NCBI GenBank assembly: GCA_976551045.1
Contig: CDPCPM010000571.1
Coordinates: forward strand, 1 to 64,000
Reading direction: 5' to 3'
Length of the DNA: 64,000 bases
Source of the DNA: Glaucostegus cemiculus
Taxonomy: Eukaryota
This document shows positions 1 to 64,000 of the stretch, one piece after another. Made by a program: the position numbers and the translations under genes. The notes under the pieces were generated by a model. That model saw nothing but the letters and a program-made list of their open reading frames with translations. It did no database searches and was not told where the DNA came from. Every line of letters begins with the position of its first letter. Within the stretch, counting starts at the first letter, position 1.

Positions 1-51
1 TCACAGCGTCGGCGGCCCGGGGGTTTTGTGGTGGGTTGGGAGGACAGCAGA

Positions 52-235
52 GGGGCGGGGCGTGCCGCAAGCCGATTTGAGCGACGGCGCCTGTGGGCCA
101 ATCAGAGCTAGGTTGGGCGTCAGAGGCGGGGGGAGGAGAGAGCGAGGGGCGGGGCTTGCTTTGAGCGACAGCGCCTGCGAGCCAATCAGAGGAGACGTTG
201 GCTTCGGTGGGCGCGAGTTGCGCGTTCCATTTAAA
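52..235 (+). promoter_or_regulatory. CpG-island core promoter of the AKR1B1-like gene (GC boxes, two CCAAT boxes, TATA-like element)
   Basis: GGGGCGGGG at 52-60 and 146-154; GCCAATCAGAG with CCAAT at 98-102 and 182-186; CATTTAAA at 228-235, about 50 nt before ATG 284; CpG-dense from 1 to about 900. Confidence 0.8.
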
Positions 236-283
236 CCGAACTGCTGGCAAAGCGGCTGCCAGAACTTTCCATCACCGTGTGGC

Positions 284-352
284 ATGGCTGTCCCGACTCT
301 CGTCCTCAACACCGGAGCTCACATGCCCGTTCTCGGGCTGGGGACCTGGAAA
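284..352 (+). CDS. akr1b1: AKR1B1-like exon 1 (coding part)
   Basis: ggcATGg Kozak context; [23 protein letters not shown]; donor AAA|gtgagt. Confidence 0.95.
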
Positions 353-3300
353 GTGAGTGAGGCCGCCGTCGATCGCTCGCTCGATGTTCAAACCTCACTG
401 GCGGCTTCGTGCACTGCTCGGTGGGGCTGCAAGGGGCCGACGGGCTGCCCCCCGCCCGGCCGCCGCCTCTCGACGGGGTCCGAGACCCGAGTGTGTGACC
501 CGCGGGGTAGGGGGGGGAAGGTCACCTCCCCATTCCCAGTGGAGGGGGGGGAAGTTGGCTGTGGGTAAGACCAACCGACAGCTGAGGTGAAGGAGTGCGT
601 TGGGTTGGGGGGGGGGGGGGGGGGGACGCGCTCAGCGCCTTGACGGAGTGGGAAGGGGGAGTGCGCGTCGCCGTCGGAGAGGGGGGGAGGTGCGCGCACT
701 ACAGCGGGTGGGGAGGGGGGCGAGAGAATTAAAAAAGAAGTCTTGACGCATGCGCGTGGTCGGTTACGCGCCGGGCTGGGGTAGAGGTTCTATCGGGCGC
801 GCGCTCGAGGTTGACTGGTAATGGTTTGGGGGGCGGGGTGAGAGGTGGTGCTGCTGCTGCTCGCATGGCTGTGCGCCCGTGGGGCTGGGTGGAGATGTAT
901 CCTGCCTATGGAGATCCTTGAGATAAGAGCGTGCAAAAGCAATCTCTTAATCGTGTGTGTAGTATCTTTGTTCTGAAGCTTCATGTTGTTGCCTTCTCCT
1001 TTGCTGTTGTCTGGAGGAACGTCCTGCGTCCGGTGTGCACTGCTTAATCCCTGGCAAATGCTGAACCCGCCCCTGCGCTTCACCCAGCCGACAATAAGTG
1101 TTGAGAAGCAGAACAACGACAAAAAAGTTTGGGCGGGGGGGGGGGGGGGGAAATGTCAGTCATTTAGCTTTCATTGATTGGATTCAAATGTTGGGAAGGT
1201 ATGGGTGCCTGTGTTTAAGACTGGAGGGAAGTTGCAGAAGTAGTGATACGATGCCTTGCAAACGAAGGGCATGAGCCTGGAATTTTCTGTATCGAGGATT
1301 TTCACAGGCAAATGTGCCCATACAGGATCAGGTTTTTTTTTCTATCGTCACTTGGAATGTCAGCATCTGGTGGGGGTGCGGGCTGATTGGAGTAAATACA
1401 AATACGTAGAGAAATTCATTGTTTTAAGCATTTGCTGCCCCTTTGTTAGAAAATGATTTTTCTTTGTTATTTTCCTTTCCGTTTATGGCACCTCTTTCCC
1501 TGAAAACAACATTCTGAAAATAATTAAGTATTTCCAATCCAACTGCAGTTGCATCTTAAAACAATTTGTGCCAGGGCTGCCTGGGAGATATTTTCTATGC
1601 AATGCTCCTTTTAGAGCAGGGTGGGGAAACCTGGAATAAATTTTCTTGTTAGTGACCAAAATGGTGGTCGCTTCTGGGACAACTGTTTTCCCGAGCTCTG
1701 CTGGATCAGAATCCCTTTTGGGTAAGTCTTTTAGCTAAGTTTCTTTTTATTCCTCCTGATACCTCAACCTGCTGAATTCTCTATCACCAACCTATGCCCC
1801 TTGTCACTTGATTGTTCTGTGCTTGGGCTGTCCCCCAACTGATAGCAGCCCCCTTGCCTACCTAAACAATACATTGGGTGTATAATGCCTGCGTAGTTGC
1901 TGCTGCAGGAGGACTCCCACAGCAAAATAACTGTTGGCATTCTGTTGCTGTGTTTATTCAGCATGGGTGCACTAGAATTTCTAAGCCAGCAAGTGGACAT
2001 GTTGCATTGCTAATGTATGACTAACTTCTGATGGCCAGGAGCTTTCAATTATGGTTCTTTTTCTTTTGAAAAATAAGAATACTAATTTTTTTTACTGTGC
2101 ACCATTATTTTGACAGTAACTTCTGATATTGAGTTCAGTTGACCAGACATAGCATTTTATATAAGCATTTATGGAGAAGGGTAGCTACCAAAACTTAAGT
2201 GTGGTGCTACCATAGATGTGGATTCTCCTACCAATGTTGGTGTTGGCTGTGGTATTACAAAAGGTGGAAGTAGATAATTTTGGGATATAGGATTTAAGCC
2301 ATGTGTTTGCTTTGAATAGTATTCTGTATAACCGGGGGGGGGGGGGGGGGGTTATAGCATTTTCTGCTTCAATGAAGAGACCTATGTAGTTAATGGAACG
2401 ATTGTTAGCCTGACACTAACTTTATCTTCGTGGATGTAGTCTGACCTGAGAAATTTCAGCTTTTGTTTTCATTGCAGTCATTTTGATGACTACTTGGAAG
2501 AAATACACTGTATAACATCAGGCATGTAAGCAGTCTAGGAAAGAGTTAATGCAATCAGTTCAGCATTGTGTAAGGGAAATAGCAAAGGATAAATCTTTCA
2601 GAACTCCAAATACCACTTTACATAGTAATACAATTACTAATTTTCATGCTGTCCCTCGGTTGCGTGATCAAGTCTGCAATACTGCCAAATACAGACCCCA
2701 TACTTTAGTAAATAATACCACAGATCCTCCTTGTAACTGCTGGCTGCTACCTCACACAGCTTGCCCAGTGATAATTCTTGGGCTTGAGACAGGTAAGTGA
2801 TAGAAATTCAGCCCTTGGAGCCTGTCTGCTGGCATCACTGGAACTTCATCAGTTTTTCAAACAGCTTAATGACATTCTTATTGAGGTAGATGGAGTAGGA
2901 GCAACTTTCTCAGAGCTGCAGAAGGGTATGCATTGAACAAGGAACAAATGCAAGGCAGGATGAAGGAGAAGCATTAAGGATAGAATAAATCTACAGTGGG
3001 TGTGACTTTGCATATGCAAGCAAGACATGCATATTGACAGTGTGAAGTGTTGTGTTAATACTATTAACCTAATATCAATAGTAGGGAAAACACTGAAACC
3101 CACAAAGGATTAAAGTCATCAAAAAATGATTTGAGCAGTGAACAATGGGTTCATAAAATGAAAGTAGTGCTCGACTGTATTGGATTTCTTTTGAGGATGA
3201 GGGGAACCAGCAAATGTGATGTGTTTGTATATGAATTTTCAAACTTTTTTTGATAGGTCCCACACGTTGGCAAACAAATTTGGAGCACATTTGGGGGGGA

Positions 3301-6300
3301 GGGTCCTAAAGTACTAGCATAGATTGAGTAGGTTAATAGACAAAAGCAATAAAAGGAAAATAAAACACATGCTAGAAATTTGAAACAAACAGAAAATGCT
3401 GGGGGGAAAACTCAGCAGATCAAGCAGCATTTGTGGAAAGAGAAATGGTCAGTGTTTTGAGTCTGCAACCCTTTGGAACTGTCCACAAATGCTGCCTGAT
3501 CTGATGAATTGGTCCAGTACCTTCAGATTTCTTTTGTGATGATAGTAATAAAAGGGTCCACCTTAAGCTGATGGGCTGTGGCTGTTGGAAGGTTAAAGGT
3601 CTTGATAGCATTTAAAACAGATTGAAAGATTTCTGGATACTATGGGGATATGGCAAACAATTGCTGTTTGGGGCAGAAACCATGATCTTGCTGAATGGCC
3701 TACACCTATTGCTTGCATAGATGAGCATGAGCTTACAGGTGTGGTGAGGATGAATGAGGAAAGGGATAATGGAGCAAGTGGTTTAAAACTTGGAAGGATG
3801 AGAGGGGATTTGATTTTTTTTTCTCCCAGAGGGTGGTAGTGATGTGTAACTCTAGCTGAACAGATGGTAGTAGGAGAGACTTGCTACATTAAAACTGATC
3901 ATTTGCTGGAATATGGAATTTAGATGGGTGGATCTTTGTCTATGGGCATAGGCAAGATTGGAATGGTTTCCTATTCCACAAGTTTTCTTAGGTACTGTAT
4001 GGAAGGAGAATTGTTTGTATGGATTAGAGTTGGACACATCACAAAACAGGAATGCACAAATGAATGAATTGAAGAGGTAGGTGAAAGATGTGGATGGGAA
4101 AGTGGGTGTGGGGAAAATGGAGGTACAAATAATGACCAAGGAACCAATTTATGCTTGAAGAATTGAGCCTATGCAAGCAAAAAGTGAGAATGTGCAGAGA
4201 GGAATGTGCAAGTGGTGACAAATACTCCTGAAATAGAAATGGGACAAAAGATAGGTGTTAGCAACTAACTGAGAACTGTACACAGAAGAATGCATGTTTG
4301 GATGACTCAACAAAAGCACTATTCTCAACATATGCCTGCTAATGTCTTTCTGTAAACTCATGAGGCTTCAAAGTTGAGGTAGAAGTGGACATTCAAACAG
4401 CAGTGAATGAAATCACTGCATTGAGGCGGGGTAGGGTGAGCAGATCTGTATGAGAAGTAGATTGTAGGTTTGGACTGGTGCATGCACATAAGCACCAAAG
4501 CAAATTGGGATATAGAGGTTGGGACTGAGTTATAGGGTCTTGTACTTTTTAGTATATTATCAGAAGCTCCAGGTCAAATGCAATGTGTTCCCAGCAATGC
4601 CACTGTAGTTGAAGCCATAATGAATTGCTTTCATTGTAGATGAAATTTCAAGACATGGTGTAGCAGTGGAGGAGAGAGTGAATGTGTGATGTTCTTTGAG
4701 GGGCTGTTCTGGATGATGTGAAGCATTTGAATGAGCTAATTAAAAGGTACTTGAATCACTGATTAGGTAGACGCCTTGTGTTATATGAAAGGGAAATTTT
4801 TAACCAGATTATAGTATTTTATTAAGTATCTAGCAAAGTAGATGAAACATTGATTTATTGATGAAATATGTACTTAAATTTTTCAGGATTTTTTTGATAA
4901 AGGCACCAGGTAAAAGATCTTATGCAAGATGAGGAAAATGTATTAGCATGGTTAGAGATTTGTTTAATAGACTAGAGTTAAGTTAAGGAGAAAGTCTTAA
5001 CAGTGACAAAGTAATTTGTGAGTAGTTGCAAGGATCAGTAATTGATCCTCAGTTTACTGTCTAAATTACAATTGATCCTTTATCTTAATCATTAATGTGT
5101 AAAGCCCACGAGGAAGTTGGCTATTAAGAACACAATTTACAAAAGGATACAGATGGGTCGGCAAGAACGTGGTAGAAGTAGTTTACTGTGAGGATTTTGA
5201 GGGAGTTTTTCACTCATCACAGAATGACCAATTTTTTAAAAATGATGCAGTTTTATGAGAGACCCTCATCTGGTATAGCAAGCAATTAAATTCAAAAAGC
5301 TGAATAGCATATTGGTGCTATAATTGTAAAGGTTTTGGTGAAACTACAGTGAAATTATTTTATGGTTTTTGCCTACTTATCTCAGAATTGTATATTTAAC
5401 CTGGAAGCAGTTGAAAGGCTCACTAGATTTCCTGGTTTGAGAAGGCAGTTTTGAGGAAATATTGAGTGGAATTTTTCTAATCTCAGGAAATGCTAAGTGA
5501 TCCAAATAAATAGATTCTGAAGGAGCTTGTCACGGTTGATTTTTGAGGAAATGTTTCCCATGGCTGGAATGGCTAAAACTTGGGACCATAGTCTCAGGAT
5601 AAAGGATTGGATGTTTAGGACTGGAGTCAGATGAAAATTCTTCACTTAAGGATTGACTTTTCAAAAAAAAATTCTGCCCTGGAGAGCTATGGCTGCACAG
5701 TTGTTAGAACGATAAGGTCAATAGATTTTTGATTTTTGAGAGAGATGGGGATTGGATGGGAATAGATATTTAAATGGTGGAGCAGGATCAGGGTCTTCAT
5801 CTACTCCTTTATACCCATTTAATGAATCTACAGCTGCATTCATCCAGGCAAATAATATCACATTTGAATTGCACTTCAGTTACTAAAAGGTGTTGGGGAC
5901 TCAGGTGGTTGCCCAACCTTTTGGCTAATCTTCTCCCACCACAATAGATAACTGCCAGAGCTTGCCAAGGTAGTGACATTTCATGGAACTAATGTGTTGC
6001 TATGGCTGGTCCAGACAAGTTTATGGACCCTGATGCTCAGCATGTTGAGGGGGGAAATGCAGTAATGGTATTGCAGTTGAATTCATGGAGAAGGTAGTCA
6101 GACTCTTGTATGGTACAAATCTTATTTGCCATTTATCACCCAGTGCTATTTAGGTCTTGGTGGATGTGGGCATGAACCACTTCATTAGCTGAGGAATTAT
6201 TAAGGAACATCTTCACTTCTGACCTTATGAAGAGAATGTCATTGAGGCAGCTGAAGATAGCTCCGAGGGCCTCCTGATGTCCTGGAGTTGAAATGATTGG

Positions 6301-9300
6301 CCTCCAACAATCAGAACCAGCTTCTTCCAGGTATGATTAGAGATTGAAGAGTTCACTCCTTCATTCCCACTGATGCAATTTTATTTGGACTCCTTGATGT
6401 TGCACTTGGTCGTATCTATGATGTCAAGGGGCAACCTCTTGTAATATCTCTTGGAATTTGTTTTTTTCCCTGTATTAGGACCAAGATTGTAAATTAGTTG
6501 TGAAACTGGTGGCCCTGATGGTGCAAAAGTATTGGTAAGCAAGTTGATTCCTGGAATGAAGGATTTGTCTTATGAGGAATGATTAAGCAGTTTGGGTCTG
6601 TACTCAGTGGTGATCTTATTGAAACAATCCTCTAAGGCAGTTAAGAGGGTAGAGACTGAGAGGATGTTTCCTTTTATAGGAAAATTTAGAGTGAGTGGGG
6701 CAATGTTTCAGAATAAACATGACCATTTAGAATGACATTAAGGAGGAATCTCATCTTGAGGATGATTAATCTTTGAAATTCTGCATTCCAGAGAGCTGTG
6801 AAGGCCAAATTATTGGATACATTCAAGGCTGAGAGATGCAGATTTTTGGGGTCTGGTGGAATCAAGGATTTTGGGGATTGGATGGCAAAGTGTTCAAGCT
6901 AATGTCAGGTCAGCTATGGAGTCATTGTCTTTATAAATGGTGGCAAAGGCTTGAGGGCCATTTTGCCTACTGCTGCTGTTTCTTGTAGAATGGTGCTTGA
7001 CAGCATTGTCCGTGAACTCTTCTACTACTTTGGTAATGCTTTTGGTTGGTTAACTATCAGTATTGTGCCCGTACTGAAGCCACTTGGCTCAAGGCAGGGC
7101 ACATTTGCAGTACTGCTGTCTGAATTGCTGATGAGTGAAGGTAAGACTGATTAGAGACAAGGGTGGGAAGATCTGCTTGGAAGCTGGGAAGTGGGAGAGG
7201 TCCTCGATGAATACTTCTCAGTATTCACCAAGGAGAGGGGCCTTGATGATGCTGAGGACAATGTTGGTATGGTTAATGTTCTGGAGCATGTAGATATCAA
7301 GAGGATGTGTTGGAGCTGTTAGAAAATATTAGGACAGATAAGTCCCTGGGGCCTGATGAGAGGCAAGGGAGGAGATTGCTGAACTGTTGGCTAGGATCTT
7401 TGTTGTCCACAGGAATGGTACTGGAGGGTGGCAAATGTCCCCTTATTCAAAAAAGGGAAATAAGGATAGTCCAGGGAATTATAGACCAGTGAGCCTTGTG
7501 TCTGTGGTGAGCAACCTGTTGGAAAGGATTCTTCGAGATAGGATCTATGGGCATTCAGAGAATTGTGGTCTGATCAGGGACAGCCAGCATAGCTTTGAAG
7601 GGAAGATCTTGCCTCTCAAGCCTGATGGTGTTCTTTGAGGAGGTGACCAGGAAGATTGATGGTAGTGCAGTAGATGGTCTGTGTGGATTTTGGTAAGGTA
7701 GTTGACAAGCTTCCATATGGTAGGCTGCTTCAGAAGGTCAGTGAGCATGGGATCCAGCGAGGCTTGGCCATGTGGATTCAGAATTGGCTTGTCTGTAGAA
7801 AGCAGATGGTTGTGATGGAGGGAGTGCATTCAGATTGGAGGGCTATGACTAGCAGTGTCCCACAGGGATCAGTTCTGGGACCTATTTTTTTTTTTTTATT
7901 AATGACTTGGATGAGGGGGTAGCAGGATGAGCTGGCAAGTTTGCAGATGAGACAAAGGTTGGTGGTGTTGTAAGTATGGAGGACTAACAAAGATTGCAGA
8001 GGGACATTGATAGGATGCAGAGCTGGGCTGAGAAGTGGCAGATGGAGTTCAATCTGGAGGAGTGTAAGGTGGTACACTCTGGAAGGATAAACTCCCAAGG
8101 CCGAGTACAAAGTTAATGGCAGGATTCTGGGCAGTGTAGAGGAGCAGAGGGATCTGGGGGTTCATATCCACAGATCACTGAAAATTTCCTCACGGGTGGA
8201 TAGGGTAGTTAAGAAAGCTTATGGGATGTTAGCTTTCATAAGTGGTGGGATCACATTTAAGAGTCATGAGGTAATGATGCAGCTCTACAAAACTCTGATT
8301 AGGCCACACTTGGAGTACTGTGTCCAGTTGGGTCACCTCATTATAGGAAGGATGTGGTGTTGGAAAGGGTGTGGAGGAGGAGATTTACCTGGTTTGGAGA
8401 GTATGGATTATGAGGTGAGACTAAGGGAGCTGGGGCTTTACTCTTTGGAGAGGAGGATGAGAGGAGACCTGATAGAGGTATACAAAACATTAAGAGGAAT
8501 AGAGTGGACAGCCAGCACCTCTTTCCCACAGCACCAATGCTCAATTCAAGAGGGCATGGCTTTAAAGTAATGGGTGGGAAGTTCAAGGGAGATACTGGAG
8601 GGAGGTTTTTTACCCAGAAAGTGGTTGGGGCATGGAATGCACTGCCTGGGGTGGTGGTGGTGGAGGCAGGTACATTGGTCAAATTCAAGAGATTGCTTGA
8701 TAAGCATATGGAGGAATTTAAAATAAGAGGGATATGTGGGAGGGAAAGAGTTAGATAAGTTTTGGTGAGGTTTAAAGGTCAGTACAACATTGTGGGCTGA
8801 AGGGCCTGTATTGTGCTGTACTTTCTATGATCCTATGAACCTGTAGTCTTTGCTGTAATCAGTGTCCTTGGGTTTTTATTCACTTTATGGAATGTTGGTG
8901 TCACTAGAAAAGCAGCTTATTGCCTGATGGCAGTGGTGCTTATCCATCTTGACACTGCAGTCGTGCTGGTGAGGTACATCAATAATTTTTTTGGCTAGAG
9001 TGTTCCAGGGTGTAGACCCAGTGACTATGAAGGAATGATGTTTCCAGGTTAGGATGATGTACAAGAGGAACTTAGTTGGTGGTGTTCTCATCACCTGCTG
9101 CCCTTATTCTCCTTTGTGATGAAGATTGTGCTTTTGGGAGGTGTTGACAGAATAGCCTAGGTGAATAACTGTATCTTGTGAATAGGCTGTATTTCTGTTC
9201 TGGTGGAGGGACTCCATATCCAGAATGGTGCAGTTGAGTGGACTGCTCTGTCATGGATGCTGTCAAGCTTCCTGAGTGTAATTGGAGTTGTACTAATCCA

Positions 9301-12300
9301 GACAACTGGAGAGGTTTCATTATGCCTCTGAATTGTGACTTGTAGGTGCAGGAAAGGCTTTTGTGTGTCAGGTGTTACTCACTATATACCCTGCCTTTTG
9401 ATCTGCTCTGGTAGATCTCAGATAGTCAATTCTGCGTAAGGTAAAGGATGCTGGAATAACTTTTAAAGATTCTTAAAGTTTTGCTGTTTTGAAATGCTTA
9501 ATTTCAATTGACAATTAATTACATTTGTGTTCCATGTTGACTTTGCCTTTCCACTTCAATATTTTGTTTACAAGCACTTGTGTTCAGTCTGAACCAGGTA
9601 AAGTGACACAGGCAGTGAAAGAAGCCATTGACGCTGGTTATCGTCACATCGATTGTGCATTTGTGTATGAAAATGAAAAAGAAGTCGGTGATGGTATTCA
9701 GGCGAAGATCATGGATAAAACTGTAAAGCGTGAAGATCTTTTCATTGTTAGCAAGGTAAAGGAGGGAGTTTTGAATGTCTGGGTTTCTTTCCTAAAACTG
9801 GATTTGGAGTGCAGCAAAAAGTACATTTGAGATAAAAAGGATGGAATTGATATTACAGTTAAATGTTGGAACCTTTGACAACTGTTTGCAAGGAATACTT
9901 GGTTAATTCCAAATTTTAAAAGGAAATGTAGCCTATCTGGGAATGGATATGTATTTGGGAGAAGGGCAAAAGTATAATTTAACTTTAGCATCACTGCAAA
10001 ATCAGTGACTAATGAGTAGTTTGTTTTCCTGTTAGCTGTGGTGTACCTTTCATGCAAAGGATATGGTAAAGGATGCCTGTTCTCGAACCTTGCGTGACCT
10101 GAAACTGGATTATTTGGATCTGTACCTTATTCACTGGCCTATGGGATTCAAGGTAAAGGGTTTTCTAATTTAATTTGTACTGCTTTTTGAGTCCACTTAC
10201 TTGCACCTTCAGATAGCCAATCATTCAATGGGTTGCTAAAAAATGAGTGTTAGTTTTGAGTGTCAGATACTTGGGGTTATTTTAATTTATTCAGTACAGC
10301 TTGTGAGAAACCTGAGCCAATGGAATTGCATAGAAATGGTTGATGGGCAAATTGTTAGGTAGTAGCTGGTCCTTGCTGGAACAGTACAGCACAAGACCAG
10401 GCTTTTCAGCCCAGCATGTTTGCACTAACAATGATGCCAATCTAAATTAATCCCTAATCTAACATGTTGTCTGTATCCCTCTATTCCCTGCCATTTCATG
10501 TTTGTCTAAATGCCTCTTGAATGTTACTAGCATTATCTGCTTCTACCAATTTCCCCTGGTAGCATGTTCCAGGCAGCTACCACTGTTTTGCTTTCAGAAA
10601 AATTTTCACCTCAAATCTCAACTTTCCCCCTCCTAGTATTTCATATTTCCACCTTGAGGGAAAAGCCTATCTAGTCTATGCCTGTCATAATTTTATAGAT
10701 TTCTCAGCTTGGACCTTCGGTGATACTCCAGGGAAAACAATCTAGGTTTGTCTAACTTCTCCTTATAACCACTGCACTCCAATCCATGTAATATCCTGGT
10801 GAACCTGTTCTGCACCTTCTCAAGCTTCCATGCCCTTCCTATAGTATAGCAGCCAGAAATGCCCACAACTCCAAATGTGGCCTGATCAATGTTTTATACA
10901 CTACAACATGATTTCCCAACTTATGATAAATGCCCTGACTGATGTTTAGCATGCTGTACACTGTCTTTACCACCCTATCCACTTGCATTGCCACTTTCAG
11001 GGAGCTAGGAACTTCCCTGGTACATCTAAAACTGAGCTGTTGAATGTGTGAGTACCCAGCTATTGGGTTCTAATGGAGCTCAATTTACTGAAGGCAGAAT
11101 TTAAATTTTGTTTAAACCATTTAGAGTTGCCAGTTTGATTCCCACCTGATGATCTTGGGATGTGGGCTTATTAAACAAGGTGGTTTATAATGGCCACTCT
11201 GAAGATTAACAGATGGGTAACACCTAATGGGGAAAAGTATTAGAAGAGAGAAAGATGTGTTGTGATTACAAAGTTGTTGGATACAGTGGAAAACTGGAGC
11301 ACCATTTGAGACAACATTAGGTGGCATGTTAAAGGATGTCTGAAGAAACTGGATTCCTGCCCTTGCAAGTCAGTGTGCCTTTAAGTTATGTCAAGGGATA
11401 TGTACTGGGAATGTAATTTCTTGTCTTGCACAAGAAGTATGTCATGTAAATATAAATAAAAGCAAACAAAGAGCTTGCAAACAACTCAAATTTCAACATG
11501 CATTAATCCACTTCGGTGTACCTCCTTTCTCAGTAATTTATGTCAGTTTTTAAGAACAAGAGCTAAAAAACATCTCTCTCTTTAGTCTGGCACAGTGAAT
11601 CTTCTTCCCCTTGATGAGAACGAGATGATAATACCAAGCGACACAAGTTTTGTTGACACTTGGAAAGTGAGTTTGCTTTACACTCTTACTTTGCTCTAAA
11701 ATGTAACTGAAGAATTTGTAAACTTAACCATTACTAGATTTATCTGTATCCAAGTTTCTTCCTTAAAGCCCCTGCTGTTAGACTGCTCCATTGACTTCAA
11801 TTGCTTAATATGGTATTCTGTATAGCCTTCATATTCTAAAATATTTGTCTCACTTATTAGCATAATTTTCCCTTCACAGGCAATGGAAGAATTAGTTGAT
11901 CTAAAGATGGTTAAAGCTATAGGGTTGTCCAATTTTAATCGTGAGCAGATTGAGCATATCCTAAAAGTAACTGTGAAGCACAAACCAGCTGTTAACCAGG
12001 TAATGCATTGATTCTTTAGTTGTTTTTAAATTTTGACATCTTAAAACTTTACTGTTATTTTCTGGATGGTATTTAGTGATGCATTCTTTTTCTGTGACTC
12101 TCTCACCAACATTGAAGTTAATGATGGTTTTACTTATTGGTTTTGTTTGTTTTAATAGATTGAGTGCCACCCTTATCTGACTCAAGAAGATCTGGTCTCC
12201 TATTGCATTTCTAAAAATATCATTGTGACGGCCTATAGTCCACTGGGATCTCCAGACAGACCATGGTACCTAACACAACTCATTAACTTAGTCCTATTTT

Positions 12301-15300
12301 AGTACAAGAGAAGTTGCTATTTAGTTAAGTGCATTTAAAAAAATGTTATTCATGAACATGTTGTCCAGTGTAAATCTTGATCTAGATTTGTATAAATTTC
12401 CAATGTAAGTCAGCAAACTTCTTCAAAGAAGCAGTGTACTGCAAAGCTCTGTATCCTGAGAACACATAGCAGAGAGGTCATTGCCTATCTTAATTATTAG
12501 TCCAAACTTAATATAATTATTACTGTTACCCATGTGTCCACCTGACCTGCCTCATTTCCTCAAACCAGATCCAGCCATGCCTCCCTCCTTGCTAGGCCAA
12601 AAATACATTAAGAATATTACCGATGTATTGCAAAAATTGTCCCCTGCTTTGCCTTTATTACTCTAATCAAATTTGGAGTAATTTGATCCTTGATGTTTAC
12701 CATGCTGTAGTTTTTAATGCTCTAATTTCCCTTGATTTGTTCCTCTATCTCCCTTTCACTATTTGGTGGCTTATAGAATGCATCAGTCATGTGATAAAAA
12801 TTTTTGGTTATTTTCATAAGAACATAAGATGAGAACAGAAGTAGACTACTTGTTCCATTGACCCTACTTGAATAAATTCTGTACTTCTCAAAGATTGCCT
12901 CTCCCATGCTAAAAGAACATGTGCCCTAATCTAATTAACTCTACAAAAGCATTGCTCCTGGCTTAGACAGCTGCAGAACATTGTTCCAAAAAAACCCCTC
13001 CCTCTTAATAAATCTAAAATGTTAGTAGCTATGCATTAACCTGCCTTTTCTTTCTTTGCTCACTGGTGCTGGTGGTGAGAGTAATCTAAAAATTACTGAC
13101 TTTGAGATCCTCTAACTTTTCCCAAGCCACCTCCATGCCAAGCTTCTGCAAATCCAATTGTAGGATCTGCTGTCTCTATGCCGCTTGTACCAGCATGTAT
13201 CATGTTTCTGTCTTGCTCCCCTCCTGCAGAATACTCTCCATAATGTCTTTTATACTGGCACCAGGGAGACATTTTGCCAGCCATGGCATTTTAGAAACAT
13301 CTCTAATTTCCTTTGACAGCTGATTTCATCAACTCTATGGTTTTCCCCTATTTTCATTCCCCTACCCCCCCCCCCCCCCCCCCAGTCCTTGTGCACAAAG
13401 TATTCTTTCACACCATCTATCTAATACTGTACATTAGTTTGAGTTGACAATGCCTGTGCTTCCTAACTTCCAGATAGCCATATTCTGAGCTTTTTCAGAT
13501 TGTGTGATGGCCACCTTCTGGAACATGTGCTTCAGGAAAGTTTTTTTACCTTTCCTCATGCTCAGTAGTAACTCCAGCACAGACTCGAGTGCGAGTAATT
13601 ACTTTTATTTTAAGGACTGATGAATTTTTGGGACAATGGAGAATTGGGGGGTTATCGAGATCATGCAGAAGAGTGGAGTTGATAACAATCTGGTTGTCAG
13701 TGAGTGGTAGAGCAGGTTTGAAGGACCATTTGCCTTGCTGCTGTTATGTTCTTGTAGAAAGATATTGGGGATTCTGAATTTAGTTTACAAGATAATTTAT
13801 GCTGGATGTACATCCATTAAAGCATTGGATAAGGGAACAAGAGGACCTCTGAACAATGAGTATGAAGCACCTTTGTCAAAAAGCTGTATTGCATTGTGAA
13901 TGAAACATTAATTAAACTTGTGATTGGCAAGAAATTGCATTTTATATCATTAAAAATATCTACACTGACTACCAACTGGAAATTGTGCAGCTAAGATTTC
14001 CACAAATTTGCACGAATAATTCCATTTCCTTTCATTGATTCCAGGGCAAAGCCAGATGAACCCAACCTCCTTGAGGATCCTAAGCTGCAGGAAATAGCGC
14101 AACGCCATGGGAAATCCTCGGCACAAGTAGGGGTTTCTGTTGTCAAATCTATGCAGCAGTGTCAGATTCTAGTTTTGGGTTCACTAGCAATAGTTGGACC
14201 CTACATACATCATTTTCTTTCTTATTTCAAATCTTTGAGGTATTTTGTTCTGTATTTGCTCTACTACTTTGTGCTTGGTTCATAATAGTAACCTGCAAAG
14301 GTACAAAATGGAAATACTAGATTTTTAAATGCTCTTCATCTATAGATACTATAATTCAAAGTCCACTAAAGAACAATGTCATCATAGGTTTGACATGCTA
14401 AATCCTCCCTCCAGCACCCAAACTATTAGTGTGAATGATTCATTTAAAAAATAAATGTATTTCAATTCTTTCCTATTAGTTTAACATGTAACTTCTATTC
14501 CTCTATGGAAGCTACCAGCTTGTCTGCTATGCTGGCAGTTCTGGTGGTCTGGACCAGAAAGAGGTAGACTCAGTCCCATCAGTTGTCAATGTGCTCAGGA
14601 CCTTGATTAAAGTTGCCTTTTGCCAGAGGGATGTTGATGTACCTTCCTATGTATTTACAAGTTAACATTGCCTTTGTTCCTGATATGTCTGTTATAATTG
14701 TAGTATCCTAATATCTGAAAGGGATTTTGGGACTAATGATGTATTTGCAGAGTTCATGTGCACAGACCCTCTTAAATTTTTTAAAATTTAATTTACAGCA
14801 TGGTAACAGGCTCAACAAGTCCATGCTGCCCATTTGATACCCAAATTAACCCACCAGTACATCTTTTGGAATGTGGGAGGAAATCAGAGCACCCAGAGAA
14901 AACCCACACAGACACAGGAGAATGTACAAACTGCTTACAGACAGGGGCAGGAATCAAACCCCAATTGTTGGCACTGTAATAGCGTTGCACTAACTGCTAT
15001 GCTTTTGTGCCACCCCAAAGGAAAGGAGTGGTGGGGGTGGAGGAAAATAAAAGTTCCAGTGTGGCAGCTCAGCAGCCTCTTCTGTGCAACAAGCCACAGA
15101 TTCCTTTAATGTAGCAATTCCTCCAGATTTGTTTCAGTCACTTCCCCACTTGGAATCTTAATTTGCATATAAATCCCATCATAGGTGGTGGGAGATTCCA
15201 ACAAATTAGGCAGGGGAACTTGCCCTGCACTTAGCAGCAAGTCTCCAAATAGTCATTTGTAATATTATACAACGGGATTGGTTCTCACTATTTGGGATTT

Positions 15301-18300
15301 TGTTTCAGGTGTTAATCCGGTTCCCGATTCAAAGAGGATTAGTTGTAATTCCCAAATCTGTCACTCCTGGCCGAATTAAGGAAAACTTTCAGGTATGTGA
15401 GATTTGGTGAGGGGGATAGGAGGAGGAGACCAGAGTGGGAGCCATTGCACCAGCTCCTACTTAAAAACTTTTAGTTCTGTGTTAGTCCCAATTGCAATGG
15501 GGGGGTGGGGGAGGAGAAAGGATTTAAATTTATAATAGTAATCTTGAGCCATCTGGGGATCTTTATATTGAGGTTCAGGTGCTGTTGTTACTTTTCAGCT
15601 CTGCTATTTCCCAGCTTCCTGTTTTTTTTTAATTGTTAAGTGCTCATGAAAAAATCCTTTCCACTTGCTCTCGTACAAGGCATTTCAACACAATGATTGA
15701 TTTGATTTCACATTCTAAATGTGTTGTGTTACAGGTGTTTGATTTTCAGTTGAGTGATGAGGAGATGAACACCATTTTCTCTTTCAACAGAAACTGGCGA
15801 TGCTGTACAATGTCTTGGTGAGTTGTGTGAATGCCTGCATGTGGTGCATTTGTGTTCATTCAAGCCATCCTGCTAAAGTTGAGCATCACTTTCTCAATAT
15901 TACCATCTAACTTGGCTTTGGAAGAAGGAAATGTGCTGTTGTGCCCTGCTTGGCTTATGTGGATCCAGACCCAGATCAATCTGGTTGACTGTGATCTACC
16001 TGCTGAAATTATCTATTTCCAAGGCCAATAAGGATGGTTAATAAGACCTGATTTCTCCACTGGTGCCACATCCCATGAAAAAATATATAATGGGGGAAAG
16101 TGCATTACTTCCCTAAGGGTCCCCTACTGGTGCCAGGCTGGCCTGGTAATATCAATCCTTAAGATCCAGGAATATAGTAGAATTCTCAGGTAGGTTTTGA
16201 GTCTTTTTACAGGCCTTTGCATACCTTTTTGGTATTTTCATTTCTACTTGCATAGTTATTTTAGTGCTCAACTGTTCCTGGCTGCTGCCACATTAGAGAA
16301 CTTTTCCACCTGCTTTTTCCTGCCTGTGTAATTTTTTTTTGAAAAGCTGCTTCTCACCAACATCTTGCTGTTCTCATGGAAAGCACTGACCTATGGATGC
16401 CTAGAAATTCTGATGCACACAATGGGTGGTTTAAACTGTTGTAGCATGACTTTGACTTTCAGTTGTAAGTATGCTGCAAATTACAGTTGAATAATTTGAA
16501 TGGGCAATGAGTTCTGCCATGAGTTGCCAGACCTCTGCTTTCCCCAACCATTTCTCTAGCTACATGTGATGAATTGGAATTGTGTTGGAATACTCTCCAC
16601 TCTTCCAGATGGATGAAATTATAATGAGATTCTGGAAAGTAAACACCTATCCAGCATGTATCAGCCTGTTCTGAGTGCTTCCACCAATTTGATACCCTGC
16701 CATGCTCACTCCAACTATAATGAGGCTTCTGTAACAAGATGCCTGTCATAGGTTTGAAGTAGTACCTAGCAAGACACTGACAGCTGATGAAATGTGGGTA
16801 GCAGGTGAATGGAACTTGAGGAAAGATATTGCAGAATGTTGGATAATCTCAAGTTCAAGCAGGTTGTAACAATGGGAACAGATTTTAGTGAAGGTTGTAC
16901 GTGACTAGGGCCTGGCTGAGGCAGATGAGCTGAGACAAATGGCTTCAGGTGGTGTTTTAGAAGTTAGTTATGGTGTGTGTATGCTGGCTGAATCTAACCT
17001 TAGCATCAAGTTCAGTGCTTGTTTTGGTGAGAATTATGGTGGAAGTTTGAGAATGGGTTTGAACAGGAACCAAAAAAAGTGACTTTGTTCTTGCAGGTAC
17101 TTAGCTGGAGAATTGTGCTTGTATCTTGGCAAACAGTGGAAGGTTTGAGATAGTGGAGAAACAGAACTGCATTGATGTGAAAGCTGCTGCTGATTTTTTT
17201 CTTTTGATGTGGCTGAGGAGATGGGGTTTAAAGTAGAAATCAATGATCTATGGGAGCAAGAAGACAACAGATTTCTGCCTGTACCCTGGTCATGACTGGA
17301 CAGATAAGAACTGAAATGGACAAATGTGATTCTCCTGCTATCGGATGTTAATCATAATGTGTGGTTTAATGAGATCATACTTTCTTGAGGACATTTAGGG
17401 ACACAAGCTGGCATTTGCTGCAACACCTATATTTCATGAACAAAAGAATGCTGCCATAACTGAGTGTTTCCAGCAATTTTATTTTTATCCAGTATTTGGT
17501 ATCTGGTACCACTATTTTAATCCTATAATTGATATGAGCAGCCAACAGAAGTGGTGCCAAAGTACAATCCCAGACACTGCTGTGAATTCTTAACTGTGCA
17601 AAACTGCCCTTAACTTCAATGATTGTTTTACTAAACAGTTATTGATGTAATCTGGCTGGCGCTCACTCCATAACTTAACAGCCTTTTAAGCTCTCCTCTT
17701 TCATGGAATGCAGGTGTTGCTGCCATTTGCTGTTTACACAATTGTGCTGAAAGTGGTTCAAGTCTCCACAATGCTGTTTTGAAGTAGTTGCAGGATTTTG
17801 ATACTTCAGTGAAATAGTAATCTTTCTCCAGAGCAACATGGTAGACTGGGAAGGGAGTTTGCAGATGATGGGGATGTGCCCATTGTCCACATCCATCTAA
17901 GCTGCTGAAGTCACCTGTTTGGAAGGTGCTGGCAAAGAAATCTCGGTATATTCAATGTATGTAATTAATGCACATTCCATCAATTGGTTATGGGCAGTTG
18001 ATGGTTAATGGGGTGTCAGTTAAATGGAGTGATTTTTTTGTCTGATGATCATGAATGTATATCTGAGTGCATTCTTTCTGGCAAAGTGTTCTATTGCACT
18101 CCAAAATTTGGCCTGCAGATAGTAGGAAAAAATGAGTCAGTTCCAGTCTGACTTGTATTTGCAGTTGTACTTTAATGTAGTTGGTCCATTTAAGTACTGG
18201 TCCCTCCCCTCTGTATAGAGGGAAGGTCATTGATCAAGTCCCAGACACCATAAAGCCTTAATTCTTGGGTAATTAGTCCCCAGTATACACATCTTTTGTC

Positions 18301-21300
18301 CAAGCTGGTACTCCCAACTAGTGTTGCAGATGTATTGGGGCACTTTTTTGCTTGGCTAGATCCCAAAGTTGCCTCTGTGCAAGAATAGGTTTGGGAAGAT
18401 ATGACATATCTGAAGCACAATGTTGGACTCGCCAGTCTAATTACCTGGCTTAAGATCTTGCTGTCCTCAAATCGAGGAAGATTTGGATATTTCTCTCCAT
18501 CCCATAGCAACCTGGAGTACATCTCATTAAGCCCTAGGGATTTAGCCACCTTGAATTCCACTTGCATTCTCTAACTACATTGCCCTTCTCCATAGAGAAT
18601 ACAGATGAGAAGTATACTTCTAGCTATAAAGAAGGGCTACATCTAGGGCTCCATACACAAATTGTCCCTACTCTTCCCTGATGATCCTCATGCTTAAAAT
18701 ACTTTGAGATTTTTCTTCAATCTAGCCTAATTTGTGTTCCCTTTCCTCAATTCTTTAGGTACACAGTAATATTTGTATACTTTTGTGGGGCCTCTCCTGT
18801 TTTCAGTTCTCAGTACCTGCTGAGCTTAAAACCTCACTTGGTTCATTTGGGGAGAGGATTGCAATGTGACTCTGGACTGATCAATGTGGCTTCCTTGGTT
18901 CATTTGGTGGAAGGACATTTAAATGTCATTATTGCCAGCAATGTATTCCTATGAATAAATCCAGACCATCTCCATCCCAACCTCATGTCCCACCCAATGA
19001 GATGATAGAATGAAGGAGACCTTAAGGGTAGAGTGGTAGTCACCACCTGCTGGAAGGAACACTTTGAAGAATGTCTGAACCATTGACATTGATTCCCATT
19101 CTGCAGCCTAATTGTCCAGTCCAGTCTTGTCACTGTCCTAGATTTAACAGGAAGTTGAAAAGGCCATAAGTCAACTGAAATGAGGCTTCTAGAGCAGTGA
19201 GTGTTCCTATTGAACTTGGTAGGGAGAAACTTTAGACACATTCGCAGCCTTGTTTCCCAAGTGATCAATGTTTGCACTTTAGGATGGAAATGAGCAAGCT
19301 GTTGTCAGTTGCCCTGTTCCTCCTTCACTTTGATAATAGCTTCTTGCCAGAAGATTAATTTGCACTAAATTGATGTGTACAAATTACATTGTCAAAAAGG
19401 TTGAACATAGATACCTACAGCACAATTCAGGCCCTTTGGCCCACAAAGCTGTGCCAAACATGTCCCCACACTATTAGGCTTACCCATAACCTTCTATCTT
19501 ATTTACCTCCATGTACCTATCCAACAGTCTCTTGAAAGACTCTTAACGTATCCACCTCCACCACCATCTCCGGCAGCCCATTCCACACACTCACCACTGA
19601 ATAAAAAAACTTACCCCTAACATCTCTCCTATATCTTCCCCCCAGCACCTTAAACCTATGTCCTCTTGTGGCCACCATTTCAGCCCTGGGGAAAAGCCTC
19701 TGACTATCTACTCTATCCATACCTCATCTTATACACCTCAATCAGGTCCCCCCTCATCCTCCTCTCCAAAGAGAAAAGGCCGAGTTCCCGCAGCCTGCTC
19801 TCATAAGGCATGCACCCCATTCCAGGCAGCATCCTCGTAAACCTCCTCTGTACACTCTCTATAGCTTCCACATCCTTCCTGTAGTGAGGTGACCAGAACT
19901 GAACACAATACTCCAGGTGGGGTCTGACCAGGGATCTATACAACTGAAGCATTACCTACTCCTAAATTCAATCCCTCGACTGATGAAGGACAACACACAT
20001 ACGACTTCCTAACCACAGTCAACCTGCGCAACTGCCTTGAGCATCCTATGGACTCGGACCCCAAGATCCCTCTGATCCTCCACACTGCCAAGAGTCTTAC
20101 CATTAATTCTGTATTCTGCCAACCTATTCAACCTACCAAAATGAACCACTTCACATTTATCTGGGTTGAACTGCATCTGCCATTTCTCAGCCCAACTCTG
20201 CATCCTATCTATGTCCCTCTGTAGCCTCTGACAGCCCTCCAAACTAGCCACAACTCCCCCAACCTTTGTCGTCAGCAAACTTACTAACCCACCCCTCCAC
20301 TTCCTCATCCAGGTCATTGATAAAGGTGACAAACAGCAAGGGTCCCAGCACAGATCCCTGAGGTACACCGGAGGTTACCGACCTCCACTCAGAATACAAC
20401 CCTTCCACAACCACTCTTTGCCTTCTGTGGGCCAGCCAATTCTGAATCCACATTGCAATGTCCCCCTGGATCCCATGTCTCCTCACCTTCTCCAGAAGCC
20501 TCACATGGGTCACCTTATCAAAAGCCTTGCTAAAATCCATATACAGTACATCAACTGATCTCCCTTCATCGACATTCTTGGTCACTTCTTCAAAATTCTA
20601 TAAGACTTGTCAGACAGGACCTGCCCTTGACAAAACCATGCTGACTATTTCTAATCATGCCATACTTCCCCAAGTGTTCATAAATCCTGCCTCTCAGGAT
20701 CCTCTCCAGCAGCTTACCCACCACCGAGGTAAGACTCACTGATCTATAATTCCCCGGGCTATCCCTATTCCCCTTCTTGAATAACAGCACAACATCCACA
20801 ACGCTCCAATCTACCGGAACCTCTCCCGTCTCCATCGACAACGCAAAGATTATCGTCAGAGGCTCTGCAATCTCCTCCCTCGCCTCCCACAGCAACCTGG
20901 GATACATCTTGTCTGGCCCTGACGACTTATCTAACTTGATACACTCCAAAAGTTTCAGCACCACCTCCTTTCTAATTTCCACCTGCTCAATCCTTTCTGG
21001 CTGCTGCAAGTATTCATTTGACACCTCTGCTATTTCTTCCGAATCCATACACATTTTCCTGCTTCCACTCTTGATAGGCCCTATCCTTCCACATCTCATC
21101 CTCTTACTCTTCACATCTGTAGAACACCTTGGAGTTTTCCTTAATCCTACCCACCAAGGCCTTGTGTCCCCTTCTGGCTCTCCTAATCTTTCTTAAATTC
21201 CTTCCTGTTAGCCCTGCAATCTTCCAGATCACTAACATTACCTAGCTCCCTGTACCTTTTGTGCGCTTTTCTTTTCTCCTTAACTAGCTTTATTATAACC

Positions 21301-24300
21301 TCCATGCACCACAGTTCCCACATCCTCACGACTTCCCTGTCTCAATGGAACAGGTCTGTGAAGAGCTCCACCCAAATACTCCCTGAATATCTGCCACATA
21401 TCCTCTGTACTTTCCCAGAAAACATCTGCTCCCAATTTAATCTTCCAATTTCTTGAGGCCATCATAATTCCCTCTACTCCAATTATACACTTTTCTAGTG
21501 TCTGTTCCTATCCCCCTGCATTGCCAACATAAAGGAGATAGCATTATGGTCACTATCACCAAGATGTTCTCCCACCGAGAGATCTTGACACCTGACCAGG
21601 TTCATTACCCAGTATAAAATCCAGCACAGCCTCTCTCATAGGACTATTCACATACTGTGTCAAGAACCCTTCCTGAGCACACCTAACAAACTCCAGCCCA
21701 TCTAAACCCCTCACTGTCTGGAGATGCCAGTTGACATTTGGGAAATTAAAATCCCTCATCACCACAACTGTTATTCTCACATTTTTCTAGGATCTGCTTC
21801 CCTATCTTCTGCTCAATAACCCTGTCACTATCAGGTGGCCTATATAAAAAAAAAAGCACCCAGTAACATTACAGACCCTTTCCTGTTCCTAACCTCCACC
21901 CACACACTCTGTAGACAATCCATCCATAGCTTCCACCTTTTTCATAGCCATAACACACTCTCTGATCAACAGTACCACTCCACCTCCCCTCTTGCCCCCC
22001 CTGCATGTCCTTCCTGAAGCAACTAAACCCTTGCACCTGAATCAAGCATTCCAGTCCTGGGGTCAACCAAGTCTCAGTAATGGCCACCACATATCTCCAA
22101 GTATCAATCCAAGCTCTAAGCTCATCTGCCTTGTTAACAATACTCCTCACATTAAAATAGAGATATCTCAAACTCATCTGAACACTTCCCTTCTCTAACA
22201 CCTGCCTACAATACTTACTCCCAGCCTCCACTAACAGAGCCTACCACCTCTTCCCTGACCACTCCAGCACAAATCCCACCCCCCAGCACTTCTAGTTTAA
22301 ACTCTCCCCAGTAGCCTTAGCAAACCTCCCAGCCAGTATGTTAGTCCCTCTGGGGTTTAAATGCAACCTGTCCTCTGAAAAGGTCATACCTGCCCTAAAA
22401 GAGGCCCCAATGATCCAGAAAACTGAATTCTTGCTCTTTGCTCCAGTCCCTCAACCACACAATCCTTCTCATCCTGTTCCTGTACCCACTGTCACTTAGC
22501 ACAGGTAACACTCCAGAAATTACCATCTTTGGGGTCCTGCTTTTCAACCTCCTTCCTAACTCCCTATAGGCACCTTTCAGGACCTCACTCCTTTCCTTAC
22601 CAATGTCGTTGGTACCAATGTGTACCACAACCTCCAGCTGCTCTCCTTCCCCTTCAAGATTTCTTGGACGCAGTCAGATACATCCCAGACCCTGGCACCT
22701 GGGAGGCAAACCACCTTCCGAGTTTCTTTCCTGCATCCACAGAATTTCTTATCTGCCCACCTCACTATAGAGTCCCCTATAACTAGCACCCTCCTGACTC
22801 CTCCCCTATCCCCTGAGCCACAGGACCAGGCTCCCCACAGGGATACCACCACTGCTGCTCCCCACAACAGTACTCAAGCAGGAGTTTCTATTAACAATGG
22901 GTGCAGCCACCAGGGTACTCATCACCTTACTCTTCCCCTTCCCTTTTCTAAGTGTGACCCAACTTTCCGATTCCAACAGTCCTGGCGTGACCACTACCTA
23001 TAACTCCTCTCAATCACCACCTCACTCTCCCTGACCAGACGAAGGTCATCAAGCTGCCTCTCCAGTTCCCCAACACAGTCCCTCAAGAGCTGCAGCTCAA
23101 CACACTGGGCACAGACTTTGCCCTCCCAGAGGCTGGGAGACTCCAGGATCTCCACATCCAACACTGAGAACAAGTGACTGCACTCATACTCCTACTTATG
23201 ACAGACAATTTAACAACAGACAAGTAAAACCTTACCTTGCTCCTTCAAGCCAAAGCCCAGAACACTACTGCCTCTCATTCAGCTGCCCACTCTATAGGCT
23301 GGTTGCCTTTAAGCTGCCTGCACAGACCAGCCCCCACTCAAACACTTAAACTTTTACAACCCTTCTAAAGTGCCTTATACAAACACACTAACCCTAGTTA
23401 ATTACACCCTAATAAAAACTAACCCTTACACTTAAACTCTAATAAAAGAGATAAAAAGAAAAAACTTAACTTCTCCGAAGTCCCCTGAGTCAAAAAACTA
23501 TTCTAGTATTAAGCACCTCTTTAACATGACTGCTTTCACTATTACCATTTAACCTCTGATACTAAAAATTAACTTGTACACTGGCCTTTCTGTATCTGTT
23601 TTGTATTTTGAATTCAATATTTTAATTGTGTTTTTTATTCTGATTATACCTTGTGCATTCCTTCTGATAATGACATGCATTTACTTATCCATTTCACAGT
23701 TCTTGTTTTTCCCCTGCCACTTTGCTTTTGGCTACATGGCTAACGGGAAGATTGTTTGCCCAAGTCTGTAAAACATGTGGGGAAAGTACAAGCTCAACAT
23801 CAGAGCAAGTGCCCCTCGAGTGAATTTTCAGACCCTTACTGAACCCTATTTATATCCTAACTTTCAGTCCCTTAAATGCTTCTGACTCAAGAAATTTAAC
23901 TATAACTAGAAATGTAGCTGTCCAAATAGAACAGTACAGAATTATGATGTTAAAAAATGCAAAACTGAGCAGTATGACTGAAATCTGCAAAATTCTGTTA
24001 TGTTCATTAACCATTACAACAGTAACATTTATCAACAATGTTAACATAGCCCTTTAAAAAAAAAAAATTGCAATGGTGTGGTTATAAAAGTTAATGTGGT
24101 TTTAATTGCATTGAAATACAATGGGATAGCAATAATTTGGAACAGTGCACAAGAAGTGTTTTTTGCCTTGTGTGTTGGATGTGGTTGGAGGAAGGGTGGG
24201 GATGTGGCCAGTGGGTTGTGCAGTGAATCAAATCAAGGCCTGGCTTTCAATCAAAATAACTGAGTGTAGACTCCACCTCCGTCCACATCTGTGTGTCACT

Positions 24301-24694
24301 GGCCTTCTAGGCTTCTCTCAAGTATTGTTGCTGCTGCTGTTTCTCAGCAGCCAGAGCTGAGGCCTGTTGCCTCTTGTGGGAGGAGGGGGTCAGGAGTAGC
24401 AACTTTCTGAAGTTAGGCCTCCCAACCATGTTGGGTGGGGATTAGGTGGTGTAAACAGCAGTTGGCTGGAGTTTCTGTTTGGGTGGTGTCAGACCTAGTG
24501 TTGGCTCTCAGTAGTGCCTAGCCCTGGGGTAAGTGAGTGGCACCAAGATTCTTTATAGCTAGAAATGCAAAGTTTAGCAAATTCATAATCAAACCACACA
24601 ACTTGGCAGCTGTGACATTTTATTTGTCAAAGTGGAATCTCTAACTTTATTCTCTTTTTTTAGGTGTGTTAAGCACAAGGACTATCCATTTTGA
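284..24694 (+). CDS. akr1b1: Aldose reductase (aldo-keto reductase 1B1-like), 10 coding exons, 313 aa: join(284..352,9588..9755,10036..10152,11586..11666,11880..11999,12159..12265,14045..14126,15309..15392,15735..15817,24664..24694)
   Basis: Spliced translation reads [29 protein letters not shown]...[11 protein letters not shown]...VSK/LW...[12 protein letters not shown]...KAIGLSNFN...IECHPY...[12 protein letters not shown]...[15 protein letters not shown]...KDYPF*. The D-Y-K-H catalytic tetrad and IPKS cofactor motif are present. All introns are GT-AG, and exon sizes and phases match the vertebrate AKR1B layout. Confidence 0.93.
4760..5800 (+). mobile_element. Old, degenerate CR1 LINE 3' fragment
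   Basis: Remnants of the D(V)VYLDF..AFDKVP region (about 4865-4910) and the CR1 3' region ending tttaaatggtggagcagg. Confidence 0.55.
5900..6530 (-). mobile_element. Degenerate fragment of a second CR1/jockey-group LINE family
   Basis: Shares sequence with 39960-40790, for example gatgtcctggagttgaaatgattggcctccaacaa and atgtcaagggca. Confidence 0.5.
6540..6990 (+). mobile_element. Degenerate CR1 3' end
   Basis: ttgattcctggaatgaaggatttgtcttatgaggaa...ggcttgagggcca...cctactgctgct tail. Confidence 0.6.
7153..8838 (+). mobile_element. 5'-truncated CR1 LINE (RT region plus 3' tail) in AKR intron 1
   Basis: [33 protein letters not shown] and [15 protein letters not shown] fragments with frameshifts; tail gggctgaagggcctgtattgtgctgtactttctatga. 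Confidence 0.92.
8885..9420 (-). mobile_element. Internally deleted CR1/jockey-group LINE remnant
   Basis: Resembles 17720-18100 and 53490-53600 (for example gttccagggtgtagacccagtgactatgaagga). Confidence 0.5.
9588..9755 (+). CDS. akr1b1: AKR1B1-like exon 2 (168 nt)
   Basis: ttcag|TCT...AAG|gtaaa; [34 protein letters not shown]...REDLFIVSK, carrying the catalytic D, Y and K. Confidence 0.96.
10036..10152 (+). CDS. akr1b1: AKR1B1-like exon 3 (117 nt)
   Basis: ttag|CTG...AAG|gtaaa; [39 protein letters not shown], carrying the catalytic H. Confidence 0.96.
10380..11030 (-). mobile_element. CR1 3' fragment in AKR intron 3
   Basis: Begins with the reverse-complement tail (acagtacagcacaagaccaggcttttcagccc); remnant of the LYK.LIRPHLE region. 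Confidence 0.75.
11586..11666 (+). CDS. akr1b1: AKR1B1-like exon 4 (81 nt)
   Basis: tttag|TCT...AAA|gtgagt; [27 protein letters not shown]. Confidence 0.9.
11880..11999 (+). CDS. akr1b1: AKR1B1-like exon 5 (120 nt)
   Basis: cacag|GCA...CAG|gtaatg; [40 protein letters not shown]. Confidence 0.95.
12159..12265 (+). CDS. akr1b1: AKR1B1-like exon 6 (107 nt)
   Basis: aatag|ATT...TG|gtacc; [36 protein letters not shown]. Confidence 0.95.
14045..14126 (+). CDS. akr1b1: AKR1B1-like exon 7 (82 nt)
   Basis: ccag|G GCA...CAA|gtagg; [27 protein letters not shown]. Confidence 0.95.
14790..15015 (-). mobile_element. tRNA-derived V-core SINE with CR1-like tail
   Basis: The reverse complement has an A/B-box head and the V core (gtttgtacattctcctgtgtctgtgtgggttttctctgggtgctc); tail cctgttaccatgctgtaaat. 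Confidence 0.8.
15309..15392 (+). CDS. akr1b1: AKR1B1-like exon 8 (84 nt)
   Basis: ttcag|GTG...CAG|gtatgt; [28 protein letters not shown]. Confidence 0.96.
15735..15817 (+). CDS. akr1b1: AKR1B1-like exon 9 (83 nt)
   Basis: tacag|GTG...TG|gtgagt; [28 protein letters not shown]. Confidence 0.95.
19403..23300 (-). mobile_element. Near-full-length CR1 LINE in AKR intron 9: ORF1 (Zn finger, coiled coil, SGNH esterase) and ORF2 (APE-RT), frameshifted
   Basis: ORF1 ATG at 23187 ([10 protein letters not shown]...KVCAQC), [19 protein letters not shown]2 motifs [71 protein letters not shown]1 tail at about 19403. Confidence 0.95.
24664..24694 (+). CDS. akr1b1: AKR1B1-like exon 10 (coding part)
   Basis: Polypyrimidine tract then tag|G TGT GTT AAG CAC AAG GAC TAT CCA TTT TGA, reading (W)CVKHKDYPF*. 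Confidence 0.92.
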
Positions 24695-24880
24695 GATTAC
24701 AGGCTAAACCTGTGCTTCAAGTGGAACAAGCTGTTCATCTATCTGAAAACTTGTGGTTCTCTTCTCTGTAGGCTTGAATAGCACAATTAATGTGATGTTT
24801 TAAAACAAACATTCATGTTTTCTGAACTATATGCTGTTGTATTAGTAGTAATGTGACTTTCTGATTGTATCAATGATGCA

Positions 24881-24886
24881 AATAAA
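24881..24886 (+). terminator. Polyadenylation signal of the AKR1B1-like gene
   Basis: AATAAA about 190 nt after the stop codon, with a T-rich stretch downstream. Confidence 0.65.
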
Positions 24887-25904
24887 CACTTTAGAGAAGG
24901 GTAATTTTCCCCTCTTGCTGGGATAATTTCCTGCTCTTAGCACCAGTTTTGAAAAACCTGCCTTTTTCTAATCATTTTAACTGTCTGACCTGCTCAGCCA
25001 TCCTTGTGAATAAGAGTGATAATAGATAGAGATATGGCAGATAAGACTCAATTGGGTTTGTCATTAATAATATGCTGTCCCACTGACTAGCATGTTGGTA
25101 CATTACTGGACTAATATAGAGACCTGCACTAATATTCCAAATAAAGAGTAAAACTGCATTTAGTTAGCTGCTGAAATTAAATAAAGCAAAGATAAAAATC
25201 ACTTGTGCTGACTGTAACTACTGGATTTTCAGGGGAGAAAGAATAGATTTATAAATCCTGTTTAGAAGGAAATCTGCTGACCTTGCCCAGAGTTGGCCTA
25301 TGCAGGATCAGGGTCTGAACAACGTAATTTTTATACCCTGTCACTCTGAAAGCTGGAATTAATTTGTTTCTTATCAGCTGGTATCAAGCTAAGCATTTAA
25401 AAAAAGGTACACCCAGCCCTGTCAACTTTGTATACACCTGTTCATGTGGGGTGGGGGGGAAGAATTAAATGTGGGAGAGCTGTCTCAACCTTGTAGTTAT
25501 GCACTCAGAACATAAAGCAGACTTTGCTATGACCATCCTGGGATGTGTTCTGTTTCACTTCAACCTCATACTATGAAGTTGGAACACAATTAACCCTTGG
25601 AGTCTTTAACATCAACTGGAACCAATGAAACCTCATTGTGTTCAGTTTGCTCCTTTTTGAACTCCTCAGTTCAAGAAGGAGCAAACTGGTGAATCAGTAC
25701 TCTAATCTATTGAACATTGCTTGGAAGAAAGCAACAAATGATAATAGTGTGACTGGGGAGCTTAAACATCCATCATGAAGGCTGAATCAATACTACTATT
25801 ACTGACCCTGAGTAGAGTTGTACAGCAAAGGAACAGGCCCTTTGGCCCATGTCCATGTAGAACTTTTTACCCATTCTGTATCCTATTTCTTGCCTTTAAG
25901 TGTC

Positions 25905-26422
25905 TGTTGTGAAACAGATTTGAGGTCTTTAAGAGCAAGGACTCTGAACATAGTCTTAGAGGTAAATAATTTATATACAAAGCATGGGGGGGGGAAAGGG
26001 GCAACACGCACACCAGTGAATGTGGGGAAAATCGCAACAAGGGTAAAATACACGCACAACAAACTGGGTACAGACAATCAAGGAAAAACAATACACTACC
26101 TGCCACTCAGTGCAGGCATAGCTCTATGCTACTGGGAATACTAACTTAGAACACTCCTAGCCCTGTTGAGGTGTACACTTTACCAACAGTCTCTCCAGTG
26201 TTATTCCACAGTTCCTCTGAGCAAACAGAGAATGAACTATGCATGTGGCACTCTATTGTGCTAGAGGGCTGGGGTATCCAGCCCAGGTAGTTCAAAAAGG
26301 CCAATGACCTGAAGGTGCTTAAAGGGGCCAATGGTCAGGTGTGCACTGATGGATGGGGTGGAGCCAAACTTTGATCGATAGTGTGTCTTCTGACAAGGTA
26401 GGGGCAGTGTTGTCATGTGACA
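25905..26422. mobile_element. Candidate solo LTR inserted into a CR1 tail
   Basis: About 520-bp block with TGT...ACA ends that splits a minus-strand CR1 tail (25817-25900 and 26423-26600). No clear target-site duplication. Confidence 0.4.
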
Positions 26423-26724
26423 GCCACGACCCTCTACAATACATTGTCTAAATGTCTTTTAAATGCAGTGCTTGTATTTGACACTGCATCCTCTTGCAGC
26501 AAGTTCCAGATATCATCCATTCTGTGTTTAAAAGATCACTTTTCAACCTCCTTCCTCTTACCTTCAATCTCTGCCCTGTTCTTGTTACCCTTACTATGGG
26601 AAATAGATTCTAGGTAGATTTCTAGATACAAGTCATCAAGGGGTCTGGGAGAGAGTGAGAATATAATATTGCATTGAAGGATCACCCATGATCATACTAA
26701 GAGCAGGCTCAAAAGGACAAATGG

Positions 26725-27280
26725 TCAAATTATCCACTTATGCCTCATAATTTTGTCTACCTCTATCAGATTACCTTCCCCCCACTGCCTCCTTTGCTCC
26801 AGGGAAAACAAGCCCAGCCTATCCAATCTCTCCCCATAACTAAAGTTCTCCAATTCAAGCAATGTCCTGGCCATCCTAGAGAATCTCTGCACTCCAGCAC
26901 AGTCACATTGTTCCCATCGTGTGGTGACCAGAATTGCACACAAGTGCAGTCCAACTAGTGTTTCGTAAAGTTGCAACATAACATCCCAACTTTTATACTC
27001 TGTACCCTGTCCTCTGAAGGCAAGCATGCCATATGCTTTCTTCACCACCTTATCTACCTGTGTTGCCACTTTCAGGGAACTATGGGGTTGAATTCCCTGG
27101 TCCCTCTGTTCATCAGCATTCCTTAGCACCCTACCATTTACTATATATGTCCTACCCCTACTGACATCCCAAAATGTATCACCATGCACTTGGGATTAAA
27201 TTCCATCTGCCAACACTGCACAACTTTACATCTGATCAAGATCCTGCTGTAGCTTCAGACAACCTTCCTCACTATCCACA
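26725..27280 (-). mobile_element. CR1 ORF2 C-terminal fragment
   Basis: [22 protein letters not shown]...MLQLYETLV. Confidence 0.85.
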
Positions 27281-27284
27281 GCAC

Positions 27285-27447
27285 AAGAGACTGCAGATGC
27301 TGGAATCTGGAGAAGAAAACAAATTGCTGGAGGAACTCAGTGAGTCAAGCAGCATCTGTGGTGGGAAATGGACAAGGGAATCATTAATTTCTCTCCACAG
27401 ATGCTACCTGACCCACTAAGTTCCTCCAGCAGTTTGTTCTTTACTCC
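27285..27447. repeat. Penelope-derived inverted-repeat (hairpin) element
   Basis: Left arm tgctggaggaactcagtgagtcaagcagcatctgtgg pairs with right arm ccacagatgctacctgacccactaagttcctccagca. Related copies at about 3390-3540, 32700-32803 and 58650-58880. Confidence 0.7.
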
Positions 27448-27479
27448 TGTAAGGATCTTATCTGTTTCAATGAGAGTGA

Positions 27480-28026
27480 TGTCACTGTATAGCTTTCTGA
27501 CTGGTTGCATCACAGCCTGCTATGCAAGCTCCAATGCACAGGAATGCAAGAGGCTATAGAGAGTGGTGGACTCAGCCAGTTCCAGCATGGATACAGCTCT
27601 CTCCACCACTGAGGACATCTACAAGAGGCAATGTCTCTGGAAGGTGACATCCATCATCAGGGACCCTCACCATCCAGGCTGTGCCTTCTTCTTAAATGCT
27701 GCCATCAAGGAAAAGGTACAGAAGCCTGAAGACGCACACCTCAAGGTTCAACAACAGCTTCTTCCTTACTGCCATCAGGTCCTTGAACTGACCTGAAAAA
27801 CCATAACACTAGCTCAGATTATATTTTTTTCCTCTGTCTCAATCTTACAGTATTGTTATGTTTATTTTGTTGCTATTTTACACACATGTAGGTTATGTAT
27901 AATTTAAGTTTATGTTAACATGCTTGTTCTCATCTTGTAATGTACTGTGCTGCTGCTGTAAAAAGCTGATTTTCATGGCATTTATACCCATGTACGTATG
28001 CCAATGACAAGAATACACTTGAACTT
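27480..28026 (+). mobile_element. Rex1/Babar-like LINE 3' fragment
   Basis: LTGCITACY...CKRL.RVVDSASS...IIRDPHHPG C-terminal pattern; tail tgacaa...cttgaact. Confidence 0.75.
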
Positions 28027-29694
28027 TTAACTTGCATATCTCTACAACTCTATGCCTGGGGCAGTTTTCACACTTCTCAACAGATGAACGTATGTGAGGG
28101 CATTCTCATCCCAGGTATTCCTGCCTCATCTGTGTTAAACCTTTGTTTGGAGGAGTAGCCATCTCCCTCAATGATTCGATCCAGCTCTAAGGGGAACCCT
28201 TCAACCATGGGAAAGATAACATTACCGGCATTCCTCGAGTTATAAAATGGTTCCATTCCAGGAAAACTTGCAGATAGCACCACATGATGAATGTTATGCA
28301 GGTTGGCACGTGTCTTAAAGCAATCAAACCAGCTAGGGTTCACCTTGACTGTACTGCTACTTCCAAAATACCTATCAAATCAGTCACCTCCCACCCACTT
28401 CAGAAAAGGTTTTTAAAGCTGAAAAACCAAATGAGAAACTATTGATGTGGAAGGGAAAATTTGACCAGTGGACCCATTAGTGGAGTACAGCTGTAAAGGG
28501 ATTCTAAATTGCGGCTGATCTGTTGAGTTCCTTTTGACGTTCCAGACTGGGAATTTTTTCCCCCCCAAAGGAGAATTAACGATTAACAGACTTCTTGTGA
28601 CTTCAATAAAAGTCAAGTGGGAAAATCTTGTGAGAGGATACGTGCAAGGTTATTCCCAGAAACTGACGGCACGTGGCAATTTTGCATTTTGAACAAGAGC
28701 GCCTTGTCAGTTTAGTGAATAAGGCTGGTGTGCTGGGGCTGGAGACAGTTGTTATAGTGGAAGTTATAATGGAAATCACACACATGATTAGTTGTGCCTG
28801 CACCTCACAGGCGAGAGTACAACAAGCTGCAGAAGAACTAAACCTTAGCATGTCAGAATGAAAGAGTTAAAAGTTAAAACATCTTGTGATCAGTTGATGT
28901 TCAGTACGAATTTATGTGCTTCACAATTAGATATCCAAAATGAATTTTCAAACATCTGTACAGTCAAGAGAGGCTGAATAATAAAACAAGGGCTTTTGGA
29001 GATAGTAGAGGTTTTTTGTTTAGTCTTGGAAGAGATGGATCAAAAAAATTGAATTAAAGACACAAAGAATATTTTAATAAAAGAAATGTAGCTTTAGTTG
29101 TAAATGTATTTGATTATTTCCTTATGTTGGTTATGGAGTTGCAACATTCCTATGTTTTAAATACTTCATTGAAAATGTCTGTAGTTGGTTGATTTTACCC
29201 ATTGCTGTCATCTCATTAAAAGCTGTTTAAACCTCTTTAATGTTGGCAGTGTTTCTGAATTGTGTGCCTGTGTGATGTGGTTCTTAGAAGTTTTAATTCG
29301 TGTTACATAAGAGTTTGAATTATTATTAAAAGTTAAAGGCATTGGCATAAGATTTAATTTGTCTATAAAGTATTTGTAAAACTGAAAAGTCAAGTTCCAA
29401 AGATCAGCTTTGACTGAAGAATTTTAGAAGCTGTTGTTTAATCAACTGAACTTTTAAAAGTGTTTTGCTTCATTTGATTGCAGTTAAGGATTACTTTTCT
29501 TCATGGAGTTTATATTAAATTACTTGGCCCTGCTTAGTATTAATTGGAATATTTACTGAAACACTGTTTAATTTGATCATTGGGTTTTTGTCAGGTAAGG
29601 GTAATCTAGAAACGTGAATTAAGTTTGTGAGCTGAAATATCAAAGTATATTTGTGATGAGAAGGGTAGGAACACACTCTGCCTTCCTCTACAGT

Positions 29695-30282
29695 TAGAAA
29701 CATAGAAAACCTACAGCACAATTCAGGCCCTTCGGCCCACAAAGCTGTGCCGAATATGTCCCTACCTTAGAAATTACTAGGCTTACCCATAGCCCTCTAT
29801 TTTTCTCAGCTCCATGTACCTATCCAAAAGTCTCTTAAACAACCCTATCGTATCCGCCTCCACCACCGTTGCCGGCAGCCCATTCCACGCACTCACAACT
29901 CTCTGAGTAAAAAACGTACCCCTGACATCTCCACTGTACCTACTGCCCAGCACCTTAAACCTGCGTCCTCTTATGGCAACCATTTCAGCCCTGGGAAAAA
30001 GCCTCTGACTATCCACCCGATCAATGCCTCTCATCATCTTATACACCTCTATCAGGTCCCCCCTCATCCTCTGTCACTCCAAGGAGAAAAGGCCAAGTTC
30101 CCTCAACCTGCTTTCATAAGGCTTGCTCCCCATTCCAGGCAGCATCCTTGTAAATCTCCTCTGCACCCTTTCTATGGCTTCCACATCCTTCCTGTAGTGA
30201 GGCAACCAGAGCTGAGCACAGTACTCCAAGTGGGGCCCGACCAGGGTCCTATATAGCTGCAACATTACCTCTTAGCTCCTAA
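29695..30282 (-). mobile_element. Young 5'-truncated CR1 3' end
   Basis: MLQLYRTLVGPHLEYCAQLW and [24 protein letters not shown]; CpGs retained; tail (reverse complement) gggccgaagggcctgaattgtgctgtaggttttctatgtttcta. Confidence 0.92.
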
Positions 30283-30648
30283 GTTTTGGGAGTGTTTTTG
30301 GTTACAACCTGTGTTCTGATGAAAAGTGTATGTGAAGTTTCAGAACTGAGCTGTAGATAGCTCCAAACCATTATATTTTATTTTCTAGTGTGAATGTTAA
30401 GATTTGTTTCTCTATGGAAGTAAACTTTCCCTTTGCAATCTTTCAGTTACTTCAGAAGTATCTAAAGAAAAGCATTGTGAATCTGGTGTGCCTGGGACCA
30501 TCAGTGTGTAGGGCCGGAAATAGGGAATCAGGAACGTGGGGGCCAAGATTTGTGGGCTGGGAATGGGGACATTGTTGCACCTGGGATGAAAGGATGGGGA
30601 GAGTGGGGAGCAATACAGGTGGCAAAGGCTGCTATGCCTGAGGTCTAC

Positions 30649-30802
30649 TCTGTGTGTGAGTGTGTATGTAAACATGGCTTTGTGTGTGTGTGTGTGTGTA
30701 TGCAAACGTCTGTGTGTGAGTGTGTATGTAAACATGGCTTTGTGTGTGTGTGTGTGTGTGTGTGTGCAAACGTCTGTGTGTGAGTGTGTATGTAAACATG
30801 GC

Positions 30803-30836
<34 letters not shown>
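30649..30836. repeat. Compound minisatellite: three units of about 60-64 bp, each containing a (GT)n microsatellite
   Basis: Unit TCTGTGTGTGAGTGTGTATGTAAACATGGCTTT(GT)n...GCAAACG starts at 30649, 30709 and 30773. Confidence 0.9.
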
Positions 30837-30837
<1 letters not shown>

Positions 30838-30849
30838 ACACTGGTCTGT

Positions 30850-31730
30850 GCCCCTCTGCCAAAGCTCATGGTCTACCAGGCAGCAGTGATCCCTGTCCTC
30901 CTGAATTCTTTGCATCCTGAACAAGCAACAGCAAGCATCTTGAGGCACCAGAATGATACTACTACACTATCTCTGCAAAATCCTGTAAACTCACTGGATT
31001 CCCCCAGGCTGTCGGGCTCCTGAATACCCTGGAGACAGTTTCAGAAAAATGCCGCGTCAATAGCCCTATCTTGCACAACGGCGCATAAGAACTTTGGCTG
31101 CTGCTGAACATGTTTGTACACTTAGTGCAACACACTGAGTTCTGCATTTTCTTCGTCTAACTCAGTTTTGCACTAATCCTGCACTAAATTTGTATTCTGT
31201 ATATACCATTTTCTGCACCACTTGTACTTGCACAATTTTTTTGTCTGTGTTTATTGTATGTCTTCTGTTTTATGTATGTCCTCTGTTGTGAATCTGGGGG
31301 AAACGACGTTTCGTCCCTCCATGTGTTTTTATAGCATATGGGTGAATGACAATAAAGTAACTTGAACTTGAAGGACCAGCAAAGTAACATCAGCGTTCTC
31401 TCCCGAACCAGTATCAAAGCCCCAGTTACACTCAGTCGGCTACATCAGACAGACCACCTTACCTACATGCCCAACACCAAGAAACAGATATCCCATTTCG
31501 AGCTCTGTCACGGGAAAAGATTATGAGATGAACAGACGAAATGATTCAGGCGTGTGCGCGAGGCCTCCTCCGAGAATTGCAACATCGCTGACTCCTGGGA
31601 ATCTCTGGTCCATGACCTATTAAAGTAGAAAAGGAACATTCAGGATGGTATTGAGAATCTCAAGGCTATGCATCAGGAGCACCCAGAGGCCCTGTGTAGG
31701 TGTGCAGCACCTTGCAAACCACCCACTCAC
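30850..31730 (+). mobile_element. RTE-clade LINE 3' fragment interrupted by a Rex-like tail (about 31020-31370)
   Basis: [14 protein letters not shown] (RTE KxxVYxAxVxxxLLY pattern) and later gcaacatcgctgactcctgggaatctctgg; the insert ends tgacaataaagtaacttgaacttgaa. Confidence 0.6.
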
Positions 31731-32459
31731 CTTGTCTGCTTCTTGGTTTGTGTGAAGGAACACAATTGCCTGGTTTATCCCATTCTGCTGTGGGGTGAAA
31801 TATGAAGTCAGTGAAGTGTCTGCCTCTACCAGTTGTTGGTGATGATGCTTCATAAATACCCTGTATTTCTGGCGCACCCTTTCTTTGATATTATCTGTGA
31901 TTCCAAATCCCGTCATTGCCCCATCAGTCCTGTGAAGCAGCTTTTTCCAGAGGGACTTATCTGAGCTCGATGGACATCAAATGAAACAACATTAGACGGG
32001 GTCATCACCATAGCAACAGTATTTGAAAGCTGCGTCAGTGCCCTGACTCTGCTGAATGTAACAGCTTCCTTAAGGTATATATTCTCAATGCAGGTCGGCT
32101 TGTACAGACTGAATAATTCCACTCGGTTAGAATTCCGTCCCCTTGACAGCAGACGTGCTCAGCTACAGACACAACATGCATGGATCCGAACCCCGACTAA
32201 CAGTAAATACCTAAAGGACATCCTGGATGGTCCTCGAACACAACAGTCAAAGTGACAGCAACTGAACCTGCAGCTTGTTCATCTTTCTCTAACAAGGGTA
32301 AAAACCCTTGATATAATTAATTAGACTCAGTGGTGCACCACATAGGACAAATGGCTGCTCTCTTCCACGCCCGGGAAATGGGCATTCTCGGAATTATACA
32401 CGGTTATAAAAAGAATACACTGACAACGTTCTTAGAAAGGAAGAGTACAACAGAGGGAT

Positions 32460-32645
32460 TGAATGCTCCTGCTGCCGACTTCACTCAGCCTCCACATGTT
32501 CCCGTCGAGACTCTGGCGTTCAGTGCCATCCAGGTGATCCTTGTCCATTCTGAACAGTCATGATCCACGGATACCCACGGCGGCGGGGATGTTGCAACTT
32601 TTAAAGGAGGTCTTAATGGACATTTTGTTCATCATCCTGGCCCCT
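32460..32645 (-). mobile_element. RTE LINE C-terminal fragment
   Basis: Reverse complement cctcctttaaaagttgcaacatccccgcc resembles the RTE piece at 31560-31620. Confidence 0.5.
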
Positions 32646-33573
32646 GAGGGTGGGGCAGGGGAAAGACAAAGGGTAAAGAGTGTAGGGTCCCCGCTACACT
32701 CTCAGTCCTGACGCAGGATCTTGGCCTGAACTGTCGATCATCCCTCTGCCTCCACAGATGCTGCCTGATCTATCGAGTTCTTCCAGCAGTTTGTTTCTAG
32801 CTCACTAGAAGTCTGAATGCCTATTCTGATCTGGTCTGCTAATGAGCAGCCAACCTCCAGAGCACTGCAGATGATCCTGCATTTCACTCCAGAAAGCAAA
32901 TCGATTTTCAGTCGCATAACATGGAAATAAAACGCAATTAAATCCTGAGTTCTCTGCCAAAGTCAATATTTTGGCTCATTACTGTCAACTCACAGCTAAA
33001 CATTTCTTGACAAAACAATGTTAAAGCATTATTCTTTTCAGTTCAGACAGTGAATTTGGACCAACAAATGCAGGAGGCTCACCACCGGTAGCAAATTTTG
33101 GACCATTAATCCAGTAAATAGGACACAATATCATTCAATCAATACTCAATAGGAGAGGATTATCTTTGAATAAACCCATTACGTACACATGAAAGGGAAC
33201 CTACAAATGTATGCAAAAGGGGGAGTTTAGTTCAGATTAGCCCAATAAATTCTCAAAAAGAGATAAAATGGCAATTTATAATTTCAGTTTCCATGAACGC
33301 AACTGTTGCATCAATGTCACTTGGTAATGTCTTCCCATGCAAAAATTTCACTTGAAGACAAATGACAACTAATTGAGAGTGATAAAGGAGATTTGTAATT
33401 CCAGAGGTCTTTGTTTAGTCTAATTCTCATTTACTTTTTAGATTAACTTTACAATTTGAATCAAAAAACAGACAAGCAGATTCTATGAGTTCAGTGGCCA
33501 CGTTTACAGGAGGCAATAGATCGGAGAATGTTGCCCCTTAAGTGTTCAAGAGAATCAGAAAGAGGAGTCAGCC

Positions 33574-33789
33574 ATCTCAGACATGGACCTGCCTGCATGG
33601 AGCAGGTTCCCTTGGTGTGGGTTGGATCACAGACATGGACCTGCCTGCATGGAGCAGGTTCCCTTGGTGTGGGTTGGATCTCAGACATGGACCTGCCTAC
33701 AGGGAGCAGGTTCCCTTGGTGTGGGTTGGATCTCAGACATGGACCTGTCTGCAGGGAGCAGGTTCCCTTGGTGTGGGTTGGATCTCAGA
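33574..33789. repeat. 52-bp minisatellite, 4 copies plus a partial
   Basis: Unit ATCTCAGACATGGACCTGCCTGCATGGAGCAGGTTCCCTTGGTGTGGGTTGG at 33574, 33626, 33678 and 33730, with 1-2 mismatches each. Confidence 0.95.
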
Positions 33790-34959
33790 GATGACCACGT
33801 CAATATGGAGGACATTCCTCAGAGCATTTTAACTCCAGAGATGCCTGTGTGTAAAATTTCTGCACTGAAGTAACAGCATTGATCCGTCTTATTTTCACTC
33901 TTCAAGTTTAAGCCCTCCACTCCAATTTAAAATTTACAGTTACCCTACTCTACAATGTTTGCTCCAACATTGGACTCCCCTGCAAATAGTGTTACTATCT
34001 GTTAATGAGTGCTGTCCGGCTGTTATTGTTCGATGCAAGAAAGACAACACACCTTACTCACATGTGTCTAGAAGTGAGATTTGAGCCTTGCTAAACCAGT
34101 GGTGCACAAAACACGTCTGGCACTAATACCCAATTGCAAAATAGGGTAAAAGTAGGTTACAGATAGGGCTATGCACATGTAATCATGTGCTAAAAAGCAG
34201 GGTTTGCATGGTTCCTATAAGGTGCTCATAACTGCCACAACATTGTCAATGTTGATCGCTGAAAAACAAATTAGACTTAAAGGAGCTCTCTTCATTGTAG
34301 CCAAAGAACAGCTGCTGAAAAGACTGTCAGAGAGATGGAAAAAATAGTGAAGGAGTCAAGATGATCTCCTGTGTACCCCCCACCCCCCATACTCCCAGTC
34401 AAGTCCTGTGCCACAAGTCCCCCTATGTCTCTGCAAGGTGTGAGGTAATCAACAAGGCATACCTGTAGCATACGGCTCTGTTCTAAATCATCCCTCCAGT
34501 TCTGTGGGGTCTGAGGTGGCTATTGAGGCCAGTGCGGGAACCACAGACTCTTCCGCTGATCGGGTAGCAGGTGCTGGTGGGTCAAGTACCTGGGTAGTGT
34601 GTGAGGTAGTGCACTCCTTCCACTGCTTACACGGGGTTTCTGTGTTCTCAATACCATCCAGAATGCTCGTTCTTCACTTGAGCAATTATGGCCCAGGGTT
34701 TGCAGGGAGCCAGTGAAGGACGTCACATTTCCTCATGGAGACTTTGAGCACATCCTTGAATCTTTTCCTCTATCTGCATGGTAACCAGTTTCCTTGACAA
34801 TTCCACGTAGGTTGCATGCAAGAACTGTGAGCCTTCCATCCTCCTGAGCATCCAACACCTGAAGCTGATACATGCTTTGTGCAAGGCATTGACGTTACAG
34901 TGCAGACCCTTTAACTGCCTCACTTAAATCCTACAGAACTGTAGAAATAAACTGGCATC

Positions 34960-35450
34960 AGAGAGACAGAAATATAGACTAGATAGAAAGGGGGAGAGTA
35001 ACATTGAGAGAGAGAGAGATTGAATGGAGAAAGGCAGAGAAACTGAGGAGAGAGAGACAGACAGAGATGGGGGAGGGGGGGGGGAAGAAAGCACAAAGAC
35101 CACAAGCTGGGGTGTGAAAGAGAGAAAAAAGGGGAGCAAGTAAATCAAGTTGGGTAGAGACAGTGAGACAATGGGGAAAGCAGTAGAACGCAAAGTGGCA
35201 GAGGGGAAGAGAGAAAACACAAATGTGAGAGCGGGGAGGGAAACTGGGAGGCAGTGAAACACAAACAGGAGAGGGCAAGCGGGGGAAGCTGAAACACAGC
35301 CAGGAGGATGAAACACAGACTGGGCAAAGAAAGAGAAATAAAGATGTAGAAGGAGAGAGAGACACACAAACTGGGGAGAGAGGGAGAGGGAATCATGAAC
35401 GGGGGAGAGAGAGAAAGATAAAGTGAGAGAGAGATAGGGTAAGAGAGGAG
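34960..35450. repeat. Purine-rich (GA) low-complexity tract
   Basis: Dominated by GAGA, GGAG and ACAG; gives rise to the spurious S/L/P-rich ORFs on the minus strand. Confidence 0.8.
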
Positions 35451-38400
35451 AGTGTGTTAGGGAACTGGAGCTGCGGCTGGATGACCTTCGGCTCCTACGG
35501 GATACCGAGGAGTACATAGACAAGAGCTATAGGGAGGCAGTCACTCTGAGGCTGCAGGAGGCAGGTAGCTGGGTAACTGTCAGGAGGACAGGGAATAAGC
35601 AGGCAGTGCAGAGTACCCCTGTGGCCATTCCCCTCAATAACAGGTAGACTGCTTTGGATAGTGTTGGGGAGGGGGAATGACCTACCAGGGGAAAGCTGCA
35701 GTGACCAGATCTCTGGCACTGAGCCTGGTCATGTGGTGCAGAAGGGACGGGGGAGAAGTGGAATGCGGTAGTGATAGGGGATTCCATAGTAAGGGGGGCA
35801 GACAGGAGATTCTGTGGACGTGTAAGAGATTCCTGGATGGTATGTTGCCTCCCCGGTTCAACGGTCAGCAATGTCATCAACTACTAAACTGCTCCTGTGT
35901 CTGGATTGGGTCCACGGCATTCTGAAGGGGGAGAGCAAACAGCCAGAGGTCGTGGTACATATTGGTACCAATGACATGGGTAGGAAAAGAGATGAGGTCC
36001 TGAAGAGGGAATATAGGGAGTTAGGTAGGAAGCTGAAAAGCAGGACCTCAAGGGTAGTAATCTCCGGATTGCTGCCTGTGTCATGTGCCAGTGAGGGTAA
36101 GTATAGGATGATTTGGCAGGTGAATGCGTGGCTGAGAAATTGGTACAGGGGGCAGGGTTTCAGATTTGTTGATCATTGGGATCTCTTCTGGGGAAGGTAC
36201 GACCTGTACAAAAGGGACGGGTTACACCTGAACTGGAGGGGGGACCAATATTCTTGTGGGCAGGTTTGCTAGAACTGTTCAAGAGGGTTTAAACTAGTTT
36301 GGCAGGGGGATGGGAGCCAGAGTGATAGGTCAGAGGTTGGTGCATTTAGTGTACAAGTAGATGCAGAGTGTAGAAAGACTGAGGAAGGATAGGCAGTTGA
36401 AAGAGAAAAATTGCAGTCAGTTGGATGGGCTGAAGTGTGGCTACTTCAATGTGAGAAGTATCAGGAACAAGGCTGATGAACTTAGAGTGTGGGTAAGTAC
36501 GTGGAACTATGACGTGGTGGCCATTACAGGGACTTGGCTGTCACAAGGACAGAAATGGCTGCTGGATATTCCAGGATTTAGATGTTTCAAAAGGGACAGG
36601 GACAGAGGTAGAAGAGGTGGGGGAGTGGCTTTGCTGATCAGGGACTGTGTCACAGCTGTAGAAAGGGAGATGTCCTGGAGGAATCGTCCACTGAGTCAGT
36701 GTGGGTGGAAGTCAGAAACAGGAAGGGAGCGACCACTCAGTTGGGAGTATTCTACAGACACACCAGTAGCAGCAGAGACACTGAGGAGATCAGGAGGCAC
36801 ATTTTGGAGAGGTGCAAAAATAACAGGGTTGTTGTCATGGGTGATTTCAACTTCCCTAATATTGATTGGCACCTCCTTAGTGTAAAGGGGAGAGATGGGA
36901 TGGGGTTTGTTAGGTGTGTACAGGAAGGATTCCTGACACAGTATGTGGACAGGCCGACTAGCGGAGAGGCCAGACTGAACCTGGTACTGGGCAATGGGCC
37001 TGATCAGGTTTCAGATCTCTCGGTGGGAGAGCATTTTGGAGACAGTGACCATAACTCCTTGACCTTTACCACAACCTTGGAGAGGGATAGGAGCAGACAA
37101 TATGGGAAAGTATTTAACTATGGGAAGGGGAAAGTGAGTTCCTGCACTCAGGCAGGAACTTGGGCGTGTAAATTGGGAACAGATGTTCTTGGGGAAGTGC
37201 ACAGTGGAAATGTGGAGGTTGTTTAAGGAACACTTGCATGGGGCTCTGGATAAGTTTGTCCCATTGAGGCAGGGTAAGGATGGTAGAGTGAAGGAACCCT
37301 GGTTGAGAGGAGATGTAGAATATCTTGTCAAGAGGAAGATAGAAGCTTACCTGAGGTTTGGAAAGCATGGATCAGACAGGGCTCTGGAGTGTTACAAGGT
37401 AGCCAGGAGGGAGCTAAAGAATGGACTTAGGAGAGCTAGAAGGGGGCATGAGAGGTCCTTGGAAAGTAGGATCAAGGAAAACCCCAAGGTGTCCTACACA
37501 TGTGTAGGATAAGAGGATGACTAGAGTGAGGGTGGGACCGATCAGGGATAAAAGAGGAAATGTGTGCCTGGAGTCAGAAGAGGTAGGGGAGGTCCTTAAT
37601 AAATACTTTGCTTCAGTATTCACCAGAGATAGAGACATTGATGTTTGTGACGATGGTGTATGACAGACTGATATGCTAGGGCATGTCAACGTGAGGAAAG
37701 GGGATGTACTGGAACTTTTGAAAAACATTAGGATAGATAAGTCACTGGGGCCAGATGGGATATACCCAAGGTTATTATGGGAAGCGAGGGAAGAGATTGC
37801 TGAGCCTTTGGTGATGATCTTTGCATCCTCACCAGCCAAAGGAGTAGTGCCAGATGATTGAAGGGTGGCAAATGTTGTTCCTTTGTTTAAGAAAGGGAGT
37901 AGGGACAACCCTGGGAATTACAGACCAGTGAGTCTTACTTCAGTGTGGGTAAATTACTGGAGAAGATTCTTAGAGACAGGATTTATGGGCATTTAGAGAA
38001 GCGTAGGCTGATTAGGGACAGTCAGCATGGCTTTGTGAGGGGCAGGTTGTACCTCACAAGCCTGACTGAATTCTTTGAGGATGTGACAAAGAACATTGAT
38101 GAAGGTAGAGCAGTGGATGTGGTGTACATGGATTTTAGTAAGGCTTTTGATAAGGTTCTTCATGGAAGGCTTATTCAGAAAGTCAGGAGGCATGGAATGC
38201 AGGGAAACTTGGCTGTGTGGATTCAGAATTGGCTTGCCTATAGAAAACAGAGTGTGGTGGTAGATGGAGCATATTCTGCCTGGAGGTCAGTGGTCAGTGG
38301 TGTTCTGCAGAGGTCTATACTGGGACCCCTGCTCTTTGTGATTTTTATAAATGACTTGGATGAGGATGTGGAAGGGTGGGTTGGTAAGTTTGCTGATGAT

Positions 38401-39297
38401 ACAAAGGTTGGTGGTGTGGTGGATAGTGTAATAGGTTGCTGTAGATTACAGCAGGATATTGATAGAATGCAGAGCTGGGCTGCATAAGTGGCAGGTAAGC
38501 AGTTCAACCCAGATAAGTGTTAAGTATCACTTTGGGAGATCGAGTTTGAAGGCAGAATACAAGGTTAATGGCAGGACTCTTAGCAGTGTGGAGAAACAGA
38601 AGGATCTTGGGGTCCATGTTCATAGATCCCTCAAGGTTGCCACTCAGGTTGATAGGGTTGTTAAGAAGGTGTGTGGTGAGTTGGCCTTCATTAGTCAAGG
38701 TATTGAGTTCAAGAACCGCGAGTTGACGTTGCAGCTCTATAGAACTGTGGTCAGACCACACTTGGAGTATTATGTTCAGTTCTGGTCAACTCATTATAAG
38801 GATGTGAAAGCTTAAGAGGATGCAGAGGAGATTTACCAGGATGTTGCCTGGATTGGAGAGCATGTCTTATGAGGATAGGTTGAGTGAGCTACGGCTTTGC
38901 TCTTTGGAGACAAGAAAGATGAGAGGCGACTTGACAGAGGTGTACAAGATGATAAGTGGCACAGATTGAGTGGACAGTCAGAGACTTTTTCCCAGTGTGA
39001 CAATGGCTAACATGAGGGGATGTAATTTCAAAGTGATTGGAGGAAGGTATAAGGGGGATATCGGGGCAAGTTTTTTTACACAGAGAGTGGTGGGTGTGTG
39101 GAATGCACCACCGGCAGAGGTTGGGTTGTGGGGGTGGATACATTAGGAATATCTAAGATAGATAGCCACATGAATGATAAAGAAATGGAGGACTATGTGG
39201 GAGGAAAGGGTTAGGTAGATCTTAGAGCAGGGTAAAATGTTGGCACAACATTGTGGGCTGAAGGGCCTGTACTGTGCTGTAGTGTTCTATGTTCTAG
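35450..39297 (+). mobile_element. Near-full-length CR1 LINE: ORF1 coiled coil and SGNH esterase, ORF2 APE-RT, disrupted
   Basis: [35 protein letters not shown]; [54 protein letters not shown]; tail gggcctgtactgtgctgtagtgttctatgttcta. Confidence 0.95.
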
Positions 39298-39959
39298 AGG
39301 GACAGACAAACTGGAGAGGGAAACATGAACTGGAAAGGGAGACAGACAGACAGACAGAAACTGGAGAGGGCAGAAGAGAACATAAACGGTTCAGGCACCA
39401 AGCCAGGAAAAGTGGAACCAGATGTTGTGTCACATTATAAGCTGCACAGACTTGAAATGTTTTACTGGTTCCCAGCCCAGATGATGCGGTCTGCCAGCAT
39501 TTCAAGTTACATGCCAGTTGGCCTTCAAACTAACATTCAGTGGCTGTTGGTTCACTTAATTCTGATCTGTGCAACAGATAGCCATTTAAGATTTTCTGGA
39601 ACCATTTAAACCCATTCTTTTTATGGTTATGCTACAACTTAAACATCTGTATATATTCTCAGTGCTAATTGTCAGGTGCAGATATCTAGAAGCTAGACTC
39701 CACATTCTCTTAATGGCCTTGTAAACCAGTTCACTTTTGGCAAGTGGCCGATGCCATGAAATAGTAAAGCAGTTATGTAGAGTTATATATTAGGTTGTAC
39801 CTTTTGGATTCTAGTTGGCATATTTAAGAGCCAAGTCATGCAAAGAATCTCTCCTCACTCAGGCTATGATCACTTAGCTTGTTACAAGCAGGATGTTTGA
39901 TCTGATTAATCACATTTAAAAAAAAGAGATGAAGTGTACTTTGATGCAATATTGGAGAA

Positions 39960-40790
39960 GTGTTCCACGTCTGACAAAAATTCACAACTTCCTGCTTAAG
40001 TGAATCTGAGCTTCTGGTCAGTGGTAACCCCCAGCATGTTGATGCTGAGCAACTTGACAATGGCAATGCCATTGAAAATCAAGAGACAATGGTTTAACTC
40101 TTTCTTGTTGTGGATGGTCATTGCCTCGCACTTTTTGGCACCAATGTTACTTTGCTAATGTCACCCAATGCCTGAAGTTTTTTTTTAAGAGGTCTTGGCT
40201 CCATGCAGGTATGAGTTACTTAGTTTGTCAGTTGTGAAAGGAATTGAACATCATGCAATGAGTGAACACCCAAAGTTCTGATTTGAGCATGGGAGGAAGG
40301 TCTTTGTTGAGGCAACTAAGCATGTTGGGCCTAAAACACTATCCTGAGGAACTGCTGGAGTGATGTCCTGGGGCTGGAGTAATGGACCTCCAAAAGCCAC
40401 AACAGATTCCTTTGTGTTCAACCACTGCAGTGTTTCCCCTTTGATGCCACCCTCAATCAAATGCTGCCTCGATATCAAGGGCAGTCACTCTTACCTGACC
40501 TCTGGAATTCACCTCTTTGGTCCACAATTCGACCAAGGTTATGATGAGCCTGGAGTTGTTCTGGCAAAGCCCAAGGATCAGTGAGCAGGTAATTCAGAAG
40601 TAATTACCACTTAATTTGTCAATGGCAGTTTCCATCAATTTGCTGATGATTGAAAGTAGACCAACTTGTAAGTACTAGTCATTTGTATTTGTGCCACATT
40701 TTATGAACAAGTCATACCTGTGCAATTTTTCAAATTAGTGTATAGATGCCAATGGGTGTAACAATACTGGAACAGATTGGCTGTTAAAAA
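39960..40790 (-). mobile_element. CR1/jockey-group LINE RT fragment
   Basis: GIKGETLQWL...QDITPAVPQDSVLGPT, a degenerate [10 protein letters not shown] motif. Confidence 0.65.
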
Positions 40791-41539
40791 ATTAAAGTAC
40801 ATTAACAAATTGAACTCTTTGCATTACTTCATCAAAGAACTCAATCAGTCAAATATAATTTGCCTTTAACAAGTCTATGCTTTCATTTATCACCCTTTAA
40901 TTTCCCAAGTGCCAGTCAATTCTGCTCTGTATTACTGCATGACAGTTTCCTACAACTGATATTATTCTAGGTAACATGTAGATACCGTATTCACCTTTCA
41001 CTTTTCTTAACAGTGATGTAATTGCAATCTCACAGTCTTTTAGGACCTCTTCCATATCCGAGGGATTGGAAAATTATGCACAGAACCTCTCCAATTTTCA
41101 CTTATTTCATTCCGTAATGTATTTGGTCCCAATGACTTTCCTTCTGCAAGATTAGGGTAGTCACGCTGCATTCTTTTAACTAACTTCTATTTTCTTCTGT
41201 AAATAAAGGTGTATACCCATTTATCTGACATATGATAAGGATAATTATACATTCGACTATTCTTTCATTATTCATGTATTTATTAAAGGCTTCCGATTCT
41301 GTGTTGGTCACCTATTCACACATACTTATTCGATCCTCTTTATTCCCTTCTCATGTCTCCTCTGGACTTTATTTCGATTCTCTGTTGTATTATGAACGTT
41401 GTGTTTGCTATTACAGCTCTTTCCATTTCATTTTACTCTTTTACTTTAGTTATCCATGTAGCCCTTCCTATTCTCATGGGGATGTGTCTGCTCTATCCCA
41501 GAAGCATCTCCATGACCATTTTACCCATTAATTTTCTAA

Positions 41540-43330
41540 CGACACTTAAGAAGGAAATTAAAAGGGCAAAAAAGCAGACGAGATATCCTTGCCAGATAAG
41601 ATAAAGGGGAATCCTAAAAGTTTTGACATGTATATTAGCAGCAAAAAGGTAAGTCATGACAGAGTAGGTTCCCTGAAGAATCAGTGTGATGCTCTATATG
41701 CAGAGTCACGGGAAATGGGTGAGGTCTTAAATGAATACTTCTTGTCTGCATTTACCATGGAGAAGCTCATGGAAGCTAGGGAGTTCAGGGACCAGTGATA
41801 TCGGGAAGCATGCTGATAAATCCCTGGGGCCTGACCAGGTGTATTCTAGGACATTGTGGGAAGCAAGGGAGAAGATGACTGGGGCCCTGGCAAAGATTTT
41901 TGCATACTCATTACCCACAGGTAAGGCACCAGAAGAATGTAGTACGGCTAATGTTGAGAAGGGCTGCAATGACAAGCCAGGGAACTATTGGCCAATGAAC
42001 CTTACATCAGTGGTGGAAACGCTACTGGCAGGGATTGTGAGGGACAGAATTTATTTGCATTTGGAGAGGCAAGAGCTGATTAGGGATAGTCATGGAAGTT
42101 CATGTCTCACAAATCTGAGAACTTTGAAGAAGTGACAAAGGGGATAGACTAGGGCAGGGCAGTGGATAGCGTCCACCAAGACTTTAGCAAGGTCGGCTGA
42201 TCCAGAAGGTCAGGTCACATGGAACCCAGGGTGAGATAGCAAATTGGATTCAAAATTGGCTTGGTGGTAGGAGGCAGACAGTAGTAGTGCAGGGATGCTT
42301 TTCAGACTGGAGGCCTGTGACCAGTGGTGTGCCGCAGGGATCAGCCCTGGGTCCACTGTTGTCCATCACATATACTAACAACTTGGAAGAGAATGTAGGT
42401 GGCATGATTAGTAAGTTTGCCGATGATGCCAACAACTGGTGGTATAGTGGACAGTGAAGAAGGTTGTCTATGGTTACAACAGGATCTAGATCAACTGGGA
42501 AAGTGGGCAAGGGAATTTAACTCAGACAAGCAGAAAGTGATGCATTTTGGGAAGTTAAACCAGGCCAGGGCATATACAGTGAATGGCAGGGCCCTGGGGA
42601 GTGTAATTCAACAGTGAGACCTTGGGGTACAAGTACATAGTTCCCTAAAAGTAACAACACAGGCAGACAAAGAAGGTGTATGGTATACTTGTCTACATCA
42701 GCCAAGATAATGATTATAGGCGTTGGAACGTCATGTTACAACTGTATGAATCATTGCTTAGGCAGCACTTGGGAATATTGCAGTTCTGTTCACTGTGCTA
42801 CAGGAAGAATGCAATTAAGCTAGAGAGGGCCCAGAAAAGATTCACAGGAATGTTGCCTGGACTGGAGGGCTTGAGTCATAAGGAGCGATTCGATTGGCTG
42901 GGACTGTTTCCTCTGGAGCGAAGGAGGCTGAGGAATGACCTCATAGAGATTTATAAAATTATGAGCGGCATAGAGAGGGTAGATTGTCATAGTCCCTTTC
43001 CCAGGGTAGGGAAGTCTAAAACTAGAGAGCGTAGGTTTAAGAAAAGAGGGGAGAAAGATTTTAAGGTGAGAAAGATTCAAAGGAGATCTAAGGGGCAAGT
43101 TTTTTTGACACAGAGAGTGATGGGTAAATGGAACAAGCTGCCAGAGTAGGTGGTGGAAGCAGGTACAATTACACTAGTTAAGAGGCATTTGGATAGGTAC
43201 GTGGATAGGAAAAGTTTGGAAGGATATGGGCCAAACACAGGCAAATGGGATTGGCATAGGTATTTTGGTCAGCATGAACAAGTTGGGCCGAAGGTTCTGT
43301 TTCTGTGCTGTATAACACCATGAATCTATG
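41540..43330 (+). mobile_element. 5'-truncated CR1 LINE, nested in an older minus-strand CR1 remnant
   Basis: DKSLGPDQVYSRTLWEA, PGNYWPMNLTSVV, KFADD and LERAQKRFTGMLPGL; tail gggccgaaggttctgtttctgtgctgtataacaccatgaatctatg. Confidence 0.88.
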
Positions 43331-43679
43331 TTAATAATCCACCTAGGCTACATCCCTTTTCAATCACCAAAATTATCCTCCTAGAGTTGAGTATATTTAA
43401 TGAGAATGTTTTGAATCCTGCTCCCCAAATGCTCTCCTGGTGAAACTTCAATTGATTCACTTCAGTCCCCATAACCAGATCCAGCAGAGGTTCCTGCCTC
43501 CACACTCTGTCACAAGCAGAGAGTCATGCAGCCTGGGAACAGGCTTTCAGCCTAACGTCCCCACATCGACCATCAAGCATGAATCACTGCTTAGCTCCGG
43601 CATATTCATCAATTCTTCACTCCAACCCAACCAAATTCAACTGTCACCTATCCTACATGGCAATTTTACAGTTGTCAGT

Positions 43680-44110
43680 TAATTTAGTAAGCAGCATGTC
43701 TTTGGCACGTAGGCTGAAACTCATGCAGTCACAGGATGAACGTGCAAAATCCAGGCAGACACAGGGTCAGGATCAAACCCAGGTCTCCGGAGTTGTGGAG
43801 CAACAGCACGAACCATCATACTATCATAATAACATAGAAGGTCATTCAGTCCATTGTCAATGCCAGCTCTCACAGCAATTTCAATTCTCACTTATTTCCC
43901 TCACAAATACCCCTTAACACCTAACCACTCCCCACATTCTCCTACCAGCCACCTACATGGGTGTAATTTACAATAGCTTACAATCAGCATGTCTTTGGGA
44001 TGTGAGAGTTAGAACACCCAAGGAAAATCCACACGGTCAAAGGGGGAGGATGCAAACTCACCAGGCAGTACCAGAGGTCAGAATCGAATCCTAGTCACTG
44101 GAGTTATGAG
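43680..44110 (-). mobile_element. Two degenerate V-SINE fragments
   Basis: agcatgtctttgg...gaaactcatgcagtcacagg and agcatgtctttgggatgtgag...ggaaaatccacacgg...gaatcgaatcc. Confidence 0.6.
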
Positions 44111-45491
44111 GCTGCAGACTTGTACATTTTAGCAGTTCTTCATCCCTTCAAACTCACATTAGACTTGCTCAGATTCTGATCCTTGCTGCTTCTGAGCTAT
44201 GCCATTATTGGTCTCCCTCAGGCTTCTGGGTGTCTTCTGTTCTCGAATGTTTCACGATGATGCTCATTCCCCCTTCCAAATTAGTTCAAGTTAATGTTAT
44301 TGTTGTGAAAGTTTTAACTGTGGTATTTGTTGGGAGCCACATTGTGTCATTTTGAGTTTCCAACATTCATCTTGTGAGCAGAATGGGGGAAGAAACACAA
44401 ATTAATACTTAGCTATCTCACTACAGGAATCTTTACAAAAGTATTTTTTTTGTTATCCAATGCTGCTACTTCAGACTGGGGGAAGCTCTTGCTGAAAGAT
44501 GGTCTGTGAGGGCTATATGTTTGTATAATTTCTGCATAAAAAATGTTGTTATATTGTAAGTCACAAACTGGCAACTGAGGTCATACTCTGTGTTATACGG
44601 TGCACCCAAGGAAGTATTATTGATATAGACAAGGAATGGTAAAGGAAAATTGTATTAGTATAACCCCTGGACTTGTCTGTTTTTGTACCAATCAATTATC
44701 TCTTTATCTTTCTGTTATCCTGTGCACCCATGTAATATCTCCTATTCAAATTTCCAGGATAACCATTCCAATTGGTTCAGCCTAGTCATTCCTTATATTC
44801 TCATTGGCTATTACATTTTACAACATAAACTGTCAATCAGATATCAAAATGGAGAGATGCTCTATTTCTGTTCTGGGTTGATTTTCCGATTCACCACATT
44901 GGAACAACTGTTATTTTGTTTTGATAAAGTAACTTGATGAAATTGCAATGAACTCAATTCTACAGTTGTTTCAATTCTCCTTCACATGGAGGTTAATAAC
45001 AAATAAGCAATTAAAACACTCACTGAGAAAGTTAGTAGAGGGGTTAAGAGAATGGAGCACGCAATAATCTACCGCGGAGAATGGTTGAGAGCAATGCTTC
45101 TATTACAGGAAAACTGGGTAAAATTTTGAAGCTGTATCATTTGCCATCAGTGTTAAATAAACTCAATGGGCATTTTAAGACTGTATATATTGCTCTATCA
45201 GTGCGTGATAACTTTCACACTTTGGAACAGCCATGGGAACGTGGCAGTTATCATAGTTCATCACAGTGAACTATATATTGCAATAGGAATTTGTTAATTC
45301 CAGATAAGTTAACCCATGAATGAATGAAACTGGAATTATCTTTCTGACATCTATTAAACAAGTTAAATGCCAATGCCAAAGCAAGACTGCCTTGAAAATA
45401 AATCACAAGAATTTTACACTGAAAGTTACCTGCCCACATTTCCTATTTTTTTCCTGTCCCTGCAGGATTCTCAGTGAGTAGGTGTGGATAA

Positions 45492-48400
45492 TCAAATAAA
45501 TAGGTAGTTCTGTTTCTTCCCATTAAGTTTCTTCCTTTTTAACCCGTAAGCTCTTTTGAAGCCTCGCCCATAAAACAAAGTTGTCAGAACCTCATTGTCA
45601 CCTTCTGGGGGAGTTTTCCTCAACAGTGCATACCAGACACGCCTACATTCTTGCATTATGAAGATTGCCACCTCTGCTTCTTCAGCTGGCTTTTCATGAA
45701 CAAATTGTCTCATATCTCCATAGGACAGAATGACCACTGAGTCAAAAAGATTTATCAGGATACAGTTCATAATAAAGAGAAAGGTTACCAGGTAGATGCC
45801 ACCAATAACCCTGCTGTAGGGAAAATCTGTGTTGTTAAATTCTCCTGTGTAGTATGACACAACGGTCTGTGCTGCATGAATCATAGTATTGAAATTCTTA
45901 TCAAACTGACCAAAGAGCAGGTGGCCAACTGACATAAAAATAAGTGAACACATAGCCATAAGCAGAGCCAGGGAGCAGATAGCAGGAAAACCTACACTAA
46001 TGGCCTTCTGAACTAGACGCACGTGGTAGAGGAACCGTGTGTACCTCAGCAACTTCACAATGGTGACAAAAAGTAAGAAAGCGACATTGATTCTGAGTAG
46101 CTGATCCAAGGCAGAGATGACATGAAAGGCAACGAAGGAGGTTGGATTCTTCTTGTAGAGCTTCAGCATACTGTGTGCTAATAAAAATTTGGCTAGGTGA
46201 AGAACTATCGCCATCAGCAGCAGCACTGCTATGATCAAGTTGGCAATGCTTTCCAGTTTCTGCAAGTATGTATATCCTTTCCGCCTCATTGTCCTACATT
46301 CTTGTATGGCAAATACAAGAAAGAAAAGCATGAAGAGGATACTGATGAAAATCCAGTTCACTTCTCTTCTCTTAAAGAGTCTAAGAGAAAAGGATTTCAC
46401 TGACAACTTCTTGCTGACCACACCAAGAGGGGCTGTCTCCAGAATTAGTGAAATGCTGCATAGTAAGTCAACATTTGCATTGTACATGGTGGTTTCAATG
46501 ACCACCACCCATGTACTCCCATCAATCCAGTTGCTATTCTGGAGGGTCAATAATCTTACTATTGAATTCTGTAAGTTAGATGAAGAGAAGTAGATGGAAT
46601 AACCCCCCAGTGAATAATCACGATATACACCATGTGTGTTATAGAACCAAGGGGAGTCATTGGCTTCATACAACCAACCCGTGTAGTCCAAAGGCCCCGT
46701 CACAGAGATACTTTCAATGGCCAGGTTCCAGGAACCATTGTAGTTCTTAGTGTCTTCTTGATTATTATTAAACAAGGGTCGACAACGGAGTTTACCCAGG
46801 ACGGTGGACACAGCATTGGGCTTCAGAAAGCAATCTACTGACCCTTGTTTTGATCTGATCTGCCGCATCCGTGGCAATCCTAGGATCACAGTGTTGGTTC
46901 CATTCAGGAAAGACAGATTTGAGTCATCGTGAATCAAAGGCAAGAAAGTGATCTTCAGCCAGGTGTAGAACTCTCGGACAGTATTAACTCTGTCCAGATT
47001 CTTGGAAAATTCTTGCTGAATGATCCGGTTGTAGTAGTAACCATTGCTGTAGTCTGTGAAGCACACCGAGTACAGCAGGAGTCCAAGGAAAACCAGATGC
47101 AACAACATCCGCATGCACAACTCGAATGCACGACTCTTGATGATCCCTTTCTTCTTGGCCAATATTAGCTCATCACCCTCCAGTGGTCTGTACTGCTTTC
47201 TGACCCGGGGTTCCAACTGGAGACAGTCACTGTCATTCTTGGGAAGGTCATTTGCACTAACTTCCAGCACCTGTATCCCCGTGGACCAGTCCATATCCTG
47301 GGCACGTCTGCGGCTCAAGGCAAAGAGAGCAGCAAAGGCCATAATCTTCAGTGGCTGCAGTATGAAAATACTCTGGAGAAAGGAAAAAACAGAAGTTACT
47401 AGCCATAACCAAGAGGTTTGTAAACCATATGAAAGTCCATAGAGTACTATAAACACTGCAGACACAATTGACACCAGCCAAATAATGCACCAAGCCAGAT
47501 ACAAGAGACAGCGAGAAAGTAAAACGCTCGGCTTCTTTCTTGGGTGTTTGCTTTTGGAGGATTGGCGAAATCGACCCTTCCACCTCTTCTGTCTTGCAGG
47601 CCTAATTTGACGAGGCCATGCCATTGGCTTGACCTTTGTTGTAGCCTTCTTCTTTCTTCCAATTAATCCTCCCACTTCCTCTTCCTTCGTAATTTGATCT
47701 GCTGCAGATTGTGGAATGATGCAGTTATTCTTCTCTTTGGCTGAGGGTTTATGAATGTTTTCCTCACCCGCAATGAAGGATAAATGACTGTAGTGATCAT
47801 CCTTTGGCATATCCACCACTTTGTTGGGACTTTCTTCAACTTCACTGACTGGTTTGTCCATCGAGTACCAATGCTTCAACCTCTCTCTCAAGTTTGATTT
47901 CAAGTTAAAATTCTCAATTGAGTTACCGTCAACTTCTTGGTCTTCTTTTACTGATAAGGATTCACCTTTTCTTTGCGCATATAAAAACAGACCAGATATT
48001 AGGAGCTCCACGGGTACCATCACCAATGCACTTTCAACTGCAATCACCAAAGAAGTCCTTACTTTGAGCCAAAATTCTTCTTGTTCTTCGAACTGGAAAA
48101 GCATGATGCCAGTTAGCAGACTGCAGAGCAGCATAGCCAAACAGCAGGACAGCCTCTGAATTCTGCTGAAGGACTGGTCAACGTCGAGGGCAAAGACAGA
48201 GAACCATAAGTGCTCTTTGTCCATCCTGCTAGACACTTCGATGAAGAAGACATCCCGTCTCCGCAACAGGATGCCGACACTAGTGACTGGAAACGTCCCA
48301 AGCAACACACTTACACCTTTCGTGGTAGCTAGCCACGTTCTGCAGAAGAAGTGCCACTGCTGCCTGGTGAAGACATTTTGCACTTTCACTCGGCTGAGGT

Positions 48401-51400
48401 ACCAGGAGGGCGATAGCCCGACATTATTGTGCCAGACTCTGATATGGGTAAGCTCCCCTAGATCGACCTTGGCGGTGAGCAGGAAGGTGTCCACGCTCTT
48501 TCTGCAGAAAGTCTGATGCTCCGGATGATGGAGGAGGTAAGCATCACTCTCAGCAGACGTGCCGACCAGAGTCAGAAAGATATCTGCAGTTGTCCCAGCA
48601 TCAGGTCGGCCCCCTGTATAAAAGGTCACTAAGTAACAAGCAGCATCACAGGGGTCATTGTCAGGAAGAATGATGATCTCTTTCTTGTCTCTCTTGCGTT
48701 TTCTCCACGCCCAGCAAACCAGAACGAAGTAGATGAAGAAAATGACCAAGACTGTAATTAGTGTCACTAGATTCTTTGGCAAGGTGACAATTAATTCTCC
48801 AATTTCATACAGATCGATGACATTGGGCAAGACCAAGATACTGGCAGCCAGGAACCAGGGAAACTTCAGGCTCAGGTCCCTCTTGGTTTTGTTACTGTAG
48901 ACATCTGTGCAGATACAGTGCACTTTCTTGCTGTTTGTGAGAGGGCCTGCTGTGCATGAGGAGAAATCCCAGCTATCAGCCTTTCCTTGGAAAGACAGAC
49001 AACTCACAGTGAAAATTGAGACCAAAAGCCCCATCTTAATGACTTCTCGAGGCTTTGGGGACTTTGCCTCAACAGCAATGGTGATGAATCTGCTGCGTTT
49101 TGGATCAGTTACATTTTTCTGGAACAAGCCTGTCAGGATGCTGATGACGTAAGGGTCTGGTACGTGGATACCTTTGCGTAGAGCCGGGCCTGAAGCACAC
49201 TGCGGAATAGTATGTTTCTGAGCTGGAAGCTGGTCAGCAGATGCCTTCCCTGAGTAAATGCTGACTGTGAAGACAGCACTCAAGTCCGCAGTTAACTGGA
49301 GGAAGACTTCTTGAGCTGAGGTGGAGTTCAAGTCAATCCTGAACTGCCCTCTGATCACACCGATTTGCTTGGGATCTTTGGTCAATTTAATTCTTTGGGC
49401 AGACACAACGTCCTTTCTGACCAAAAGTATCTCTATCTGTTTGGCCTCCACGTTGTACACATTTCCATTGCTATCCAGAGTGGACATGTGGAAGGCAGTC
49501 ACGTCGGTAGCAATGTCAGCCGCATTCCCAAGCCACGGCAGAGGATTCTTTTCAAACCTATAAAGTACAGAGGACACTGGCTGTGTATCACTCATGACAG
49601 TTCCTGTCATCACTGGGTAAATGCAGTCGGCACAATCCAGATCAGAGAGATATGAATCCTCAATGTTGCGTTTCTCAACTTTCTTCACAGTTATTTCCCA
49701 TTGCCTAGTCGTCATAGTTGTATCTTTTTGACCCGGGACTTTGCTGTGAGACACCGCTTCTGTCAAAGTCCTTAGGGTAGGGAATATATCAGCCACGACT
49801 TGCTGCTGGTTTTTGGTTAGAGGGATGCCTGTCACCGAGCCTTGAGCTGGGAACTGGAAGGAAAAGGCAGCCAGCACATTGGAGGCCGCGGTCAGGATAC
49901 TGCAGGACAACTGCTCGGCACTTTCAGACAGAATCACTGCTTCATTTGTATAGTTCAGAAGAACCAAAGAAAGTTCTAACAGATTTGCGGCAGCAAGGCG
50001 CTGGGCATGTTGACTGAACTCATCCTCCTTTTGAGCTGCTGCATAGATTGAAGCGGATATTTGATAGATAAGGTTGGGAGATGTAACTGGAATACTGGCA
50101 GAGACATTGACAAGAGTTTCACGGAGCTTAATGACCTTGGCCTTATCCTTAAAGGTGTTATAGTTCAGCATGGAAGCAACCCCGTAGAGCAGTTGGCTTG
50201 CTTTCAGGTAATCTGTTTCATGAAGTAAAGTTGTCAAAGCTGCCTTCTTTCCTTCCACAAAGCCAAACAGCTGATCCACCTTGGAGCCCTTATCAGGATC
50301 AAATGGGAGATCATACACTCTGACCTTAAGGTAAAGTCTTGCATAGACACCCTGGCTATCGAATATTTGGACAGCAATAATCAAGATGTGCTGGCCTAAG
50401 ATGCTCCCCACTGGAAGGTAGAAGGGTGTAGACTTGGGCCTGTATCCAAAATATACAATTGTACCAAGAAGGTTGTTCTTTAGGCTATCTATATAGCCAG
50501 TCGGGTAGTATGTTTTTGCAATCACCTTGTAACGGAAAGGTCGATCTTTGTCCTGGAATTTCAGACACGTCAAGGTAAATTTAGTATGAAGGGCCCATCC
50601 GTACTTTGGGGTGATGACACAGCGTCCATCCATTGGGGGAGAGTTGATGTAAAAATCGTACCTGTTGAGACTTTGGGAACCAGTGGATGTGGTGGCATTC
50701 AGTTCAAAAGTATACCACTCATCAATCAAGTGTACAAATGACAGGGGATTCAATGACACGTAAGACATGGAGTTTCCTGTGAGACTTTCTAATGACCAGT
50801 CGAACTTTACTTCAGAACCCGAGTCCCTCAATAGCAGTTTCCATTGGTACGTCATCCGACTGGAATCTGGGCAGTTGGAGCAAACTCCAGCCAAGATGAA
50901 ACGATCTGTTGGTAATAGGAACCTCTGGCAATTCTCAATGCAAGTTATCAACATCTTTGGCACAAAGCTGGGGAGAACTGTGATGGTTTGGTCAAAGTAA
51001 CTGGTCCTTGTGTTTTTCTGAACTACCACTCGGAAGTAGAAGTTCTTATTCAGGGCCAGCATGTGGGGAAGGATGACCAAGGTCTGGGGTACAGAGGAGC
51101 TCCACTTAAGTTCAGGGTTCCCAGCATGACAGTATTGGTTGACAGAGAGAGTCATGGTGCTGTAGTCTGAGAATTTTGTTGTACAGTACCAAGAAAAGTT
51201 CAGTCCAAGGTGCGGATGGGGTGAGTCAGGGTCATTACTCAGGGAGGCATTCAGTGTGAGGGTGTCCTCCAAACCCACCATCCTATAGGAACCCCCAGTG
51301 ATCAGTGCGACCAGTGCACTTTCAGTTACCTCGACGGTGGCCTGAGCTGAGTTGTTAATGTGTGGCAGGTCAGGATCTGTAGTGGAAACAGTCACGTTGA

Positions 51401-53243
51401 GGATGAAGTGATAGAATCGATAATCTAGTGTGAACCTGGGGATGTGCAGGGTGACAGTGCTAGTGCGTACGCTGGGTGGGAGTGGCACACTATGAGCCCA
51501 GTCTGGCTCTGAATCCTTGCCCGCCACAGCATAGACCTTCCAGGAAATGGTCACTGATTGAATTCTATCACAGCGTAAGCCAGCATTTCCATAAACATTT
51601 AGGGCAGCGCCCTTCATGGTCTGGATAATGGTGCCGGGAGGAGGTGGAGACTGTATGGTGGGTGAGGGCAACTGGCAGTGTGCCAGGGAGCAGAACAGAA
51701 CCGAGTCTGAGGGGGCTGTGCTGTAACTACCAACCCTCGCCTGCATACTGATCAGCTTATCCCCAGGTGCTGAGCAATTCACCTTGGCCAAGAAGCCCCA
51801 GTATTGCTTGGGGTCAAAGGACAGCTTGGTGTCCGGGATATAGCGCTGCGCGTCCGTAACCACCCGGTCATAACCGTGCCAGCTGACCTCGGCACCCACG
51901 GTCAGTCTGAAGTCCCAGGCACACTGCAGGGCAGGGTGCTGGCGGGGGAGGAACCAGACCACGTTAGCCAAGTCACCCACAGTAGTGGAACCACTGTTAA
52001 ACAGGGAGAGGCTGACGTTCAGATCCCTCAGGGAACTGTAGATGGCCCCTGTTAGGTTCAGGTAGAGCTGCACGGTGAGGGTGTACTGCCCGGGGCTGCT
52101 GTAGTCTATCAGGAAGAGGTGGCTGATCTCGGCAGCCCCGATGAAGAAGAAGTGCCTGCGGCTGCCAGGAGGCCCGTCCGCCCGGGAGTAGTACAGCCGA
52201 CTGCTGGGGCTGATGTAGTAGAAGGCGGTGCCGGGGGTTCCGGGGTCAGGCTGCAGCCAGATGCGAGCGCCGCCCTGCACCAGGCTCAGGGCCCCGTCCT
52301 GCAGGGTGACGGTGACGGTCCCGAGGCCGGCGGTGCCGCCGCCGCCCGCCAGCAAGAGGAGCCGCGCCAGGCAGTGGCCGTGGCCGGGCCAGGCGCAGGG
52401 GCAGAGGCGGGCGGCCACGGCTTTCGGGTGGTAGGTCAGGCTCCAGGCGGCGGGGTGGGGCGGCCGGGCGGCCAGCTGGTAGGAGAGGACGCCGGCCTCG
52501 GCCGACAGGCGCCAGGACACGGCGAGGGTGCGGCCCCGGGGCAGGGCGGCGGCCCGGGCGCTCAGCAGGTGCATCAGCGCCGGCCGCACCTGCAGGGAGA
52601 GGTGGAGGGGGGAAGCGGGGGCGCCCAGCGTCTCCAGGCCGCAGGAGTAGTTGCCGGGCCGCGGGTAGCGCACCCGGACCCGGTACAGGTAGCGGCCGGC
52701 GCACTCGGCGCCGCCGGGCCCGGGCTCCGGGCTGTCACCGGGCAGGCTGGCGGAGCTGGGCGAGGCCCCGGCGCAGCTCAGGCGGTAGCTCCAGAAGGCG
52801 CTGCGCAGGTTGGCGCACCAGGCCAGCGGCACGGCCTGGCCGGGCAGCGGGGCGGCCGGCGGCCCGAACAGCAGCAGCCGCAGCGGGGCGGCGTGGAGCT
52901 GCAGCGGCCGGTAGCTGCAGGCGGGGCAGGAGGCCGAGGTGTAGCGCAGCAGCACGGGCGTGTCCAGCGGCACCCGGACCAGGCTCTGGCGGCCCGACCA
53001 GCGGCGGGAGGAGGCGGCCAGGCGCTGTCCGATGAACCAGCGGAGGGTGGGCGCGGCGCCGCTGGTGTCGGTGCCCGGGCTCGGCTCGAAGGCCACGTCC
53101 AGCGAGGGCTGCCACAGGCAGGTGTAGCGCTCGGCCGTGTCCAGCATGTGGCTCACCCCGAAGGGGCAGCGCAGCACGACGGGCGGGAGGAGCGGGGCGG
53201 CGCGCCCCGCCGCGGCCCACAGCAGCAGCCCGACCGTTAGCAT
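45492..53243 (-). CDS. pkdrej: PKDREJ-like polycystin (receptor for egg jelly-related), single exon, 2583 aa
   Basis: Uninterrupted 7.75-kb ORF. The first ATG at 53243 (gcgATG) gives a signal peptide MLTVGLLLWAAAGRAAP. REJ module (LNASLSNDPD...FSWYC, NSPPMDGRCVITP), GPS-like region (SWDFSSCTAGP...HCIC), TM1, PLAT/LH2 domain (YLVTFYTGGRPDAGTTA...WHNNVGLSPSWYL), SRIQRLSCC, polycystin LGLPRMRQIR motif and a C-terminal 6-TM channel. A single coding exon is characteristic of PKDREJ among PKD1-family genes. Confidence 0.92.
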   Translation of the reverse strand: MLTVGLLLWAAAGRAAPLLPPVVLRCPFGVSHMLDTAERYTCLWQPSLDVAFEPSPGTDTSGAAPTLRWFIGQRLAASSRRWSGRQSLVRVPLDTPVLLRYTSASCPACSYRPLQLHAAPLRLLLFGPPAAPLPGQAVPLAWCANLRSAFWSYRLSCAGASPSSASLPGDSPEPGPGGAECAGRYLYRVRVRYPRPGNYSCGLETLGAPASPLHLSLQVRPALMHLLSARAAALPRGRTLAVSWRLSAEAGVLSYQLAARPPHPAAWSLTYHPKAVAARLCPCAWPGHGHCLARLLLLAGGGGTAGLGTVTVTLQDGALSLVQGGARIWLQPDPGTPGTAFYYISPSSRLYYSRADGPPGSRRHFFFIGAAEISHLFLIDYSSPGQYTLTVQLYLNLTGAIYSSLRDLNVSLSLFNSGSTTVGDLANVVWFLPRQHPALQCAWDFRLTVGAEVSWHGYDRVVTDAQRYIPDTKLSFDPKQYWGFLAKVNCSAPGDKLISMQARVGSYSTAPSDSVLFCSLAHCQLPSPTIQSPPPPGTIIQTMKGAALNVYGNAGLRCDRIQSVTISWKVYAVAGKDSEPDWAHSVPLPPSVRTSTVTLHIPRFTLDYRFYHFILNVTVSTTDPDLPHINNSAQATVEVTESALVALITGGSYRMVGLEDTLTLNASLSNDPDSPHPHLGLNFSWYCTTKFSDYSTMTLSVNQYCHAGNPELKWSSSVPQTLVILPHMLALNKNFYFRVVVQKNTRTSYFDQTITVLPSFVPKMLITCIENCQRFLLPTDRFILAGVCSNCPDSSRMTYQWKLLLRDSGSEVKFDWSLESLTGNSMSYVSLNPLSFVHLIDEWYTFELNATTSTGSQSLNRYDFYINSPPMDGRCVITPKYGWALHTKFTLTCLKFQDKDRPFRYKVIAKTYYPTGYIDSLKNNLLGTIVYFGYRPKSTPFYLPVGSILGQHILIIAVQIFDSQGVYARLYLKVRVYDLPFDPDKGSKVDQLFGFVEGKKAALTTLLHETDYLKASQLLYGVASMLNYNTFKDKAKVIKLRETLVNVSASIPVTSPNLIYQISASIYAAAQKEDEFSQHAQRLAAANLLELSLVLLNYTNEAVILSESAEQLSCSILTAASNVLAAFSFQFPAQGSVTGIPLTKNQQQVVADIFPTLRTLTEAVSHSKVPGQKDTTMTTRQWEITVKKVEKRNIEDSYLSDLDCADCIYPVMTGTVMSDTQPVSSVLYRFEKNPLPWLGNAADIATDVTAFHMSTLDSNGNVYNVEAKQIEILLVRKDVVSAQRIKLTKDPKQIGVIRGQFRIDLNSTSAQEVFLQLTADLSAVFTVSIYSGKASADQLPAQKHTIPQCASGPALRKGIHVPDPYVISILTGLFQKNVTDPKRSRFITIAVEAKSPKPREVIKMGLLVSIFTVSCLSFQGKADSWDFSSCTAGPLTNSKKVHCICTDVYSNKTKRDLSLKFPWFLAASILVLPNVIDLYEIGELIVTLPKNLVTLITVLVIFFIYFVLVCWAWRKRKRDKKEIIILPDNDPCDAACYLVTFYTGGRPDAGTTADIFLTLVGTSAESDAYLLHHPEHQTFCRKSVDTFLLTAKVDLGELTHIRVWHNNVGLSPSWYLSRVKVQNVFTRQQWHFFCRTWLATTKGVSVLLGTFPVTSVGILLRRRDVFFIEVSSRMDKEHLWFSVFALDVDQSFSRIQRLSCCLAMLLCSLLTGIMLFQFEEQEEFWLKVRTSLVIAVESALVMVPVELLISGLFLYAQRKGESLSVKEDQEVDGNSIENFNLKSNLRERLKHWYSMDKPVSEVEESPNKVVDMPKDDHYSHLSFIAGEENIHKPSAKEKNNCIIPQSAADQITKEEEVGGLIGRKKKATTKVKPMAWPRQIRPARQKRWKGRFRQSSKSKHPRKKPSVLLSRCLLYLAWCIIWLVSIVSAVFIVLYGLSYGLQTSWLWLVTSVFSFLQSIFILQPLKIMAFAALFALSRRRAQDMDWSTGIQVLEVSANDLPKNDSDCLQLEPRVRKQYRPLEGDELILAKKKGIIKSRAFELCMRMLLHLVFLGLLLYSVCFTDYSNGYYYNRIIQQEFSKNLDRVNTVREFYTWLKITFLPLIHDDSNLSFLNGTNTVILGLPRMRQIRSKQGSVDCFLKPNAVSTVLGKLRCRPLFNNNQEDTKNYNGSWNLAIESISVTGPLDYTGWLYEANDSPWFYNTHGVYRDYSLGGYSIYFSSSNLQNSIVRLLTLQNSNWIDGSTWVVVIETTMYNANVDLLCSISLILETAPLGVVSKKLSVKSFSLRLFKRREVNWIFISILFMLFFLVFAIQECRTMRRKGYTYLQKLESIANLIIAVLLLMAIVLHLAKFLLAHSMLKLYKKNPTSFVAFHVISALDQLLRINVAFLLFVTIVKLLRYTRFLYHVRLVQKAISVGFPAICSLALLMAMCSLIFMSVGHLLFGQFDKNFNTMIHAAQTVVSYYTGEFNNTDFPYSRVIGGIYLVTFLFIMNCILINLFDSVVILSYGDMRQFVHEKPAEEAEVAIFIMQECRRVWYALLRKTPPEGDNEVLTTLFYGRGFKRAYGLKRKKLNGKKQNYLFI

Positions 53244-53460
53244 CGCCCGGGGACCCGCCGCCCGTTGCAGTTTGAAGAGCCCGCCAAATCCGGCCCGGCC
53301 TGACGTCACGCCCCGCCCCGGAGCGCGCGCCCCGCGACGTCACGCCCCACCCCGGAGCGCGCGCCCCGCGACGTCACGCCCCACCCCGGAGCGCGCGCCC
53401 CGCGACGTCACGCCCCTCCCCGGAGCGCGCGCCCCGCGACGTCACGCTCACCACGCGTGA
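52100..53460. promoter_or_regulatory. CpG island covering the PKDREJ promoter and the 5' part of the CDS
   Basis: Sharp shift to very GC- and CpG-rich sequence compared with the AT-richer rest of the ORF and the flanks. Confidence 0.85.
53301..53447. repeat. 34-bp tandem repeat (4 full units plus a partial one) in the PKDREJ proximal promoter; each unit has a CRE-like site and a GC/GT box
   Basis: Unit GACGTCACGCCCC(G/A/T)CCCCGGAGCGCGCGCCCCGC starts at 53302, 53336, 53370, 53404 and 53438 (partial). Perfect TGACGTCA at 53301-53308. Confidence 0.92.
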
Positions 53461-53924
53461 GGACAAGGCTGCAGATTCCCTTCACCTAATGTGTCCTTCG
53501 CCGTCGATGGGTCTAAATCCCGGGTCTCCCTCCCCAGCAGCACGACGGGAGAACCTTTAGTCGAGGGACCACCGTGGGTTCAAGTGGCAGTTGCCGACGT
53601 GGATGAGTGGCAGAGTGGATGAACGAATGTGGTGGAGGAATCTGGCATGTTGTCTGAGGTGCCACTAGGCTGCTCGACTGCCCTGTGGGACAGCTCCCCA
53701 GCTTCAACACCAGTTCTCAGGTCTGCAATGTTGCAAACTTTCCGGAATCCAGTTCTCCAAGTTGCAGAAAAGTATGCAAGTGGTCTTTCCCCCTGTAGTA
53801 AGTCCCATGTAATTCTATCTAATTGCTTTAATTTAACTACAATAGTGATGTTCACTGTCACTATTATCCTTCCCCTTCTAATGCACGTTGCCACTCAAGC
53901 AAGTGGCTCCTGTTGGATAAGATA

Positions 53925-54580
53925 ACATAGAACACTACAGCACAGTACTGGCCCTTTGGCCCATGATGTTGTGCCAACATTTTATCCTGCTCTAAGATCT
54001 ATCTAACCCTTCCCTCCCACATAGCCCTCCATTTCTCTATCATTCATGTGTCGATCTAAGAGTCTCTTAAATGTCCCTAATGTATTTCCCCCCACAATCT
54101 CTGCCAGCAGTGCGTTCCACACACCCATCACTCTCTGTGTAAAGAACTTACCCTGACATACCCCTTATACCTTCCTCCAATCACCTTAAAATGATGTCCC
54201 CTCATGTTAGCCATTGTTGCCCTGGGAAAAAGTCTCTGACTGTCCACTTGATCTATGCCTCTTATCATCTTCTACACCTCTGTCGTCACCTCTCATCCTC
54301 CTTCTCTCCGAAGAGAAAAGCCTGAGCTCACTCAACCTATCCTCATCCAGGGAACATCCTCGTAAATCTCCTCTGCACCCTCTCTAAAGCTTCCACATCC
54401 TATAATGAGGTGACCAGAAATGGACACAATACTCCAAGTGTGGTCTAACTAGAGTTCTGTAGAGCTGCAACATCACCTCATGGCTCTTGAACTCAGTACC
54501 CTGACTAATGAAGCCCAACACTCCATATGCCTTCTTAACAACCCTATTGACCTGCGTGGCGACCTTGAAGGATCCATGGA
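53925..54580 (-). mobile_element. CR1 3' fragment
   Basis: Starts aacatagaacactacagcacagtactggccctttggccc (reverse-complement tail); similar to 38600-39297. Confidence 0.88.
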
Positions 54581-54600
54581 CTTGGATCTATGGACTAATA

Positions 54601-54885
54601 TATGACTATCTTTAATAGTCACATGTACATTGAAGTACACAGTGAAATGCATCTTTTGTGTTGCGTGTTCTTGGGGACAGCCCGCAAGTGTCACCACACT
54701 TCCGGCACCAACAACTTCCTAACCCGTATGTCTTTGAAATGTGGGAGGAAACTGGAGCACCCAGAGGAAACCCACGCAGGCACACGGGAGAACGTACAAA
54801 CTCCTTACAGACAGTGGCAGGAATTGAACCTGGGTTGCTGGCACTGTAAAGCGTTACACTAACCACTAAACTACCGTGCCTGCCC
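54601..54885 (-). mobile_element. V-core tRNA-SINE with Rex-like tail
   Basis: Reverse complement gggcaggcacggtagtttagtggttag...ggttcaattcc followed by the V core; tail gcatttcactgtgtacttcaatgtacatgtgactattaaa. Confidence 0.88.
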
Positions 54886-55229
54886 AATAAGTTACCAGAA
54901 CATTCATATGAACTACAAAATGATTTTCTTTGCTGACAATGAAAGGAAAGTTCGGTGTCTCAGTGAGGTGGAACATTCATTACTCACTAACCTGTGCCAG
55001 CTATGAGCCTTGTTGCCCAGATGGGAGCTTCACAGGATATAAAGACATACTCTACAATGTAACGTACAAAGGCCAGTGTTATGATTGCAGCCCCTCCTGG
55101 CCTGCTCAACAGTAGGGAAACTGAGGGTTAATAAGAATCTATGTTTCACTAAGTGAGCTGCCTGCTGTGCAGTTGAGTACCAGACACCAATCTTCCCCAG
55201 TTCTTCACGGCATATGAAACCTTCCCCAT

Positions 55230-55480
55230 GAAGCCATCTTCAGAAAGGTCCAAAGTGCTTCCCAACCAATTAAACACTTTTGTAATGAAATGTCAGATCA
55301 TCTGTTGGTTGAGGGATAAAGGAAACCCTCCTACTCTTTGTTGGAAATTACGTTGTCTTTTATGACTTCTTGACAGGGTGGAGTTAGTTATCACCTCGTT
55401 ATTGATTACACATTCCCTCAGTACTGGAATAGCAGGTGGTGGGATTTAAACCCATAACATTTGGACTCAGAGGTGTGACT
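55230..55480 (-). mobile_element. Degenerate Deu-domain SINE (SacSINE1/AmnSINE-like)
   Basis: tgttggttgagggataaa...ctcctactctt, cattccctcagtactg and gtgggatttaaacccataacatttggactcagagg resemble the reverse complement of the Deu core and tRNA head as recalled. Confidence 0.55.
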
Positions 55481-58400
55481 GATCATGCATGCATCCATGG
55501 CCAGTTTAACCAGCAGTATCTCAGCAGAGCATAAAACTGTGCAATCAAGGATCCCGTCAGAGTTATAGAGGCCAGTCCAGAATGGCCCTGTGGAAATTAC
55601 CAGCATACATCAGTGAGGAAGGGTCAAGGCCTGTGGTGAATGACCCCAACACTGAATTAAGTTACAAAGAGTATAGTCGTAAAGAATTTGGGTTTTAGGA
55701 ATCTGTCTCCCTCATTTAGCCCCTCAGAGTCATAAATGTCTTGCTTGCACTCCAATTCTGTGCTTTCTGAGATGGCTGCTGAGTCCAATGCAGGTCTCAC
55801 AGACTATTCCTTAAATGGGGCAGGGAGTGCTTTGAAGGATGGGTGGGTGTCCAGTATAGAAGGTCTGCTTTTTAGAAACCAGTGGGTTTGAGAGGCACAA
55901 CTGAGGAAATGAAGTATCCCCACTTTCACAGAAATACCCCGTAACAGAGGAAAATGAAGTTGATAGCGAAATGAAACTTACTTATCTTACAAGTGAGAGA
56001 ATTTGCTTTGGTTTGTAGCCACAATTCTGAAATAATGACAGATTGTTTGGGAGCTCTGCAGCTACTGTTTGAGTCCCTGTTCATGTTAGTGTGGGATAAT
56101 TTTTGTTTTATGTAATGTTTTAGAAACTCCAGCCTGGCACCTATAGCCAACACGATGCTGATGCACAGACTGGGGAGAGAGAGGGATAAACCTGAAGATG
56201 GATAAATCCCTGACTAAATCACACAGCCAACAACCAGGAGAGAGGAGCGGTTGATCTACCAAAGGTAGAGACTTTGGATATATGGAACAGACTACTCAGG
56301 GAGGGATATGTAAAGAGACCTCTGACCTCATTAAGTAATCACTCTTGCAGGGGTCAGTGAAACCTCATTGTTCCAGGGAATCCTTTCATGTGTCTCTGTG
56401 AAAGCAGCAAGCGTAACAAATTATAAAATGCTTGTGTTTCTGGGTTTTATATAGTGGCTTTATTTTACATTTAATTTTTCTTCACTACAAATCTCAACTG
56501 CGCTTCCAGTGAAAGAGGAATCGATTCAGGCTCTCAGTGGGTGGGTCCAGTCGTTTAGAGTAGCTCTCATTTTAGTGAGTGGTGTGAGATTTTTCAGGAG
56601 ATGGTTGTGTTGTTTGACATTTATTTAAAAACTTCACTGTGTGCACAATGATCTCGGGAAGTGCTTCACCTCCACTCCAGGCTCTCAAAATACATGATGG
56701 AGATTGTGCAGAGTTTTGAGTTAACTGGGAAGAATTGTGCTGTGGCAATGAAGCTGGAGCAAGCCCAGCTGACCGTACATGTACCTTGACAGGGTGGAAG
56801 CACGTGATGTTTATTCCACTTGGTCAGACTGGCTCTGGAGATGGGAATAAATTTTGGATGGTCCCTGTGTTGTAACCTCCTGAGTGTGGTCAGTTGTGAG
56901 AAAGTACTTTCTTCAAGAGGTAAAAACAGAAGTTAAGAGGCTGTTTGAACTAAACCTGCTGCACTAAGGTTGTCCCTCGAGGTACTGGATGAATTGCTTC
57001 CATTCCAGTTCTGAGAAGAGGAAGTTGCCTGGGTGTGTAATTTTTGAGTGGCCTGACTGTTACACACTAGCCAGCCCGTGGACGAGAAGGTGAGGCCTCA
57101 GTCCAGTAGTCGGGAGGATCGAGACAACTGGAGACAAATCTCTTTAGCACAGACGTACCACCTAATTTCCCCCACACTCCTTTCCTTAGCCCCTTCCGCT
57201 GCACTTCCCCACTCTGATCCCCTCTGTCCTCGTGTCTGCCTCCTCAATCTCCCCTCTCCAGTGCTTCTCTTCCTCATTTTCCTTCCTGCACTGCCCCGTT
57301 GGTTCCTGCTTCCCAGCTCCTGCTCCTTCTCCAGCTGCTGGCCTCCTGTTCTGTCCAGGAGCAAAGCCATTAACCAACTGCTGCTGCCTTCCCTCTCCAG
57401 GACCATTCACCCCCTCCACTGTCACCCCCTCCAGTCCCAACAGTCATTTGCCTGCAGCCCAGCTCAGACCTCCTTGTAGTAAATCTTGGAATAATCTATA
57501 GCTACCCACCTAGAGATGTCTGTGGTTGGGAGATTGCCATCTCCTGGTGCTCTGTGTCCAGATTTCTGGGTCACTGTACATGATTTCCTGGCTGACAGAG
57601 GCAGATTCATCCTATAGGGACAGGCCACTGAATTGTATGACCGGTGTAGACTTACAGAAGGCTGGAGTCTCGTGAAATTATGGTGGAAGTAATTATCAGA
57701 GTGGACTTGTGTTTGGAATTGCAGCTAACCTTAGAGGAAATAATGAGATATGTCATTTAAAAGAAAGACTAGTGTTTCAACACAAAGCAATTGAATGCAG
57801 GATGTACACTGAAGGAAATCTGCAAGACTGACAGGAAAAACCTGCAAGCTAGGGATAAAGAAAATCCAGGGACCTGAGAGTATTGCAACAAGTTCCACAA
57901 GAAAGAACTGTGTCCAGCTTCTGGCAAAATATATCACATATGGAATGAACAAGGAAATGCCTTGTAAAAGAATCATTTGTGTAAACTGACCTTCAGAACA
58001 ACTGATGTGGAAGCAGGAAGAACACTTTTTGTTGTCAGTGAGGTGGGAACTTTTGCTTTGGATGATAAGGAGAATGTTATACTCAAAAGTATGGTAACTA
58101 CCTGAAACTTCAAATAAATACAGAGCCCAATTTAATGAAATTCTGTTTCATGTATGCATGAATACAGCTAAAAAAATTCAACGTGCAAAGGTGGAACCAT
58201 GTAAGTCCGATTAAAGTTTATGGTGGAGCTAGTCTTTCTAACAGCACAGTGACTCTAAACGTAAGCTGACCTGTGGATAGCATGACTGTAGGATATCTCT
58301 GGGCATAAAAGCATGTTTGAGCATGGACATTATCAACTATAATCATAAGGATGCACTCAATAGTTGTCTCCCTGAGCTTTACTTAGGTTCTTTATCTTAA

Positions 58401-58884
58401 GTTAAATAAACAAAGATATCCCTTTGTAACAAATCTCAGTTCCGCTTAAAGAGGAATCAATACAGGAAAAACCATGGTAAAAGTGATTGAGAAACTCCTC
58501 AAGCTGAGGAACTGCAGTGATCATGGGCATCCACAATTTCTACAGAAACATTGAAGAAGTTTTTATGTTCACTATTGAACCGTCCTTCTGGACTCAAGCA
58601 AAGCGCCCTCCAGCAAATCAATACTCATTCCCGGAGAGTAAATGAAAATCAAAAATCTGCAGATGCAGGACATCTGGCCAAAGGGCTGTATTGTTCTATT
58701 GTTCTAATCTGGAATCAAAACAGACGTTGCCGTAACCACTCAGCAGGTCAGCCAGCATTTATAGAGAGAGAATCAGAGTTAATATTTCAGGTTGAAAACC
58801 TGCTCGAGGAAAGTTTATTGATCCGAACCAGTGACTCTGTTTCTCCCTCTACAGATGCTGCCTGATCAGCTGCGTGTTTCTGTC

Positions 58885-59565
58885 ATAATGAATAGCCTGT
58901 CCTGGTCCAACCACGATGCCATGGCCAAGAAAGTGCACCAGCACCTCTACCTCTTCAGGGGGCTAAAGAAATTTGGCATGTCCCTGTTGACCCTCACCAA
59001 TATTTATAGATACACCACAGAAACCATCCTATCCGGATGTATCATGGTTGGGTATGACAACTGTCCTGGCTGAGACCACAAGAAGCTGCAGAGAGTTGTG
59101 GACACAGCTCAGCACATCACGGAAACCAGCCTCCCCTCCATGGGCTCCAGGTCTACACTTCTGGCTGCCCTGGTAAAGCAGCCAACATCATCAAAGACCC
59201 CTCTCACCACAGACATCCTCTCTTCTCCGTCCTCCCATCGTGCAGAATATTCAAAAGCCTGGAACTATGTACCACCAGGCTCAAGGACAGCTTCTATCAT
59301 GCTAGGGGAATGGTCGCCTAGTATGATAAGATGGACTCTTGACCTCACAATCTACCTCATTGCAGTCTTGAACCTTATTGTCTGCCTGTTCTGCACTTCC
59401 TCTGTATCTCTGTAACACTTTATTCTGCATTCAGTTATTGCTGTTCCCTTGAATTACATTAATGTACTGATGTGATGAAATGATCTGTCTGGATGGCATG
59501 CAGAACAAAGTTTTTCACCATATCTCAGTACATGTGACAATAATAAACTGATTTGCCAATTTATT
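58885..59565 (+). mobile_element. Rex1/Babar-like LINE 3' part inserted into a Penelope hairpin arm
   Basis: LSWSNH..AMAKKVHQHLYLFRGLKKFGMS...TETILSGCIMVGYDNC; tail ttttcaccatatctcagtacatgtgacaataataaac. Confidence 0.8.
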
Positions 59566-59639
59566 TCTAGTGTTTTCTGTTTTAATTCATTCCTCAAGTT
59601 TAGAAATGTGATTTAAATTTAAGATTTTTAAAAAATTTT

Positions 59640-59863
59640 ATTTACAGCATGGTAACAGGCCCTTTCGGCCCTCCGAGTCCACGTCGCCCATTTTAAACCC
59701 CCAAATTAACCTACCCGTACGTCGAGGAAACCGGAGCACCCGGAGGAAACCCACGCAGACACGGGAGAACATACAAACTCCTTACAGTCAGCAACGGGAA
59801 TCGAACCCCGATCGCTGGTGCTGTAACAGCGTCGCGCTAACCGCTACGCTATCGTGCCGCCCA
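59640..59863 (-). mobile_element. Young V-core tRNA-SINE with CR1-like tail
   Basis: CpGs intact; reverse complement gggcggcacgatagcgtagcggttagc...ggttcgattcc followed by the V core; tail gggccgaaagggcctgttaccatgctgtaaat. Confidence 0.9.
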
Positions 59864-59889
59864 CTTAGTGCAGATTTAGTGCAGAAAGC

Positions 59890-59965
59890 AGTCCTGGATA
59901 AAATGTCGGCACAACATTGTGGGCCGAAGGGCCTGTACTGTGCTGTAGTGTTCTATGTTCTATGG
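59890..59965 (+). mobile_element. Very short CR1 3' tail insertion
   Basis: cggcacaacattgtgggccgaagggcctgtactgtgctgtagtgttctatgttctatg. Confidence 0.8.
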
Positions 59966-60617
59966 ATGAGTCCACATTTCCATACTTCTGCAACTATGTC
60001 CGTACTCTGGGTGACTCTGGACACAACTGTAATGTCTGTAGGTGTGCTTGAGATCTTCAACAACCATTGGCATCAAAGGGATCAGTATGCAATATAAGAG
60101 CACAAGAAAAATTCTGATTGAGCCTCATGTACAATGTGTTTCCCCTGACTGGGTTGGCTAGAACTAGGGACCACAGTTTCAAAATGAAGGGTTATCTGCT
60201 GAAAGTGGAGAGGACAGAGCAGGCTCAATGAGCCTCATATTTCTGACTGATCAAATGTGATGTCAACCACTGGTTCTGTGTTGCAATAAAGGAGCTAGAA
60301 AGGTGGCAAAATGTACTCTGCCTTCCATCAGTTTGCTACCTCATTCTAATGCTTCAGCTGGCCTCATGGCCAAGTGATGGTATTCGGGTGGAGTCATCCA
60401 AGGATTCACTTTCTGAATTGTGGAATTGAATTAAAAAACAAACCAAAAAAGTTTGTAAGATTTTTTAAAAGTTACATGTTGTCCAAAGGACAGCAATGCA
60501 GTGCAAAACATGAAGCCTAGATCTGTTTTTGTACATCTGTGTTGATGCCTGTATGAGGTTTCTTGAGATTGTGAATTTCCGATCCAGATACATATCAGAT
60601 ACATATCAGATACATAT

Positions 60618-60920
60618 GGGGCAGGCATGGTGGTGTAGTGGTTAGCATAATGCTATTACAGCGCCAGCGACCCGGGTTCAATTCTGGCCGCTGTCTGTAA
60701 GGAGTTTGTATGTTCTCCCCGTGTGTCTGTGTGGTTTTCCTCCAGGGTGCTCCGGTTTCCTCCCACATTCCAAAGACGTACGGGTTAGGAAGTTGTGGGC
60801 ATGCTACGTTGGCGCCAGAAGTGTGGCGACACTTGTGGGCTGCCCCCAGAACACTATGCAGAAGATACATTTCTCTGTGTGTTTCAACGTACGTGTGATG
60901 AATAAAGATATCTTATCTAT
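60618..60920 (+). mobile_element. Full-length V-core tRNA-SINE with Rex-like tail
   Basis: A box TGGTGTAGTGG, B box GGTTCAATTC, V core gtctgtaaggagtttgtatgttctccccgtg...ctccggtttcctcccacattccaaagac; tail catttctctgtgtgtttcaacgtacgtgtgatgaataaag. Confidence 0.9.
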
Positions 60921-61539
60921 CTTATCAAGCTTCAGCAAACTCTGTAGGAACAGAAAGATGCTTTCCTTTCATCTGTGTTCTGCATCTTGACCAGAATGCG
61001 TAATTTACCCTTTTCACATCCACGCAGTAATGCCAACTTCTGTCCCTCTGTTTTATCCGCCAGGTCTTAGAACATCAGGCCTTTTAATGCAGGGAAATAG
61101 CCCATAATATGGTCAGAGAACGGTTGACACTGACGGACTAAGTGATGTGTAAAAGTTAGAACCGGAGAAACAGGAGTGCTAGTGGTGGAGGAGGTTACAG
61201 AGACGGGGAGGCGAGAAGTCATGGAAGAACTTAAAATATTAGGATGAGAATTTTAAATCTAAGGCATCAGACAGTTTACATCAAGTAAGGAAAGTTAAGA
61301 ATTTATGAGCCTTTCCTAAAACTGGAAGTGAAGAAACATTTTGATATTAAGGTCCAGCTGAATTAGCACAGAAGGGAATGTGTATTGGATAGTTCTGAAG
61401 ATCATTTGTTGCTTCATCTTGTCACGTATGTATGAAGGCTAGACTGAGGTTGGATTTCTGATCCCATGTTTTCTCCCATTACACAGACCTCCAGTTGTGA
61501 AAAGCACAACAAATTGTAGGATGCTGGGAGGTGGAGTGA

Positions 61540-61985
61540 AACAGAGGGATCTTGGGACTGGACAGCTAGAAGTCCCTGAAGCCAGCAGAGCAGCTAGATC
61601 AGGTGGTTAAGGAGGTTTATGGGATACTTAGCTTTATCAGCTCAGACATAAAGAGCAGGTAGACCACACCAGAGCTGTACGAAACACTAGGAAGCTGTAA
61701 CTGAAGCACTATATGCAGTTCAGGTGTCCACACTACAGCAAAGATGTGTCAGCGATAGAGAGGATACAGAGGAGACTCACAACGATGTTGTCAAGGTTGA
61801 ACAATTCTAGTTACGTGATTAGTGAGTCTGGGCTTGTCTTCCTTTGGAACAAAGGAGATGCTTAGATAGATTGAAAGGAAGAACTTCTTTCCCTTTGCAG
61901 AAAAGTCAGCAACTAGGGGATAGATTTAATGAGTCACTAAATTGAATGGGAGTTGAGGAAATTTTTCCAGCAGGATGGTGAAATG
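61540..61985 (+). mobile_element. Degenerate CR1 3' fragment
   Basis: gatcaggtggttaaggaggtttatgggatacttagctttatc, equivalent to the [11 protein letters not shown] region. Confidence 0.6.
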
Positions 61986-62745
61986 TTGTCTGAGCCATCT
62001 CTGCTTCCTCCCGAGATCCCCATCATCACAGAAACCTGTCTCTAACCAATTCCAGTCACTTCACGTGATATCAAGAAACAGCTGAGAACATAGGATACAG
62101 TGAATGTTTTGGGCTACTTCTGCCTGACTGTGGTTGTGAATGCTTCAGCCTTGTCTCCAGCACTCACCTGTAAGCCCTGCCATCAATGAGGATGGAGATG
62201 TTCTTGGAATCTCCTCTTCCCATTAGCTGTTTAATGGTCAACCACCATTCATTACTAGATGTGCTGGAACTGCAGAGCTTTGATATGAGCCATTGTGAGA
62301 TTGCTTAGCTCGGTCTGTTACACACTGTTTGGCATGTGTGTGGTCCTATACTGTAGCTTCAGGCACCTCATCATTTATAGCTTGCCTGGTGCTGCTCCCA
62401 GCATGTCCTGCACTGAACCAGTCTGACAGCAATGGCATAGTGAGGTATATGTGGGCCTTAGGTGTTACAGATTGTGGCAGAGGACATTTCTGCTGTTATA
62501 ATGGTCCACAGCAACTCACGGATGCCCGAACAGGTCTGAATCTATCCCATTTAGCACGACTGAAGTGCCACACCACATGATAAAGAGTGTCTGCAGTGTG
62601 AAGGTGGGAATTTGTTTCCATAAGAACAGCACAGAGATCACCTGCCATTGCTCTCACCAACAGATGTATCTGACAAGTAAGTTTATACCTTGTGCTGGTT
62701 CATTTACTACAAGCCACAGACCACATCTGGCAGCTATGACCTTTA

Positions 62746-63970
62746 CACCCATTGTTTCAGCCTGTCCTTGCCCCACCAACCTTACTTCTTCCCACCTTGA
62801 CTCCATCCTTTCCCCCTGGTCTGGCCCGTTCCCACTCACATCTGCAAGACCTCTGATACCCTCCACCACGTTGACCATTTTCAATTCTTTGGTCCCACCA
62901 GTTCACCTTTCCCATGTTTGTACAATCGCTGTGCACCTCCAACCCACGCCAGGTGGGTATGAGGGCCCTCAAACAGAGGTCCAGCAGTTCCCCTCCACCG
63001 ACACACACTTCCAACTCGGTGAACTCATCCTCACATCGAAGAACTTTTTCAACTTCACTCACTCTCTCCAAGTCAGAGGTCTAACAATGGGCACTCACAT
63101 CTTTCTGTGGGATACATGAAACACCCTTTGTTTCAGTCCTATTTATGCTCCCTCCCTCCACTCTTTTTCCAGTACATCAACCACTGCCTTGGCACTACTT
63201 CCTGCAACCATTCTGAACAGAAATGTGATTACTTTTGCTGCCAATTTCTACTCTGTTCTCACCTTTGCATGGTCCATGTCTAATTCTTCCCTTTCTGCAT
63301 CTCTCTGTCTCCATGTCAGGGCCTAGGCTATCCACAAACATCCATTACAAGCTCACAGACTCCCACAGATATCTCGACTATACTTCCTCGCACTCTGCCT
63401 CCAGTAAGAACTCCATTCTCCCAGTTCCTCCACATCTGTAATATTTGTGCTGATGAGACATTCTGCAGAGGTGCCTCTGAAATGTTTTCCCTCCTCCTGA
63501 ACCATGGTTTCCACTTAACCATAGTGAACAGGGCCCTTGATTGCATCTATTTCCGATACCTCTGCTCTCACTCCCTGTCCCCTGGATAGAGCAAAAACAG
63601 AGTTCCCCAACTGTAGAACCATAGAAAACTGCAGCACAGAAAACAGGCCATTCAGCCCTTCTAATCTGTGCCTAAATGTTATTCCGCTAGTCCCATTTAC
63701 CTGCACCCAGCCCATAACCCTTCAGATCTCTCCCATCCATGTATCTATCCAATTTACTCCTAAAAGAGTACCTTCCACTCCACCAGCCTCCATATTCAAC
63801 AAGTCATCCTTTGCGATATCCACCAGTTCCAGTAAGATTCTAACCACAGGCAAATCTTCCCATTCCCTTTCAACATTTCTCAGGAGCCATACCTTTCACG
63901 ACTCCCTGGTCTGTTCTTCCAATCTCACCAGCCATTCCCCGTCCTATGGTACTTGCCCATGATGCAACGC
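62746..63970 (+). mobile_element. Penelope-like element RT region (dead), interrupted by a minus-strand CR1 tail at about 63614-63745
   Basis: PIVSACPCPT...LDSILSP, LILTSKNF...LQVRGLTMGT and STNIHYKLTDSHRYLDYTSSH; the catalytic YIDD has decayed to YINH. Confidence 0.8.
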
Positions 63971-64000
63971 CGGTCCTCCCTTCAGAGTGGCGGTCACTCC

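Follow-up and report, generated by a model that had tools for sequence, protein, structure and literature searches.

The start codon of PKDREJ in the ray Glaucostegus cemiculus is preceded, in the 64,000-nt stretch of DNA analysed here (the window), by a tandem array of 34-bp units, and a candidate CDE/CHR element lies between the array and the ATG. Together these features suggest a CpG-island proximal promoter with a core of the Plk4 type, lacking TATA and CCAAT boxes and carrying a lineage-specific minisatellite, an interpretation to which we give about an even chance of being correct. Read from 5' to 3' on the gene strand, the promoter consists of a one-mismatch CRE, a GC-rich palindrome and an Sp/KLF box, repeated four times, then a perfect CRE, 14 nt, the CDE, 4 nt, an inverse CHR, 27 nt and the ATG (Table 1).

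Table 1. Features of the PKDREJ promoter, gene and surroundings, in window coordinates
Feature	Position	Strand	Remarks
PKDREJ, one uninterrupted ORF, 2583 aa	45492..53243	-	REJ, PLAT, polycystin and PKD channel domains
CpG island over PKDREJ 5' end and array	52200..53600		CpG o/e 1.15-1.25 at array
MYB-like CAACGG	53267-53262	-	weak alone
Inr-like TCAAACT	53275-53269	-	overlaps CHR; weak alone
CDE TGGCGG (53286-53281), 4-nt spacer GCTC, inverse CHR TTCAAA (53276-53271)	53271..53286	-	candidate DREAM/MuvB site
Perfect palindromic CRE TGACGTCA	53301..53308		-65 to -58 from ATG; proximal array edge
Minisatellite, 34 bp, 4 full units and 10-bp fifth copy	53302..53447		85% GC, 35 CpG
Four GGGG-N-GGGG Sp/KLF-type boxes	53311..53421	-	C, T, T, A, proximal to distal
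G-quadruplex-forming pattern	53311..53435	-	sense strand, 12 G-runs; G4Hunter mean 1.18
Four one-mismatch CREs TGACGTCG	starts 53342, 53376, 53410, 53444 (within 53335..53444)	-	gene strand
Interspersed repeat, several window copies	53924..54586		69-83% identity; bounds unique upstream DNA
AKR1B-like aldo-keto reductase gene	283 to ~15818 or 24691	+	tail to tail with PKDREJ

Analysis with Tandem Repeats Finder (period 34, 4.3 copies, 98% matches, 0 indels, score 278) confirmed the array of about 4.3 units that a sequence-only reading of this DNA had described upstream of the PKDREJ ATG. The array spans 58-204 nt before the ATG, 146 bp in all, and is real, its repetition being far beyond chance. 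As that reading had also stated, the full units differ solely at the centre of a CCCC-N-CCCC box: position 14 on the plus strand, the single variable column among the four, reads G, A, A and T, and the CRE cores and eight other CpGs per unit are invariant across the array. Three bases at this column with 33 columns fixed is a pattern mildly suggestive of tolerance at a degenerate Sp/KLF position; a second change would fall at one column by chance about 1 time in 34 (a post hoc value), and the variation could also stem from CpG decay or from base-calling between C runs. The mean pairwise difference between full units is 2.5%, so the proposed recently amplified module was upheld in the form that the units were recently amplified or homogenised; homogenisation can yield such divergence without a recent origin. 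No further copy of the 34-bp unit was found elsewhere in the 64-kb window, and its origin from a transposon was ruled out on that ground. Near-perfect minisatellites are common here: the 64 kb contain three arrays with a period of at least 30 and 95% or more matches; the two others are intergenic (33574-33793, 52 bp x4.2; 30649-30830, 64 bp x2.9).

The five CRE-like cores that had been claimed, one of them perfect, were recovered as five matches to GACGTCAC in the array (53302, 53336, 53370, 53404 and 53438; one further window match at 34719) and a single TGACGTCA, which is separated from the ATG by 57 nt. Because the five cores reflect one amplification event, their number provides no independent evidence of selection. 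A single perfect CRE is also unremarkable, being present in 32/100 whole-window shuffles. Successive CREs are 34 bp apart and out of helical phase, each step turning the site by ~86 degrees around the helix. A single CpG transition separates each TGACGTCG from the perfect TGACGTCA, and ordinary CpG decay there would therefore upgrade the site of its unit. The earlier claim of an Sp/KLF box in every full unit held for the GGGG-N-GGGG pattern (4/4) but not for the canonical GGGCGG GC box, which is confined to the proximal box (1/4), the others being of the GT, GT and GA types; a perfect CRE and a canonical GC box thus occur together in the proximal unit only. On the sense strand of the array the best 25-nt G4Hunter window scored 1.88, and the array DNA folds with a z score of -3.3, its units pairing with each other. 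A palindromic CACGCGTG, presumably a non-canonical E-box pair, is located at 53453-53460, 5 nt past the distal end of the array.

A rather unlikely explanation is that the array is a neutral, slippage-born minisatellite at a promoter already saturated by its perfect CRE, GC box and CDE/CHR. The two near-perfect minisatellites in non-genic DNA of the window are in keeping with this, as is the internal duplication of the neighbouring AKR1B-like promoter. Some site would be expected in any segment taken from a proximal promoter: among 2055 circular 34-mers from the CpG islands of the window, 133 carried a half-CRE, 187 a GGGG-N-GGGG box and 9 both, whereas none of the 34-mers from array-free islands (0/2055) held a 7/8 CRE. 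The confinement of variation to the Sp/KLF centre, which accepts three bases while the CRE cores and eight CpGs per unit stay fixed, also speaks against neutrality, and TRIB3 units have been shown able to add up, according to the available text of PMC7425993. Neutrality would, however, agree with CREM occupying >6700 loci and regulating only ~1% of the promoters it binds, and with the fertility of mouse Pkdrej knockouts outside competition, as given in the accessible part of 10.1101/608315.

A CDE followed by an inverse CHR, overlooked in the earlier reading, is located at -43 to -28 from the ATG, between the latter and the perfect CRE. The combination of CDE, 4 nt and inverse CHR has its sole match in the 64 kb at this position, against 0.02 expected, and was found in 2/100 shuffles; its frequency in local shuffles was 0.00045-0.0012, the lower value having been obtained when the upstream 300 nt, in which the array had been collapsed, were shuffled 20,000 times. 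As the element had been noticed visually ahead of any test, and the scan upstream of PKDREJ covered 17 motif classes, a ~20-fold correction was applied, giving a corrected value of ~0.01-0.02. The hexamer TTCAAA is a validated CHR, functional in inverse orientation in Plk4 and Ube2c in the portion of PMC4176359 available, and it conforms to the TTYRAA recognised by LIN54 (PMC4974476, available part). The CDE lies exactly four nucleotides upstream, the fixed CDE-CHR spacing, and TGGCGG is a listed common CDE (Table 1 of PMC5716687, as far as accessible). For human PKDREJ, the row in the available part of Table S3 of PMC4176359 holds no DREAM, MMB, FOXM1 or CHR entry in somatic-cell data, the CHR scan of that study having covered 200 bp upstream of the TSS only, and no array was reported for mammals in the papers found.

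From its letters, the element points to meiotic or cell-cycle-type control over a purely haploid programme. A-MYB, which regulates meiosis, binds MuvB (PMC11229319), and MTL5 has been proposed as a replacement for LIN54 in pachytene spermatocytes (PMC8386835); the two are, by the available text of both papers, a known route for MuvB into meiotic transcription. Pkdrej was found in none of the gene lists in the supplements of the MTL5 paper (PMC8386835). It is conceivable, at slightly less than an even chance, that DREAM, bound to the CDE/CHR, keeps the gene repressed in resting somatic cells and that MYB-MuvB (A-MYB and MTL5/tesmin in spermatocytes) activates it in meiotic prophase, and basal drive would come from CREB/ATF1/CREM together with Sp/KLF factors, as at Plk4. 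The CDE/CHR is the more useful lead, as a meiotic onset of PKDREJ through MuvB and either A-MYB or MTL5 can be put to the test.

CHRs sit on or very close to the TSS in the accessible portion of PMC4176359, from which it is argued that the array lies upstream of the TSS, and transcription likely starts at or near the CHR. The opposite arrangement, in which the TSS is further upstream and the array forms a 5' UTR that delays translation to spermatids through a hairpin or G-quadruplex, appears quite improbable. It would fit the lack of any further ATG for 404 nt upstream of the PKDREJ start codon and a CpG island extending to ~53600, and the transcripts of TRIB3 begin on both sides of its VNTR (PMC7425993, text available in part); CRE and GC boxes, however, usually lie upstream of the TSS, CREB peaks being found near -150 (PMC3091680), and the Inr-like 7-mer here overlaps the CHR, a class of site that clusters at the TSS. 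The array RNA does fold strongly (-139 kcal/mol, z -3.3) and contains the 12 sense-strand G-runs, but this fold is explained by the tandem repetition of palindromic units. A structured RNA family was considered and rejected, with 2 chance matches below the gathering score in 52800-54600.

The placement of the array at the PKDREJ 5' end proved correct, in that it sits inside a CpG island, at its upstream edge, just before a conserved start codon; CpG o/e is 0.28 for the whole 64-kb window vs 1.15-1.25 at the array. The interspersed repeat starts ~680 nt upstream of PKDREJ, and NRF1, CCAAT, TATA, E2F6, canonical E-box and GCNF patterns are absent in the 700 nt upstream. A head-to-head gene sharing the promoter was rejected, as none of the 91/91 plus-strand frames of at least 36 aa in 53450-64000 carried a Pfam gene, a scan by which short exons could be missed; 6/92 minus-strand frames were also scanned against Pfam, and the sole match of the upstream scan was a sub-threshold ALKBH8_N (E 6e-4).

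The human TRIB3 promoter VNTR is a close parallel, with 33-34-bp units in up to five near-identical copies in either case, a bZIP (ATF-family) site per unit and an overlap, probable in the ray, with the proximal promoter. The array has the length of a near-perfect minisatellite of this type and its unit carries a transcription-factor consensus, here a consensus match only. The TRIB3 unit differs in holding a C/EBP-ATF4 site, while the ray unit holds a CRE-like site and an Sp/KLF box. In the available text of PMC7425993, polymorphism, a single-copy state in other mammals and a dose effect are proven for TRIB3, for which going from 1 to 5 units of 33 bp, each with an ATF site, gives ~5-fold more activity. 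The core downstream of the array resembles that of Plk4-type promoters, with a CRE, a CDE and TTCAAA four nucleotides apart and no CCAAT box (PMC3874167, PMC4176359, both available in part). Plk4 is CRE/NRF1-driven, CDE/CHR-repressed and without CCAAT boxes, its activity coming from the CRE and its timing from the CDE/CHR, in the accessible part of PMC3874167; the ray promoter, in contrast, has no NRF1 site, its CRE segment is multiplied and its gene encodes a sperm polycystin and is not a cell-cycle gene. The orthologous mouse promoter has a half-CRE and no full or one-mismatch CRE under its CREM peak (PMC3091680). By analogy, the array may work like the TRIB3 33-bp VNTR on a Plk4-type core and is a candidate member of either class.

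Nothing relevant to CRE-bearing promoter VNTRs was found among the literature matches listed, and no paper on the PKDREJ promoter was found among those listed, by title or abstract start. Promoter repeats holding factor sites include the CSTB dodecamer, the INS VNTR and the tandem 18-bp CREs of CGA, and CRE repeats are present in viruses, with units of 21 bp in HTLV-1 and 19 bp in CMV. In each of them a short unit repeated in tandem close to a start site increases the number of CRE or G-rich boxes, but their units and genes differ from those of the PKDREJ array and the likeness is a resemblance only.

The 10-bp fifth copy can be read as microhomology, which argues that two CRE-like 10-mers preceded the array and seeded slippage, plain duplication leaving whole copies plus ~1 base of chance match. 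The ancestral promoter would have contained these 10-mers 34 bp apart, and slippage or unequal exchange between them would have multiplied the 34-bp segment. G-runs and pairing between units favour repeat instability, and the sense-strand G-runs and inter-unit palindromes of the array would favour slippage. The general behaviour of near-perfect GC-rich minisatellites suggests that unit number probably varies between individuals. On balance we lean slightly towards the extra units acting as lower-affinity activator sites that would raise the amplitude of expression, not its tissue specificity. Human genes already offer well-known promoter VNTRs that multiply factor sites; such a VNTR in a ray, at a gene under sperm competition, would give a cheap length marker, scored by one PCR, and would test whether repeat number tunes the expression of a fertilisation receptor in an internally fertilising fish. 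If neutral, the array is an ordinary minisatellite.

It had further been proposed that CREM-tau drives the array, as a module for haploid spermatid expression shut in soma by CpG methylation. A CRE is indeed present in the proximal promoter as a consensus match, as in CREM-tau target genes, the array holds five CRE or one-mismatch sites, and most CREM peaks carry one-mismatch or half sites (PMC3091680). In mouse round spermatids a CREM peak lies 25 bp from the Pkdrej TSS, at -25 (PMC3091680, Table S1), the promoter bears H3K4me3 (PMC3091680), and no CREB peak is found there in GC1-spg cells; the CREM peak is, however, near the cut-off (45 reads, cut-off 40, row 5854 of 6793) and covers a half-CRE only (PMC3091680, Tables S1 and S3). 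Pkdrej is also missing from the list of 127 genes affected in CREM knockouts, although the old array used may lack a probe. Sorted zygotene/pachytene spermatocytes of mice at P16-17 contain Pkdrej mRNA, which is down 21-fold in Hsf5 knockouts arresting at zygotene/pachytene (PMC11059408, in the text available), whereas CREM-tau protein appears in round spermatids; the mRNA of meiotic prophase thus precedes the protein, and neither post-meiotic onset nor CREM dependence was seen for the mouse orthologue. Silencing by methylation is known for many germline CpG-island genes, 137 of them in the accessible part of PMC7305168, but Pkdrej was not among the 19,733 rows examined of its Dnmt3a/b double-knockout embryo table, rows that, by six probed ones, run from up-regulated genes down to ~log2FC -0.22. 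All of this evidence comes from mouse and none from rays. CREM may add to PKDREJ activity, as the weak mouse peak would allow, but a CREM-tau switch that acts in haploid cells under methylation control is improbable and is not the best reading.

The identity of the gene, as judged from domains and tree, is PKDREJ, and the name given to it earlier stands. REJ, PLAT and polycystin channel domains are all present in the ORF, and the coding sequence is a single 7752-nt frame without interruption, an intronless state also characteristic of mammalian PKDREJ. Its closest relative is Pristis pectinata XP_051886628.1 (91% identical), and among the batoids it pairs with Pristis as its sister, in a PKDREJ clade that tracks the species tree and is apart from PKD1L2 (43 rows, C-terminal 1150 aa; SH-aLRT 100 for the PKDREJ grouping, without bootstrap). 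The ATG at 53243 on the minus strand is taken as genuine because most shark and ray models begin at the same Met, with a signal-like stretch after it. An N-terminal coding extension was rejected, every frame being closed by the TGA of a CRE without an upstream ATG, and none of 8000 candidates (0/8000) was a short N-terminal fragment of a PKDREJ relative. Past the stop codon, the first AATAAA/ATTAAA is at 43401 on the minus strand, ~2.1 kb downstream, which implies a long 3' UTR or use of a variant signal. The restriction of PKDREJ to testis and sperm holds for mammals in the available parts of PMC5318412 and PMC13218627, but for the present gene it is borrowed, the host being a ray. No testis expression data on elasmobranch pkdrej were found in the literature search; catshark pkdrej is without bias to sensory organs in the accessible text of PMC11979771.

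The first ~240 residues of the Pristis model XP_051886628.1 match another reading frame of 53154-52549, and this RefSeq model therefore probably carries a frameshift in its GC-rich 5' end. That errors in GC-rich DNA produced the unit number or the G/A/A/T column of the ray array is extremely unlikely: the out-of-frame model does concern the same GC-rich 5' region, and the variable base lies between two C4 runs, but the array is short (146 bp), free of indels and of N, and cleanly flanked by unique sequence, and the adjacent 7.7-kb ORF is intact.

Conservation was assessed through in-frame 5' extensions of predicted shark proteins (Pristiophorus, 51 aa; Chiloscyllium punctatum, 63 aa), which report upstream DNA if unspliced; the comparison is one of back-translated predicted peptides, not of DNA. 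Both extensions can encode TTCAAACT, as can 196/2000 shuffles for Pristiophorus and 31/2000 for Chiloscyllium. In a gapped profile alignment to the 66 nt from CRE to ATG, 8/300 and 6/300 shuffles, respectively, were as good (6-26/300 under three parameter sets), and against two control stretches the extensions were no better than shuffles (43-207/300). Neither extension matched the array or unit (175/300 and 262/300 shuffles as good), an ungapped back-translation test of the Pristiophorus extension was negative (828/1000), and a longest-exact-stretch test was not significant (59/150 and 14/150). The Chiloscyllium extension can encode 14 nt identical to the CDE plus spacer, a length reached by 14/150 shuffles; its CDE-like and CHR-like stretches (codons -38 and -32) are not 4 nt apart, and no half-CRE is possible upstream of the latter. 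TTCAAA alone is encodable by 719/2000 and 525/2000 shuffles of the two extensions, and the perfect CRE by neither extension. Turtle, sheep, goat and cattle extensions showed no match to the proximal DNA (22-58/200 shuffles). These peptides weakly support an ancient CHR-like core in cartilaginous fishes and lend no support to an ancient CRE array.

In three sheep PKDREJ-like models the conserved Met is closely preceded by three copies of a 16-aa (48-nt) unit, of which four goat models and one cattle model each have a single copy. The sheep repeat (~48 bp x3) ends ~60 nt before the ATG of one PKDREJ paralogue, which suggests, from predicted peptides alone, a second and independent amplification at the PKDREJ 5' end. 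A very doubtful extension of these observations would combine an old MuvB (CDE/CHR) gate, retained in cartilaginous fishes and turning on this sperm-competition gene in meiosis, with repeated 5' amplification (34 bp x4.3 in the ray, ~48 bp x3 in sheep) serving as a dosage knob; if true, the amount of receptor on sperm would depend on unit number, a polymorphic trait open to selection.

Nesting of PKDREJ within the aldo-keto reductase gene was rejected, as the exons of the latter end by ~15818, or possibly 24691, from which it follows that the two genes lie tail to tail. In Mobula hypostoma the relatives of the AKR1B-like gene and PKDREJ are probably on one chromosome. The AKR1B-like promoter (38-191, plus strand) itself has a duplicated module, a GC box and a 32-bp block ending in CCAAT, in two copies 84-94 bp apart with cores 91-94% alike. 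LINE remnants with reverse transcriptase or endonuclease domains were noted at 20590-21099, 36361-36885 and 42188-42454, and ruminants seem, from consecutive locus tags, to carry several tandem PKDREJ paralogues.
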